Shown: positions 1 through 64,000 of the stretch, one piece after another
Numbering within the stretch: position 1 is the first letter of the stretch
How the letters are laid out: each line of letters starts with the position of its first letter
DNA from: Mustelus asterias
Taxonomy: Eukaryota
DNA length: 64,000 nucleotides
Assembly (NCBI RefSeq): GCF_964213995.1
Contig: NW_027590224.1
Span: forward strand, 434,001 to 498,000
Direction of reading: 5' to 3'
Position numbers and translations under genes: made by a program
The notes under the pieces: model-generated
Seen by the model: the letters and a program-made list of their open reading frames with translations, nothing else
What the model was told of the DNA's origin: nothing
Databases searched by the model: none

Positions 1-105
1 GCAAGTTCCCCTCCAAGCCACTCACTGTCCTGATTTGGAAATATATCGCCATTCCTTAGCAGTCGATGGGTCAAAATCCTGGAATTCTCTCCCTAATGGC
101 ATTGT
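1..105 (+). mobile_element. 3' fragment of a CR1/L2-group LINE
   Basis: Matches the 3' part of the LINE copy at ~11520-11620 (aagttcccctcc..ccactcac..cctga.ttggaaatatat...gggtcaaaatcctgg). Confidence 0.6.
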
Positions 106-109
106 TAAG

Positions 110-400
110 GAGGAAATTCCCCAGGTATCATAAAATCTATTCATTGCAGTCTTGAATATACTCAGTCATGGAGCATCCACAGCTCTCTGGGGTAGAGAAT
201 TCCAGAGATTCGCAACCCTCTGAATGAAGAAATTTCTCCCCATCTTGGTCCAAACAGGCTGCCCCCTTATCCTGCGATTGGGACCCTACTCCATTTCAAA
301 ATCTCAGAATTTTAGATATTTCAGAGAGATCATTCTATCCAATCTAGCCTCATAGGACAATCCTCACATCCCAGAAATTAGACTAGTGAACCTACATTAT
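110..400 (-). mobile_element. Degenerate CR1 LINE 3' fragment
   Basis: agaattccagagattc...ccctctga...gaagaaatttctcc resembles the minus-strand CR1 3' ends at ~9010-9060 and ~24120-24160. Confidence 0.55.
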
Positions 401-1521
401 TCTTGTATATGAAGAATATGAAATACTTTGTTATATCAGTGCAGAAGGAAGCCATTCACCCCTGTTGGGGAAAGAAAATATTCTAGCATTAGAGAAGATT
501 TTAAACCATTAGGTATTTAAGACACTGAACTACCAGCATTGTGTTAAATGATTAAATCAGACTTGTAAGCTAACAAGAGAATAGTTTACACACATGAATG
601 CAGTAAGTGATTATGATTTAAACACGTATTTTGATATTTTAAATGCATTAACTTTTTATTTTGAAGTGATTGTGCATTTTAGCCAAGAGCAAGTTGCTGC
701 AAGGCCTGATAGTACGGGTAATTTCAGACAGAACCACATTCTTAGGAAACAATAAAACCTCAGAATGAGCAAGTTCTTATCAATGGGAATTGCTAGCAGC
801 AAGGTTCTCGGGGCTGTTTATGAATAGAGTTGTTGTTTCAATGGTGAACTGGGAAGTATGAGGGACATCTCAGTATAGTTGAAGAATTATCTTTGGATAA
901 AAATGTTCTGCCAATTCCTGTACGGAAGAAAATTCACATTATTGTCGGACCATCATCCATAATGGGAACTTTTGGACCAAGTACAGGGGTTCCATCACTG
1001 GCAGTGAGCAGAATGCGGAGATGGGCATCACTGTTGTCAGCACATATATATGCTGTCAAGTATTGTCAGTCCAGTCTTCATGGTGATGTAGATGTGCTTT
1101 CCTGGCTACCCTTGCAAACTAGTTTGTCAACAAGTAGTTCAAGCGGAAGCATCCTCTACTTTGAATAGTTAGATAATACTCCTATTGTTTTAGGACAAGT
1201 GAGGAAGTACACCCTGAGTGCTTCGAGGTAAGACCTCAGGAGTAACCTCGTTACTCTTTGAGTAGAAACCATATTCCACTCAAAGACTTGAGTTATCTGT
1301 TTGGGCAGGATGTCTCTTTTGGGGGCTGAGAGTAATTACTCCGACACCATTGAGAGTGTGTTGAACCAATTACACAAGGGCCATTGTGGAATTGAGAATG
1401 AAGGAGATAGCGAGGAGCAATTTCTGGTTGCCTGCATTAGATGCAGAAATAGAGAAATTGGGAACATGCTTCTTGCATGAAGGTGCAACTGTTAGCACCA
1501 TTGCATCCTCAGAAATGGCCA

Positions 1522-1801
1522 GAATCATAGAGTCCCTACAGTGCAGAAGGAGCACATTTAGCCCATCGAGCCTGCACCCCATGTATCCCCCTGACGCTAA
1601 GGGGCAATTTAGCATGGTCAATCCACTTGATCTGCACATCTTTGGGCTGTGGGACGAAACCGGAGCACCCAGAGGAAACCCACACAAATACGGGGAGAAT
1701 GTACAAACCCCGCACAGACAGTGACCCGAGGCCAGAATTGAACCCCCCAGGTCCCTGGCGCTGTGAGGCAGCATTGCTAAGCACTGTGCCACAGTGTTGC
1801 C
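1522..1801 (-). mobile_element. tRNA-derived V-SINE (HE1-like) inserted in the old integrase
   Basis: A/B-box head, V-domain (ttctccccgt..gtgggtttcctc..ggtgctccggtttc) and CR1-like ctatgattc tail. The integrase sequence EWP-KR..QRV resumes on the other side. Confidence 0.85.
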
Positions 1802-2457
1802 CCAAAGAGGCTTAGCAAAGGGTACAAGTTGATTTTGCAGGACCGCTTGAAGGATGATGTTTCTAATTATAATGAATGCTCATTCAAAATGGCCAGAAGT
1901 TGCCTTCATGAAGTCAACTTCACCAGAGAAGATGATTGTAGGACTGGGAGAAATCTTTAGCAGATTAAATTTCCCTGAGGAATTGGTGAGTGATGACAGA
2001 TCAAAGTTTGTCTCTCAAGAATTTGAAAGCTTCTTGGAATACAATATATTCTGCAGCATACCATCTTGCTACGAATGGACTAGCAGAAGATTTGTGCAAA
2101 TGATGAAACATGTTAAAGGCAACCAGGGAATAAGTTTCTTTGACCAAATATTTGAATCAACTCCTGCTCATGTATATACTGCGCACTCAGCGAGAAAAGT
2201 TTCTCCAGTGGTAAAGATGATGAAATGACAATTACATTCGATTTATTAAAATGACCAAAGACAAAATAAATCATCCACAGAAAGCAACAAGGTCAAACTG
2301 AACAGCAGGAAAGCAAAGCAAAACACTGTCTTCCGCCGGGGGCAAGAAATTCTGACCAGAAACTATACAAGAGAAAAATGGGTCCTGCCGTAATCATAGC
2401 ACAGGCTGGACCTGTCTCCTATACTGTCTCGACCTGAGACAATGTCCTTTGGAGGAG

Positions 2458-2753
2458 TGTGGTGAACCATCGTTGGTTCCCACCAGGTAGTACTGAGCCA
2501 GGGTCTGGCCAGTACTATGAGTCTGTATATATGTTGCTGTTGGGGTTAGGGTTGGGTTGTTATACCTGTATTATAGTTATTATGGGACATCCCAGTCGGG
2601 CTCCGCCTCCTGGGAGAGGTATAATGGTCACTGCTCTGTCTGGGACCCTTCAGTCTGGGATCGTGTATTATATATGGTAGCTCTATTGTAGTAGTCAATA
2701 AAAGCCTTTATTTCCTCGAGCATCTCTAGCCTCGTGAGTTATATCGCGCATCA
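2458..2753 (+). repeat. 5' LTR (296 bp)
   Basis: TGTGGTGAACC...GCATCA, with TATA-like motif and AATAAA; direct repeat of 5476-5806. Confidence 0.95.
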
Positions 2754-2813
2754 ATTTTATTGACTACTAATTGAACTCTCGTCGCTAAAAAAAAAGAAAA
2801 CTATACAGAGAGC

Positions 2814-2913
2814 ATGGAGCAAATGCTTAAACCCGAATGTCTTACGCTGGACCCACGTGCGGCGGGCGCCTCCAACACCTTCAACCACTGGTTGAAATGT
2901 TTTCAGGATTACC
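2814..2913 (+). pseudogene. gag: Truncated gag N-terminus (MEQMLKPECLTLDP...FNHWLKCFQDY) fused out of frame to pol
   Basis: ATG 60 nt after the LTR, Gypsy gag-like start, abrupt junction to the pre-RT sequence near 2913. Confidence 0.6.
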
Positions 2914-2937
2914 ACACCCTCCCTATTCCAGAATCTT

Positions 2938-5408
2938 GTGCCAGGCTGCAAGCCCATCGCAACGAAGAGTAGGCGTTACAGCGCTGAGGATCAGATCTTC
3001 ATTCGATCTGAGGTTCAGCGGCTCCTCAAGGAAGGGATCATACAACCTAGCGCTAGTCCTTGGAGAGCGCAGGTCGTGGTGGTCAAGAGTGGGAACAAAC
3101 CCCGGATGGTCATTGACTATAGTCAGACCATTAACAGATACACGCAGCTGGATGCGTATCCCCTCCCGCGCATTTCTGACATGGTCAACCAGATTGCGCA
3201 GTACCGGGTGTTCTCCACCATCGACCTAAAGTCTGCCTACCACCAGCTCCCCATTCGCCCAGAGGACCGACAATACACAGCTTTTGAGGCGGATGGTCGC
3301 TTGTACCATTTTCTAAGGGTTCCTTTTGGTGTCACCAATGGGGTCTCGGTCTTCCAGCGTGCTATGGACCGAATGGTGGACCATAACGGACTGCGGGCTA
3401 CCTTCCCGTACCTGGATAACGTCACCATCTGCGGCCATGACCAGCAGGACCATGATACCAACCTTCTTAGTTTCCTACGCACTGCATCTCACCTGAATCT
3501 GACCTACAACAGGGAGAAGTGTGTATTTCGCACGCGCCGCCTAGCAATCCTCGGATACGTGGTGGAAAACGGGGTCATTGGCCCTGATCCAGACCGTATG
3601 CATCCCCCCCTCGAACTTCCCCTGCTCACTAGCGCAAAAGCACTGAGAAGATGCTTAGGCTTCTTCTCTTACTACGCACAGTGGGTTCCCAATTACGCGG
3701 ACAAAGCCCGTCCGCTCATCAAGTCTACCTCTTTTCCCCTAGCAACAGAGGCTCGTTTGGCCTTTGAAAAACTAAAAGCCGACATTGCGAAAGCCAAGAT
3801 GCACGCTATCGATGAGTCCATCCCCTTCCAGGTGGAGAGCGATGCATCTGATTTCGCCCTGGCCGCCACACTTAACCAGGCGGGCAGGCCCGTCGCCTTT
3901 TTTTCTTGCACCCTCCAAGGCCCCGAAATTCGACATTCAGCGGTGGAAAAGGAGGCCCAGGCCATTGTGGAGGCCATCCGGCATTGGCGCCATTACTTGG
4001 CGGGAAAACGGTTCACCCTGATCACGGTCCAGCGGTCCGTGGCGTTCATGTTCAATAATACGTTACGGGGCAAGATCAAGAACGATAAGATCTTGAGGTG
4101 GAGAATCGAACTCTCCACCTATAATTACGACATCATGTATCGTCCAGGGAAACTCAGTGAGCCCTCGGATGCCCTGTCGCGTGGAACATGCGCCAGTATG
4201 CAGGAGAATCGTTTGCAGACTCTCCACAATGACCTCTGCCATCCAGGGGTCACTCGGCTCTACCACTTCGTAAAAGCCCGGAACCTACCCTACTCGGTGG
4301 AGGATGTCAGGTCCATAACTAGAAGCTGCCGGGTATGCGCGGAATGCAAACCGCACTTTTACCGATCTGACAGGGCACAACTCGTAAAGGCCACTCGTCC
4401 CTTCGAAAGACTGAGTGTGGACTTTAAGGGCCCCCCTTCCCTCGACAGATCGGAATGTGTACTTCCTCAATATCATTGAGTACTCACGATTCCCTTTTGT
4501 CATTCCCTGCTCTGATACGACCGCTGCCACGGTTATCAAGGCATTTTGTGGTCTTTTCACCCTGTTCGGGTACCACTGTTACATCCACAGTGATAGGGGC
4601 TCGTCGTTCATGAGCGATGACTTGAGGCAATACCTGCTCTCATATGGAATTGCCTCTAGTAGAACCATGAGCTACAACCCTAGGGGTAACGGACAGGTGG
4701 AACGTGAGAATGCTACAGTCTGGAAGGCTGTCTTACTGGCGTTGAAGTCAAAAAGTCTTCCAGTCTCCCATTGGCAAGAGGTGCTCCCTGATGCGCTCCA
4801 CTCCATATGCTCACTCCTGTGTACGGCAACCAACGCTACTCCCTATGAGAGACTGTTTTCATTCCCTCGGAAGTCTTCCTCTGGGACCTCATTATCGTCT
4901 TGGTTGACGTACTCAGGACCTGTCCTCCTGCGGCGACATGTTAGGGCCCGCAAGTCAGACCCTTTGGTTGAACAGGTCCATCTCCTCCACGCCAACCCTC
5001 AGTATGCCTATGTGGCATACCCTGATGGGCGAGAGGACATGGTCTCGATTCGAGACCTGGCGCCAGCAGGGGGCTTGGAAACCCCTGTCGCCCCCATACC
5101 TCCTGTTAGAGACCCCCCAACTATTGTTTCCCCTCCTGACACAGCGCGGGCAGCATCGGGACCATCACTTAACCCTTTTACTCCCGTGTACAGCTTGCCT
5201 GAGTCCAGGAGATGGTCGCCACTTCAAGGCGTGTCCGAGCTCAGTGGATTGTCACCACCTCAGGGTCAACCGGCCCGTGAGACATTGGAGGAGCCGTTGG
5301 ACACCACCTTGGGGAGAACGCCACCCCGAGTGCCTACTCCAGTGTCATCGTCAGTGTTGAGGAGGTCACAACGACGGTGCGGTCCCCCTGACCGTCTGAA
5401 CTTATATA
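2938..5408 (+). pseudogene. pol: Gypsy pol (RT, RNase H, integrase), frameshifted near 4430
   Basis: RT motifs (RMVIDYS, DLKSAYHQ, PFGVTNG, YLDN); RNase H (DASD, EKEA); HHCC (LHNDLCH..CRVC); DDE (VDFKGP, HSDRG, QVERE). Split between ORFs 2938-4479 and 4415-5602. Confidence 0.9.
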
Positions 5409-5475
5409 CTGATGACCAATTGTTCTGTGTTTTTTTTTGTACCCCACCGGCCTTTGTCTTCAAAGGAGGGGTGAA

Positions 5476-5806
5476 TGTGGTGAACCATCGTTGGTTCCCA
5501 CCAGGTAGTACTGAGCCAGGGTCTGGCCAGTACTATGAGTCTGTATATATGTTGCTGTTGGGGTTAGGGTTGGGTTGTTATACATGTTACTGTTGGGGTT
5601 AGGGTTGGGCTGTTCTACCTGTATTATAGTTATTATGGTACATCCCAGTCGGGCTCCGGCTCCTGGGAGAGGTATAAAGGTCACTGCTCTGTCTGGGACC
5701 CTTCAGTCTGGGATCGTGTACTATATATGGTAGCTCTATTGTAGTCGTCAATAAAAGCCTTTATTTCCTCGAGCATCTCTAGCCTCGTGAGTTATATCGC
5801 GCATCA
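5476..5806 (+). repeat. 3' LTR (331 bp, with an extra 35-bp tandem unit)
   Basis: Direct repeat of the 5' LTR, preceded by the PPT. Confidence 0.95.
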
Positions 5807-6519
5807 AGGAGGCACGCGGATAAACTGTTGGCGGGGAGAACCAATCCATCAGGGGAAGAACCTGCAGTGAGTATGAATCCAACTGTGCCGAGTTACAACC
5901 AGAACCTTCCCAAAAATCTGACACTGACAGAACCGACTGGGGAAGACAGCATCTCAATTGCAGAACAAGCACCGAGTTAACCTCTAGTCACAACGTTGAC
6001 TCCAGTCAAACCAACTATTGATGACATTCATATCTAGCCGAAAATGCCAGAGGTTACAGTAATTGTCAAAAAGCAGGTGCCTGAGATTCATCGGCAACCA
6101 TTCAGAGAACAATGACCTCAATCATCTGACAAATTGATAGTTCATGTTTAATGTGTTTGAGATGTTTGATTTAAAAGGGGAAATGTTGTATATTTATAGT
6201 ATTTACAGCTGCTATTTCTAAGCAGCATTGAAGCCAAACTGAGTACTTTAAGATTATGCATGCATGACGCAATTGGAGGTGATGTTATAGACCGTGAGCG
6301 CGGGTAACTGCAGAGTAAGAGCACAGCCTGTAGTGAACACCTCCTTAATAAAGCTCTTTAATTTGTTGAACCTCATGGTTTCCTACCGTCAATTCTTCAA
6401 ACACCACACTAACTCCCCCAGCCTCTCTCACGTTCCCATTCCCATCTCACTAGCCTGGGAACCTTGAACCGCTCACCTCCACATCTGGAAACCTTCATTC
6501 ACTCTATTACCTCTGCTTG

Positions 6520-6812
6520 GTGCGGTAGCACAGTGGTTAGCACTGCTGCCTCACAGCGTCAGGGACCCGGGTTTGATTCCTGGCTTGGGTCTGTGTGGAG
6601 TCTGTATGTTCTCCCCGTGTCTGCGTGGGTTTCCTCCGGGTGCTCCGGTTTCCTCCCACAGTCCGAAAGACGTGCTGGTTAGGTGCATTGGCCATGCTAA
6701 ATTCTCCCTCAGTGTACCCGAACAGGCGCCAGAGTGTGGCGACTAGGGGGTTTTCACAATAACTTCATTGCAGTGTTAACGTAAGCCTACTTGTGACATT
6801 AATAAATAAACT
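6520..6812 (+). mobile_element. V-SINE (variant with aataaataaactt tail)
   Basis: tRNA head (cagtggttagc...gggtttgattcc) plus V-domain. Confidence 0.85.
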
Positions 6813-6884
6813 TCAAAATCACTCGCTGCCTCTCGCCTGGAGCCCTCCATTCGCTCTGCTGCTGGTCTGGGATCCGCTGCCTAG

Positions 6885-7030
6885 TAAGAAGTCTCAACAC
6901 CAGGTTAAAGTCCAACAGGTTTATTTGGCGGCACAAGCTTTCGGAGTCTCGCTCCTTCATCAGGTGAGTGAGGACTTGTGTTCACAAACAGGGCATATAC
7001 AGACACAAACTCAATTTACAAGATAATGGC
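6885..7030 (-). mobile_element. Penelope-like element terminal (pLTR) fragment carrying a minimal hammerhead ribozyme
   Basis: Minus strand reads cacCTGATGAaggagcgagactccGAAAgcttgtg...aaataaacctgttggactttaacctggtgttg. Confidence 0.65.
6932..6966 (-). ncRNA. Minimal type I hammerhead ribozyme motif
   Basis: CUGAUGA core, stem II GGAG/CUCC, GAAA, palindromic AAGCUU helix III, stem I CAC/GUG. Confidence 0.6.
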
Positions 7031-7231
7031 TGCCTCACTCGGGACTGGTGCTTGCCATGACTGTCTCTCGCTCGCCTGCTGCTGGGGTGCAACCATTTGA
7101 ATTTTCCTTCTTGGTAACTAACTTACCCTCCAGCTCTTTGCCTTCTGTCTTGCTGCCTTCAGGGATCTTTGGACATGCGCCCCAAGCTCCCTCTGGTCCT
7201 CTATATTTCCTAGCATCCTACGATTCACTGT

Positions 7232-7570
7232 TTACTCCCTTGCCTCGTTAGTCCTCCCAAAAGGCATCACCTCACACTTTTCAGGGTTAAATTCCATTTG
7301 CCACTGTTCTGCCCAGCTGACCAGCCCGTCTATATCCTCCTGCAATCTAAAGCTTTCCTCTTTGCTATTGACCACACCACCTATTTTTGTGTCATCTGCG
7401 AATTTACTGTTCATACCACAGTCCAAAAGACATGCTGGTTGGGTGCATTGGCCATGCTAAATTCTCCCTCAGTGTACCGAATAGGTGCTGGAGTGTGGCG
7501 ATTCGGGGATTTTCACAGTAACTTCATTGCAGTGTTAATGTAAGCCGACTTGTGACACTAATAAATAAAC
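7232..7570. mobile_element. CR1 RT fragment (minus; KFADDTKIGG) joined to the 3' half of a V-SINE (plus)
   Basis: ORF 7232-7426 is CR1 RT; 7418-7570 matches the SINE 3' part at 6655-6812. Confidence 0.75.
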
Positions 7571-7999
7571 TGAGTTTAATAAGTTCTATTTTTTTCAATA
7601 GAGAAGTGTCAGTCTGAGATACTTCAATACACTTACAAACAGGTGAGATTGACAATTCTCATTTCATATCCAGTGCTCTCGAGGACAATGTTTGGAAAAA
7701 CGCATTAAATGACCGAACAGATAAATGGTGCAAGAGGAAATACACAAACATTGAGTAAACCCTGAGCTGCTGCACTAAGGCAAGTCTCAGTTACCTGTAC
7801 AGGTACATTATCCTGCACTCCCCACTCTTCACTTTCAAAAGCAAATTGGATAAATCATTAACAGGAAGGATAATTTCAGGGAGCAAAAAAGGATTTCAGG
7901 AACAGATTTGTCCTTGGGAGTGATAAAGTCATTTCACAGTAACTTAACTGCAGTGTTAATGTAAGCCTACTTGTGAAACTAATAAACTTTAAAAAACAC

Positions 8000-8390
8000 A
8001 TTCACATCTAGACCATTAATGTACATTACAAACCACAAAGGACCCAGCACTGATCCCTACGGTACACCACTGGACACAGGTTTCCAGTCACAAAAACAAC
8101 CTTTGACCATCATCCTTTGCCTCCTGCCACTATGCCAATTTTGGATCCAAACTGCCCACAATCCTGTGGGCTCTTACCTTCTTGATTAGTATCCTGCATG
8201 GAACCTTGTCAAAGGCCCTTCTGAAGTCGATGTAGACCACATCAACAGCATTGCCCTATCTACATACCGAATCACCTCCCTGAAAAATTCAATCAAATTT
8301 GTTTCATTGCTGTTAAGGAGGGAGTTCCAGGATTTTATCTCAGCGACAGTGAAAGAACGCCTGACATATTTCCAAGTCAGGATGGTGAAT
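8000..8390 (-). mobile_element. Degenerate CR1/L2 LINE fragments
   Basis: Antisense RT motifs (DFxKAFDKVP; GVPxGSVLGP). Confidence 0.6.
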
Positions 8391-8517
8391 GACCCATTTC
8401 CCTCATTTAATCAGTGACTTTGTAATTATTTTAACACCATTCAGCTATCAAGTTTCTCCCCACTGCTAAACATCCTTATGAACAGGATCATCTGCCCACC
8501 TTCTAAACTCTGTTATT

Positions 8518-9220
8518 TCATAAGAACATAAGAACTAGGGGCAGGAGTAGGCCATCTGGCCCCTTCAGCCTGCTCCACCATTCAATAAGATAGAACATAG
8601 AACAGCACAGTACAGACCCTTCGGCCCACAATGTTGTGCCGAGCTTTATCTGAAACCAAGATCAAGCTATCCCACTCCCTATCATCCTGGTGTGCTCCAT
8701 GTGCCTATCCAATAACCGCTTAAATGTTCCTAAAGTGTCTGACTCCACTATCACTGCAGGCAGTCCATTCCACACCCCAACCACTCTCTGCGTAAAGAAC
8801 CTACCTCTGATATCCTTCCTATATCTCCCACCATGAACCCTACAGTTATGCCCCCTTGTAATAGCTCCATCCACCCATGGCTGATCTTTTCGTGGGCTCA
8901 GTTCCACTTACCTGCCCGCTCATTATGACGCTTAATTCCTTTACTTTTCAAAAATCTATATATCCTTGCCTTAAAAACATTCAATAAGGTAGCCTCAACT
9001 GCTTCACTGGGCAGCGAATTCCACAGATTCACAATCCTTTGGCTGAAGAAGTTCCTCCTCAACTCAGTCCTAAATCTGCTCCTCTTTATTTTGAAGCCAT
9101 GCCCCCTAGTTCTAGTTTCACCCGCCAATGGAAACAACTTCCCTGTTTCTATCTTATCTATTCCCTTCATAATCTTATATGTTTCTATAAGATCTCCCCT
9201 CATTCTTCTGAATTCCAATG
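8518..9220 (-). mobile_element. CR1 3' end with a second CR1 3' end (~8591-8875) nested inside it
   Basis: ORFs 8898-9218 and 8662-8907 are CR1 ORF2 C-termini; two separate tails, (cttatgtt)n and (ctatgtt)n. Confidence 0.85.
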
Positions 9221-9279
9221 ATCACAACAGTAACAGTGGAACATAGTCAAAATCCATCAAACTGCTACAGGGTCAGTGT

Positions 9280-9293
9280 CCACCAGAGGGCGG
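9280..9293 (+). promoter_or_regulatory. Candidate CTCF site
   Basis: CCACCAGAGGGCGG matches the CCASYAGRKGGCRS core exactly. Confidence 0.4.
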
Positions 9294-9368
9294 TCATGAG
9301 CACAGCCCACACACAATCTGATTGTAATATAATGATGGGTCCTTGTTGCATTGTCTGCTGATGCTTCA

Positions 9369-9826
9369 CCCTGAGCTGCGGCACTCCCTCAGTACTGACC
9401 CTCTGACAGTGCGGCACTCCCTCAGTACTGACCCTCTGACAGTGCGGCACTCCCTCAGTACTGACCCACTGACAGTGCGGCACTCCCTCAGTACTGACCC
9501 TCTGACAGTGCTGCACTCCCTCAGTACTGACCCTCTGACAGTGCGGCACTCCCTCAGTACTGACCCTCTGACGGTGCGGCACTCCCTCAGTACTGACCTT
9601 CTGACAGTGCGGCACTCCCTCAGTACTGACCCTCTGACAGTGCGGCACTCCCTCAGTACTGACCCTCTGACGGTGCGGCACTCCCTCAGTGCTGACCCTC
9701 TGACAGTGCAGCACTCCCTCAGTACTGGCCCTCTGACAGTGCAGCACTCCCTCAGTACTGACCCTCTGACAGTGCAGCACTTCCTCGGCACCGACCCTCT
9801 GACAATGCAGCACTCTCTCTGTACTG
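9369..9826 (-). repeat. 33-bp minisatellite, ~14 copies, same monomer as the 30-63.5 kb array but opposite orientation
   Basis: (cactccctcagtactgaccctctgacagtgcgg)n. Confidence 0.95.
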
Positions 9827-9910
9827 ATACTCGGATGTCAGTCTGAATTTTGTGCTCAGCTCCCTGGAGTGACTCTGTGAACCCAGGACATTCAGACTCT
9901 GAACCACAGG
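9827..9910 (-). mobile_element. 5' head of a DeuSINE (SacSINE1/AmnSINE-like) running directly into the minisatellite
   Basis: Minus strand: gggttcacagagtcactccagggagctgagcacaaaattcagactgac..cagtacagagagagtgctgcattgtc, resembling the DeuSINE B-box/Deu-domain entry (recalled consensus). Confidence 0.65.
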
Positions 9911-10109
9911 GGAGCCGTGATGTTGGGGGAGGTTTCTGTCCCTCACACCGCCCGCTCTTGACTACACTCTGTAAGAGACAGGGGAACAGGCAGGACTCTC
10001 TATCATATTCTGGGAACCATTTATACCCATCAGAAATATGAGCAGGAAGAGGCCATTCAGCCCCTCAAGCTTCCTCCATCATTCAATAAGAACATCAGTA
10101 ATCGAAATG

Positions 10110-11760
10110 GTCATCAATGATGCTATCAAGTGGCACTTGCTTACCATACCTAGCACCTCGGAGGATGGCTGTGGTGGTCGGAAGTCAATCATCTCAGCTC
10201 CAGGACATCTCTGCAGGAGTTCCTCAGGGTAATGGCCTAGGCTCAACCATCTTCAGTTGATTCATCAATGATCTTCCTTCCATCATAAGATCAGAAGTGG
10301 AGATGTTCACTGACGACTACACTGTTCAGCACTATTTGTGACTCCTCAGATACTGAAGCAGTCCATGTCCAAATGCAACAAGATCTGAACAATATTCAGG
10401 TGTGGGTGGATCAGTGGCAAGTAGCATCTGTCACGCAAATACCAGGCAATGACCATCTCCAACAAGAGAATATCGAACCATCTTGACATTCAATGGCATT
10501 ACCATCGCTGAATCCCCCACTATCAATATTCTGTGGGGGTCACCATTGAGCAGAAACTGAACTAAATTAGCCAAATAAATACTGTAGTTACAACACTGTA
10601 GAGGGTGGGTCATTAAGTATGTTCAAGGCTGAGATAGACAGATTTCTAATCAGTAAGAGGATCAGATTTTATGCGGTTAAGGTGGAAAAGTGCCGTTGAG
10701 GATTTTCACATCAGATCAGTCATAATCTCATTGAATAGCAAGCAGTCTCAATGGGCTTTTGCTCCTGTCTTACAGGTCTTAGCAGGTCAGGGGCTGGGAG
10801 TCCTGCGGCAAGTAACTCACCTCCTGACTCCCCAAAGCCTGCCCGCCATCTACAAGGCACAAGTCAGGAGTGTGAGGGAATACTTTCCACTTGCCTGGAT
10901 GAGTGCAGCTCCAGCAACACTCAAGAAGCTTGACACCATCCAGGACAAAGCAGCATCTAGGGAACTGGAGTAGAACACCATCCAGGACCCCACTTGATTG
11001 GCACCCAATCCACAAACATTCCATGGGTGGCACGGTGGCACAGTGGTTAGCACTGCTGCCTCACAGCTCCAGGGACCTGGGTTCGGTTCCCGGCTTGGGT
11101 CACTGTCTGTGTGGAGTTTGCACGTTCTCCCCGTGTCTGTTTGCTCCGGGTGCTCCTGTTTCCTCCCAGAGTCCAACGATGTGCAAGTTCGGTGCATTGG
11201 CCATGCTAAATTGCCCCTTAGTGTCCAGGATGCGTAGGTTAGAAGGATTCACGGGGTAAAAACATATGGGGTTACGGGGATAAGGCCTAGGTGGGATTGT
11301 TGTCAGTGCGGACTCGATGGGCGGAATGGTCTCCTTCTGAACTGTAGGATTTCTATGATTCACTCCCTCTACCACCAACGCACAGTGACAGCTGTGTGTA
11401 CCATCTACAATTTGCACTGCAGCATCTCACCAAGGCTCCTTATGCAGCATCTTCCAAAACCACGACCGCTACCATCTAGAAGGACAAGGGCAGCAGATAC
11501 CTGGGAACATCACCACCAGGAGGTTCCCCTCCGAGTCACTCACCATCCTGACTTGGAAATATATTACTGTTCCTTCACTGTCGTTGGGTCAAAATCCTGG
11601 ATCTCCCTCTCTAACAGCACTGTGGGTGTACTTACAGCACACGGATTGCAGCGGGTTCAAAATAGTGGCTCACCACCTTCTCAAGGGGCAAGTAGGGATG
11701 GGCAATAAATGCTGGACCCAGCCAGCAACAACCACATCGCGTAAATGAATTTAAAAAAAG
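10110..11760 (+). mobile_element. Degenerate CR1/L2-group LINE (RT to 3' end), interrupted by a CR1 tail (~10605-10775) and a V-SINE (11025-11360)
   Basis: GVPQG, FINDL and FxDD remnants; IYKAQVRS..EY.PLAWM; A-rich 3' end at ~11755. Confidence 0.75.
11025..11360 (+). mobile_element. V-SINE (HE1-like, CR1-type tail)
   Basis: tRNA head, V-domain, ttctatga tail. Confidence 0.85.
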
Positions 11761-11769
11761 ATTTTCACC

Positions 11770-14700
11770 CCAACAATCCTTCTCTAAGCTTCCTTAATGT
11801 GACTCCGCCCCCAATTTTGCCCCCAATAAACTGAACCTTCTGAAATTGGCCATTGAGTTTGACCTTTCACCTCCCGACCAACTTTTCACATTTTACTTGC
11901 TTCACTTTGCTCTCTCAGGACCAATCCTGACTTTCTCATCAAACCTACCAATGAGGGTGGTGCTGTTGTTGTTTGGCTTACTGACCTCTACCTTGCAGAG
12001 GCTGAGCACCAACTCTCAAACACTTTCTCCTACCTCCCCCTGGACCATGACCCCACCACCGAACATTCCAGGACTGTCACTGACCTCATCTCCTCCGGAG
12101 ATCTTCCCTCCATAGCCTCCAACCTCATAGTCTCCCAACCCCAGCCAACCGCCTCTATGTCCTTCCCAAAATCCACAAACAGGACTGCCCCGGTAGACCC
12201 ATCATTTCAGCCTATTCCTGACCCACTGAACTCAGTTCTTCCCATCTTGACTCCACTTTTTCTTCTCTTGACCAGTCCCTTCTCACCGACATCCACGATT
12301 CCTCCGATGCCCTTTGCCATATCAACAATTTCCAGTTCCCCTGCCCAAACCGCCTCCTCCACACCATGGATGTCCAAACCCTTCCCTTCCCTTTCTCACC
12401 AGGATGGCCTCAGAGCTCTACATTTCTTCCTCGAACACAGGCCTGAACAATCCCCACCCACCATCACTCTCCTCCGTCTGGCTGAACTGATTCTCTCACT
12501 CAACAATTTCTCCTTTAACTCCTCTCACTTCCTCCAAATAAAAGATGTGGTTATGGGCATCTGCACAGGTTATGCCTGTCTCTTTATGGAGTACATGGAG
12601 CAAACCCTGTTCCAGTCCTACTCTGGCCCCCTTCCACAACTCTTTCCTTGATACATCGACCACTATTTCGGTGCAGCTTCATGCTCTCGTTTGGACCTGG
12701 AAAAATTTATCAATTTCCACACCTCTATCACCTTCACATGGTCCATCTCTGACATTTCTCTTCCCTTCCTTGACCTTTCTGTCCCCACTTCTGGGATAGA
12801 CTGTCTACCAGTATCCATTACCAGCTCACTAACTACCACAACTACAGCTCTTCACACTCTACATCCTATAATGACTCCATCCCATTCTCTGAGTTCCTTC
12901 ACCTCCGCTGCATCTGTTCCGATAACGTCACTCTCCATAATGACGCTGCCAATATGTCTTCCTTCTTCCTAAATCGTGGGTTTCCACCCACTGTGGTTGA
13001 CAGGACTCTCGACTGTGTCTGACCCATCTCCCGGGCCACTACTCTCACCCACTCCCCTCCCTCCCAGAACGAGGATAGGGTCTCCCTTGTCCTCACTTTT
13101 CATCCCACCCTCCTCCGCATTCTAAGGATCATTCTCCACCATTTCCGCCAACTCCAGCATGATGCCATCACTCAACACATCTTCCCCTCACTCCCTGTCA
13201 GCATTGTGCAGGGACCATTCTGTCCAGAACAATCTGGTCCACTCCTCCATCACACCCACTGCCAATGACCCCTTCCCATGCAATCGCAGAAGGTGCAACA
13301 CTTGCCCTTTCACCTCCTCCCTGATCACCATCCCAGGTCCCAAACACCCCTTTCAGGTGAAGCAGTGCTTCACATGCACCTCCTTCAATCTGCTCTATTG
13401 CATTCATTGCTTCCAATGCGGTCGACTCTACATCGGAGAGACCAAACGCAGACTGGGTGACCGCTTTGCAGAACACCTTCAGTCCGTCCGCAAACAGGAC
13501 CCAGACCTTCCTGTCGCTTGCCATTTCAACGCACCACCCTGCTGTCCTGTCCACACGTCCGTCCTTGGCCTTTTGCAATGTTCCAGTGAACCCCAACACA
13601 AACTGGAGGAACAGCAGCTCATAGAACCATAGAAAATTACAGCTCAGAAACAGGCCTTTTGGCCCTTCTTGTCTGTGCCGAACCATTTTTTGCCTAGTCC
13701 CACTGACCTGCACTTGGACCATATCCCTCCACACCCCTCTCATCCATGAACCCGTCCAAGTTTTTCTTAAATGTTAAAAGTGACCCCGCATTTACCACTT
13801 TATCCGGCAGCTCATTCCACACTCCCACCACTCTCTGCGTGAAGAAGCCCCCCCTAATATTCCCTTTAAACTTTTCTCCTTTCACCCTTAACCCATGCCC
13901 TCTGGTTTTTTTCTCCCCGAGCCTCAGCGGAAAAAGCCTGCTTGCATTCACTCTATCTATACCCATCAAAATCTTATACACCTCTATCAAGTCTCCCCTC
14001 AATCTTCTACGCTCCAGGGAATAAAGTCCCAACGTATTCAATCTCTCTCTGTAACTCAGCTTCTCAAGTCCCGGCAACATCCTTGTGAACCTTCTCTGCA
14101 CTCTTTCAACCTTATTTACATCCTTCCTGTAACTAGGTGACCAAAACTGTACACAATACTCCAAATTCGGCCTCACCAATGCCTTATATAACCTTACCAT
14201 AACACTCCAACTTTTTTACTCGATACTCCGATTTATAAAGGCCAATGTACCAAAGGCACACTTTACGACCCTATCCACCTGTGACATCACTTTGAGGGAA
14301 TTCTGTACCTGTATTCCCTGATCCCTCTGTTCAACTGCACTCTTCAGAGTCCTACCATTTATCCTGTACGTTCTACTTTGGTTTGTCCTTCCAAAGTGCA
14401 ATATCTCACACTTGTCTGCGTTAAATTCCATTTGCCATTTTTCAGCCCATTTTTCTAGTTGGTCCAAATCCCTCTGCAAGCTTTGAAAACCTTCCTCACT
14501 GTCCACTACACCTCCAATCTTTGTATCATCAGCAAACTTGCTGATCCAATTTACCACATTATCATCCAGATCATTGATATAGATGACAAACAACAATGGA
14601 CCCAACACCGATCCCTGCGGCACATCACTAGTCACAGGCCTCCACTCAGAGAAGCAATCCTCCACAACCACTCTCTGGCTTCTTCCATTGAGCCAGTGTC

Positions 14701-15920
14701 TTATCCAATTTACTACCTCCCCATGTATACCTAGCGACTGAACCTTCCTAACTAACCTCCCATGAGGGACCTTGTCAAAGGCCTTGCTGAAATCCAGGTA
14801 GACAACATCCACTGCCTTCCCTTCATCCACTTTCCTGGTAACCTCCTCGAAAAACTCTAATAGATTGGTCAAACATGACCTACCACGCACAAAGCCATGT
14901 TGACTCTCCCTAATAAGTCCCTGTCTATCCAAATATTTGTAGATCCTATCCCTTATCACACCTTCCAATAACTTGCCCACCACCGACATCAAACTTACTG
15001 GCCTATAATTTCCCGGATTTCTTTTGGAACCTTTTTTAAACAACGGAACAACATGAGCCACCCTCCAATCATCCGGCACCTCCCCCGTGAATACTGACAT
15101 TTTAAATATGTCTGCCAGGGCCCCTGCAAGTTCAACACTAGCTTCCCTCAAGGTCCGTGGGAATACCCTGTCTGGTCCTGGGGATTTATCCACTCTGATT
15201 TGCCTCAAGACAGCGAGCACCTCCTCCCCTTTAATCTGTAAAGGTTCCATGACCTCCCTACCTGTTTGCCCTATTTCCGTAGACTCCATGCCTATTTCCT
15301 CAGTAAATACGGATGCAAAAAAACCATTTAGTATCTCCCCCATCTCTTTTGGTTCCACACACAGTCTACCACTCTGGTCTTCAAGAGGACCAATTTTATC
15401 CATCTTCTGATTGGGCACTTTACAGCCTCCAGGACTGAACATTGAGATCAACAGCTTCAGAGCATGAACTCTCCCCTCCACCTTCACCCCATTTCCATTT
15501 ATTTTATTTCTTCTCTTCATCTTATTCGTCCATTTTTATTACTTCATATTCTTATTTTTCCACAACTGAAATCTCACGCTCCATCTTGTCTTCTAATCCC
15601 CACTCCCCACATAGGGTCAACTGCCAGATTCTTTGACAATCTGCACCTTTGTTTTGCCATTTACACATTCCGACCACTTAATGGACACTGTTAGCACCTT
15701 TCCCTGTCTTTATCATCCCCATTCACATTCCCTTCTGTCCCATTACAACCCCTCCCCTCATTGCATAAATCTTGTCCTATTTTCTTCTGCTCTGGCGAAG
15801 GGTCATCCAGACTCCAAACATTGGCTCTATTCTCTCTCCACAGAGGCTGTCAGACCCGCTGAGATTTTCCAGCATTTTCTGTTTTAGTTTCAGATTTCCA
15901 GCACCTGCAGTATTTTGGCC
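11770..15920 (+). mobile_element. Degenerate Penelope-like retroelement (RT plus GIY-YIG endonuclease), interrupted by a CR1
   Basis: LPKIHK..GRPII, LSLNNFSFN, YID remnants; CNRRRCNTC..LLYCIHC..LYIGETKRRLGDRFAEH (13159-13632); the ORF end (IF*LGTLQPPGLNIE) resumes at 15401. Confidence 0.85.
13621..15400 (-). mobile_element. 5'-truncated CR1 LINE (RT domain, one frameshift near 14210)
   Basis: ORFs 14216-15520 and 13694-14200: NYRPVSL, DFSKAFDKVPH, KFADDTK; ttctatg tail. Confidence 0.95.
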
Positions 15921-15959
15921 TTTTCAAATTTTAACCGTTTTTTCCCAACGTTTCCAGCT

Positions 15960-16400
15960 CGTGGGGGGGCGGGGGCTCAGAGCCATCCGACCAATCAGGT
16001 ATCAGTGAGAACTGACCCCGCCGCTCCAGCCACAGATCAGGCCATTGATTGGTTGGCCCCAGATCAGTCCAGTGATTGATTGCTGTGCTGCCCTATCAGG
16101 TGTCGTATTCCCCTGTCAATCACAGGTCCGCCCCGCCCCCTGCCGCGAGCGGCCTTTATTTGACCCTCCAGGCAGAATCAGCTGGACAATCAGGGAGGAG
16201 GGAGCGCTTGGCCCCTCCCCGCCAATCAGCGCTCTTGCAGCCGGACCGGTGGAAGTTGCTGTCAATCAGGAGCGCCCCCACGTGGGCAACAGTTGATTGG
16301 CTGGAAGCTCGGCCAATGAGAGTGGAGGGCGGGAGCTGGCGGTGCGGTGCAGCTGCCATTTCGGGAGTTGGTGTCAGTCGCTGTGAAGCGGTGGCCGCTT
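15960..16400. promoter_or_regulatory. CpG-rich CCAAT/GC-box (NF-Y/Sp1) promoter-like region
   Basis: CCAAT/ATTGG at 15991, 16048, 16222, 16296, 16313 plus TCAATC/ACAATC variants; GC boxes ~15966, 16128, 16327; CACGTG 16279; YY1-like GCCATTT 16355. Confidence 0.65.
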
Positions 16401-16771
16401 CCTGAGGCAGGGGGAGCTCTGGCAGCGCAAATGTTGGTTTCTGGGTGGATGCTGCTCCCTTTGACTGGTTTAGGATCCAGTGTGGAGCGGGAACAGGGGG
16501 ATTTACACATTCAGCTGGCTGTGTTAACACACTGATCCCATGGTCTGCTCTGCTGCTGCCATTCCCCACTGCCAGCCTCAAACAGGGAGTGCTGTTCCCA
16601 GCCCAGGGACAGCAGCTCCCCAGTGGGGGGGGGGAAGAGGAAGCCCCTTACCCACACCCTCACCCACTTCATGTCTCTCCAGCTCGTCACAGATGTTAGA
16701 GAAAAAGCAGTGTTACTGCCCCCCAATTTGTGAATGGGGGAGGCTCTTATAAAACTCAGCAATCTCTAAGG

Positions 16772-17081
16772 CAGTGGTTCCCAAACTTTTTTCACTGGGC
16801 CGCACTTTCGCAATAAAAATTTGCTCGTGCCACACCGAATTTTTTATTGATAATACATTCAAAAACAAAAAAAAACAACTCCGAGCAGTGCTTGATTCAT
16901 AACATAGAACGCAACTAATTTATAATATCATGGGACATCCAGAAAGTATAAAACAATCACTTTGGAAAAATATCTAATCCATGTTTAAATGTTTCTTTGA
17001 TTGTCCTTGAATCTTCCCGCCACACTTGCCATCCTCTCTCGCCGCACCAGTGTGGCGCGCCGCACCCTTTGGGAACCACTG
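16772..17081. mobile_element. hAT/Charlie-type MITE (310 bp)
   Basis: 14-bp TIRs CAGTGGTTCCCAAA / TTTGGGAACCACTG; imperfect 8-bp TSD ctctaagg/ctcttaag. Confidence 0.8.
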
Positions 17082-18249
17082 CTCTTAAGTGTTTGTTGAA
17101 TAATTGTTCTGTATGTCTCACTCACCATCTTTGTTGTATTCTGTGTGTGAAATAAATTAAATCATTCAAAATTCACAGGGTGGGGTGTGTTTTTGTACAG
17201 ATTTGGGAATCATGACTTCTGATCAATGACCTCATTGACAATGAGGTACTTAGGAATTTTCTAGGGCAGTTGAAGAAAGGGCAGATGAAGTGGGGCAAAG
17301 CATTAATCTTCACCCCCATTGCAGGGGTGGTGGTCCCCACAGTGGAATTGACCAGAATGGGCACCAGAGAGCAGCTGGTGACCCAGAGTGTTAAGGTGGT
17401 GAAAGCCTGAACCCTCCTAATCCCGCAAAGCTGCCACAGTGAACCCACCAAATACAGCTGTACTGGGGAACCCTTAAATATAGTGGACTGTTTGTTGCAG
17501 GTCTTCCTTGATATCCTGCCTGTTACTGTATTTATTACTTTGTTCCACTTAAGTATCCAGACAAAGTCACAGAGTAGTTCAAAATGATTTATTCTTAAAT
17601 TATAGGACTCTGAAAGGTCAGCAAGGCCAGTCAGAATACAGATTTCAGGAATACAGAAGCAGATATAGTTTCAAATTCAATTACAAATAATTAACATATA
17701 CCAATCAAGGTATAGGAGTTATCTCTATCCACTCACAGCTATTGATTAAGGTTACATCATCTGTAAAATACAGATATCAAAACCAATCACAATGGGGAGA
17801 ATTTTACCATTTTGAGTCTAAGTGCCGAATCCAGGCGTCAAATAGATCCGCGCCTGGAATCCTCTTTGCAGCGCGCCCATACGCGTTTTGCCGGCTCCGG
17901 CCCAATCCGCGCCATGTCCGGGCCTTAGTGCTGCCGGACCGATCGGAGCTCTGAACTGCGCATGCGCAGTTCGAAGAAAATCTGACAGAGCGCGCCCGGG
18001 CTCAAAAAAAAGCAGAAAGAGCGGCTCTCTGACGTTCATCCTCTGGTCGGGGGGGAGGGGAGGGGGAGGGGGTGTGACCGATCATCCCCTGGGGGGAGTG
18101 GGAGGGGAGGGGGTGTGACCGATCATCCCCTGGGGGCGGGGGGGGAGAGGGGGTGTGATGTCTCATCCTCTGGTCGGGAGGGGGGTGTCGGCTGCCAGTC
18201 TGCGGCCAATGCCTCCTGCCGGAGTGGACGTGCGGCCATGCCATCCCAC

Positions 18250-19790
18250 GAAACATAGAACATAGAACAGTACAGCACAGAACAGGCCCTTCGGCCCACG
18301 ATGTTGTGCCGACCTTCATCTGAAACCAAGATCAAGCTATCCCACTCCCTACCATCCTGGTGTGCTCCATGTGCCTATCCAATAACCGCTTAAATGTTCC
18401 TAAAGTGTCTGACTCCACTATCACTGCAGGCAGTCCATTCCACACCCCAACCACTCTCTGCGTGAAGAACCTACCTCTGATATCCTTCCTATATCTCCCA
18501 CCATGAACCCTATAGTTATGCCCCCTTGTAATAGCTCCATCCACCCGAGGAAATAGTCTTTGAACGTTCACTCTATCTATCCCCTTCATCATTTTATAAA
18601 CCTCTATTAAGTCTCCCCTCAATCTCCTCCGCTCCAGAGAGAACAGCCCCAGCTCCCTCAACCTTTCCTCATAAGACCGACACTCCAAACCAGGCAGCAT
18701 CCTGGTAAATCTCCTCTGCACTCTTTCCAGCGCGTCCACATCCTTCTTATAGTGAGGTGACCAGAACTGCACACAATATTCCAAATGCGGTCTCACCAAG
18801 GTCCTGTACAGTTGCAGCATAACCCCACGGCTCTTAAACTCCAACCCCCTGTTAATAAAAGCTAACACACTATATGCCTTCTTCACAGCTCTATCCACTT
18901 GAGTGGCAACCTTTAGAGATCTGTGGATATGGACCCCAAGATCTCTCTGTTCCTCCACAGTCTTCAGAACCCTACCTTTGACCCTGTAATCCACATTTAA
19001 ATTTGTCCTACCAAAATGAATCACCTCACATTTATCAGGGTTAAACTCCATTTGCCATTTTTCAGCCCAGCTTTGCATCCTATCTATGTCTCTTTGCAGC
19101 CTACAACACCCCTCCACCTCATCCACTACTCCACCAATCTTGGTGTCATCAGCAAATTTACTGATCCACCCTTCAGCCCCCTCCTCTAAGTCATTAATAA
19201 AAATCACAAAGAGCAGAGGACCAAGCACCGATCCCTGCGGCACTCCGCTAGCAACCTGCCTCCAGTCCGAAAATTTTCCATCCACCACCACCCTCTGTCT
19301 TCGATCAGATAGCCAGTTACCTATCCAATCGGCCAACTTTCCCTCTATCCCACACCTCCTTACTTTCATCATAAGCCGACCATGGGGGACCTTATCAAAC
19401 GCCTTACTAAAATCCATGTATATGACATCAACCGCCCTACCTTCATCAACACACCTAGTTACCTCCTCAAAAAATTCTATCAAATTTGTGAGGCACGATT
19501 TGCCCTTCACAAATCCGTGCTGACTATCCCGGATTAATCCGCATCTTTCTAAATGGTCGTAAATCCCATCCCTAAGGACCTTTTCCATCAATTTACCAAC
19601 CACCGAAGTCAGACTAACCGGTCTATAATTACCAGGGTCATTTCTATTCCCTTTCTTAAACAGAGGAACAACATTTGCCACTCTCCAGTCCTCTGGCACC
19701 ATCCCCGTGGACAGCGAGGACCCAAAGATCAAAGCCAAAGGCTCTGCAATCTCATCCCTCGCCTCCCAAAGAATCCTAGGATACATTTCA
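18250..19790 (-). mobile_element. Young 5'-truncated CR1 LINE with an uninterrupted 484-aa RT/C-terminal ORF
   Basis: ORF 18332-19786 with all CR1 RT motifs; (ctatgtt)n tail. Confidence 0.95.
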
Positions 19791-20094
19791 TCAAACCTTC
19801 AGGATGAAGCAATTCCTCGCGAAGAAGATGAAGCAGAACCGGCCGATTCTACAGTGGCCGATTCCACCGTGTAAAGGGATACACCATCACTGGTACACTA
19901 CCAGCCACAGCCATCTCTCCCGCTCTCTTGCCCCTGCAGGGAAGAGTAATCTGTGGCTGGTAGTGTACCAGTGATGGTGCCAGGAGGCATCGGCCACAGA
20001 CTGGCAGCCGACCCCCACCGCCCCCCCCCCCCCCCCCCCCCCCACCACCCCGACCAGAGGATGATACATCACACCCCCTCCCCGCCCCCCCCCC

Positions 20095-20415
20095 AGGGGG
20101 TGATACGTCACACCCCCTCTCCTCCCCCCCCACTCCGACCAGGGGATGAGACGTCACACCCCCTCTCCTCCCACCCCACTCCGACCAGGGGATGAGACGT
20201 CACACCCCCTCTCCTCCCCCCCCACTCCGACCAGGGGATGAGACGTCACACCCCCTCTCCTCCCCCCCCACTCCGACCAGGGGATGAGACGTCACACCCC
20301 CTCTCCTCCCCCCCCACTCCGACCAGGGGATGAGACGTCACACCCCCTCTCCTCCCCCCCCACTCCGACCAGGGGATGAGACGTCACACCCCCTCTCCTC
20401 CTCCTCCCACCCCCC
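20095..20415. repeat. 46-bp C-rich tandem repeat, ~7 copies
   Basis: aggggatgagacgtcacaccccctctcctccccccccactccgacc starting at 20141, 20187, 20233, 20279, 20325, 20371. Confidence 0.9.
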
Positions 20416-21819
20416 TCCCGCCCCGACCAGAGGATGACCTGGGTCAGAGAGTCGTTGCAGTCTCTGACCCCGCTCTTCGGAAGCTGCAGCAGCGACTTCA
20501 GACTTTTATTTTGCAGGTCGGTTACAGCCCGGACGCGGATCGGGCCAGAAGACGGTAAAGTGGGATTTGGCGGTAGAGTTGGGCGCGCGGTTCATTAAGT
20601 CGATTTAAATACATGCAAATGCATTTAAATCGTCGGGCCGCCCGATTCGGGCGTGGGCCGGACCCACGCCCGAATCGGGTGTCGGTAAAGGTGCGATCTG
20701 CTCGTATTCAGGTGCAGATCGCGTTAAAGGCCCGACGCCCAACTTTACCGTGATTTCGCGCCCGTTTGGTAAAATCAGGCCCAATCATTGCATTCCTGCT
20801 TAATTATAATATCCAATCAGTGTGAAGACTTAAATCATGTCAGCTGACCGAACTCATCATTGATGCCAAGTTATCATTGATGTCCGAGTTTGTGTCTGTG
20901 TTTATGGATATCACTCCCTCCTCCCATGTCCAGATGTCTGATTTAATGAATTCTCTCAGACTCAAGTCCTTTACGTTTATCTGTGTTGGCTTCTATAAAG
21001 ATTTCTGTTTCTCTTATAGCAGCTTATGTGATTTTGAAACTTGAGTGATTATTAACCCTTTTACCGATGAAAGGAAAGATCATGAAAAGCAGATAACCTT
21101 AATACAAACTTTATACAACACAAAATATGATTTAGAGAATCACTAGTAGATTATTTCATTTGTTGTACATAAAGTAATGGCAGTCTTTGGCAGGAATATA
21201 TTTCTCAAAAATACTGTAGTGAGTTTGAATATTTTGGTCTGATTCAATTTAAACCATGTCATTTGTCTGAACACAATATTTTCAAGTTACTTTTTGTAGT
21301 AAATTTCAGTGTAAACTCAGGTGGCACAGACTTTCCCCACCCCAAAAACAAACACTAGCAGACAGAAGACCGTAATAGTTCAGTTTTTACTCTTGGGCTT
21401 TATGTTGCTGATTGACAATCCAACCACATTATTATTCAGCTATTATAATTATCCTTTTATTAAAGAAAGGAGCAGAAATATGTTCTCAACTTTTAAAATG
21501 ATAACTTTGTACACTTTCCACCTCATCCTCCAGTGTCTAATAGAGGGTACGTAAACGTTGACAGCGAATGGAGCTCTGGCAGCATCACCCACACTGAGAA
21601 CAAGTTAATAAATTCATCGGAAACTACCTGATGTTCCCACTCATCAATGGGAAATTTTGGAAGTTACCATCTCACACAGCAAGTGACCAATCGACACAGC
21701 TGACTCGGCAGCCTATCAGAATCCAGTGTTTCACTTCACTGACACACTAGGAAGCTTTTATTGAAACAAATTTTATTTCAACAATACAAATATAACAAAA
21801 ATAATTAGCTTCACTTTTG

Positions 21820-22160
21820 GAAACATAGAAACCCTACAGTGCAGAAAGAGGCCATTTGGCCCATCGAGTCTGCACCGACCACAATCCCACCCAGGCCTTA
21901 CCCCCATATCCCGACATATTTACCCGCTAATCCCTCTAACCGACGCATCTCAAGACACTAAGGGGCAATTTAGCATGGCCAATCAACCTAACTCGCACAT
22001 CTTTGGACTGTGGGAGGAAACCGGAGCGCCCGGAGGAAACCCACGCAGAGACGGGGAGAATGTGCAAACTCCGCACAGACAGTGACCCAAGCCGGGAATG
22101 GAACCCAGGTCCCTGGAGCTGTGAAGCAGCAGTGCTAACCACTGTGCTACCGTGCCGCCC
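21820..22160 (-). mobile_element. V-SINE (HE1-like)
   Basis: Reverse complement of the 11025-11360 family. Confidence 0.85.
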
Positions 22161-22239
22161 ATATTACCAAATGAAAATACTTAATCATGACAAGATACAA
22201 TTCTTAACTGCTAACTTAGCTCTATTAGTTCATATTTTT

Positions 22240-22825
22240 AAGTACTGTTGCAACTATACAAGGCCTTGGTGAGACTGCACCTGGAGTACTGTGCACAGTT
22301 GTGGTCCCCTTATTTGAGAAAAGACGTGGCATTGGAAGCAGTTCAGAGGAGCTTCACCAGATTGATTCCAGAGATGAGGGATTTGTCGTATGAAGAGAGA
22401 TTGAACAGTTTAGGCCTGTACTCTCTGGAATTTAGAAGAATGAGGGGAGATCAAATTGAGGTTTACAAGATGATAAAAGGTATGGATAAAGTAGACGTGG
22501 AGCGGATGCTTCCTCTTGTGGGGCATTCTAGGACAAGAGGTCATCGTCTTAGGATAAGGGGCAGCAAATTTAAAACAGAGTTGAGGAGAAACTATTTCTC
22601 CCAAAGGGTTGTGAATCTGTGGAACTTACCACCCCAACGTGCAGTAGATCTGGGACAGTGAGCAAAATCTAGGGAGGAGTTAGACAGATTTTTAATTGGT
22701 AATGGGTTGAAGGGTTATGGGGAGAAGGCAGGAAAATGGGGACGAGGAGCATAGCAGCCATGATTGAATGGCAGAGCAGATGCAATGGGCCGAATGGCCT
22801 AATTCTGCTCCTATATCTTATGAAC
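22240..22825 (+). mobile_element. CR1 LINE 3' fragment
   Basis: ORF 22248-22661 LYKALVR.HLEYC...RTRGH; cttatg tail. Confidence 0.85.
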
Positions 22826-22829
22826 TTTT

Positions 22830-23302
22830 GAAATTTAAGCAATATTCCTCAGAGGCACAAACCCCTCTTCAAAATCAGTTCGCAAACAATAGGCCTATGT
22901 TCTGGTGCATGGGCTGCCAGACTTCAAGCCTCCAGAACACCTCTGGGGAGAGATATCTATTTTCTAGCAGGTCTCAAACTATAGTCACAAGAGAGGGAGA
23001 GTCTCCTTGCAGACCCAAGTCTAAGTGTAGCTCCTCCCATTAACTCATGACTCAGCCTGTCAATCAACCTAATTAAACCCTACTCTAAAACCCCTGGGGA
23101 CAACCCAAAAAATCAACCGAATTGTATCAGCTCAGCTAAATCATATACCCAAATATCTAGGATCAATTATCCTTCTACATTCCCAGCATGTGGACTGTCT
23201 GGAACAGACAGATTGATACTGATTCAACAAAGTAGGTCTTAATCATACCCTTCCACAAGAACCATGATACAAATACATTTCTTAAAGGCACAGTATCGTC
23301 AC
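22830..23302 (-). mobile_element. Probable solo-LTR remnant
   Basis: Minus strand begins TGTGACGATACTGTGCCTTTAAG, an LTR-like start; no second copy in the window. Confidence 0.3.
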
Positions 23303-23304
23303 AA

Positions 23305-23590
23305 ATTGAACACATACTTTGGTTCACTCTTCACAAAAGAATGCACAAATAACCTCCCAGAGACGTTAGGGAACCAAGAGGGTGGAATTGAAGGAAATCA
23401 GTATTGGTAAGAAAATGGCTAAATTAATGGGGTTCAAGCCTGACAATCAGCAGGGCCTGATGATCTACATCCCAGAGTATTAAAGGAAGTGGCCCTCGAA
23501 ATACTGGATGCATTTGTGGTCACCTGTGAAAATTCGATGAACTCTGGAACAGTTCCTACAGATTGGAGGGTGGAAGAAGTAATCCATGTT
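23305..23590 (+). mobile_element. Degenerate CR1 internal fragment
   Basis: GPDDLHPRVLKEVA.EI.DA..V...NS...GTVP.DWR. Confidence 0.65.
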
Positions 23591-23908
23591 GACTGAGATC
23601 CTCGAATGACAAGACACAACCCCATTGAATCAAATCACTTCTTAATTAAATATAAAATCACGACTACACCCTGTTTAAAACACACAAATGATTCTACCTT
23701 CCTCTGCTACCACTACAAGTTCCTCAGCATAGGTTTAAACGAACAATACTAATCTAGTGACTTCCAGTGAAGTTGTGGAGATGTCATTGCCTAATCGTAC
23801 TGGCCAGGCATGAATGGAGACCAAACTCCCTCTTGAAGCTGAAAGCTTGAGGCTCCCTTCCACAATGGTTCTTCCTGAAGGTTATCACGGCACGGTGGCA
23901 CAGTGGAA

Positions 23909-24880
23909 TATAAGAACATAAGAAATAGGAGCAGGAGTAGGCCATCTAGCCCCTCGAGCCTGCCCCGCCATTCAATAAGATCATGGCTGATCTGAAGTGG
24001 ATCAGTTCCACTTACCCGCCTGATCCCTATAACCCACAATTCCCTTACCGATCAGGAATCCATCTATCCGTGATTTAAACATATTCAACGAGGTAGCCTC
24101 CACCACTTCAGTGGGCAGAGAATTCCAGAGATTCACCACCCTCTGAGAGAAGAAGTTCCTCCTCAACTCTGTCCTAAACTGACCCCCCTTTATTTTGAGG
24201 CTGTGCCCTCTAGTTCTAGTTTTCTTTCTAAGTGGAAAGAATCTCTCCATCTCTACCCTATCCAGCCCCTTCATTATCTTATAGGTCTCTATAAGATCCC
24301 CCCTCAGCCTTCTAAATTCCAACAAATACAAACCCAATCTGCTCAGTCTCTCCTCATAATCAACACCCCTCATCTCTGGTATCAACCTGGTGATCCTTCT
24401 CTGCACTCCCTCCAAGGCCAATATATCCTTCCGCAAATAAGGGGACCAATACTGCACACAGTATTCCAGCTGCGGCCTCACCAATCCTCTGTACAGATGC
24501 AGCAAGACATCTCTGCTTTTATATTCTATCCCCCTTGCGATATAGGCCAACATCCCATTTGTCTTCTTGATTACCTGTTGCACCTGCAGACTGGGTTTTT
24601 GCGTCTCATGCACAAGGACCCCCAGGTCCCTCTGCACAGCAGCATGTTGTAATTTCTTTCCATTTAGATAATAATCCAATTTGCGATTATTTCTTCCAAA
24701 GTGAATAACCTCGCATTTGTTAACGTTATACTCCATATGCCAGATCCTCGCCCACTCACTCAGTCTGTCCAAATCTCTCTGCAGACCTTCTACGCCCTCC
24801 ACACGATTCACTTTTCCACTTATCTTTGTGTTGTCTGCAAACTTTGTTACCCTACACTCAGTCCCCTCCTCCAGATCGTC
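23909..24880 (-). mobile_element. 5'-truncated CR1 LINE, starting ~65 nt after the stop codon of the Ig gene, same strand
   Basis: ORF 24002-24925 (KFADNTK...EYCVQYWSP...RTRGH); (cttatgtt)n tail. Confidence 0.9.
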
Positions 24881-24943
24881 CAGATCTCCAGACGCTCCAT
24901 CCTGATGCTCAGCTGCTGTTGTCACAAGGCCCCGTGCTTCACG

Positions 24944-25016
24944 TTAACAGGTCTCCCCTGTCAAAGGGACATCATTAGAGGTTTCATTTTGATTCATGCT
25001 GTATCTGGTTGGTTGC
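24944..25016 (-). CDS. B7/BTN-like gene, last coding exon (cytoplasmic tail RQPTRYSMNQNETSNDVPLTGETC*)
   Basis: Strong acceptor ttttttcctctcctAG; 73 nt completes the phase-2 codon from the TM exon and ends at TAA. Confidence 0.65.
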
Positions 25017-25469
25017 CTAGGAGAGGAAAAAAACAGCAGAGTTCAGGTTACATGAAAATAATCCAACACTTTGGCCAGGTGAGTAAAGGAGCCGTTCAGG
25101 AGCACAGACCCATTAAATTCCACACAACATCCTGGGTACCAATGGCAGCTGGAAAATGGGTCACAGGAGCTGCACGGTGATGGAGCACAGAGTGTAGAGG
25201 AGAGGAGGCTTATCGGGGAGGCAACGGGCAAGAGCTGGACAGTCCACAGGAGCTGTGCTGACCCACAGAGGGAGGGTCAGAGGATAGAGTTAGAGAACCC
25301 TGCAATAGTTCCTGCTGCCACTGTGAGGGGAGTGTGTGGGGATAGGCGGTGAGCACGGAGATGTGGATATTGAGTGAGACAAGGAAATCCGAGATGGCTT
25401 TCCCAGTGACTGAATCCTCTGATGTCCGGGTTAAGGGGAATGTTTTAAAAGTGCAGGAGGTGATTGACT

Positions 25470-25500
25470 AACAACAACTTGCATTTATATAGCACCTTTA
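25470..25500 (-). mobile_element. DeuSINE-type 3' tail fragment
   Basis: Minus strand aaaggtgctatataaatgcaagttgttg (recalled consensus). Confidence 0.4.
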
Positions 25501-25829
25501 TAGAACACCCAGAAATACTTCATGGAAAGATAAACAATATTTAACATTGAGTTACTGAGGGAGAAATTCAGGCAGAAGGATAAGTTTTAAAGGAGCATTA
25601 TAGTGGAGGAGGGAGAGAGAGTCCAAGGTTTAGGAAGGGATTTTCCGAGATTAGAGCCCAGGCTTTTGGAGGTATGATCAGCAATGGTGGAGCGGTAGAA
25701 ATCGAGGGACGTGCGAGAGCACAGAATTTCAGAGATCGCAAGAGTTGTCGGATAATCCATTCATAGGATTCTGTGAGAGATGGGAAAACAACATCATTCA
25801 AAATTTGGTAAAAATAGAAAATAAACGAT

Positions 25830-26400
25830 AAAATCAGGAGGTGGCCATTCGGCCCCTTGAGTCTGTGTGCCAACATCCCAATTGCCTGCTTGCCCTGCAG
25901 GGAGACTGTGATTCACGCACAAGGACACTAAAATCCTTCAGAATACCAACATTTTCCAGTCTGCCAGCTAATCTGTTTTTCCATTCTTCCCAGCAAAGTG
26001 GAAAATTCAGACTGCCCATATTATAGCTTTGTGTCCTCTTTGTGTCTTTGTGTCCTCCACACAGCTTACTTTCCCATCCAGGGTTACATCTTCAGCAAAC
26101 TTCGACATATATGAAGGGATGGAGTGTAATAAGTCACTGACATGGATTGTGATTAGCTGAGGCTCCAGCACTGATCCCGGCAGCACCAGTTACATCCTGC
26201 CAACCAAAAATCACCCATTGTTCCTCCTGTGTTTCTGTCCACTCACCAATCCTCAATCCATGCTACATTACCCCCAATCCCCTGAGCCCATGTCTTGCGG
26301 AACAACCTATTGTGTGGCACCTTATCAAATACCTTCTGAAATCCCAGATACATTCCTCATCCACTGGTTCTCCCAGTGGGATAATATTCGCTCCTTTCCA
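25830..26400 (-). mobile_element. Highly degenerate CR1 fragments
   Basis: ggccattcggcccctt tail; antisense KFAED and DKVPH.RL remnants. Confidence 0.5.
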
Positions 26401-26593
26401 ATCCACGGGGACTGTTCAGCAGCAAGAGGATGACAAGCTGGAAGTGACTGGTTAACGCTGCTCAATGATAGGGTGGATTGAAGCATCCTCACAGCTCAGT
26501 AAATGGACAGTTCTGGAGTTCAGCAACATTGAACAAACATTATAAACCAAAAACAGGATCCCAATGGAAACAGTGGAACATTCTGGAACTCAC

Positions 26594-26702
26594 CGTCTTT
26601 GTCGCTTTCGGAATATGTAAATCCCAATTCCAGCAACAACAAAAACAGCAACAAGAATTCCGATTCCCAATCCAACTCTTGCTCCAGTAGAGGGTCCAGG
26701 TC
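26594..26702 (-). CDS. B7/BTN-like gene, transmembrane exon (GPGPSTGARVGLGIGILVAVFVVAGIGIYIFRKRQR)
   Basis: Acceptor ttctgtatctAG, donor GTGAGT, phase 1 to phase 2; hydrophobic helix followed by basic stop-transfer RKRQRR. Confidence 0.85.
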
Positions 26703-27009
26703 CTAGATACAGAATGAAGCCATTAACAGACTGGGACACACTCACAAAACTAACAGCAGAGACCTTCAGCACCGAGTATTTCAGAACCGTCCCCAGTACA
26801 GACAGATCCCTGGTTAATTCTAGTCCTGGAGGGATGTGGGAGTTTAGACACCGATAATCACACACACACCAGGTCACCCCACAGCTCCTTGCACACACAC
26901 ACTGCCCCACAATGTCATCGATACATGCTTTCCAATAGAGATAACTGGACATCGAGCAACAACAGCGCCCCCTCTTCACTCCCCCTTAAACCCAAACAGC
27001 CCACTACAA

Positions 27010-27620
27010 TAGAGCAAGAACTTCATTCTAATGTCCGGTGGAAAATCTCGGGATTCGGTGGAACATCCGGCGTCGCAACATTGACATGTCCGCCCTGAGC
27101 GAGACACGATGGGCAGGAGGAGGCCAACTTAAAGACCAAGGTGGTGGATACACCTTCTTCCAAAAGAAGACCGTCGTCTCTACAGTGTTGGCTTTGCCAT
27201 AAAAAACAAATTGGTCAAGACGTCTCAAAGAACCCACCCCTCCCCCCCTTGCAGGGGGAGCAAACAGCTCATGACCCTACGGCTCACCCTGCCCCAGAAA
27301 CAGCTCATCACAGCCGTCTGTGCCGACACCCCAACCACTTGTCTTAGAATGCACAAACTGGAGATGAAGCATCCGCAAAGGCACCAGTCACCTCGAGCGT
27401 CACTGAGTAGAGCCACGCAGAGGCCAAGCGTAAACAGCGGAAAGAGAGCGCAGAATCCAGAGCGTCCCACCCACCCGCCCATCTCATCAAACACCAGCTG
27501 CCAAACCTGTGGCAGAGTCTGCGGCTCCAGGATTGGACTGTTCAGCCAACTGCAGAACCCACCTCCCTGGAGTAGAAGCAAGTCATCCTCGACCCTGAGG
27601 GACTGTCATAGAAGGAGAAG
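27010..27620 (+). mobile_element. Internally deleted RTE-clade LINE in the intron
   Basis: Endonuclease remnant (ALSETRWAGGGQLKD.GGGYTFF) and C-terminal CxxCGRVCGSRIGLFS; agaag tail. Confidence 0.7.
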
Positions 27621-27629
27621 ATTAGTGAA

Positions 27630-27915
27630 CCCGTTGTGGTTTTACAACAATCCAATCGCTTCATGGTCACTTTTATTGGGACCAACTTTATATTTCCAGA
27701 TTTTTATTTAATAAACTGAATTTAAATGTTGGCAATTGGGACAAGCTTAGTGGTTTAAAAAAGGGAGCGGCATGGATAAGTTGGGCCGAAGGGCCTGTTT
27801 CCATGCTGTAAACCTCTGTGACTGTAAATTCTGAAAGTGGGATTTGAACTCACATTCTCGGGATTATTAGACCAGGCCTCCGGATTACGGGTCTAGTAAC
27901 ATAACCACTGCACGA
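27630..27915 (-). mobile_element. tRNA-derived SINE remnant with a short CR1 tail inserted (~27745-27825)
   Basis: Minus strand gcagtggttatgttactagac...gagttcaaatcccac (A/B boxes). Confidence 0.5.
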
Positions 27916-27974
27916 CTGAACCCATAAAAATCAGAGATTAAATACAGAAACATACTGAAACAGAAACCTCTCAC

Positions 27975-28319
27975 CTGTTACAGAGAGATAGACGAGATCA
28001 AATTGCTCCCAATAATATCTTGTACTCGTCCTCTTGTAAATCTGACACTGATACTGGTTCTGGTCTGACTCCCTGAGGTCCGAGAGCAGAACTGACCAGT
28101 TTCCTTGTTCCAGTTGATCTTTGAACAGCTTTGTTCTGTTTCTGAACCGTGGGTCTTGTTGTGTCAAATCATCGTTTCCATTGACCACTCTGTGTAAGAT
28201 ATCACCCTTGGTAGTTCCCCAGATTCCCAGTAAATCTGAGATGGTAACATTCCCTTTGTAGGTACAGGGCAGCACAACCTGCTCCCCAAGGAACCCAGAA
28301 ACTGGGACAGGCGAGTCAC
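27975..28319 (-). CDS. B7/BTN-like gene, IgV exon 2 (115 codons, phase 1-1)
   Basis: Acceptor tcttttccAG, donor GTGAG; V-set hallmarks LPC..W..RFRNRTKLF..GNWSVLLSDLRESD..YQC. Confidence 0.92.
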
Positions 28320-28640
28320 CTGGAAAAGATTGAAAGTATTTATAAATGGATAGAACCTCCTTGTTGAACTCCGTATCTGAGGGACAGGACGGTGAGACTC
28401 AGAAACAGAAATAACAATTCTGGGTAGTTGAAGGACCAGTTACAGGGAACAGTGACCCACACCACTCACTCTCACACAATCATTCTTTGGTAAAATATCA
28501 CACAGTATTTCAAACCTTCCAATGTTACTCGCTGTCTATCTAGTGAAACAACTGCAGAAATGTTCAAAAGACTCGAAATAATTTTAATAATACAGTCACT
28601 GCATCATAAATGTGGAATATCTGAAATAGAAACCTCTCAC

Positions 28641-28985
28641 CTGTTACAAAGAGATCGACTGAATCAACTTTCTCCAAGTGAATTTGCTTATCAATCCTCT
28701 TGTAAATCTGACACTCGTACTCGCTCTGGTCTGACTCCCTGAGGTCCGAGAGCAGAACTGACCAGTTTCCTTGTTCCAGTTGATCTCTGAACAGCTTTGT
28801 TCTGTTTCTGAACCGTGGGACTTGTTGTGTCAAATCATCGTTTCCATTGACAAACTTGTGTAAAAATTCACGTTTGGGTGTCCCCCAGATTACCTGTAAA
28901 TCTGAGACTGGGACATTCCCTTTGTAGGTACAAGGCAACACAACCTGCTCCCCAAGGAACCCAGAAACTGGGAAATGTGAGTCAC
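28641..28985 (-). CDS. B7/BTN-like gene, IgV exon 1 (115 codons, phase 1-1)
   Basis: Same splice signals and V-set motifs as exon 2; open frame. Confidence 0.92.
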
Positions 28986-29776
28986 CTGGAAAAGATTGAA
29001 AGTATTTATCCACAGATATAACCTCCCTGCTGGTACATTACATCCCAAGCTTCACATGGTTACACTGCCATGCTTGATTTACAAGAAGCACTGATCAATA
29101 CCTCACTGCTTTCATTTGTGTGGGAAGGTTAAAGCTCAGGCATTGAGGGCCTTCAACTAAAACCAGCTTGTGCTGGATATTTGTAAGCACAGAGCAGCTG
29201 GACAGCACTTTCAATCACATGTTTTCCATTTGTCCACATGCTGGGAGAACACATCAGGATTTTGGTCACCTCCCCTTGGGAGAAAAATCACAGACTGGGG
29301 GGTGGACAATGTGAGGTGGAACTCAGGAGCTGAAAACTGACCCGAAAACCAAATGGATTCACCAACCTGATGACCCGACTCGCCACGCTCCTAGATAATT
29401 CCCAGCTCTATTTGATCCCAGTGCGGTCCCAGACTCCTGATCCCAGAGCTCAGGATCTCATCCCAGTTCCACTTGATCCCTGTCACCCATTCCAGTGTCA
29501 CCCAGTCATCATCCCAATGCCACCCAGGCACCCATCCCAGTGTCACTGAGTGTTGCTCGGTGTCCAGATCCCACTGTTCACCTTACAGGGGTTAATGTGA
29601 AGACATGAGCTGCCTTCCTTTCAGCTCTGATGATCATTGTGTGTGGTGTGAAGCTACGGGGCCCACTCCCTCATTGGCTCCACTTACAGTTCACACAGCA
29701 GCTTAAAGCAAGATGTATTCCTGATCCCCCCACCCTTTGATCAGAGCTGAAATGTTCCAGCAGTCACAGCTCTTAC

Positions 29777-29834
29777 CTGAAACAGCAGCAACAACACTGA
29801 GCAGCAGCAGGAGTAGTTTGTGGAAGGTGTGTCC
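29777..29834 (-). CDS. B7/BTN-like gene, signal-peptide exon (GHTFHKLLLLLLSVVAAVS-G), phase 0-1
   Basis: Acceptor ttttcttgttgcAG, donor GTAAGA; hydrophobic leader in the correct phase for the V exon. It has no ATG, so an upstream exon is required. Confidence 0.85.
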
Positions 29835-29899
29835 CTGCAACAAGAAAACACAGTTACCCCCTTTACAACAGGTTCACTTCCTGCTCAGATTGATGATTG

Positions 29900-30060
29900 G
29901 ACTGCCCAAAACTTCCAGTGCAAAGAATTGTCCTCCTGCCCAGGATTATGTGCTGAGGGACACACTCAAGCTTGGAGCAGCTGCTGCCAGGGCACGATGG
30001 GGAAAGGTCACTGTGTAAGGCCTTTCAGCCCAGTCATACTGAAGGGCTGTTAAAGATCTA
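29900..30060 (+). mobile_element. 3' end of a Tx1/L1-group LINE ORF2
   Basis: QDYVLRDTLKLGAAAARARWGKVTV* resembles Tx1-type ORF2 C-termini (recalled). Confidence 0.5.
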
Positions 30061-30084
30061 TAAAGCCTGAGACTGAGAGTTTAA

Positions 30085-33000
30085 TGTCAGAGGGTGAGTG
30101 CTGAGGGAGTGCCGCACTGTCAGAGGGTCAGTACTGAGGGGGTACTGCACTGTCAGAGGGTCAGTACTGAGGGAGTGTCGCACTGTCAGAGGGTCAGTGC
30201 TGAGGGAGTGCTGCACTGTCAGAGGGTCAGTACTGAGGGAGTGCCGCACTATTCGAGGGTCAGCACTGAGGAACTGCCGCACTGTCAGAGGGTCAGTACT
30301 GAGAGAGTGCTGCACTGTCAGAGGGTCAGTACTGAGGGAGTGCCGCACTGTCAGAGGGTCAGTACTGAGAGAGTGCCTTACTGTCAGAGGGTCAGTACTG
30401 AGAGAGTGCCTTACTGTCAGAGGGTCAGTACTGAGGGAGTGCAGCCCTGTGGGAGGGTCAGTGCTGAGAGTGCCGCACTGTCAGAGGGTCAGTGCTGAGG
30501 GAGTGGCTCACTGTCAGAGGGAGTGCTGCACTGTCAGAGGGTCAGTACTGTGGGAGTGCCGCACTGTCAGAGGGTCAGTACTGAGGGAGTGCTGCACTGT
30601 CAGAGGGTCAGTACTGAGGGAGTGCCGCACTGTCAGAGGGTCAGTACTGAGGGAGTGCCGCACTGTCAGAGGGTCAGTACTGAGGGAGTGCTGCACTGTC
30701 AGAGGGTCAGTACTGAGGGAGTGCTGCACTGTCAGAGGTTCAGTACTGAGGGAGTGCTGCACTGTCAGAGGGTCAGTACTGAGGGAGTGCCGCACTCCCA
30801 GAGGGTCACTACAGAGGGAGTGCCGCACTGTCAGAGAGTCAGTACTGAGGGAGTGATGCACTGTCAAAGGGTCAGTACTGACGGACTGCCGCACTGTGAG
30901 AGGGTCTGTACTGAGGGAGCACCGCACTGCCAGAGGGTGTGCTGCACTGTCAGAGGGTCAGGACTGAGGGGGTGCCGCACTGTGGGAGGGTCAGTACTCA
31001 GGGAGTGCCGCACTGTCAGAGGGTCAGAGCTGAGGGAGTGCTGCATTGTGAAAGGGTCAGTACTGAGGGAGTGCCGCACTGTCAGAGGATCAGTACTGAG
31101 GGAGTGCCGCACTGTCAAAGGGTCAGTACTGAGGGAGTGCCGCACTGTCAGAGAGTCAGTGCTGAGTGAGTGCCGCACTGTCAGAGGGTCAGTACTGAGG
31201 GCGTGCTGCACTGTCAGAGAGTCAGTGCTGAGTGAGTGCCGTATTGTCAGAGGGTCAGTACTGAGGGAGAGCCGCACTGTCAGAGGGTCTGTCCTGAGGG
31301 AGCACTGCACTGTCAGGGGGAGTGCTGCACTGTCAGAGGGCCAGGACTGAGGGGGTGCCGCACAGTCAGAGGGTCAGTACTGAGGGAGTGCCGCACTGTC
31401 AGAGGGTCAGTACTAAGGGAGAGGTGCATTGTCAGAGGGTCAGTACTGAGGGAATGCCGTATTTTCAGAGGGTCAGTACAGAGGGAGTGCCCCACTGTCA
31501 GAGGGCCAGGACTGAGGGGGTGCCGCACAGTCAGAGGGTCAGTACTGAGGGAGTGCCGCACTGTCAGAGGGTCAGTACTGAGGGAGAGGTGCATTGTCAG
31601 AGGGTCAGTACTGAGGGAATGCCGTATTTTCAGAGGGTCAGTACAGAGGGAGTGCCCCACTGTCAGAGGGTCAGTGCTGAGGGAGTGCTGCACTGTCAGA
31701 GGTTCAGTACTGAGGGAGTGCTGCACTGTCAGAGGGTCAGAACTGAGAGAGTGCCCCACTGTCAGAGGGTCAGTATTGAGGGAGTGCCGCACTGCTAGAC
31801 GGTTGATAGTGAGGGAGTGCTGCACTGTCAGAGGGTCAGTATTGAGGAATTGCTACATTGACAGCGGGTCAGTACTGAGGGAGTGCCGCGCTGTCAGGGG
31901 GTCAGTCCTGAGGGAGCGCCAGACTGTCGAACGGTCAGAAGAGGGAGTGCGGCACTGTCAGAGGGTCAGTACTGAGGGAGCACCGCACTGTCAGAGGGAG
32001 TGCCGCACTGTCAGAGGGTCAGAACTGAGGGAGTGCCGCACTGTCAGAGGGTCAGTACTGAGGGAGTGCCGCACTGTCAGAGGGTCAGTACTGAGGGAGC
32101 ACCGCACTGTCAGAGGGAGTGCCGCACTGTCAGAGGGTCAGAACTGAGGGAGTGCCGCACTGTCAGAGGGTCAGTACTGAGGGAGTGCCGCACTGTCAGA
32201 GGGTCAGTACTGAGGGAGTGCAGCACTGTCAGAGGGTCAGTGCTGAGGGAGTGCTGCACTGTCAGAGGGTCAGTACTGAGGGAGTGCCGCACTATTCGAG
32301 GGTCAGCACTGAGGAACTGCCGCACTGTCAGAGGGTCAGTACTGAGGGAGTGCCGCACTATTCGAGGGTCAGCACTGAGGAACTGCCGCGCTGTCAGGGG
32401 GTCAGTCCTGAGGGAGCGCCAGACTGTCGAACGGTCAGAAGAGGGAGTGCTGCACTGTCAGAGGGTCAGTACTGAGGGAGCACCGCACTGTCAGAGGGAG
32501 TGCCGCACTGTCAGAGGGTCAGAACTGAGGGAGTGCCGCACTGTCAGAGGGTCAGTACTGAGGGAGTGCCGCACTGTCAGAGGGTCAGTACTGAGGGAGT
32601 GCAGCACTGTCAGAGGGTCAGTACTGAGGGAGTGCCGCACTGTCAGAGGGTCAGCATTGAGGGAGTGCCGCACTGTCAGAGGGTCAGCATTGAGGGAGGG
32701 CCGCACTGTCAGAGGGTCAGTACTGAGGAAGTGCTACGTTGACAGAGGGTCAGCACAGAGGGAGTGCCGCACTGTCAGAGGGTCAGTATTGAGGAAGTGC
32801 TACGTTGACAGAGGGTCAGCACAGAGGGAGTGCCGCGCTGTCAGGGGGTCAGTCCTGAGGGAGTGCCAGACTGTCAGAGGGTCAGTACTGAGGGGGTGCC
32901 GCACTGTCAGACGGTCAGTAATGAGGGAGTGCCGCACTGTCAGAGAGTCAGTACTGAGGGAGTGCTGCACTGTCAGAGGGTCAGTACTGAGGGAGTGCCG

Positions 33001-36000
33001 CATTGTCAGAGGGTCAGTGCTGAGGGAGTGCCTCACTGTCAGAGGGTCAGTACTGAGGGAGTGCCGCACTGCAAGACGGTTGATAGTGAGGGAGTGCCGC
33101 GCTGTCAGGGGGTCAGTCCTGAGGGAGCGCCAGACTGTCAGAGGGTCAGAAGAGGGAGTGCTGCACTGTCAGAGGGTCAGTACTGAGGGAGTGCCGCACT
33201 GTCAGAGGTTCAGTACAGAGGAAGTGCCGCACTGTCAGAGAGTCAGTACAGAGGGAGTGATGCACTGTCAAAGGGTCAGCACTGAGGGAGTGCCGCACTG
33301 TTAGAGGGTCAGTACTGAGGGAGCACCGCACTGCCAGAGGGAGTGCTGCACTGTCAGAGGGTCAGGACTGATGGGGTGCCGCACTGTGGCAGGGTCTGTG
33401 CTGAGTGAGTGCTGCACTGTGGGAGGGTCAGTGCTGAGTGAGTGCCGCACTGTCAGAGGGTCAGCACTGAGGGAATGCCGTACTGTCAGAGGGTCAGTAC
33501 AGAGAGAGTGCCGCACTGTCAGAGGGTCAGTCCAGAGGGAGTGCCACACTGTCAGAGGATCAGTACTCAAGGTGAGCTGCACTGTGAGAGGGTCAGTGCT
33601 GAGAGAGTGCCGCACTGTCAGAGGGTCAGTACTGAGGGAGTGCTGCACTGTCAGAGGGTCAGTACTGAGGGAGTGCCGCACTGTCAGAGGGTCAGTGCTG
33701 AGGGAGTGCCGCACTGTCAGAGGGTCAGTGCCGAGGGAGTGCCTTACTGTCAGAGGGTCAGTACTGAGAGAGTGCCGCACTGAGAGAGGGTCAGTACTGA
33801 GGGAGAGCTGCACTGTGAGAGGGTCAGTACTGAGTGAGTGCCGTATTGTCAGAGGGACAGTACTGAGGGAGAGCCGCACTGTCAGAGGGTCTGTGCTGAG
33901 GGAGCACTGCACTGTCAGGGGGAGTGCTGCACTGTCAGAGGGCCAGGACTGAGGGGGTGCCGCACAGTCAGAGGGTCAGTACTGAGGGAGTGTCGCACTG
34001 TCAGAGGGTCAGTGCTGAGGGAGTGCTGCACTGTCAGAGGGTCAGTGCTGAGGGAGTGTCGCACTGTCAGAGGGTCAGTGCTGAGGGAGTGCTGCACTGT
34101 CAGAGGGTCAGTACTGAGGGAGTGCCGCACTGTCAGAGGGTCAGTACTGAGGGAGTGCCGCACTATTCGAGGGTCAGCACTGAGGAACTGCCGCACTGTC
34201 AGAGGGTCAGTACTGAGAGAGTGCTGCACTGTCAGAGGGTCAGTACTGAGGGAGTGCCGCACTGTCAGAGGGTCAGTACTGAGAGAGTGCCTTACTGTCA
34301 GAGGGTCAGTACTGAGAGAGTGCCTTACTGTCAGAGGGTCAGTACTGAGGGAGTGCAGCCCTGTGGGAGGGTCAGTGCTGAGAGTGCTGCACTGTCAGAG
34401 GGTCAGTGCTGAGGGAGTGGCTCACTGTCAGAGGGAGCACCGCACTGTCAGAGGGAGTGCTGCACTGTCAGAGGGTCAGTACTGTGGGAGTGCCGCACTG
34501 TCAGAGGGTCAGTACTGAGGGAGTGCTGCACTGTCAGAGGGTCAGTACTGAGGGAGTGCCGCACTGTCAGAGGGTCAGTACTGAGGGAGTGCCGCACTGT
34601 CAGAGGGTCAGTACTGAGGGAGTGCTGCACTGTCAGAGGGTCAGTACTGAGGGAGTGCTGCACTGTCAGAGGTTCAGTACTGAGGGAGTGCTGCACTGTC
34701 AGAGGGTCAGTACTGAGGGAGTGCCGCACTCCCAGAGGGTCACTACAGAGGGAGTGCCGCACTGTCAGAGAGTCAGTACTGAGGGAGTGATGCACTGTCA
34801 AAGGGTCAGTACTGACGGACTGCCGCACTGTGAGAGGGTCTGTACTGAGGGAGCACCGCACTGCCAGAGGGTGTGCTGCACTGTCAGAGGGTCAGGACTG
34901 AGGGGGTGCCGCACTGTGGGAGGGTCAGTACTCAGGGAGTGCCGCACTGTCAGAGGGTCAGAGCTGAGGGAGTGCTGCATTGTGAAAGGGTCAGTACTGA
35001 GGGAGTGCCGCACTGTCAGAGGATCAGTACTGAGGGAGTGCCGCACTGTCAAAGGGTCAGTACTGAGGGAGTGCCGCACTGTCAGAGGGTCAGTACTGAG
35101 GGAGAGCTGCACTGTCAGAGGGTCAGTACTGAGGGCGTGCTGCACTGTCAGAGAGTCAGTGCTGAGTGAGTGCCGCACTGTCAGAGGGTCTGTCCTGAGG
35201 GAGCACTGCACTGTCAGGGGGAGTGCTGCACTGTCAGAGGGCCAGGACTGAGGGGGTGCCGCACTGTCAGAGGGTCAGTACTAAGGGAGAGGTGCATTGT
35301 CAGAGGGTCAGTACTGAGGGAATGCCGTATTTTCAGAGGGTCAGTACAGAGGGAGTGCCCCACTGTCAGAGGGCCAGGACTGAGGGGGTGCCGCACAGTC
35401 AGAGGGTCAGTACTGAGGGAGTGCCGCACTGTCAGAGGGTCAGTACTGAGGGAGAGGTGCATTGTCAGAGGGTCAGTACTGAGGGAATGCCGTATTTTCA
35501 GAGGGTCAGTACAGAGGGAGTGCCCCACTGTCAGAGGGTCAGTGCTGAGGGAGTGCTGCACTGTCAGAGGTTCAGTACTGAGGGAGTGCTGCACTGTCAG
35601 AGGGTCAGAACTGAGAGAGTGCCCCACTGTCAGAGGGTCAGTATTGAGGGAGTGCCGCACTGCTAGACGGTTGATAGTGAGGGAGTGCTGCACTGTCAGA
35701 GGGTCAGTATTGAGGAATTGCTACATTGACAGCGGGTCAGTACTGAGGGAGTGCCGCGCTGTCAGGGGGTCAGTCCTGAGGGAGCGCCAGACTGTCGAAC
35801 GGTCAGAAGAGGGAGTGCGGCACTGTCAGAGGGTCAGTACTGAGGGAGCACCGCACTGTCAGAGGGAGTGCCGCACTGTCAGAGGGTCAGAACTGAGGGA
35901 GTGCCGCACTGTCAGAGGGTCAGTACTGAGGGAGTGCCGCACTGTCAGAGGGTCAGTACTGAGGGAGCACCGCACTGTCAGAGGGAGTGCCGCACTGTCA

Positions 36001-39000
36001 GAGGGTCAGAACTGAGGGAGTGCCGCACTGTCAGAGGGTCAGTACTGAGGGAGTGCCGCACTGTCAGAGGGTCAGTACTGAGGGAGTGCAGCACTGTCAG
36101 AGGGTCAGTGCTGAGGGAGTGCTGCACTGTCAGAGGGTCAGTACTGAGGGAGTGCCGCACTATTCGAGGGTCAGCACTGAGGAACTGCCGCACTGTCAGA
36201 GGGTCAGTACTGAGGGAGTGCCGCACTATTCGAGGGTCAGCACTGAGGAACTGCCGCGCTGTCAGGGGGTCAGCCCTGAGGGAGCGCCAGACTGTCGAAC
36301 GGTCAGAAGGGGGAGTGCTGCACTGTCAGAGGGTCAGTACTGAGGGAGCACCGCACTGTCAGAGGGAGTGCCGCACTGTCAGAGGGTCAGAACTGAGGGA
36401 GTGCCGCACTGTCAGAGGGTCAGTACTGAGGGAGTGCCGCACTGTCAGAGGGTCAGTACTGAGGGAGTGCAGCACTGTCAGAGGGTCAGTACTGAGGGAG
36501 TGCCGCACTGTCAGAGGGTCAGCATTGAGGGAGTGCCGCACTGTCAGAGGGTCAGCATTGAGGGAGGGCCGCACTGTCAGAGGGTCAGTACTGAGGAAGT
36601 GCTACGTTGACAGAGGGTCAGCACAGAGGGAGTGCCGCACTGTCAGAGGGTCAGTATTGAGGAAGTGCTACGTTGACAGAGGGTCAGCACAGAGGGAGTG
36701 CCGCGCTGTCAGGGGGTCAGTCCTGAGGGAGTGCCAGACTGTCAGAGGGTCAGTACTGAGGGGGTGCCGCACTGTCAGAGGGTCAGTAATGAGGGAGTGC
36801 CGCACTGTCAGAGAGTCAGTACTGAGGGAGTGCTGCACTGTCAGAGGGTCAGTACTGAGGGAGTGCTGCACTGTCAGAGAGTCAGTACTGAGGGAGTGCT
36901 GCACTGTCAGAGGGTCAGTACTGAGGGAGTGCCGCATTGTCAGAGGGTCAGTACTGAGGGAGTGCCTCACTGTCAGAGGGTCAGTACTGAGGGAGTGCCG
37001 CACTGCAAGACGGTTGATAGTGAGGGAGTGCCGCGCTGTCAGGGGGTCAGTCCTGAGGGAGCGCCAGACTGTCAGAGGGTCAGAAGAGGGAGTGCTGCAC
37101 TGTCAGAGGGTCAGTACTGAGGGAGTGCCGCACTGTCAGAGGTTCAGTACAGAGGAAGTGCCGCACTGTCAGAGAGTCAGTACAGAGGGAGTGATGCACT
37201 GTCAAAGGGTCAGCACTGAGGGAGTGCCGCACTGTTAGAGGGTCAGTACTGAGGGAGCACCGCACTGCCAGAGGGAGTGCTGCACTGTCAGAGGGTCAGG
37301 ACTGATGGGGTGCCGCACTGTGGCAGGGTCTGTGCTGAGTGAGTGCTGCACTGTGGGAGGGTCAGTGCTGAGGGAGTGCTGCACTGTCAGAGGGTCAGGA
37401 CTGATGGGGTGCCGCACTGTGGCAGGGTCTGTGCTGAGTGAGTGCTGCACTGTCAGAGGGTCAGCACTGAGGGAATGCCGTACTGTCAGAGGGTCAGTAC
37501 AGAGAGAGTGCCGCACTGTCAGAGGGTCAGTCCAGAGGGAGTGCCACAATGTCAGAGGGTCAGTACTCAGGGTGAGCTGCACTGTGAGAGGGTCAGTGCT
37601 GAGAGAGTGCCGCACTGTCAGAGGGTCAGTACTGAGGGAGTGCTGCACTGTCAGAGGGTCAGTACTGAGGGAGTGCCGCACTGTCAGAGGGTCAGTGCTG
37701 AGGGAGTGCCGCACTGTCAGAGGGTCAGTGCCGAGGGAGTGCCTTACTGTCAGAGGGTCAGTACTGAGAGAGTGCCGCACTGAGAGAGGGTCAGTACTGA
37801 GGGAGAGCTGCACTGTGAGAGGGTCAGTACTGAGTGAGTGCCGTATTGTCAGAGGGACAGTACTGAGGGAGAGCCGCACTGTCAGAGGGTCAGTACTGAG
37901 GAAGAGCCGCACTGTCAGAGGGTCTGTGCTGAGGGAGCACTGCACTGTCAGGGGGAGTGCTGCACTGTCAGAGGGCCAGGACTGAGGGGGTGCCGCACAG
38001 TCAGAGGGTCAGTACTGAGGGAGTGCCGCACTGTCAGAGGGTCAGTACTGAGGGAGAGGTGCATTGTCAGAGGGTCAGTACTGAGGGAATGCCGTATTTT
38101 CAGAGGGTCAGTACAGAGGGAGTGCCCCACTGTCAGAGGGTCAGTGCTGAGGGAGTGCTGCACTGTCAGAGGTTCAGTACTGAGGGAGTGCCGCATTGTC
38201 AGAGGCTCAGTACTGAGGGAGTGCCTCACTGTCAGAGAGTCAGTACTGAGGGAGTGCTGCACTGTCAGAGGGTCAGTACTGAGGGAGTGCTGCACTGTCA
38301 GAGGGTCAGTACTGAGGGAGTGCCGCATTGTCAGAGGGTCAGTACTGAGGGAGTGCCTCACTGTCAGAGGGTCAGTACTGAGGGAGTGCCGCACTGCAAG
38401 ACGGTTGATAGTGAGGGAGTGCCGCGCTGTCAGGGGGTCAGTCCTGAGGGAGCGCCAGACTGTCAGAGGGTCAGAAGAGGGAGTGCTGCACTGTCAGAGG
38501 GTCAGTACTGAGGGAGTGCCGCACTGTCAGAGGTTCAGTACAGAGGAAGTGCCGCACTGTCAGAGAGTCAGTACAGAGGGAGTGATGCACTGTCAAAGGG
38601 TCAGCACTGAGGGAGTGCCGCACTGTTAGAGGGTCTGTACTGAGGGAGCACCGCACTGCCAGAGGGAGTGCTGCACTGTCAGAGGGTCAGGACTGATGGG
38701 GTGCCGCACTGTGGCAGGGTCTGTGCTGAGTGAGTGCTGCACTGTGGGAGGGTCAGTGCTGAGTGAGTGCTGCACTGTGGGAGGGTCAGTGCTGAGTGAG
38801 TGCTGCACTGTCAGAGGGTCAGCACTGAGGGAATGCCGTACTGTCAGAGGGTCAGTACAGAGAGAGTGCCGCACTGCCAGAGGGTCAGTCCAGAGGGAGT
38901 GCCACACTGTCAGAGGGTCAGTACTCAGGGTGAGCTGCACTGTGAGAGGGTCAGTGCTGAGAGAGTGCCGCACTGTCAGAGGGTCAGTACTGAGGGAGTG

Positions 39001-42000
39001 CTGCACTGTCAGAGGGTCAGTACTGAGGGAGTGCCGCACTGTTCGAGGGTCAGTGCTGAGGGAGTGCCGCACTGTCAGAGGGTCAGTGCCGAGGGAGTGC
39101 CTTACTGTCAGAGGGTCAGTACTGAGAGAGTGCCGCACTGAGAGAGGGTCAGTACTGAGGGAGAGCTGCACTGTGAGAGGGTCAGTACTGAGTGAGTGCC
39201 GTATTGTCAGAGGGTCAGTACTGAGGGAGAGCCGCACTGTCAGAGGGTCAGTACTGAGGGAGTGCCGCACTGTCAGAGGGTCAGTACTGAGGGAGAGGTG
39301 CATTGTCAGAGGGTCAGTACTGAGGGAATGCCGTATTTTCAGAGGGTCAGTACAGAGGGAGTGCCCCACTGTCAGAGGGTCAGTACTAAGGGAGTGCCGC
39401 ACTGTCAGAGGGTCAGTCCTGAGGGAGTGCTGCACTGTCAGAGGGTCAGAACTGAGAGAGTGCCCCACTGTCAGAGGGTCAGTATTGCCGCACTCCCAGA
39501 GGGTCACTACAGAGGGAGTGCCGCACTGTCAGAGAGTCAGTACTGAGGGAGTGATGCACTGTCAAAGGGTCAGTACTGACGGACTGCCGCACTGTGAGAG
39601 GGTCTGTACTGAGGGAGCACCGCACTGCCAGAGGGTGTGCTGCACTGTCAGAGGGTCAGGACTGAGGGGGTGCCGCACTGTGGGAGGGTCAGTACTCAGG
39701 GAGTGCCGCACTGTCAGAGGGCAGAGCTGAGGGAGTGCTGCATTGTGAAAGGGTCAGTACTGAGGGAGTGCCGCACTGTCAGAGGATCAGTACTGAGGGA
39801 GTGCCGCACTGTCAAAGGGTCAGTACTGAGGGAGTGCCGCACTGTCAGAGGGTCAGTACTGAGGGAGAGCTGCACTGTCAGAGGGTCAGTACTGAGGGCG
39901 TGCTGCACTGTCAGAGAGTCAGTGCTGAGTGAGTGCCGTATTGTCAGAGGGTCAGTACTGAGGGAGAGCCGCACTGTCAGAGGGTCTGTCCTGAGGGAGC
40001 ACTGCACTGTCAGGGGGAGTGCTGCACTGTCAGAGGGCCAGGACTGAGGGGGTGCCGCACAGTCAGAGGGTCAGTACTGAGGGAGTGCCGCACTGTCAGA
40101 GGGTCAGTACTAAGGGAGAGGTGCATTGTCAGAGGGTCAGTACTGAGGGAATGCCGTATTTTCAGAGGGTCAGTACAGAGGGAGTGCCCCACTGTCAGAG
40201 GGCCAGGACTGAGGGGGTGCCGCACAGTCAGAGGGTCAGTACTGAGGGAGTGCCGCACTGTCAGAGGGTCAGTACTGAGGGAGAGGTGCATTGTCAGAGG
40301 GTCAGTACTGAGGGAATGCCGTATTTTCAGAGGGTCAGTACAGAGGGAGTGCCCCACTGTCAGAGGGTCAGTGCTGAGGGAGTGCTGCACTGTCAGAGGT
40401 TCAGTACTGAGGGAGTGCTGCACTGTCAGAGGGTCAGAACTGAGAGAGTGCCCCACTGTCAGAGGGTCAGTATTGAGGGAGTGCCGCACTGCTAGACGGT
40501 TGATAGTGAGGGAGTGCTGCACTGTCAGAGGGTCAGTATTGAGGAATTGCTACATTGACAGCGGGTCAGTACTGAGGGAGTGCCGCGCTGTCAGGGGGTC
40601 AGTCCTGAGGGAGCGCCAGACTGTCGAACGGTCAGAAGAGGGAGTGCGGCACTGTCAGAGGGTCAGTACTGAGGGAGCACCGCACTGTCAGAGGGAGTGC
40701 CGCACTGTCAGAGGGTCAGAACTGAGGGAGTGCCGCACTGTCAGAGGGTCAGTACTGAGGGAGTGCCGCACTGTCAGAGGGTCAGTACTGAGGGAGCACC
40801 GCACTGTCAGAGGGAGTGCCGCACTGTCAGAGGGTCAGAACTGAGGGAGTGCCGCACTGTCAGAGGGTCAGTGCTGAGGGAGTGCCGCACTGTCAGAGGG
40901 TCAGTACTGAGGGAGTGCCGCACTGTCAGAGGGTCAGGACTGAGGGAGTGCAGCACTGTCAGAGGGTCAGTGCTGAGGGAGTGCTGCACTGTCAGAGGGT
41001 CAGTACTGAGGGAGTGCCGCACTATTCGAGGGTCAGCACTGAGGAACTGCCGCACTGTCAGAGGGTCAGTACTGAGGGAGTGCCGCACTATTCGAGGGTC
41101 AGCACTGAGGAACTGCCGCGCTGTCAGGGGGTCAGTCCTGAGGGAGCGCCAGACTGTCGAACGGTCAGAAGAGGGAGTGCTGCACTGTCAGAGGGTCAGT
41201 ACTGAGGGAGCACCGCACTGTCAGAGGGAGTGCCGCACTGTCAGAGGGTCAGAACTGAGGGAGTGCCGCACTGTCAGAGGGTCAGTACTGAGGGAGTGCC
41301 GCACTGTCAGAGGGTCAGTACTGAGGGAGTGCAGCACTGTCAGAGGGTCAGTACTGAGGGAGTGCCGCACTGTCAGAGGGTCAGCATTGAGGGAGTGCCG
41401 CACTGTCAGAGGGTCAGCATTGAGGGAGGGCCGCACTGTCAGAGGGTCAGTACTGAGGAAGTGCTACGTTGACAGAGGGTCAGCACAGAGGGAGTGCCGC
41501 ACTGTCAGAGGGTCAGTATTGAGGAAGTGCTACGTTGACAGAGGGTCAGCACAGAGGGAGTGCCGCGCTGTCAGGGGGTCAGTCCTGAGGGAGTGCCAGA
41601 CTGTCAGAGGGTCAGTACTGAGGGAGTGCCGCACTGTCAGAGGGTCAGTAATGAGGGAGTGCCGCACTGTCAGAGAGTCAGTACTGAGGGAGTGCTGCAT
41701 TGTCAGAGGGTCAGTGCTGAGGGAGTGCTGCACTGTCAGAGAGTCAGTACTGAGGGAGTGCTGCACTGTCAGAGGGTCAGTACTGAGGGAGTGCCTCACT
41801 GTCAGAGGGTCAGTACTGAGGGAGTGCCGCACTGCAAGACGGTTGATAGTGAGGGAGTGCCGCGCTGTCAGGGGGTCAGTCCTGAGGGAGCGCCAGACTG
41901 TCAGAGGGTCAGAAGAGGGAGTGCTGCACTGTCAGAGGGTCAGTACTGAGGGAGTGCCGCACTGTCAGAGGTTCAGTACAGAGGAAGTGCCGCACTGTCA

Positions 42001-45000
42001 GAGAGTCAGTACAGAGGGAGTGATGCACTGTCAAAGGGTCAGCACTGAGGGAGTGCCGCACTGTCAGAGGTTCAGTACAGAGGAAGTGCCGCACTGTCAT
42101 TGAGTCAGTACAGAGGGAGTGATGCACTGTCAAAGGGTCAGCACTGAGGGAGTGCCGCACTGTTAGAGGGTCAGTACTGAGGGAGCACCGCACTGCCAGA
42201 GGGAGTGCTGCACTGTCAGAGGGTCAGGACTGATGGGGTGCCGCACTGTGGCAGGGTCTGTGCTGAGTGAGTGCTGCACTGTGGGAGGGTCAGTGCTGAG
42301 TGAGTGCCGCACTGTCAGAGGGTCAGCACTGAGGGAATGCCGTACTGTCAGAGGGTCAGTACAGAGAGAGTGCCGCACTGTCAGAGGGTCAGTCCAGAGG
42401 GAGTGCCACACTGTCAGAGGGTCAGTACTCAGGGTGAGCTGCACTGTGAGAGGGTCAGTGCTGAGAGAGTGCCGCACTGTCAGAGGGTCAGTACTGAGGG
42501 AGTGCTGCACTGTCAGAGGGTCAGTACTGAGGGAGTGCCGCACTGTCAGAGGGTCAGTGCTGAGGGAGTGCCGCACTGTCAGAGGGTCAGTGCCGAGGGA
42601 GTGCCTTACTGTCAGAGGGTCAGTACTGAGAGAGTGCCGCACTGAGAGAGGGTCAGTACTGAGGGAGAGCTGCACTGTGAGAGGGTCAGTACTGAGTGAG
42701 TGCCGTATTGTCAGAGGGACAGTACTGAGGGAGAGCCGCACTGTCAGAGGGTCTGTGCTGAGGGAGCACTGCACTGTCAGGGGGAGTGCTGCACTGTCAG
42801 AGGGCCAGGACTGAGGGGGTGCCGCACAGTCAGAGGGTCAGTACTGAGGGAGTGCCGCACTGTCAGAGGGTCAGTACTGAGGGAGAGGTGCATTGTCAGA
42901 GGGTCAGTACTGAGGGAATGCCGTATTTTCAGAGGGTCAGTACAGAGGGAGTGCCCCACTGTCAGAGGGTCAGTGCTGAGGGAGTGCTGCACTGTCAGAG
43001 GTTCAGTACTGAGGGAGTGCCGCATTGTCAGAGGCTCAGTACTGAGGGAGTGCCTCACTGTCAGAGAGTCAGTACTGAGGGAGTGCTGCACTGTCAGAGG
43101 GTCAGTACTGAGGGAGTGCCGCATTGTCAGAGGGTCAGTACTGAGGGAGTGCCTCACTGTCAGAGGGTCAGTACTGAGGGAGTGCCGCACTGCAAGACGG
43201 TTGATAGTGAGGGAGTGCCGCGCTGTCAGGGGGTCAGTCCTGAGGGAGCGCCAGACTGTCAGAGGGTCAGAAGAGGGAGTGCTGCACTGTCAGAGGGTCA
43301 GTACTGAGGGAGTGCCGCACTGTCAGAGGTTCAGTACAGAGGAAGTGCCGCACTGTCAGAGAGTCAGTACAGAGGGAGTGATGCACTGTCAAAGGGTCAG
43401 CACTGAGGGAGTGCCGCACTGTTAGAGGGTCTGTACTGAGGGAGCACCGCACTGCCAGAGGGAGTGCTGCACTGTCAGAGGGTCAGGACTGATGGGGTGC
43501 CGCACTGTGGCAGGGTCTGTGCTGAGTGAGTGCTGCACTGTGGGAGGGTCAGTGCTGAGTGAGTGCTGCACTGTCAGAGGGTCAGCACTGAGGGAATGCC
43601 GTACTGTCAGAGGGTCAGTACAGAGAGAGTGCCGCACTGTCAGAGGGTCAGTCCAGAGGGAGTGCCACACTGTCAGAGGGTCAGTACTCAGGGTGAGCTG
43701 CACTGTGAGAGGGTCAGTGCTGAGAGAGTGCCGCACTGTCAGAGGGTCAGTACTGAGGGAGTGCTGCACTGTCAGAGGGTCAGTACTGAGGGAGTGCCGC
43801 ACTGTTCGAGGGTCAGTGCTGAGGGAGTGCCGCACTGTCAGAGGGTCAGTGCCGAGGGAGTGCCTTACTGTCAGAGGGTCAGTACTGAGAGAGTGCCGCA
43901 CTGAGAGAGGGTCAGTACTGAGGGAGAGCTGCACTGTGAGAGGGTCAGTACTGAGTGAGTGCCGTATTGTCAGAGGGTCAGTACTGAGGGAGAGCCGCAC
44001 TGTCAGAGGGTCAGTACTGAGGGAGTGCCGCACTGTCAGAGGGTCAGTACTGAGGGAGAGGTGCATTGTCAGAGGGTCAGTACTGAGGGAATGCCGTATT
44101 TTCAGAGGGTCAGTACAGAGGGAGTGCCCCACTGTCAGAGGGTCAGTGCTGAGGGAGTGCTGCACTGTCAGAGGTTCAGTCCTGAGGGAGTGCTGCACTG
44201 TCAGAGGGTCAGTACTAAGGGAGTGCCGCACTGTCAGAGGGTCAGTACTGAGGGAGTGCTGCACTGTCAGAGGGTCAGAACTGAGAGAGTGCCCCACTGT
44301 CAGAGGGTCAGTATTGCCGCACTCCCAGAGGGTCACTACAGAGGGAGTGCCGCACTGTCAGAGAGTCAGTACTGAGGGAGTGATGCACTGTCAAAGGGTC
44401 AGTACTGACGGACTGCCGCACTGTGAGAGGGTCTGTACTGAGGGAGCACCGCACTGCCAGAGGGTGTGCTGCACTGTCAGAGGGTCAGGACTGAGGGGGT
44501 GCCGCACTGTGGGAGGGTCAGTACTCAGGGAGTGCCGCACTGTCAGAGGGTCAGAGCTGAGGGAGTGCTGCATTGTGAAAGGGTCAGTACTGAGGGAGTG
44601 CCGCACTGTCAGAGGATCAGTACTGAGGGAGTGCCGCACTGTCAAAGGGTCAGTACTGAGGGAGTGCCGCACTGTCAGAGGGTCAGTACTGAGGGAGAGC
44701 TGCACTGTCAGAGGGTCAGTACTGAGGGCGTGCTGCACTGTCAGAGAGTCAGTGCTGAGTGAGTGCCGTATTGTCAGAGGGTCAGTACTGAGGGAGAGCC
44801 GCACTGTCAGAGGGTCTGTCCTGAGGGAGCACTGCACTGTCAGGGGGAGTGCTGCACTGTCAGAGGGCCAGGACTGAGGGGGTGCCGCACAGTCAGAGGG
44901 TCAGTACTGAGGGAGTGCCGCACTGTCAGAGGGTCAGTACTAAGGGAGAGGTGCATTGTCAGAGGGTCAGTACTGAGGGAATGCCGTATTTTCAGAGGGT

Positions 45001-48000
45001 CAGTACAGAGGGAGTGCCCCACTGTCAGAGGGCCAGGACTGAGGGGGTGCCGCACAGTCAGAGGGTCAGTACTGAGGGAGTGCCGCACTGTCAGAGGGTC
45101 AGTACTGAGGGAGAGGTGCATTGTCAGAGGGTCAGTACTGAGGGAATGCCGTATTTTCAGAGGGTCAGTACAGAGGGAGTGCCCCACTGTCAGAGGGTCA
45201 GTGCTGAGGGAGTGCTGCACTGTCAGAGGTTCAGTCCTGAGGGAGTGCTGCACTGTCAGAGGGTCAGTACTAAGGGAGTGCCGCACTATCAGAGGGTCAG
45301 TACTGAGGGAGTGCCGCACTGCTAGACGGTTGATAGTGAGGGAGTGCTGCACTGTCAGAGGGTCAGTATTGAGGAATTGCTACATTGACAGCGGGTCAGT
45401 ACTGAGGGAGTGCCGCGCTGTCAGGGGGTCAGTCCTGAGGGAGCGCCAGACTGTCGAACGGTCAGAAGAGGGAGTGCGGCACTGTCAGAGGGTCAGTACT
45501 GAGGGAGCACCGCACTGTCAGAGGGAGTGCCGCACTGTCAGAGGGTCAGAACTGAGGGAGTGCCGCACTGTCAGAGGGTCAGTACTGAGGGAGTGCCGCA
45601 CTGTCAGAGGGTCAGTACTGAGGGAGCACCGCACTGTCAGAGGGAGTGCCGCACTGTCAGAGGGTCAGAACTGAGGGAGTGCCGCACTGTCAGAGGGTCA
45701 GTGCTGAGGGAGTGCCGCACTGTCAGAGGGTCAGTACTGAGGGAGTGCCGCACTGTCAGAGGGTCAGGACTGAGGGAGTGCAGCACTGTCAGAGGGTCAG
45801 TGCTGAGGGAGTGCTGCACTGTCAGAGGGTCAGTACTGAGGGAGTGCCGCACTATTCGAGGGTCAGCACTGAGGAACTGCCGCACTGTCAGAGGGTCAGT
45901 ACTGAGGGAGTGCCGCACTATTCGAGGGTCAGCACTGAGGAACTGCCGCGCTGTCAGGGGGTCAGTCCTGAGGGAGCGCCAGACTGTCGAACGGTCAGAA
46001 GAGGGAGTGCTGCACTGTCAGAGGGTCAGTACTGAGGGAGCACCGCACTGTCAGAGGGAGTGCCGCACTGTCAGAGGGTCAGAACTGAGGGAGTGCCGCA
46101 CTGTCAGAGGGTCAGTACTGAGGGAGTGCCGCACTGTCAGAGGGTCAGTACTGAGGGAGTGCAGCACTGTCAGAGGGTCAGTACTGAGGGAGTGCCGCAC
46201 TGTCAGAGGGTCAGCATTGAGGGAGTGCCGCACTGTCAGAGGGTCAGCATTGAGGGAGGGCCGCACTGTCAGAGGGTCAGTACTGAGGAAGTGCTACGTT
46301 GACAGAGGGTCAGCACAGAGGGAGTGCCGCACTGTCAGAGGGTCAGTATTGAGGAAGTGCTACGTTGACAGAGGGTCAGCACAGAGGGAGTGCCGCGCTG
46401 TCAGGGGGTCAGTCCTGAGGGAGTGCCAGACTGTCAGAGGGTCAGTACTGAGGGAGTGCCGCACTGTCAGAGGGTCAGTAATGAGGGAGTGCCGCACTGT
46501 CAGAGAGTCAGTACTGAGGGAGTGCTGCATTGTCAGAGGGTCAGTGCTGAGGGAGTGCTGCACTGTCAGAGAGTCAGTACTGAGGGAGTGCTGCACTGTC
46601 AGAGGGTCAGTACTGAGGGAGTGCCTCACTGTCAGAGGGTCAGTACTGAGGGAGTGCCGCACTGCAAGACGGTTGATAGTGAGGGAGTGCCGCGCTGTCA
46701 GGGGGTCAGTCCTGAGGGAGCGCCAGACTGTCAGAGGGTCAGAAGAGGGAGTGCTGCACTGTCAGAGGGTCAGTACTGAGGGAGTGCCGCACTGTCAGAG
46801 GTTCAGTACAGAGGAAGTGCCGCACTGTCAGAGAGTCAGTACAGAGGGAGTGATGCACTGTCAAAGGGTCAGCACTGAGGGAGTGCCGCACTGTCAGAGG
46901 TTCAGTACAGAGGAAGTGCCGCACTGTCATTGAGTCAGTACAGAGGGAGTGATGCACTGTCAAAGGGTCAGCACTGAGGGAGTGCCGCACTGTTAGAGGG
47001 TCAGTACTGAGGGAGCACCGCACTGCCAGAGGGAGTGCTGCACTGTCAGAGGGTCAGGACTGATGGGGTGCCGCACTGTGGCAGGGTCTGTGCTGAGTGA
47101 GTGCTGCACTGTGGGAGGGTCAGTGCTGAGTGAGTGCCGCACTGTCAGAGGGTCAGCACTGAGGGAATGCCGTACTGTCAGAGGGTCAGTACAGAGAGAG
47201 TGCCGCACTGTCAGAGGGTCAGTCCAGAGGGAGTGCCACACTGTCAGAGGGTCAGTACTCAGGGTGAGCTGCACTGTGAGAGGGTCAGTGCTGAGAGAGT
47301 GCCGCACTGTCAGAGGGTCAGTACTGAGGGAGTGCTGCACTGTCAGAGGGTCAGTACTGAGGGAGTGCCGCACTGTCAGAGGGTCAGTGCTGAGGGAGTG
47401 CCGCACTGTCAGAGGGTCAGTGCCGAGGGAGTGCCTTACTGTCAGAGGGTCAGTACTGAGAGAGTGCCGCACTGAGAGAGGGTCAGTACTGAGGGAGAGC
47501 TGCACTGTGAGAGGGTCAGTACTGAGTGAGTGCCGTATTGTCAGAGGGACAGTACTGAGGGAGAGCCGCACTGTCAGAGGGTCTGTGCTGAGGGAGCACT
47601 GCACTGTCAGGGGGAGTGCTGCACTGTCAGAGGGCCAGGACTGAGGGGGTGCCGCACAGTCAGAGGGTCAGTACTGAGGGAGTGCCGCACTGTCAGAGGG
47701 TCAGTACTGAGGGAGAGGTGCATTGTCAGAGGGTCAGTACTGAGGGAATGCCGTATTTTCAGAGGGTCAGTACAGAGGGAGTGCCCCACTGTCAGAGGGT
47801 CAGTGCTGAGGGAGTGCTGCACTGTCAGAGGTTCAGTACTGAGGGAGTGCCGCATTGTCAGAGGCTCAGTACTGAGGGAGTGCCTCACTGTCAGAGAGTC
47901 AGTACTGAGGGAGTGCTGCACTGTCAGAGGGTCAGTACTGAGGGAGTGCCGCATTGTCAGAGGGTCAGTACTGAGGGAGTGCCTCACTGTCAGAGGGTCA

Positions 48001-51000
48001 GTACTGAGGGAGTGCCGCACTGCAAGACGGTTGATAGTGAGGGAGTGCCGCGCTGTCAGGGGGTCAGTCCTGAGGGAGCGCCAGACTGTCAGAGGGTCAG
48101 AAGAGGGAGTGCTGCACTGTCAGAGGGTCAGTACTGAGGGAGTGCCGCACTGTCAGAGGTTCAGTACAGAGGAAGTGCCGCACTGTCAGAGAGTCAGTAC
48201 AGAGGGAGTGATGCACTGTCAAAGGGTCAGCACTGAGGGAGTGCCGCACTGTTAGAGGGTCTGTACTGAGGGAGCACCGCACTGCCAGAGGGAGTGCTGC
48301 ACTGTCAGAGGGTCAGGACTGATGGGGTGCCGCACTGTGGCAGGGTCTGTGCTGAGTGAGTGCTGCACTGTGGGAGGGTCAGTGCTGAGTGAGTGCTGCA
48401 CTGTCAGAGGGTCAGCACTGAGGGAATGCCGTACTGTCAGAGGGTCAGTACAGAGAGAGTGCCGCACTGTCAGAGGGTCAGTCCAGAGGGAGTGCCACAC
48501 TGTCAGAGGGTCAGTACTCAGGGTGAGCTGCACTGTGAGAGGGTCAGTGCTGAGAGAGTGCCGCACTGTCAGAGGGTCAGTACTGAGGGAGTGCTGCACT
48601 GTCAGAGGGTCAGTACTGAGGGAGTGCCGCACTGTTCGAGGGTCAGTGCTGAGGGAGTGCCGCACTGTCAGAGGGTCAGTGCCGAGGGAGTGCCTTACTG
48701 TCAGAGGGTCAGTACTGAGAGAGTGCCGCACTGAGAGAGGGTCAGTACTGAGGGAGAGCTGCACTGTGAGAGGGTCAGTACTGAGTGAGTGCCGTATTGT
48801 CAGAGGGTCAGTACTGAGGGAGAGCCGCACTGTCAGAGGGTCAGTACTGAGGGAGTGCCGCACTGTCAGAGGGTCAGTACTGAGGGAGAGGTGCATTGTC
48901 AGAGGGTCAGTACTGAGGGAATGCCGTATTTTCAGAGGGTCAGTACAGAGGGAGTGCCCCACTGTCAGAGGGTCAGTGCTGAGGGAGTGCTGCACTGTCA
49001 GAGGTTCAGTCCTGAGGGAGTGCTGCACTGTCAGAGGGTCAGTACTAAGGGAGTGCCGCACTGTCAGAGGGTCAGTACTGAGGGAGTGCTGCACTGTCAG
49101 AGGGTCAGAACTGAGAGAGTGCCCCACTGTCAGAGGGTCAGTATTGCCGCACTCCCAGAGGGTCACTACAGAGGGAGTGCCGCACTGTCAGAGAGTCAGT
49201 ACTGAGGGAGTGATGCACTGTCAAAGGGTCAGTACTGACGGACTGCCGCACTGTGAGAGGGTCTGTACTGAGGGAGCACCGCACTGCCAGAGGGTGTGCT
49301 GCACTGTCAGAGGGTCAGGACTGAGGGGGTGCCGCACTGTGGGAGGGTCAGTACTCAGGGAGTGCCGCACTGTCAGAGGGTCAGAGCTGAGGGAGTGCTG
49401 CATTGTGAAAGGGTCAGTACTGAGGGAGTGCCGCACTGTCAGAGGATCAGTACTGAGGGAGTGCCGCACTGTCAAAGGGTCAGTACTGAGGGAGTGCCGC
49501 ACTGTCAGAGGGTCAGTACTGAGGGAGAGCTGCACTGTCAGAGGGTCAGTACTGAGGGCGTGCTGCACTGTCAGAGAGTCAGTGCTGAGTGAGTGCCGTA
49601 TTGTCAGAGGGTCAGTACTGAGGGAGAGCCGCACTGTCAGAGGGTCTGTCCTGAGGGAGCACTGCACTGTCAGGGGGAGTGCTGCACTGTCAGAGGGCCA
49701 GGACTGAGGGGGTGCCGCACAGTCAGAGGGTCAGTACTGAGGGAGTGCCGCACTGTCAGAGGGTCAGTACTAAGGGAGAGGTGCATTGTCAGAGGGTCAG
49801 TACTGAGGGAATGCCGTATTTTCAGAGGGTCAGTACAGAGGGAGTGCCCCACTGTCAGAGGGCCAGGACTGAGGGGGTGCCGCACAGTCAGAGGGTCAGT
49901 ACTGAGGGAGTGCCGCACTGTCAGAGGGTCAGTACTGAGGGAGAGGTGCATTGTCAGAGGGTCAGTACTGAGGGAATGCCGTATTTTCAGAGGGTCAGTA
50001 CAGAGGGAGTGCCCCACTGTCAGAGGGTCAGTGCTGAGGGAGTGCTGCACTGTCAGAGGTTCAGTCCTGAGGGAGTGCTGCACTGTCAGAGGGTCAGTAC
50101 TAAGGGAGTGCCGCACTATCAGAGGGTCAGTACTGAGGGAGTGCCGCACTGCTAGACGGTTGATAGTGAGGGAGTGCTGCACTGTCAGAGGGTCAGTATT
50201 GAGGAATTGCTACATTGACAGCGGGTCAGTACTGAGGGAGTGCCGCGCTGTCAGGGGGTCAGTCCTGAGGGAGCGCCAGACTGTCGAACGGTCAGAAGAG
50301 GGAGTGCGGCACTGTCAGAGGGTCAGTACTGAGGGAGCACCGCACTGTCAGAGGGAGTGCCGCACTGTCAGAGGGTCAGAACTGAGGGAGTGCCGCACTG
50401 TCAGAGGGTCAGTACTGAGGGAGTGCCGCACTGTCAGAGGGTCAGTACTGAGGGAGCACCGCACTGTCAGAGGGAGTGCCGCACTGTCAGAGGGTCAGAA
50501 CTGAGGGAGTGCCGCACTGTCAGAGGGTCAGTGCTGAGGGAGTGCCGCACTGTCAGAGGGTCAGTACTGAGGGAGTGCCGCACTGTCAGAGGGTCAGGAC
50601 TGAGGGAGTGCAGCACTGTCAGAGGGTCAGTGCTGAGGGAGTGCTGCACTGTCAGAGGGTCAGTACTGAGGGAGTGCCGCACTATTCGAGGGTCAGCACT
50701 GAGGAACTGCCGCACTGTCAGAGGGTCAGTACTGAGGGAGTGCCGCACTATTCGAGGGTCAGCACTGAGGAACTGCCGCGCTGTCAGGGGGTCAGTCCTG
50801 AGGGAGCGCCAGACTGTCGAACGGTCAGAAGAGGGAGTGCTGCACTGTCAGAGGGTCAGTACTGAGGGAGCACCGCACTGTCAGAGGGAGTGCCGCACTG
50901 TCAGAGGGTCAGAACTGAGGGAGTGCCGCACTGTCAGAGGGTCAGTACTGAGGGAGTGCCGCACTGTCAGAGGGTCAGTACTGAGGGAGTGCAGCACTGT

Positions 51001-54000
51001 CAGAGGGTCAGTACTGAGGGAGTGCCGCACTGTCAGAGGGTCAGCATTGAGGGAGTGCCGCACTGTCAGAGGGTCAGCATTGAGGGAGGGCCGCACTGTC
51101 AGAGGGTCAGTACTGAGGAAGTGCTACGTTGACAGAGGGTCAGCACAGAGGGAGTGCCGCACTGTCAGAGGGTCAGTATTGAGGAAGTGCTACGTTGACA
51201 GAGGGTCAGCACAGAGGGAGTGCCGCGCTGTCAGGGGGTCAGTCCTGAGGGAGTGCCAGACTGTCAGAGGGTCAGTACTGAGGGAGTGCCGCACTGTCAG
51301 AGGGTCAGTAATGAGGGAGTGCCGCACTGTCAGAGAGTCAGTACTGAGGGAGTGCTGCATTGTCAGAGGGTCAGTGCTGAGGGAGTGCTGCACTGTCAGA
51401 GAGTCAGTACTGAGGGAGTGCTGCACTGTCAGAGGGTCAGTACTGAGGGAGTGCCGCATTGTCAGAGGGTCAGTACTGAGGGAGTGCCTCACTGTCAGAG
51501 GGTCAGTACTGAGGGAGTGCCGCACTGCAAGACGGTTGATAGTGAGGGAGTGCCGCGCTGTCAGGGGGTCAGTCCTGAGGGAGCGCCAGACTGTCAGAGG
51601 GTCAGAAGAGGGAGTGCTGCACTGTCAGAGGGTCAGTACTGAGGGAGTGCCGCACTGTCAGAGGTTCAGTACAGAGGAAGTGCCGCACTGTCAGAGAGTC
51701 AGTACAGAGGGAGTGATGCACTGTCAAAGGGTCAGCACTGAGGGAGTGCCGCACTGTTAGAGGGTCAGTACTGAGGGAGCACCGCACTGCCAGAGGGAGT
51801 GCTGCACTGTCAGAGGGTCAGGACTGATGGGGTGCCGCACTGTGGCAGGGTCTGTGCTGAGTGAGTGCTGCACTGTGGGAGGGTCAGTGCTGAGTGAGTG
51901 CCGCACTGTCAGAGGGTCAGCACTGAGGGAATGCCGTACTGTCAGAGGGTCAGTACAGAGAGAGTGCCGCACTGTCAGAGGGTCAGTCCAGAGGGAGTGC
52001 CACACTGTCAGAGGGTCAGTACTGAGGGAGTGCTGCACTGTCAGAGGGTCAGTACTGAGGGAGTGCCGCACTGTCAGAGGGTCAGTGCTGAGGGAGTGCC
52101 GCACTGTCAGAGGGTCAGTGCCGAGGGAGTGCCTTACTGTCAGAGGGTCAGTACTGAGAGAGTGCCGCACTGTCAGAGGGTCAGTACTGAGGGAGTGCTG
52201 CACTGTCAGAGGGTCAGTACTGAGGGAGTGCCGCACTGTCAGAGGGTCAGTGCTGAGGGAGTGCCGCACTGTCAGAGGGTCAGTGCCGAGGGAGTGCCTT
52301 ACTGTCAGAGGGTCAGTACTGAGAGAGTGCCGCACTGAGAGAGGGTCAGTACTGAGGGAGAGCTGCACTGTGAGAGGGTCAGTACTGAGTGAGTGCCGTA
52401 TTGTCAGAGGGACAGTACTGAGGGAGAGCCGCACTGTCAGAGGGTCTGTGCTGAGGGAGCACTGCACTGTCAGGGGGAGTGCTGCACTGTCAGAGGGCCA
52501 GGACTGAGGGGGTGCCGCACAGTCAGAGGGTCAGTACTGAGGGAGTGCCGCACTGTCAGAGGGTCAGTACTGAGGGAGAGGTGCATTGTCAGAGGGTCAG
52601 TACTGAGGGAATGCCGTATTTTCAGAGGGTCAGTACAGAGGGAGTGCCCCACTGTCAGAGGGTCAGTGCTGAGGGAGTGCTGCACTGTCAGAGGTTCAGT
52701 ACTGAGGGAGTGCCGCATTGTCAGAGGCTCAGTACTGAGGGAGTGCCTCACTGTCAGAGAGTCAGTACTGAGGGAGTGCTGCACTGTCAGAGGGTCAGTA
52801 CTGAGGGAGTGCCGCATTGTCAGAGGGTCAGTACTGAGGGAGTGCCTCACTGTCAGAGGGTCAGTACTGAGGGAGTGCCGCACTGCAAGACGGTTGATAG
52901 TGAGGGAGTGCCGCGCTGTCAGGGGGTCAGTCCTGAGGGAGCGCCAGACTGTCAGAGGGTCAGAAGAGGGAGTGCTGCACTGTCAGAGGGTCAGTACTGA
53001 GGGAGTGCCGCACTGTCAGAGGTTCAGTACAGAGGAAGTGCCGCACTGTCAGAGAGTCAGTACAGAGGGAGTGATGCACTGTCAAAGGGTCAGCACTGAG
53101 GGAGTGCCGCACTGTTAGAGGGTCTGTACTGAGGGAGCACCGCACTGCCAGAGGGAGTGCTGCACTGTCAGAGGGTCAGGACTGATGGGGTGCCGCACTG
53201 TGGCAGGGTCTGTGCTGAGTGAGTGCTGCACTGTGGGAGGGTCAGTGCTGAGTGAGTGCTGCACTGTGGGAGGGTCAGTGCTGAGTGAGTGCTGCACTGT
53301 CAGAGGGTCAGCACTGAGGGAATGCCGTACTGTCAGAGGGTCAGTACAGAGAGAGTGCCGCACTGTCAGAGGGTCAGTCCAGAGGGAGTGCCACACTGTC
53401 AGAGGGTCAGTACTCAGGGTGAGCTGCACTGTGAGAGGGTCAGTGCTGAGAGAGTGCCGCACTGTCAGAGGGTCAGTACTGAGGGAGTGCTGCACTGTCA
53501 GAGGGTCAGTACTGAGGGAGTGCCGCACTGTTCGAGGGTCAGTGCTGAGGGAGTGCCGCACTGTCAGAGGGTCAGTGCCGAGGGAGTGCCTTACTGTCAG
53601 AGGGTCAGTACTGAGAGAGTGCCGCACTGAGAGAGGGTCAGTACTGAGGGAGAGCTGCACTGTGAGAGGGTCAGTACTGAGTGAGTGCCGTATTGTCAGA
53701 GGGTCAGTACTGAGGGAGAGCCGCACTGTCAGAGGGTCTGTGCTGAGGGAGCACTGCACTGTCAGGGGGAGTGCTGCACTGTCAGAGGGCCAGGACTGAG
53801 GGGGTGCCGCACAGTCAGAGGGTCAGTACTGAGGGAGTGCCGCACTGTCAGAGGGTCAGTACTGAGGGAGAGGTGCATTGTCAGAGGGTCAGTACTGAGG
53901 GAATGCCGTATTTTCAGAGGGTCAGTACAGAGGGAGTGCCCCACTGTCAGAGGGTCAGTGCTGAGGGAGTGCTGCACTGTCAGAGGTTCAGTACTGAGGG

Positions 54001-57000
54001 AGTGCTGCACTGTCAGAGGTTCAGTACTGAGGGAGTGCTGCACTGTCAGAGGGTCAGTACTAAGGGAGTGCCGCACTGTCAGAGGGTCAGTACTGAGGGA
54101 GTGCTGCACTGTCAGAGGGTCAGAACTGAGAGAGTGCCCCACTGTCAGAGGGTCAGTATTGCCGCACTCCCAGAGGGTCACTACAGAGGGAGTGCCGCAC
54201 TGTCAGAGAGTCAGTACTGAGGGAGTGATGCACTGTCAAAGGGTCAGTACTGACGGACTGCCGCACTGTGAGAGGGTCTGTACTGAGGGAGCACCGCACT
54301 GCCAGAGGGTGTGCTGCACTGTCAGAGGGTCAGGACTGAGGGGGTGCCGCACTGTGGGAGGGTCAGTACTCAGGGAGTGCCGCACTGTCAGAGGGTCAGA
54401 GCTGAGGGAGTGCTGCATTGTGAAAGGGTCAGTACTGAGGGAGTGCCGCACTGTCAGAGGATCAGTACTGAGGGAGTGCCGCACTGTCAAAGGGTCAGTA
54501 CTGAGGGAGTGCCGCACTGTCAGAGGGTCAGTACTGAGGGAGTGCCGCACTGTCAAAGGGTCAGTACTGAGGGAGTGCCGCACTGTCAGAGGGTCAGTAC
54601 TGAGGGAGAGCTGCACTGTCAGAGGGTCAGTACTGAGGGCGTGCTGCACTGTCAGAGAGTCAGTGCTGAGTGAGTGCCGTATTGTCAGAGGGTCAGTACT
54701 GAGGGAGTGCCGCACTGTCAGAGGGTCTGTCCTGAGGGAGCACTGCACTGTCGGGGGGAGTGCTGCACTGTCAGAGGGCCAGGACTGAGGGGGTGCCGCA
54801 CAGTCAGAGGGTCAGTACTGAGGGAGTGCCGCACTGTCAGAGGGTCAGTACTAAGGGAGAGGTGCATTGTCAGAGGGTCAGTACTGAGGGAATGCCGTAT
54901 TTTCAGAGGGTCAGTACAGAGGGAGTGCCCCACTGTCAGAGGGCCAGGACTGAGGGGGTGCCGCACAGTCAGAGGGTCAGTACTGAGGGAGTGCCGCACT
55001 GTCAGAGGGTCAGTACTGAGGGAGAGGTGCATTGTCAGAGGGTCAGTACTGAGGGAATGCCGTATTTTCAGAGGGTCAGTACAGAGGGAGTGCCCCACTG
55101 TCAGAGGGTCAGTGCTGAGGGAGTGCTGCACTGTCAGAGGTTCAGTACTGAGGGAGTGCTGCACTGTCAGAGGGTCAGAACTGAGAGAGTGCCCCACTGT
55201 CAGAGGGTCAGTATTGAGGGAGTGCCGCACTGCTAGACGGTTGATAGTGAGGGAGTGCTGCACTGTCAGAGGGTCAGTATTGAGGAATTGCTACATTGAC
55301 AGCGGGTCAGTACTGAGGGAGTGCCGCGCTGTCAGGGGGTCAGTCCTGAGGGAGCGCCAGACTGTCGAACGGTCAGAAGAGGGAGTGCGGCACTGTCAGA
55401 GGGTCAGTACTGAGGGAGCACCGCACTGTCAGAGGGAGTGCCGCACTGTCAGAGGGTCAGAACTGAGGGAGTGCCGCACTGTCAGAGGGTCAGTACTGAG
55501 GGAGCACCGCACTGTCAGAGGGAGTGCCGCACTGTCAGAGGGTCAGAACTGAGGGAGTGCCGCACTGTCAGAGGGTCAGTGCTGAGGGAGTGCCGCACTG
55601 TCAGAGGGTCAGTACTGAGGGAGTGCCGCACTGTCAGAGGGTCAGGACTGAGGGAGTGCAGCACTGTCAGAGGGTCAGTGCTGAGGGAGTGCTGCACTGT
55701 CAGAGGGTCAGTACTGAGGGAGTGCCGCACTATTCGAGGGTCAGCACTGAGGAACTGCCGCACTGTCAGAGGGTCAGTACTGAGGGAGTGCCGCACTATT
55801 CGAGGGTCAGCACTGAGGAACTGCCGCGCTGTCAGGGGGTCAGTCCTGAGGGAGCGCCAGACTGTCGAACGGTCAGAAGAGGGAGTGCTGCACTGTCAGA
55901 GGGTCAGTACTGAGGGAGCACCGCACTGTCAGAGGGAGTGCCGCACTGTCAGAGGGTCAGAACTGAGGGAGTGCCGCACTGTCAGAGGGTCAGTACTGAG
56001 GGAGTGCCGCACTGTCAGAGGGTCAGTACTGAGGGAGTGCAGCACTGTCAGAGGGTCAGTACTGAGGGAGTGCCGCACTGTCAGAGGGTCAGCATTGAGG
56101 GAGTGCCGCACTGTCAGAGGGTCAGCATTGAGGGAGGGCCGCACTGTCAGAGGGTCAGTACTGAGGAAGTGCTACGTTGACAGAGGGTCAGCACAGAGGG
56201 AGTGCCGCACTGTCAGAGGGTCAGTATTGAGGAAGTGCTACGTTGACAGAGGGTCAGCACAGAGGGAGTGCCGCGCTGTCAGGGGGTCAGTCCTGAGGGA
56301 GTGCCAGACTGTCAGAGGGTCAGTACTGAGGGAGTGCCGCACTGTCAGAGGGTCAGTAATGAAGGAGTGCCGCACTGTCAGAGAGTCAGTACTGAGGGAG
56401 TGCTGCACTGTCAGAGGGTCAGTACTGAGGGAGTGCTGCACTGTCAGAGAGTCAGTACTGAGGGAGTGCTGCACTGTCAGAGGGTCAGTACTGAGGGAGT
56501 GCCGCATTGTCAGAGGGTCAGTACTGAGGGAGTGCCTCACTGTCAGAGGGTCAGTACTGAGGGAGTGCCGCACTGCAAGACGGTTGATAGTGAGGGAGTG
56601 CCGCGCTGTCAGGGGGTCAGTCCTGAGGGAGCGCCAGACTGTCAGAGGGTCAGAAGAGGGAGTGCTGCACTGTCAGAGGGTCAGTACTGAGGGAGTGCCG
56701 CACTGTCAGAGGTTCAGTACAGAGGAAGTGCCGCACTGTCAGAGAGTCAGTACAGAGGGAGTGATGCACTGTCAAAGGGTCAGCACTGAGGGAGTGCCGC
56801 ACTGTTAGAGGGTCTGTACTGAGGGAGCACCGCACTGCCAGAGGGAGTGCTGCACTGTCAGAGGGTCAGTCCAGAGGGAGTGCCACACTGTCAGAGGGTC
56901 AGTACTCAGGGTGAGCTGCACTGTGAGAGGGTCAGTGCTGAGAGAGTGCCGCACTGTCAGAGGGTCAGTACTGAGGGAGTGCTGCACTGTCAGAGGGTCA

Positions 57001-60000
57001 GTACTGAGGGAGTGCCGCACTGTCAGAGGGTCAGTGCTGAGGGAGTGCCGCACTGTCAGAGGGTCAGTGCCGAGGGAGTGCCTTACTGTCAGAGGGTCAG
57101 TACTGAGAGAGTGCCGCACTGAGAGAGGGTCAGTACTGAGGGAGAGCTGCACTGTGAGAGGGTCAGTACTGAGTGAGTGCCGTATTGTCAGAGGGACAGT
57201 ACTGAGGGAGAGCCGCACTGTCAGAGGGTCTGTGCTGAGGGAGCACTGCACTGTCAGGGGGAGTGCTGCACTGTCAGAGGGCCAGGACTGAGGGGGTGCC
57301 GCACAGTCAGAGGGTCAGTACTGAGGGAGTGCCGCACTGTCAGAGGGTCAGTACTGAGGGAGAGGTGCATTGTCAGAGGGTCAGTACTGAGGGAATGCCG
57401 TATTTTCAGAGGGTCAGTACAGAGGGAGTGCCCCACTGTCAGAGGGTCAGTGCTGAGGGAGTGCTGCACTGTCAGAGGTTCAGTACTGAGGGAGTGCTGC
57501 ACTGTCAGAGGTTCAGTACTGAGGGAGTGCTGCACTGTCAGAGGGTCAGTACTAAGGGAGTGCCGCACTGTCAGAGGGTCAGTACTGAGGGAGTGCTGCA
57601 CTGTCAGAGGGTCAGAACTGAGAGAGTGCCCCACTGTCAGAGGGTCAGTATTGAGGGAGTGCCGCACTGCTAGACGGTTGATAGTGAGCGAGTGCTGCAC
57701 TGTCAGAGGGTCAGTATTGAGGAATTGCTACATTGACAGAGGGTCAGTACTGAGGGAGTGCCGCGCTGTCAGGGGGTCAGTCCTGAGGGAGCTCCAGACT
57801 GTCTGACGGTCAGAAGAGGGAGTGCTGCACTGTCAGAGGGTCAGTACTGAGGGAGTGCCGCACTGTCAGAGGGTCAGAACTGAGGGAGTGCCGCACTGTC
57901 AGAGGGTCAGTACTGAGGGAGTGCCGCACTGTCAGAGGGTCAGTAGTGAGGGAGTGCAGCACTGTCAGAGGGTCTGTACTGAGGGAGTGCTGCACTGTCA
58001 GCGGGTCAGTATTGAGGAAGTGCTACGTTGACAGAGGGTCAGCACAGAGGGAGTGCGGCGCTGTCAGGGGGTCAGTCCTGAGGGAGTGACAGACTGTCAG
58101 AGGGTCAGTACTGAGGGAGTGCCGCACTGTCAGAGGGTCAGTAATGAGGGAGTGCCGCACTGTCAGAGAGTCAGTACTGAGGGAGTGCTGCACTGTCAGA
58201 GGGTCAGTACTGACGGAGTACCGCATTGTCAGAGGGTCAGTACTGAGGGAGTGCCTCACTGTCAGAGGGTCAGTACTGAGGGAGTGCCGCACTGTCAGAG
58301 GGTCAGTACTGAGGGAGTGCCGCACTGCAAGACGGTTGATAGTGAGGGAGTGCCGCGCTGTCAGGGGGTCAGTCCTGAGGGAGCGCCAGACTGTCAGAGG
58401 GTCAGTACTGAGGGAGTGCTGCACTGTCAGAGGATCAGTACTGAGGGAGTACCGCATTGTCAGAGGGTCAGTACTGAGGGAGTGCTGCACTGTCAGAGGG
58501 TCAGTACTGAGGGAGTACCGCATTGTCAGAGGGTCAGTACTGAGGGAGTGCCGCACTGTCAGAGGATCAGTACTGAGGGAGTGCCGCACTGTCAGAGGGT
58601 CAGAAGAGGGAGTGCTGCACTGCCAGAGGGTCAGTACTGAAGGAGTGCCGCACTGTCAGAGGGTCAGTACAGAGGAAGTGCCGCACTGTCAGAGAGTCAG
58701 TACTTGGGAGTGATGCACTGTCAAAGGGTCAGCACTGAGGGAGTGCCGCACTGTTCGAGGGTCTGTACTGAGGGAGCACCGCACTGCCAGAGGGAGTGCT
58801 GCACTGTCAGAGGGTCAGGACTGATGGGGTGCCGCACTGTGGCAGGGTCTGTGCTGAGTGAGTGCTGCACTGTGGGAGGGTCAGTGCTGAGTGAGTGCTG
58901 CACTGTCAGAGGGTCAGCACTGAGGTAATGCCGTACTGTCAGAGGGTCAGTACAGAGAGAGTGCCGCACTGTCCGAGGGTCAGTCGAGAGGGGGTGCCAC
59001 ACTGTCAGAGGGTCAGTACTCAGGGTGAGCTGCACTGTGAGAGGGTCAGTGCTGAGAGAGTGCCGCACTGTCAGAGGGTCAGTACTGATGGAGTGCTGCA
59101 CTGTCAGAGGGTCAGTACTGAGGGAGTGCCGCACTGTTCGAGGGTCAGTGCTGAGGGAGTGCCGCACTGTCAGAGGGTCAGTGCCAAGGGAGTGCCATCC
59201 TGTCAGAGGGTCAGTACTGAGAGAGTGCCGCACTGATAGAGTGTCAGTACTGAGGGAGAGCTGCACTGTCAGAGGGTCAGTACTGAGGGAGTGCCGCACT
59301 GTCAGAGGGTCAGTACTGAGGGAGTGCTGCACTGTCAGAGGGACAGTGCTGAGGGAGTGCCGCACTGTCAGAGGGAGTGTCAGAGGGTCAGTGCTGAGGG
59401 AGTGCTGCACTGTCAGAGGTTCAGTCCTGAGGGAGTGCCGCACTGTCAGAGGGTCAGGACTGAAGGAGTGCCGCACTGTCAGAGGGTCAGTATTGAGTGA
59501 GTGCCGCACTGTCAGTGGGTCAGTCCTGAGGGAGCGCCAGACTGTCAGTGGGTCAGTCCTGAGGGAGCGCCAGACTGTCAGAGGGTCAGAAGAGGGAGTG
59601 CTGCACTGTCAGAGGGTCAGTACTGAGGGAGTGCCGCACTGTCAGAGGGTCAGTACAGAGGAAGTGATGCACTGTCAAAGGGTCAGCACTGAGGGAGTGC
59701 CGCACTGTTAGAGGGTCTGTACTGAGGGAGCACCGCACTGCCAGAGGGTGTGCTGCACTGTCAGAGGGTCAGGACTGAGGGGGTGCTGCACTGTGGCAGG
59801 ATCAGTGCTGAGTGAGTGCTGCACTGTGGGAGAGTCAGTGCTGAGTGAGCGCTGCAATGTCAGAGGGTCAGCACTGAGGGAGTGCCGCACTGTCAGAGGG
59901 TCAGTACAGAGAGAGTGCCGCACTGTCAGAGGGTCAGTCCAGAGGGAGTGCCACACTGTCAGAGGGTCAGTACTCAGGGTGAGCTGCACTGTGAGAGGGT

Positions 60001-63000
60001 CAGTGCTGAGGGAGTGCCGCACTGTCAGAGAGTCTGTACTGAGGGAGCACCGCACTGTCAGAGGCTCAGTACAGAGGGAGTGCCGCACTGTCCGAGGGTC
60101 AGTACAGAGGGAGTGCCGCACTGTCAGAGGGTCAGTACTGAGGGAGTGCCGCACTGTCAGAGGGTCAGTACTGAGTGAGTGCTGCACTGTGGGAGGGTCA
60201 GTACTGAGGGAGTGCCACACTGTCAGAGGGTCAGTACTGAGTGAGTGCTGCACTGTGGGAGGGTCAGTACTGAGGGAGTGCCGCACTGTCAGAGGGTCAG
60301 TACTGAGTGAGTGCTGCACTGTGGGAGGGTCAGTACTGAGGGAGTGCCGCACTGTCAGAGGGTCAGTACTGAGTGAGTGCTGCACTGTGGGAGGGTCAGT
60401 ACTGAGGGAGTGCCGCACTGTCGGAGGGTCAGTACTGAGGGAGTGCTGCACTGTCAGAGGGTCAGTACTGAGGGAGTGCCCCACTGTCAGAGGGTCAGTC
60501 CAGAGGGAGTGCCACACTGTCAGAGGGTCAGTACAGAGGGAGTGCCGCACTGTCAGAGGGTCAGTACAGAGGGAGTGCCGCACTGTCAGAGGGTCAGTAC
60601 TGAGGGAGTGTCGCACTGTCAGAGGGTCAGTACTGAGGGAGTGCCCCACTGTCAGAGGGTCAGTCCAGAGGGAGTGCCACACTGTCAGAGGGTCAGTACA
60701 GAGGGAGTGCCGCACTGTCAGAGGGTCAGTACAGAGGGAGTGCCGCACTGTCCGAGGGTCAGTACTGAGGGCGTGCCGCACTGCTAGACGGTTGATGGCG
60801 AAGGAGTGCTGCACTGTCAGAGGGTCAGTATTGAGGAATTGCTACATTGACAGAGGGTCAGCACAGAGGGAGCGCCGCACTGTCAGGGGGTCAGTCCTGA
60901 GGGAACGCCAGACTGTCAGTGGGTCAGAAGAGGGAGTGCTGCACTGTCAGAGGGTCAGTACTGAGGGAGTGCTGCACTGTCAGAGAGTCAGGACTGAGTG
61001 AGTGCCGTACTGTCAGTGGGTCAGTACTGAGGGAGTGCCGCACTGTCAGAGGGTCAGGACTGAGGGGGTGCCGCACAGTGGGAGGGTCGGTACTGAGGGA
61101 GTGCTGCACTGTCAGGGGGTCAGTACTGAGGGAGTGCCGCACTGTCAGAGGGTCAGTGCTGAGGGAGTGCTTTACTGTCAGAGGGTCAGTACTGAGGGAG
61201 TGCCGCACTGTTCGAGGGTCAGGACTGAGTGAGTGCTGCACCGTCAGAGGGTCAGTGCTGAGGGAGTGCCGCACTGTCAGAGGGTCAGTACTGAGGGAGT
61301 GCTGCACTGTCAGAGGGTCAGTACTGAGGGAGTGCCGCACTGTCAGAGGGACAGTGCTGAGGGAGTGCCGCACTGTCAGAGGGTCAGTACTGAGGGAGTG
61401 CCGCACTGTCAGAGGGACAGTACTGAGGGAGTACCGTAATGTCAGAGGGTCGGTACTGAGGGAGTGCTGCACTATCAGAGGGTCAGTACTGAGGGAGTGC
61501 CGCACTGTTAGAGGGTCAGTACTGAGGGAGAGCCGCACTGTTAGAGGATCAGTCCTGAGGGAGTGCCGCACTGTCAGAGGGTCAGTACTGAAGGAGTGCG
61601 GCACTGTGGGAGAGTCAGTACTGAGGGAATGTTGCACTGTTAGTGGGTCAGTACTGAGGGAGTACTGCACTGTCAGAGGGTCAGTATTGAGGGAGTGCTG
61701 TTCTGTGCGAGGATCAGAACTGAGGAAGTGCCGCACTGTCAGATGGTCAGTACAGAGGGAGTGATGCACTGTCAAAGGGTCAGCACTGAGGGAGTGCCGC
61801 ACTGTTAGAGGGTCTTTATTGAGGGAGCACCGCTCTGCCAGAGGGTGTGCTGCACTGTCAGAGGGTCAGAGCTGAGGGAGTGCTGCACTGTCAGAGGGTC
61901 AGGACTGAGGGGATGCCGCACAGTCGGAGGGTCAGTACTGAGGGAGTGCCGCACCGTCAGAGGGTCAGAGCTGAGGGAGTGCTGCACTGTCAGATGGTCA
62001 GTACTGAGGGAGTGCTGCACTGTCAGAGGGTCAGGACTGAGTGAGTGCTGCACTGTGGGAGGGTCAGTACTGAGGGAGTGCCGCACTGTCAGAGGGTCAG
62101 AAATGAGGGAGTGCTGCACTGTCAGAGGGTCAGTACTGAGGGAGTGCCGCACTGTCAGAGGATCAGTCCAGAGGGAGTGCCCTACTGTCAGAGGGTCAGT
62201 ACTCGGGTCTGCCCCATTTTCAGAGGGTCAGTACAGAGGGAGTGCCGCACTGTCAGAGAGTCAGTACTGAGGGAATGCTGCACTGTCAGAGGGTCAGCAT
62301 TGAGGGAGTGCCGCACTGTCAGAGGGTCAGTACTGAGGCAGCTCCGCACTGTCAAAAGATCAGTACTTAGTGGGTACTGCACTGTCAGAGGGTCAGAGCT
62401 GAGGGAGTGCCGCACTGTGGGAAGGTCAGTGCTGAGGGAGTGCCGCACTGTCAGAGGGTCAGTACGGAGGGAGCACCGCACTGTCAGGGGGTCAGTACTG
62501 AGGGAGGGCTGCACTGTGGTAGGGTCAGTACTGAGGGAGGGCTGCACTGTGGGAGGGTCAGTGCTGAGGGAGTGCTGCACTGTCAGAGGGTCAGTATTGA
62601 GGGAGTGCTGTTCTGTGCGAGGGTTAGAACTGAGGAAGTGCCGCACTGTCAGACGGTCAGTACAGAGGGAGTGATGCACTGTCAAAGGGTCAGCACTGAG
62701 GGAGTGCCGCACTGTTAGAGGCTCTGTATTGAGGGAGCACCGCTCTGCCAGAGGGTGTGCTGCACTGTCAGAGGGTCAGAGCTGAGGGAGTGCTGCACTG
62801 TCAGAGGGTCAGGACTGAGGGGATGCCGCACAGTCAGAGGGTCAGAGCTGAGGGAGTGCTGCACTGTCAGATGGTCAGTACTGAGGGAGTGCTGCACTGT
62901 CAGAGGGTCAGGACTGAGTGAGTGCTGCACTGTGGGAGGGTCAGTACTGAGGGAGTGCCGCACTGTCAGAGGGTCAGAAATGAGGGAGTGCTGCACTGTC

Positions 63001-63510
63001 AGAGGGTCAGTACTGAGGGAGTGCCGCACTGTCAGAGGATCAGTCCAGAGGGAGTGCCCTACTGTCAGAGGGTCAGTACTCGGGTCTGCCGCATTTTCAG
63101 AGGGTCAGTACAGAGGGAGTGCCGCACTGTCAGAGAGTCAGTACTGAGGGAATGCTGCACTGTCAGAGGGTCAGCATTGAGGGAGTGCCGCACTGTCAGA
63201 GGGTCAGTACTGAGGCAGCGCCGCACTGTCAAAAGATCAGTACTTAGTGGGTACTGCACTGTCAGAGGGTCAGAGCTGAGGGAGTGCCGCACTGTGGGAA
63301 GGTCAGTGCTGAGGGAGTGCCGCACTGTCAGAGGGTCAGTACGGAGGGAGCACCGCACTGTCAGAGGGTCAGTACTGAGGGAGCGCCGCACTGTCAGGGG
63401 GTCAGTACTGAGGGAGGGCTGCACTGTGGTAGGGTCAGTACTGAGGGAGGGCTGCACTGTGGGAGGGTCAGTGCTGAGGGAGTGCTGCACTGTGGGAGGG
63501 TCAGTACTGA
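30085..63510 (+). repeat. ~33.4-kb tandem array of a 33-bp monomer (~1000 copies) with higher-order repeats
   Basis: Consensus gtcagagggtcagtactgagggagtgccgcact, plus 20-bp deletion variants; blocks recur at exactly 4830 bp (ORFs at 39933/44763/49593 and 40697/45527/50357). Confidence 0.98.
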
Positions 63511-63714
63511 CTGACTCTCCTGGTCTCTACTTTCTCTCCTTCCATGTCAGAAGTGAAGTTTCCCTGGAATGTGCACTTGGATCGAGACTGGAACAGTCTG
63601 GATATTGTGGAGAAAAGTGGAGGGGCTATTAACTTAGCAAGGGTTTCCCTTTAAAAAGGGTTTCCCTTTTTAGCAATGTGATATACAAGGAAACCTCGAA
63701 CAAAATGTTTTAAC

Positions 63715-63850
63715 TCATTTACAGGATGTGGTGTCACTGGCGAGTCCAGCATCTCTAATTGCCCCTTGAGAAGGTGGTGGGTGAACGCCTTCTTGAACCG
63801 CTGCAGTTATGAGGTGTAGCTACACACACTGTGCTGTTCGGGAAATTGGA
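63715..63850 (-). mobile_element. CR1/L2-group LINE 3' end
   Basis: Reverse complement of the 11620-11750 LINE end (ccccttgagaaggtggtg..ttgaacc.ctgca). Confidence 0.65.
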
Positions 63851-64000
63851 AATCAGGAGATACTTGGCAACATGGGGAGCCGTGTGGATTTTTAAGGCTG
63901 GGGATTCTTAACAGTAAATTGCTGAGAATCGGAATCTGTTGTCGAGAAGTATGAGACAGAGTCTTATTCACCATTAAAATAGAACAGAGCATGACGGGGA

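What the first reader, a model, noticed from the sequence alone, without database searches (positions are those of the whole stretch)
2689..2769. Gypsy element with no tRNA PBS but a perfect 15-nt self-complement covering its own AATAAA
Seen: directly after the 5' LTR the sequence is a-TTTTATTGACTACTA (2755-2769), not a TGG-type tRNA primer site. It is the exact reverse complement of TAGTAGTCAATAAAA (2689-2703) in the LTR, which includes the poly(A) signal. Known: Tf1-type Gypsy elements self-prime by pairing the PBS with the 5' end of their own RNA, and retroviruses hide the 5' poly(A) signal in hairpins. Inference: this hairpin can form only at the 5' LTR, so it could both self-prime reverse transcription and mask premature polyadenylation.
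Basis: partly seen in the sequence, partly recalled or inferred. Interest (0 to 1): 0.7.

Follow-up and report, generated by a model that had tools for sequence, protein, structure and literature searches.

The report
Self-priming Gypsy using its poly(A) signal
This jumping gene and dozens of related families in sharks and other animals have no tRNA docking site; the spot where DNA copying starts pairs instead with the element's own poly(A)-signal stretch, so they likely prime copying with their own RNA and may hide a premature stop signal in the same fold.

Summary
Confirmed. 2755-2769 is the exact reverse complement of LTR 2689-2703, one base after the LTR end; 187 genomic copies keep it. 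A sister subfamily has a compensated change. Across 11 families in this genome, 7 of 13 pairs change on both sides. In metagenome relatives, 29 of 34 scannable loci show the pairing just before gag. TGG-primed Gypsy families in the same genome do not. Tf1-like self-priming is the best reading (0.8, inferred, no RNA data). The element is not a Tf1/sushi chromovirus: no chromodomain, and an RT indel shared with a tRNA-primed, Mag-type family. Added here: a conserved GC box-TATA-Inr predicts the start 35-50 nt upstream of the paired arm, so the primer would be internal, unlike Tf1. Poly(A) masking is plausible but untested: the arm always ends in TAAA(A), with a canonical hexamer in 25 of 32 representatives. 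This scan has reported the same clade before on other DNA; my paper searches found no description.

The parts
2453..2457 (+). 5' target-site duplication AGGAG (repeated at 5807-5811)
2458..2753 (+). 5' LTR, TG...CA
2603..2608 (+). GC-box-like CCGCCT, 17-21 nt before the TATA in all 11 shark families compared (a variant in 2)
2620..2626 (+). Conserved TATA box (GTATAA in 11 of 11 shark families)
2649..2655 (+). Initiator-like TTCAGTC; predicted transcription start A2652, 32 nt after the TATA (30-33 in 11 of 11 families); not mapped experimentally
   Evidence: spacing rule recalled
2689..2703 (+). Candidate self-primer arm in R; predicted primer 3' end at A2703
2697..2702 (+). AATAAA poly(A) hexamer inside the arm's 3' end
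   Evidence: sequence
2704..2749 (+). Predicted second stem directly after the arm: G2704-C2749, C2705-G2748, C2706-G2746; these three pairs never vary in 11 shark families, so they carry no covariation evidence
2755..2769 (+). Primer-binding site, complementary to the element's own LTR arm, one base after the LTR end
2814..2913 (+). Start of gag; about 1.39 kb of gag-protease present in other copies is missing near 2910
2896..4479 (+). Open frame with RT, RNase H and integrase zinc finger
4415..5602 (+). Open frame (different reading frame) with integrase core; no chromodomain
5461..5475 (+). Polypurine tract before the 3' LTR
5476..5806 (+). 3' LTR; its copy of the arm (5742-5756) has one A-to-C difference; 35-nt duplication relative to the 5' LTR

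Best explanation
This is a deleted copy of a non-chromovirus Gypsy retrotransposon whose primer-binding site pairs with a 13-17 nt stretch of its own LTR ending in the poly(A) signal, and it likely primes reverse transcription with its own RNA instead of a tRNA. Inferred steps: transcription starts near A2652; 2689-2703 pairs with 2755-2769; a second stem starting at G2704 stacks on that duplex; the RNA is cut after A2703, probably by the element's RNase H as in Tf1; the new 3' end is extended over 2754-2704; and this short cDNA jumps to the RNA's 3' end using the 10-30 nt of R between the hexamer and the poly(A) site. The hexamer sits at the arm's 3' end probably because that is the one place where the arm can both cover it at the 5' LTR and still leave R sequence for the jump. 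Masking is a likely second role (about 0.45).
For: Own genome: 187 loci with the perfect pair. Sister subfamily with both arms changed: 48 of the 52 loci listed are fully compensated, 357 strand matches in all. Eleven families in this genome: 7 of 13 pairs change on both sides, 99% of cells pair, 0 of 500 shuffles reach the covariation score, and slid registers pair 36-45%. Metagenome and MAG contigs: 38 of 87 loci had a gag start and 34 had enough upstream DNA; 30 of 34 had a perfect inverted repeat of 10 nt or more, 29 of them ending 0-37 nt before gag. L073 and L074 differ by a compensated change within one family. A PBS rarely pairs with another family's LTR (11 nt or more in 18 of 992 cross tests, listed pairs being look-alike arms; none in 3200 shuffles). 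Six control Gypsy loci with TGG-type PBS in the same genome reach only 5 nt. The predicted fold pairs the arm with probability 0.86-0.99 in 32 of 32 representatives. Precedent: Tf1 self-primer, PBS and flanking duplexes (PMC10085805, passages); RT cleaves the self-primer (PMC5341516, passages).
Against: No RNA start, poly(A) site, cleavage product or cDNA intermediate was observed. The predicted start is 35-50 nt upstream of the arm, whereas the Tf1 primer is the RNA's 5' end. One-sided mismatches exist: 12 copies with a changed PBS and 3 with a changed 5' LTR, none compensated at that position. The 32 representatives were chosen for pairing of 11 nt or more (2 of 34 tried failed that filter), and many metagenome loci come from a few hosts, so they are not independent. 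For masking: 7 of 32 have GTTAAA, TTTAAA or GATAAA in the arm, and 3 of 32 have a canonical hexamer outside it.
Confidence: 0.8

Rival explanations
1. The pairing exists mainly to hide the 5' poly(A) signal, as the HIV-1 polyA hairpin does, and priming uses something else.
For: The arm ends in TAAA(A) in 32 of 32 and holds AATAAA or ATTAAA in 25 of 32. The hexamer is predicted buried at the 5' LTR and more open at the 3' LTR. HIV precedent: PMC2645353 (abstract).
Against: The complement starts one base after the LTR end in the families examined, exactly where a primer must end. No other primer site was seen. Masking alone would not need that fixed register.
Confidence: 0.08
2. A host tRNA, tRNA half or other small RNA primes at this site, and the self-complement is secondary.
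For: Half-tRNA priming exists in Copia lineages (PMC6317226, passages). The genome's tRNA set could not be searched in full.
Against: No TGG. The PBS differs at 7 of 13 positions among 11 families of one genome and follows each family's LTR. The 13-mer outside its usual LTR/PBS context occurs 182 times against 175 for the reversed control, and none of 30 such loci held an ARAGORN tRNA (30 of 182 checked).
Confidence: 0.04
3. The 3' R copy of the arm, or the arm of a second packaged RNA, is the primer (long-range or trans self-priming) rather than the local 5' hairpin.
For: The same 15-mer is present in both R copies. The arm ends in A residues beside the poly(A) region. The predicted start is not at the arm.
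Against: The local hairpin is stable and would form first during transcription (inference). Cutting the 3' R would destroy the strand-transfer landing site (inference).
Confidence: 0.07
4. Chance inverted repeat, or a local duplication artefact in one copy.
For: A single-locus fold is only z -2.28, and another perfect 15-nt inverted pair lies in the first 20 kb.
Against: Fixed position and changed-but-paired sequence across families and hosts.
Confidence: 0.01

Closest known systems
Tf1/Tf2 (Schizosaccharomyces pombe), Tj1 and the Tf1/sushi group of chromoviruses
   Same: No tRNA PBS; PBS next to the 5' LTR end and complementary to LTR sequence; extra duplexes beside it (PMC10085805, PMC4600332, PMC5341516, passages).
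   Different: No chromodomain or SH3_Tf2-1 domain; two CCHC knuckles; RT has a one-residue insertion that Ty3 lacks. The arm is 13-17 nt (Tf1's 11 nt is recalled), carries the poly(A) hexamer, and is predicted to lie 35-50 nt inside the RNA in sharks.
Mag-lineage Gypsy elements (tRNA-primed)
   Same: RT motif DYSQTINRYTQLD matches DFKQTINRYSQLD of a family in this genome whose PBS is TGGCGACGAGG, the complement of the tRNA-Ser(GCU) end listed in PMC13524379 supplement 3. Calling that family and the double-CCHC gag 'Mag-type' is recalled.
   Different: RT identity is only 33-36%, the PBS is self-complementary rather than tRNA-complementary, and the catalytic motif is mostly YLDN. No reference Mag sequence was on hand for a tree.
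Predicted self-priming Copia lineages (TAR, Houba, Osr-1)
   Same: Show that self-priming has been predicted outside Tf1/sushi (PMC6317226, passages).
   Different: Different superfamily and plant hosts.
HIV-1 polyA hairpin
   Same: AAUAAA held in a stem at the 5' end represses polyadenylation (PMC2645353, abstract).
   Different: The HIV hairpin forms in both R copies and is not the primer; here the partner strand lies outside the LTR and is the PBS.

Membership tests
Ty3/Gypsy LTR retrotransposon | Paired TG...CA LTRs, target-site duplication, polypurine tract | tested here: met
Ty3/Gypsy LTR retrotransposon | PR-RT-RNase H-IN order | tested here: met
   Pfam on natural copy P0001; window copy lacks gag-PR
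Tf1/sushi group | PBS complementary to own LTR, no tRNA match | tested here: met
   tRNA test partial
Tf1/sushi group | Chromodomain at the integrase C-terminus | tested here: not met
   0 of 35 proteins hit Chromo or SH3_Tf2-1 at E 0.01; not among precomputed domains of the listed homologs
Tf1/sushi group | RT tree placement among chromoviruses | not testable with these tools
   No Tf1 or sushi sequence available; DUF4939 search of own genome blank and uninformative; RT indel differs from Ty3
Tf1/sushi group | Self-primer is the 5' end of the RNA | tested here: inconclusive
   Promoter motifs predict a start 35-50 nt upstream of the arm in 11 of 11 shark families; no RNA ends mapped
Tf1/sushi group | Flanking duplexes ('pretzel') | tested here: inconclusive
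   The base after the arm is paired in the predicted fold in 26 of 32 representatives; the three shark pairs are invariant; a duplex 3' of the PBS is not consistent
Tf1/sushi group | RNase H cleavage releases the primer | not testable with these tools
   needs biochemistry
Mag lineage | RT-RNase H tree placement with Mag, SURL, CFG1 | not testable with these tools
   No reference sequences; supplement searches of PMC6238403, PMC8556966, PMC2577118 for the clade's motifs were blank, with some files not searched
Mag lineage | RT insertion DY/F-x-x-T-I-N and two CCHC knuckles (features recalled) | tested here: met
   two CCHC motifs in 83 of 121 proteins, many of the rest truncated
Mag lineage | tRNA-type (TGG) PBS | tested here: not met

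The most novel reading that the evidence does not exclude
A large, animal-wide, Mag-related Gypsy clade invented self-priming independently of Tf1/sushi by turning its own poly(A) signal into the primer's 3' end. One fold both silences the 5' poly(A) site and yields an internal primer cut from a capped leader of about 50 nt, a geometry not described for Tf1.
Probability: 0.4. Interest if true: 0.72.

Novelty: new variant of a known kind. Interest (0 to 1): 0.5.

Why it matters
Self-priming is proven in fission-yeast Tf1 and assigned mainly to its chromovirus relatives. A separate lineage spread through sharks, rays, cnidarians, tunicates, echinoderms, nematodes and a crustacean (host names; pairing seen in this shark and in unnamed contigs) would mean tRNA-free priming arose again in Gypsy elements and is common in animals. 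Such elements would escape control by tRNA fragments (inference) and be missed by PBS-dependent annotation. Many natural arm/PBS pairs in one genome give ready-made matched and mismatched controls for asking how a retroelement solves priming and 5' poly(A) suppression together.

Tried and rejected
RNA evidence: no RNA holder listed with raw reads; contigs from X1-X3 and X5 cannot show starts or ends. X1 showed unphased changes at paired positions, which I did not count. IMG/VR scan found no relative. Rfam on 2400-2900 gave only a chance-level hit. Idea that PBS-variant copies record primer copying from one parent: the 10 variant copies kept are scattered among 30 others, with mean distances 0.045 / 0.042 / 0.044 (7 of 47 dropped for deletions or insertions), so they look like recurrent changes in a short TAG repeat and are uninformative. 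An early idea of a fixed 11-nt AG-start primer was dropped: pairing runs to 13 nt in 31 of 32 and shark arms often start otherwise. The TATATAT at 2669 was rejected as the promoter: absent from most families, unlike the TATA at 2620. Outgroup hunting: SH3_Tf2-1 hits were decayed unrelated elements and no chromovirus was recovered. ESM Atlas gave generic RT clusters. Clade name not found; Cigr-1 and CsRN1 were considered from memory or from the LTR start motif and left untested. Levin 1995 and Lin and Levin 1998 were not held.

Full report
Observation. They belong to a Gypsy element with LTRs at 2458-2753 and 5476-5806, an AGGAG target duplication and a polypurine tract at 5461-5475. RT, RNase H and integrase follow in Gypsy order. 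The copy is broken: about 1.39 kb of gag-protease found in other copies is missing near 2910, and pol lies in two frames. Longer copies are about 4.7 kb. The closest named proteins come from sharks and rays, so the 3.7-Gb host is probably a cartilaginous fish. On its own the hairpin is only moderately better than shuffles (z -2.28).

Own family. 187 loci carry the perfect pair at the same spacing. At one position 12 copies have a changed PBS and 3 a changed 5' LTR, and none has both; 24 LTRs carry that variant against 877 with the common form. The PBS-variant copies are scattered on a tree (40 of 47 kept), so they say nothing about mechanism. A sister subfamily changes both arms together: 48 of 52 listed loci are compensated, out of 357 strand matches.

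Other families in this genome. A protein search recovered further families at 70-88% identity. In 11 families aligned, 13 register-fixed pairs are formed in 99% of cells, 7 change on both sides, 0 of 500 shuffles reach the covariation score, and slid registers give 36-45% (related sequences can beat such shuffles, and the families were picked with the pairing in view). One further family, L199, has a break at position 11 and failed my filter. Two unrelated Gypsy groups with TGG-type PBS reach only 5 nt of self-complement in 6 loci tested.

Other hosts. Of 87 metagenome and MAG loci, 38 had a gag start and 34 had enough upstream DNA. 30 held a perfect inverted repeat of 10 nt or more, 29 of them ending within 37 nt of gag; 4 had none, of which L123 shows the pairing once the right LTR is used. 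Several loci share a host or family, so these are not 29 independent cases. For 32 representatives, the first three pairs are always A-T and pairing holds to position 13 in 31, to 14 in 24 and to 15 in 19 (pairing to 11 is by selection). Cross-family tests reach 11 nt in 18 of 992, and 3200 shuffles never do.

tRNA rival. No PBS examined starts with TGG. The 13-mer followed by A or C occurs at background frequency (182 against 175), and 30 of those loci held no tRNA gene. A full tRNA search was not possible. The stronger argument is that the PBS follows each family's LTR.

Where the RNA starts. No raw RNA reads were available. In all 11 shark families a GC-rich box, a GTATAA box and an initiator-like motif 30-33 nt later are conserved. 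By the usual TATA spacing (recalled) this predicts a start at A2652, 35-50 nt upstream of the arm across families. The TATATAT at 2669 is not conserved. So the primer is predicted to be an internal stretch: one cut after A2703 would free a 3' end on a capped piece of about 50 nt. In Tf1 the primer is the RNA's 5' end (PMC10085805, PMC4600332, passages). The invertebrate LTRs show no such conserved TATA, so this may not hold clade-wide.

Second stem. The base after the arm is paired in the predicted fold in 26 of 32 representatives, either with U5 near the LTR end or in a local hairpin. This recalls the flanking duplexes of Tf1, but the three shark pairs never vary, so it is a prediction only.

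Poly(A) masking. The arm ends in TAAA or TAAAA in 32 of 32, with AATAAA or ATTAAA in 25 (11 of 11 shark, 14 of 21 others); the rest have GTTAAA (5), TTTAAA or GATAAA, and 3 have a canonical hexamer outside the arm. Folding buries the hexamer at the 5' LTR (unpaired 0.00-0.11) and leaves it more open at 3' LTRs (0.20-0.93 in the 13 with both ends). HIV-1 represses its 5' poly(A) site with a hairpin (PMC2645353, abstract). Cap-proximal sites are often weak anyway (recalled), so masking may be a by-product. A design argument favours it (inference): the arm must end before the poly(A) cut to leave R for strand transfer, and must reach the hexamer to cover it, which puts its end exactly where it is seen.

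Kinship. None of 35 proteins has a chromodomain or SH3_Tf2-1 hit. Gag has two CCHC knuckles. RT carries a one-residue insertion (DYSQTIN) shared with a tRNA-Ser-primed family of this genome and absent from Ty3 and two other local Gypsy groups. That pattern I recall as Mag-type. No reference sequences were available for a tree, so the clade is unnamed and independent origin is likely but untested. It works like Tf1; it is not filed as Tf1/sushi.

Literature. Nine searches found self-priming described for Tf1/sushi, Tcn1 and some plant Copia (PMC10085805, PMC6317226, PMC4600332, PMC5341516, PMC11042837, PMC3601003, PMC6934838; passages) and a non-canonical PBS in Skipper (PMC5006619, passages), but nothing for a non-chromovirus animal Gypsy clade. 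Surveys of mollusc and annelid clades do not discuss PBS type (PMC6238403, PMC8556966, PMC8220671; passages). PMC12471100 (passages) covers tRNA-primed Saci2. PMC13524379 (passages and part 1 of supplement 3) lists several elements with no tRNA PBS without explaining them. Subscription journals and Repbase are not covered, and unread supplement files could name the clade. This scan's earlier notes describe what appears to be the same clade in at least six other windows; they are unchecked AI notes and I count them as no support.

Verdict. The feature is real and clade-wide. Self-priming 0.8; poly(A) masking as a selected second role about 0.45; new variant of a known mechanism; interest 0.5.

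Noticed in passing
window 30085-63510, and 9377-9827 on the other strand: A 33-bp satellite of about 1000 units with higher-order repeats fills half of the window; its long open frames are artefacts of the repeat.
   Followed up: no
L082, L094, L137, L151, 12-26 nt before the arm: Four invertebrate LTRs have a polypyrimidine-YAG stretch like a splice acceptor just before the paired arm; splicing or trans-splicing could set the RNA's 5' end near the primer.
   Followed up: partly
L138, 5' LTR end: The stretch between arm and PBS appears inverted relative to the 3' LTR, as if flipped by recombination between the two complementary arms.
   Followed up: no
L086 and L151: Only 23 nt separate the hexamer from the LTR end, so U5 is nearly absent and any downstream poly(A) element would lie outside the LTR.
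   Followed up: no
P0001 and homologs: The RT catalytic motif is mostly YLDN-type rather than YLDD (about 90 of 121 proteins), yet young copies with intact frames and 99-100% identical LTRs exist.
   Followed up: partly
L146-L152; P0013, P0039: Several bacterial MAGs and one isolate assembly hold contigs of this animal retrotransposon clade, most likely host contamination.
   Followed up: no
L238-L247, L256, L257: A young, abundant Gypsy family with a single frame of about 1995 aa and a TGG-type PBS four T's after the LTR.
   Followed up: partly
window 5476-5806 against 2458-2753; L058, L213, L215, L216: The two LTRs of one copy often differ inside the short TTG-TAG-TAG repeat at the arm's 5' end, suggesting a slippage hot spot.
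   Followed up: partly

What the first reader, a model, noticed from the sequence alone, without database searches (positions are those of the whole stretch)
24944..29834. B7/butyrophilin-like receptor with a V-V-TM architecture (no IgC, no B30.2)
Seen: five phase-compatible exons give leader-IgV-IgV-short stalk-Gly-rich TM-~29-aa tail. The V2-TM intron is largely repeats, with no C-domain exon visible. Known: B7/BTN proteins are typically V-C (or V-C-V, V-C-V-C), and single-V members such as MOG exist. Inference: a lineage-specific shark immune receptor or ligand. Because both V exons are symmetrical phase 1-1, V1-only, V2-only and V1-V2 isoforms are all in frame.
Basis: partly seen in the sequence, partly recalled or inferred. 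Interest (0 to 1): 0.7.

Follow-up and report, generated by a model that had tools for sequence, protein, structure and literature searches.

The report
Shark double-V B7-type surface protein
This shark gene encodes a predicted membrane protein with two B7-type antibody-like domains and no constant domain; it is a hybrid copy in a shark-wide gene cluster whose members swap sequence patches on the predicted binding face, so it is likely a fast-changing immune cell-surface ligand.

Summary
The V-V-TM gene is real. All five exons have canonical splice sites and give one open frame, identical to RefSeq XP_078060173.1 (auto-named JAML-like). A sixth, ATG-bearing exon lies outside the window, beyond a 33-kb satellite. 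No IgC or B30.2 exon was found. RNA-like contigs from related sharks join L-V, V1-V2 and V2-TM directly. The gene is not a one-off. It belongs to a tandem family found in 12 shark species, mostly single-V; 18 of 69 proteins examined have two V domains (9 genera). V1 and V2 do not form positional clades, so V-V forms arise repeatedly or are homogenised. This copy looks like a hybrid of two neighbouring genes and has a truncated tail. Its V exons are mosaics, and the variation sits on the outward GFCC' face. The V domain is B7-type (B7-H4, PD-L1, ICOS-L); the gene is not a butyrophilin by architecture, though a sister relationship is not rejected. It lies beside Siglec-type genes. Teleosts also have V-V-TM B7/BTN-type proteins, and this scan noted the family before in zebra shark. 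Closest analogue: chicken BG. The binding partner is untested.

The parts
29777..29834 (-). Leader exon (hydrophobic signal-peptide-like segment), phase 0/1, no ATG. The start exon is outside the window at G000:C192:500103-500023.
30085..63510 (.). 33-bp satellite filling intron 1 of the gene, with a higher-order period of about 4,830 bp. The same satellite lies in intron 1 of the single-V paralogues C858:79029-105691 and C192:575682-593454.
28978..29098 (-). Interval of the inferred hybrid junction: upstream follows the C858 single-V gene, downstream follows the C858 V-V gene.
28641..28985 (-). V1 exon, B7-type IgV domain, phase 1/1
28320..28640 (-). V1-V2 intron (321 nt). It keeps sequence that follows the stalk mini-exon in paralogues, but not the stalk exon itself.
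27975..28319 (-). V2 exon, B7-type IgV domain, phase 1/1; 85 of 114 aa identical to V1
26703..27974 (-). V2-TM intron (1,272 nt); no C-domain exon and no stalk exon found
26594..26702 (-). TM exon: 9-residue linker, Gly-rich uncharged TM segment, basic stop-transfer residues
24944..25016 (-). Tail exon to the stop; the stop is premature relative to most paralogues
24881..24943 (-). Untranslated remnant of the family's longer cytoplasmic tail
23910..24880 (-). LINE-type reverse-transcriptase fragment inserted into the former tail coding sequence (Pfam RVT_1 weak, E 0.055; the CR1 label is recalled). The same insertion is in C858:37.7k and C192:628.4k.

Best explanation
The locus encodes a predicted type I membrane glycoprotein with two B7-type IgV domains and a short motif-free tail, likely acting as a cell-surface ligand that shows a fast-changing GFCC' face to receptors on immune cells. 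Shown: the exon structure; membership of a tandem shark family next to Siglec-type genes; mosaic V exons; variation concentrated on the outward GFCC' positions while the core and back face are conserved. Inferred: V-V forms are made from single-V genes by exon or gene duplication; this copy is a hybrid, with the 5' end (promoter, start exon, satellite, leader) from a single-V gene and V1-V2-TM-tail from a V-V gene, joined by unequal crossing-over; tract exchange between paralogues reshuffles the C-C' and F-G patches; one chain therefore carries two different binding faces, switchable by V-exon skipping. The partner is untested.
For: Intact frame and splice sites, same as the RefSeq model. Splice joints in RNA-like contigs of related sharks: V1-V2 in X2, X3 and X9 (3 studies; 43-67 letters a side; X9 has 4 other letters in 127), V2-TM in X1, X2 and X4, L-V in X1, X3 and X4; these joints are not listed for X13, the high-share run that covers the introns. 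B7-type V: profile best hits B7-H4 1.6e-18, B7-H3, PD-L1 5.7e-14; model V1 Z 16.9, rmsd 2.0 over 115 residues to ICOS-L, tied with PD-L1 and MOG. The family is one clade (98/98), sister (96/85) to a V-C B7 gene on C21. Mean entropy 1.95 bits at 16 outward GFCC' positions against 0.53 at 9 outward BED positions over 78 V domains, p 4e-5; pN/pS 1.04-1.18 there against 0.14 (back face) and 0.21 (core) in 7 own-genome exons. Mosaicism: 397 of 1,275 site pairs incompatible, neighbours more compatible than shuffles, p 1e-4. Against the C858 copy, V exons differ at 22 of 690 sites and flanks at 76 of 7,139 (p 3e-5); for 17 of the 22 both states occur in other paralogues. Hybrid pattern. V1 versus V2 positional clades rejected, AU p 1.5e-5. 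No ITIM/ITSM-like motif in 79 tails.
Against: No functional or tissue data. The runs are only guessed to be RNA, come from other organisms and give short contigs of a multigene family, so no single transcript of this gene is shown; the TM-tail joint has only 30 letters on its short side. pN/pS on the front face is about 1 and pS is raised there too, which fits tract exchange or relaxed constraint as well as positive selection. The face sets were drawn from DSSP and in/out alternation after I had seen the entropies, and the AU groups were tested after I had seen that tree. This copy has lost the stalk exon and most of the conserved tail. The V1-V2 orientation in the model is unreliable (pTM 0.40). 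The V1-V2 intron keeps post-stalk sequence, so the V-V layout may be old and homogenised rather than newly made in each lineage.
Confidence: 0.58

Rival explanations
1. An adhesion or co-receptor protein working like JAML or CAR-type molecules: the GFCC' face binds other family members or a junctional Ig protein, and the variation sets pairing specificity.
For: Top Foldseek match of the whole model is JAML (E 1.6e-16); JAML also appears in the sequence hits (1.1e-8); Gly-rich TM and motif-free tail.
Against: The JAML match has rmsd 13 and reflects the two-V count; per domain, B7 proteins rank first by sequence and fold. Copy-number turnover and hybrid genes are unlike single-copy adhesion genes (recalled).
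Confidence: 0.17
2. A host surface protein in an arms race with microbes or parasites, as in CEACAMs: the front face changes to escape or to decoy adhesins, with no lymphocyte partner.
For: Variation confined to the exposed GFCC' face; tract exchange; next to Siglec-type genes; tails are dispensable in some copies.
Against: No paired activating and inhibitory forms were seen; the nearest relatives are B7 ligands.
Confidence: 0.12
3. This copy is a decaying by-product of an unstable array, or a chimaera made by the assembly.
For: Premature stop plus LINE in the tail, lost stalk exon, 33-kb satellite in intron 1, hybrid structure, unplaced repeat-rich contig.
Against: Both V exons are open, with purifying selection on core and back face. 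The V-V layout is repeated on C858 and a contig of X13 spans the V1-V2 intron with 1 other letter in 411 (X13 may be the source sample). A V1-V2 spliced contig is nearly identical (X9). An X1 contig with the same stop and LINE is joined to TM.
Confidence: 0.08
4. A butyrophilin or MOG offshoot that lost IgC and B30.2 and serves as a gamma-delta TCR ligand.
For: MOG is among the close hits (6.7e-11; Z 16.2). The AU test does not reject family plus BTN-like C8 rows as one clade (p 0.09). It evolves like chicken BG (PMC5043582, PMC4046983).
Against: The best tree separates the C8 BTN-like rows (100/99) and places the family with a C21 B7 gene. The family is not linked to the C8 PRY cluster. The BTN hits are much weaker (2e-7 to 4e-5).
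Confidence: 0.07

Closest known systems
B7 family ligands (B7-H4/VTCN1, B7-H3/CD276, PD-L1, ICOS-L, CD80/86)
   Same: B7-type IgV by sequence and fold; phase 1/1 V exon; type I membrane; tail without ITIM
   Different: No IgC; tandem multigene cluster with hybrids and tract exchange. The genome has separate V-C B7 genes on C21, C20 and C70, so this is not one of them.
Chicken BG genes
   Same: V-only ectodomain, tandem array, hybrid genes, cassette exchange in the V exon (PMC5043582 abstract and section 3.3; PMC4046983 abstract)
   Different: BG swaps CDR1- and CDR2-like loops and is a disulphide-linked dimer; here the variation is on the C-C' and F-G strands. This protein has only the two core Cys per V domain. 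BG's long heptad tail (recalled) is absent.
JAML (AMICA1)
   Same: V-V-TM layout; top Foldseek hit; source of RefSeq's automatic name
   Different: Per-domain similarity is weaker than to B7; V1 and V2 are recent duplicates (75% identical); multigene family; no Tyr signalling motif
Teleost V-V-TM B7/BTN-like proteins (Betta, Dicentrarchus, Micropterus, Melanotaenia, Channa)
   Same: Two B7/BTN-type V domains, TM, short tail, no C domain evident in the sequences read
   Different: Far more distant in sequence (profile scores 123-136 bits over two domains, against 240-550 for full-length shark members); probably independent, but not placed in a tree here
MOG
   Same: V-only ectodomain of the B7/BTN type
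   Different: MOG is single-copy, MHC-linked and myelin-specific (recalled); none of that is shown here

Membership tests
B7 family | B7-type IgV domain | tested here: met
B7 family | Membrane-proximal IgC after the V | tested here: not met
   No C exon in any intron; V2-TM joined directly in contigs. The same ORF-plus-Pfam approach found C exons downstream of all 4 control V exons.
B7 family | Binds a CD28-family or NKp30 receptor | not tested
   No binding test was run
Butyrophilin (BTN/BTNL) | IgV-IgC ectodomain | tested here: not met
Butyrophilin (BTN/BTNL) | Cytoplasmic heptads and B30.2 (PRY/SPRY) | tested here: not met
   The tail ends after 29 aa; no PRY/SPRY among the 290 low-copy C192 ORFs scanned (of 294 of 95 aa or more); none of the 150 scored PRY hits (of 266 candidates) is on C192 or C858
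Butyrophilin (BTN/BTNL) | V domain in the BTN clade | tested here: inconclusive
   The best tree separates them, but AU p 0.09; outgroup rows are labelled only by locus and neighbours
JAML orthologue | Two V-set domains, TM, tail | tested here: met
JAML orthologue | Single-copy gene with JAML as best per-domain match | tested here: not met
   9 close V exons and 8 TM exons in the genome; B7-H4, B7-H3 and MOG score higher
Paired ITIM/ITAM Ig receptors (LRC type) | ITIM tails or charged TM partners | tested here: not met
   0 of 79 parsed tails with an ITIM/ITSM-like motif; uncharged TM in this protein
Chicken BG-like mode of evolution (works like, not membership) | Tandem V-only genes with hybrids and segmental exchange | tested here: met
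MHC-linked B7/BTN genes | Synteny with the MHC or its paralogons | tested here: inconclusive
   C192 and C858 are short contigs (637 and 150 kb); the neighbours found are Siglec-type genes

The most novel reading that the evidence does not exclude
Sharks run an undescribed, Siglec-linked recognition cluster in which one leader/TM/tail chassis is loaded with interchangeable ectodomains (V, V-V, V-stalk-V, an unrelated ~90-aa domain with no Pfam hit, that domain plus V, or none). Gene fusion, V-exon skipping and patch exchange on the binding face generate individual-level diversity, making a polymorphic self-marker or lymphocyte ligand system parallel to chicken BG but of B7 origin.
Probability: 0.22. 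Interest if true: 0.72.

Novelty: new variant of a known kind. Interest (0 to 1): 0.42.

Why it matters
Automatic annotation scatters this one family under at least nine names (JAML-like, MOG-like, CD276, ICOSL, CD86, VTCN1, SCN4B, MXRA8, BTNL2), which hides it. Canonical B7 ligands are described as co-receptors with invariable interfaces (PMC13262535, passage); a B7-derived family that diversifies its binding face by tract exchange would be a shark parallel to chicken BG, and gives defined candidates to test against shark lymphocyte receptors. The V-V architecture alone matters little: it recurs in sharks and teleosts.

Tried and rejected
No RNA holder was listed for this stretch; that is no evidence either way. 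Complex prediction for a V1 homodimer was not available, so nothing was folded. An in-frame upstream acceptor at 26825 that would lengthen the TM exon was considered: ORF 26593-26982 has no Pfam hit and the V-TM joints fall at 26700, so it was dropped. No ATG exon was found between the leader and the satellite; the RefSeq start exon maps 36 kb away. V-exon skipping in this gene cannot be told from single-V paralogue transcripts in short contigs (X7 joint 26704-28698). pN/pS above 1 was not shown for whole exons (0.74-0.77) or broad front segments (0.90). The second ectodomain: only its own RefSeq model was found by word search; its fold model was poor (pLDDT 54) with no match at Z 5 or more; the Atlas gave Ig V-like leads at 0.90-0.92. 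No ray or chimaera names appeared; both are word-limited, and only 10 of the unnamed rows were looked up (all ray-finned fishes), so absence from rays is not shown. Rows dropped: P0003/P0004 (apparent read-through of two genes), P0005, P0072 and Cetorhinus P0009-11 were left out of the AU test, which used 11 of 18 two-V proteins; one identical V exon (C192:623k) and the partial hit at 369k were left out. Literature: nine searches listed no paper on this family; the library lacks most subscription journals, the key B7 evolution paper (PMC3709836) is not held, and no supplements were read. Rfam found nothing in the window.
Full report
Gene model. Both 345-nt exons are Pfam V-set above the cut-off and share 85 of 114 residues. 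The product is residues 28-336 of RefSeq XP_078060173.1, Mustelus asterias, auto-named junctional adhesion molecule-like. The ATG exon maps to C192:500103-500023, 36 kb upstream and outside the window; intron 1 is filled by a 33.4-kb, 33-bp satellite. No C-domain exon was found in any intron, while a like ORF-plus-Pfam scan found C exons downstream of 4 of 4 other B7/BTN-type V exons in this genome.

Expression. No run on record as RNA holds the stretch. Six small-share runs guessed to be RNA and one high-share run were laid. They show joints at the predicted introns: L-V (X1, X3, X4), V1-V2 (X2, X3, X9; three studies; the X9 contig has 4 other letters in 127), V-TM (X1, X2, X4; only 2-5 letters between where listed) and TM-tail (X1, 30 letters on the short side, with the same stop and LINE). 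X13 covers the introns and shows none of these joints among those listed. A V-V joint cannot come from a single-V gene, so V-V transcripts exist in related sharks. These are short contigs from other organisms in a multigene family, so this is support and not proof for this copy.

Family. The V1 query finds 53 proteins, all from sharks; the family profile finds 76, of which 74 are from sharks and 2 are distant teleost proteins. The usual layout is leader, one V, a Pro/Thr stalk mini-exon, TM and a tail of about 55 aa. Of 69 proteins examined, 18 have two V domains, from 10 species in 9 genera; two of them look like read-throughs. In this genome, C192 and C858 carry 9 close V exons and 8 TM exons: two V-V genes, four single-V genes, a further copy at 362-369k, a V-less copy and fragments.

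Origin of V-V. V1 and V2 domains group mostly by lineage, and several have near-identical single-V counterparts. Holding all V1 against all V2 is rejected (AU p 7e-5 and 1.5e-5 on 11 V-V proteins; tested after the tree was seen). Either V-V genes arise repeatedly or an old V-stalk-V gene is homogenised within lineages. The V1-V2 intron here keeps sequence that follows the stalk exon in paralogues, which fits descent from a V-stalk-V gene that lost the stalk.

This copy is a hybrid. Tiles from the tail to V1 match the C858 V-V gene mostly at 98-99.5%; tiles from the L-V1 intron through the satellite edge and start exon match the C858 single-V gene, which lies just upstream of it there. Diagnostic sites switch between 28978 and 29098. 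The simplest reading is a deletion of about 30 kb by unequal crossing-over; a misjoin by the assembler is not excluded. The tail has a premature stop and a LINE insertion, shared with C858:37.7k and C192:628k.

Where the variation sits. Among 7 own-genome V exons, 397 of 1,275 informative site pairs are incompatible and neighbours are more compatible than shuffles (p 1e-4), and V1 and V2 share a 62-nt identical run (p 0.002). Against C858 the V exons differ three times more than the flanks (22 of 690 against 76 of 7,139, p 3e-5), and for 17 of the 22 differences both states occur in other paralogues. Over 78 shark V domains, outward positions of the G, F, C and C' strands average 1.95 bits against 0.53 on B, E and D (p 4e-5); pN/pS is 1.04-1.18 there, 0.14 on the back face and 0.21 in the core. 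Strands come from the model's DSSP and in/out alternation, assigned after I had seen the entropies. That this face is the usual receptor-binding face of B7 ligands is recalled knowledge. The data show a conserved scaffold with a free or diversifying face; they do not show omega above 1.

Affinity. By sequence the best solved relatives are B7-H3, B7-H4, MOG and PD-L1. By fold V1 matches ICOS-L at Z 16.9, tied with PD-L1 and MOG; the whole model ranks JAML first, with rmsd 13. In a tree with 17 other V exons of this genome, the family is one clade (98/98), sister (96/85) to a V-C gene on C21 whose V hits CD276 and CD80, and apart from eight C8 rows (100/99). C8 carries BTN-type C exons and most PRY hits. 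A family-plus-C8 clade is not rejected (p 0.09). Beyond sharks, the profile finds many multi-V proteins; 10 looked up were all from ray-finned fishes, and several are V-V-TM without an evident C domain.

Neighbourhood. Three Siglec-type V exons and four C2/I-type exons lie at C192:237-303k. Human Siglec clusters lie in the extended leukocyte receptor complex (recalled), but C192 is too short to test synteny. Beyond them, at C192:11.9k, the family's TM exon is preceded by an open 90-codon exon with no Pfam hit in its relatives; the same domain sits on the same TM and tail in Hemiscyllium, Cetorhinus and Scyliorhinus, and before a V in Rhincodon. Its fold is unresolved.

Mechanism. With an uncharged TM, no ITIM/ITSM-like motif in 79 parsed tails and a tail that some copies lose, a ligand role is more likely than a signalling receptor role (inference). 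The protein would show two different faces on one chain, with five predicted N-glycan sites on the V domains. The partner is unknown.

What is known. Chicken BG genes show tandem arrays, hybrid genes and V-exon cassette exchange (PMC4046983, abstract; PMC5043582, abstract and section 3.3). Butyrophilins have IgV, IgC and B30.2 and share a chromosome with MHC class I in several elasmobranchs (PMC12841164, passages). PD-L1 is V-C (PMC12151841, passages) and sharks have a CD28-family repertoire (PMC11599192, passages). PMC13262535 was read as passages; term searches in PMC10751288, PMC12227049, PMC3964593 and PMC8455134 gave nothing on this family. JAML papers were seen as listings only. Nine searches listed no paper on the family.

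Verdict. Observation confirmed with corrections; interpretation partly supported. The V-V-TM layout is a recurrent variant within an apparently undescribed shark family of C-less B7-type genes. The interest lies in the family's mode of diversification more than in this architecture. Interest 0.42; new variant of a known kind.

Noticed in passing
G000:C192:11929-11657 (L082:1657-1929, minus), TM exon at 8477-8369: An open 90-codon exon, unrelated to the V exon and with no Pfam hit in its relatives, sits on the family's TM exon. The same domain is in P0099, P0100, P0101, P0104 and before a V in P0027. It has a conserved Cys-x4-Cys pair; weak Ig V-like leads only.
   Followed up: partly
G000:C192:237,000-303,000 (L071-L077): Siglec-type genes: three V-set exons (best hits MAG, Siglec-5, sialoadhesin for the two searched) and four C2/I-type exons, lying between two parts of the family cluster.
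   Followed up: partly
window 30085-63510: 33-bp satellite of 33.4 kb with a higher-order period of about 4,830 bp, inside intron 1. Arrays of 17.8 and 26.7 kb sit at the same place in two paralogues.
   Followed up: partly
G000:C192:425,300-432,100 (L060), about 2 kb left of the window: Endogenous retrovirus-like element with gag-type (zinc knuckle), pol (1,205 aa open frame) and env-type (TLV_coat, 574 aa) Pfam hits, between family copies.
   Followed up: no
G000:C192:23,000-171,000: Tandem copies of a 15.7-18.5-kb unit (a 1-kb probe matches at 7 places at 100%), holding a 913-aa LINE-type frame. Very recent amplification or an assembly artefact.
   Followed up: partly
G000:C192:414,500-424,000 (P0103): Family copy annotated without a V domain (leader, stalk, divergent TM, tail).
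   Followed up: no
P0054 (C858 V-V gene) and P0045: RefSeq models that look mis-joined: P0054 has about 240 unrelated N-terminal residues; P0045 fuses a family V-TM to a PRDM7-like SET domain.
   Followed up: no
G000:C8:1.1-8.9 Mb and 31-32 Mb: Very large PRY/B30.2 cluster with BTN-type V-C genes among it; most of the 150 scored PRY hits are on this contig.
   Followed up: no
alignment, V positions 95-112: F-G loop types are shared across shark orders, for example one type in Carcharodon, Cetorhinus and Scyliorhinus, and a four-residue-shorter type in Heterodontus, Scyliorhinus and the own-genome 369k copy. Possible long-lived variants.
   Followed up: no

Follow-up and report, generated by a model that had tools for sequence, protein, structure and literature searches.

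The twin IgV exons analyzed here, located in a 64,000-nucleotide stretch of Mustelus asterias DNA (hereafter, the window), encode the two V domains of a single gene with the layout leader-V-V-TM-short tail (TM, transmembrane). This gene probably belongs to an array of variable B7-type surface proteins resembling chicken BG, in which segments are exchanged in the germline and alternative cassettes of the front face, formed by strands C-C' and F-G, have likely been retained.

Structure and origin of the twin-V gene

The product of the gene is annotated in RefSeq as XP_078060173.1, 'junctional adhesion molecule-like'. Its V exons, VA and VB, are each 345 nt long, with AG/GT ends and phase 1 (Table 1). 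The 666-bp offset and the matching splice flanks described in the sequence-only reading proved exact, and its count of 29 differing residues was reproduced over 114 full codons (49 of 342 nt differ). The stretch of about 126 nt from VNGN to ESDQ, in which that reading saw two nucleotide differences, corresponds to codons 45-86, where V55D and R66K, both non-synonymous, are the only changes. The longest stretch with at most two differences spans 127 nt, a length equalled in none of 100,000 random placements. By contrast, 23 of the 29 residue differences fall within strands C-C' (29-45) and F-G (87-113), which comprise 44 of the 114 positions (Fisher p = 3e-7, an optimistic value because these regions were chosen after inspection of the data); the proposed clustering on one face was borne out when the differences were mapped on the predicted model of VA. 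Of the remaining six, residues 3 and 4 are N-terminal, 25 and 26 belong to the BC loop, and 55 and 66 to the core.

The flanks of VA and VB match each other only next to the splice sites, at 40 of 47 nt on the upstream side and 19 of 22 nt on the downstream side, and are unrelated further out, so the pair did not arise by a simple recent tandem duplication of 666 bp. Instead, nucleotides 98-271 of the VA-VB intron match the stalk-to-TM intron of single-V paralogues at 89%, and its final 47 nt correspond to a V acceptor. Because the intron combines these two pieces, the twin-V gene likely originated by fusion of two neighboring single-V genes, with subsequent loss of the stalk; a deletion would have joined the adjacent genes. 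The upstream flank of VA and the downstream flank of VB are those of a single-V gene, and the complete VA-VB intron is present only in the two twin-V genes. In multi-V proteins of other sharks, the stalk is often retained between the domains. The flanks of the twins are 11-15% diverged, and at this level the probability of finding no synonymous differences in 27.5 core sites is 0.01-0.04, which points to later homogenization of the core.

Table 1. Features of the twin-V gene and its surroundings, in window coordinates unless a contig is given
Feature	Position	Strand	Remarks
First coding exon	outside window, contig C192:500103-500023		
Leader (signal peptide) exon, GHTFHKLLLLLLSVVAAVS	29777..29834	-	
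V exon A (VA), N-terminal IgV domain, predicted B7/butyrophilin type	28641..28985	-	Pfam V-set E 1.4e-9
VA-VB intron, 321 nt	28320..28640	-	
V exon B (VB), membrane-proximal IgV domain	27975..28319	-	Pfam V-set E 3.6e-9
Transmembrane exon	26594..26702	-	hydrophobic stretch without charged residue; RKRQR stop-transfer
Cytoplasmic tail exon	24944..25016	-	in-frame TAA 24946-24944
Conserved-tail relict, untranslated now	24885..24943	-	interrupted at ~24885 by LINE-like insertion
33-bp satellite array, 33.4 kb	30085..63510	.	within intron 1 of the twin-V gene

In the tail exon, the in-frame TAA ends the protein after 23 more residues, with the loss of the conserved C-terminus of the family. A premature stop in the same or an adjacent codon was observed at five places (window 24946-24885; C192:628.3k; C858:37.7k, 22.7k and 18.2k), three of these tails carrying the LINE-like insertion. 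The other two keep a full relict tail without it, and the stop is therefore likely older than the insertion. The LINE likeness was established by self-BLAST to other elements of the window; Pfam matched no family in the ORF of the insertion. The window also contains a Gypsy-like LTR retrotransposon (2455-5807; RT, RNase H and integrase, terminal repeats of about 300 bp), and the C858 copy of the gene contains a similar element in its TM-VB intron. Arrays of the same 33-bp unit, 33, 18 and 26 kb long (window 30085-63510; C192:575.5-593.5k; C858:79-105.5k), occupy intron 1 in three genes of the family and are absent from the other members; a short inverted copy is located at window 9377-9835.

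Contigs from sequencing run X22 contain the VA-VB, VB-TM, TM-tail and leader-V joints, and run X2 also yielded the V-V joint; each joint is represented by a single contig, and neither run is on record as RNA. The X22 V-V contig, at a depth of 55.9, is matched in depth by the C858-type letters at 28676 and 28678 and hence likely comes from the C858 version of the gene rather than from that of the window.

Shark homologues and their genomic cluster

Contigs C192 and C858 together carry all nine close V exons of the Mustelus genome, and the best match beyond these is 42% identical. Besides single-V genes, which have a stalk exon, the cluster includes two twin-V genes, orphan tails and one gene lacking a V exon, and all eight unique V exons are open. 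In the first homologue search, all 53 matches were shark proteins, as were 74 of the 93 in the second. The shark homologues contain one to three V domains and are clustered on one record per assembly. Deduplication of 85 domain matches and seven Mustelus exons left 83 distinct V domains from 12 shark species. Together with the nine exons and the gene maps, these domains bear out the earlier proposal of a germline-diversified paralogous family. No member from rays or chimaeras is named among the matches listed in word-limited searches. The 'pIgR-like/JAM-like' proteins of otophysan fishes (18 of the 93 matches) were rejected as the nearest kin, with only 29-38 bits per domain, compared to 55-69 bits for teleost butyrophilin/CD276-like proteins and more than 100 for the shark members. 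The gene and its relatives are already annotated automatically in RefSeq, under inconsistent names (CD276-, MOG-, BTNL2-, ICOSL-, SCN4B- and MXRA8-like); shark-directed searches of the open literature returned no treatment of these proteins as one family.

Contig C858 is collinear with C192:497-541k at 98-99.7% identity and with C192:450-463k at 94-99%, and differs from C192 by an extra single-V gene and by different TE insertions. As judged from these alignments, C858 is likely the other haplotype of C192.

Siglec-like (MAG/CD33/CD22-like) Ig exons are located at C192:237-300k, beside the V-gene cluster; those at 237-249k and 300k (L070, L069, L064) represent at least two partly duplicated genes. 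A simple pattern scan detected no V exon in the Siglec-like genes, and the Pfam scan of the neighborhood covered 150 of 426 unique ORFs. The white shark identifiers (121271-prefix) and catshark LOC119975151 are absent from the lists of MHC genes on chr19 and chr13 given in PMC10751288; in these, the two species checked, the family appears to lie off the MHC chromosome.

Several members show individual peculiarities. The gene P0119 (C192:414.5-423.8k) has a leader, stalk, TM and full tail, and no V exon. The V exon of L009 (C192:369.5k) lacks the usual first codons and acceptor, and its G strand is four codons shorter, as in members from horn shark and catshark. The V exons at C192:556k and 623k are identical over 342 nt and belong to genes with different tails, long and stop-truncated; a second acceptor at these exons adds DPYKSFP in the RefSeq models. 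The RefSeq model P0054, of the C858 twin gene (~54-60k), has about 240 extra N-terminal residues, probably a wrongly fused exon, which we take to resemble a retroviral envelope fragment. The Cetorhinus maximus model P0045 joins a V-TM gene of the family to one resembling PRDM7/9, which suggests that the two are neighbors in this species; PRDM7/9 had no match on C192 or C858.

Domain class and signaling motifs

Both V domains match Pfam V-set, and the best PDB sequence matches are CD276, B7-H4 and MOG. In a structure search with the predicted model of VA (pLDDT 92, strands assigned by DSSP), the first 11 matches were all B7/butyrophilin domains, the best being B7-2 (Z 18.1, rmsd 1.3), whereas CAR, nectin-3 and JAML scored 15.6, 14.2 and 13.9. 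JAML, the closest kin according to the RefSeq name, ranked 27th in structure and was weaker in sequence as well (E 1e-8 vs 8e-17 for CD276), and was rejected as such. The B7-type V fold is thus seen both in the PDB sequence matches and in the structure search, and the domains are of the B7/butyrophilin/MOG type by sequence and by predicted fold.

No IgC or B30.2 domain was detected by Pfam in two family proteins (P0001 and P0016), which contain V-set stretches only, and no C exon was found between VB and TM. A canonical B7 ligand, with V followed by IgC, was accordingly rejected, as was the butyrophilin architecture; the tails are just 24-56 residues long. There are no ITIMs in the tails, the 19 ITIM-like matches among 116 proteins being confined to the TM and V segments. 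In an alignment of 22 family proteins, the TM shows no charged residue. The C-terminus of the tail is conserved in 62 of the 116 proteins and, in the long-tailed paralogues that keep it, is tyrosine-poor. Signaling would proceed through a tyrosine-free tail, or not at all. A paired inhibitory/activating receptor of the CEACAM, Siglec or NITR type was rejected on these grounds (no ITIM tail, no charged TM residue).

The same motifs bear on the possibility of an arms race, in which a shark pathogen would hijack epithelial or immune receptors and the paralogues would serve as escape variants or decoys, by analogy with CEACAM. Variation of the CFG face has a precedent in the N domains of PSG and CEACAM described in PMC1185527, stop-truncated and V-less forms are present, and the cluster adjoins Siglec-like genes; against this stand the lack of paired inhibitory and activating forms and of significant positive selection (see below), and we regard such an origin of the diversity as quite unlikely.

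Segment exchange among V exons

Among seven unique full Mustelus exons, 397 of 1275 informative site pairs failed the four-gamete test, implying at least 12 breakpoints (Rm 12), and the compatibility of neighboring sites exceeded that in all shuffles (permutation, 0 of 20,000). Within three near-allelic pairs, 23 of 29 differences reuse states found in paralogues, compared to about 8% expected by chance. The V exon at C192 623k, identical to that at 556k, was excluded from all DNA statistics. Patchwork exchange between V exons, one of the alternatives offered by the sequence-only reading, is thus well supported, and germline gene conversion and unequal crossing-over are the likely sources of the mosaics.

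The V exons diverge 4-9 times more than their own introns (22/690 vs 35/4556 differences, p = 1e-6; 7/345 vs 6/2680, p = 2e-4; 31/342 vs 1/1567). Such an excess need not reflect selection, given that the donors of exons are more divergent than those of introns. Exchange would keep the core and the introns homogeneous and move short cassettes among paralogues.

Somatic diversification, by rearrangement or by AID-driven conversion from pseudogene donors, could draw on a single 81-nt V fragment at C192:398.6k. However, no RSS was found within about 500 bp of the exons and the J motif FGxG/WGxG is also absent; rearranging or VJ-type receptors (Ig, TCR, UrIg, NKp30) were rejected for this reason. 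In addition, WRC/GYW motifs are not enriched (10/42 vs 47/175, p = 0.69), and the mosaicism is present already in the genome assembly. We consider a somatic origin highly improbable.

The variable face

The GFCC' (C-C'/F-G) face is the ligand-binding face of B7 proteins. Across the 83 domains, the 17 outward-pointing residues of strands C, C', F and G had a mean entropy of 1.93 bits, compared to 0.50 bits at 10 outward positions of the back face (B, D and E; p = 5e-5), which are about as conserved as inward positions (0.48 bits), outward and inward being assigned by strand alternation and not by computed accessibility. The sites that differ between VA and VB are also the variable ones in the other 11 sharks (1.78 vs 0.80 bits). 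The variability of the family is located mainly on the C-C'/F-G face, the predicted partner-binding surface.

Species structure was stronger in the back face (0.285) than in the front face (0.171), and the bootstrap difference was above zero in 200 of 200 replicates. Trees were built from 59 domains, after removal of P0053, a frameshifted model, and of within-species near-duplicates (<7%). In the back-face tree, one group is formed by the domains of Mustelus (76/87), one by those of the horn shark (98/88) and one by those of the sawshark (99/95). In the front-face tree, the Mustelus domains fall into three groups, a single group being recovered in 0% of 200 bootstrap trees, and VA is placed near the first domains of carpet sharks (81/70). 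In AU tests, Mustelus monophyly was not rejected for the front face (p = 0.29 and 0.076), nor was the grouping of VA with carpet sharks for the back face (p = 0.094).

A further reading, at which these groupings hint but which we put forward tentatively and do not think probable, is that of a germline-polymorphic recognition system outside the MHC, in which alternative binding-face cassettes predating the divergence of several shark orders would have been maintained by balancing selection. An equally tentative part of it is that these cassettes would be shuffled onto a back face homogenized within species and would provide self-recognition or gamma-delta T cells with a variable code.

Selection and neutral change

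Synonymous and non-synonymous divergence rise and fall together along the twin exons. In BC-C-C', pN is 0.22 and pS 0.51; in FG-G, 0.37 and 0.36; in the pooled variable patches, 0.25 and 0.42; and in the core, 0.02 and 0. Given that the core has no synonymous differences either, its 'frozen' state reflects homogenization of DNA as well as constraint. In tree-free counts over eight exons, the ratio was 1.8-2.4 in FG-G (p = 0.13-0.21) and 0.44-0.58 in C-C'. The maximum likelihood GY codon model, with kappa held at its freely estimated value and partitions treated without internal recombination, put omega at 0.31 in the core (p = 0.047 in a test against 1), 0.60 in C-C' (p = 0.23) and 2.1 in F-G (p = 0.09). 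For FG-G, p was 0.025 in an all-pairs count, which is pseudo-replicated because it reuses the same changes.

Thus, dN/dS did not significantly exceed 1 in any tree-aware or tree-free count, and the strong diversifying selection invoked in the sequence-only reading was not upheld: dS in the patches of the twins is similar to or greater than dN, and the family-level omega for F-G is about 2, with p = 0.09-0.21. That reading had named a ratio at or below 1 in the variable patches as evidence against itself, and such ratios were found for the twin pair in C-C' and, at about 1, in FG-G, whereas the estimate for F-G in the family lies above 1 without significance. We interpret the positive-selection signal in these sequences as a hint, limited to the F-G segment.

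The parallel course of synonymous and non-synonymous divergence, omega not significantly above 1 and the signs of decay in the cluster (the V-less gene, orphan and nonsense tails, many TE insertions) are all compatible with a neutral mosaic, in which old paralogues drift at relaxed exposed loops, conversion homogenizes the similar parts, divergent patches escape conversion through their own divergence, and diversity as such is not selected. Relaxation of exposed sites, however, does not fit the 12-species entropies, where the outward back face is as conserved as the buried positions; all eight unique Mustelus V exons remain open, and the F-G omega is about 2 in three family-level counts, though about 1 for the twins. 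On balance, neutrality of the whole pattern seems to us unlikely, if a reading to be taken seriously. In the preferred BG-like reading, selection would likely prevent the erasure of old alternative front-face cassettes, and purifying selection would additionally maintain the back face.

Possible functions

By analogy with the role proposed for chicken BG, the proteins may act as variable ligands or receptors in contacts between immune cells. The functional alternatives partly overlap with this reading. One of them, that each variant binds in trans, via the GFCC' face, either to itself or to a matching paralogue, with exchange generating specificities for adhesion or allorecognition, fits a variable front and a conserved back face, a tyrosine-free tail with a C-terminus conserved in just over half of the proteins and the haplotype-like structural variation. 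The closest folds, however, are B7-type ligands and not the adhesion domains of nectin, JAM or CAR, and self-recognition of this kind is, in our view, improbable.

Sharks represent one of the earliest branches of animals possessing T cells, and, to our knowledge, little is known of their co-stimulatory ligands or of the ligands of their gamma-delta T cells. A polymorphic B7-like cluster, represented in 12 shark species and apparently evolving off the MHC in a BG-like manner, is a concrete candidate for such ligands. As a mode of evolution, segment exchange of this kind is not unusual among immune multigene families, being known from chicken BG and CEACAM/PSG; the interest of the family hinges on finding the ligand and proving selection.

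Comparison with known systems

According to PMC12841164, butyrophilins have the architecture IgV-IgC-TM-heptads-B30.2. The shark family resembles butyrophilins, MOG and the B7 family (CD86, ICOSL, PD-L1, CD276, B7-H4) in IgV sequence and fold, and differs from them by the lack of IgC and B30.2, by its multigene organization and by its mosaicism. Within the genome, no V exon outside the family is more than about 42% identical to its V exons.

The N domains of CEACAM are not known to have the canonical disulfide, whereas the shark V domain has it (two cysteines in each of the eight exons), is of the B7 type, and comes without ITIM/ITAM pairs. The likeness to the CEACAM/PSG N domains, as these are described in PMC1185527 and PMC7042247, consists in face-restricted divergence under concerted evolution.

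The DICPs of ray-finned fish, as presented in bioRxiv 2021.06.11.448072, are likewise clustered membrane proteins made up of V-type domains only, and the longer ones are proposed there to have originated by the joining of adjacent genes. Most DICPs have four cysteines per domain, distinct D1 and D2 types, and ITIM or charged-TM forms, none of which was seen in the shark family, and the proteins retrieved here included no named DICP. The extra cysteines are missing from some bowfin DICPs too, and the two families may therefore be distantly related.

The closest parallel is chicken BG, described in PMC5043582 as a B7/butyrophilin-related tandem array in which short cassettes are exchanged between V exons. 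The two systems share a V domain not followed by a C domain, then TM and tail, as well as copy-number variation and hybrid genes. They differ in that the BG cassettes, in the same account, occupy CDR1/CDR2-like loops, whereas the shark variation is located on C-C' and F-G, with some BC/C'' blocks; in the extra dimer cysteine that BG has in the CDR1-like loop; in the repeated cytoplasmic exons of BG, as opposed to one tail exon and one to three V domains; and in location, most BG genes being near the MHC (BG0 is unlinked) and the shark family lying by Siglec-like genes. If the BG-like reading is correct, the shark family would demonstrate either a repeated or a very ancient origin of B7-like arrays with cassette exchange.
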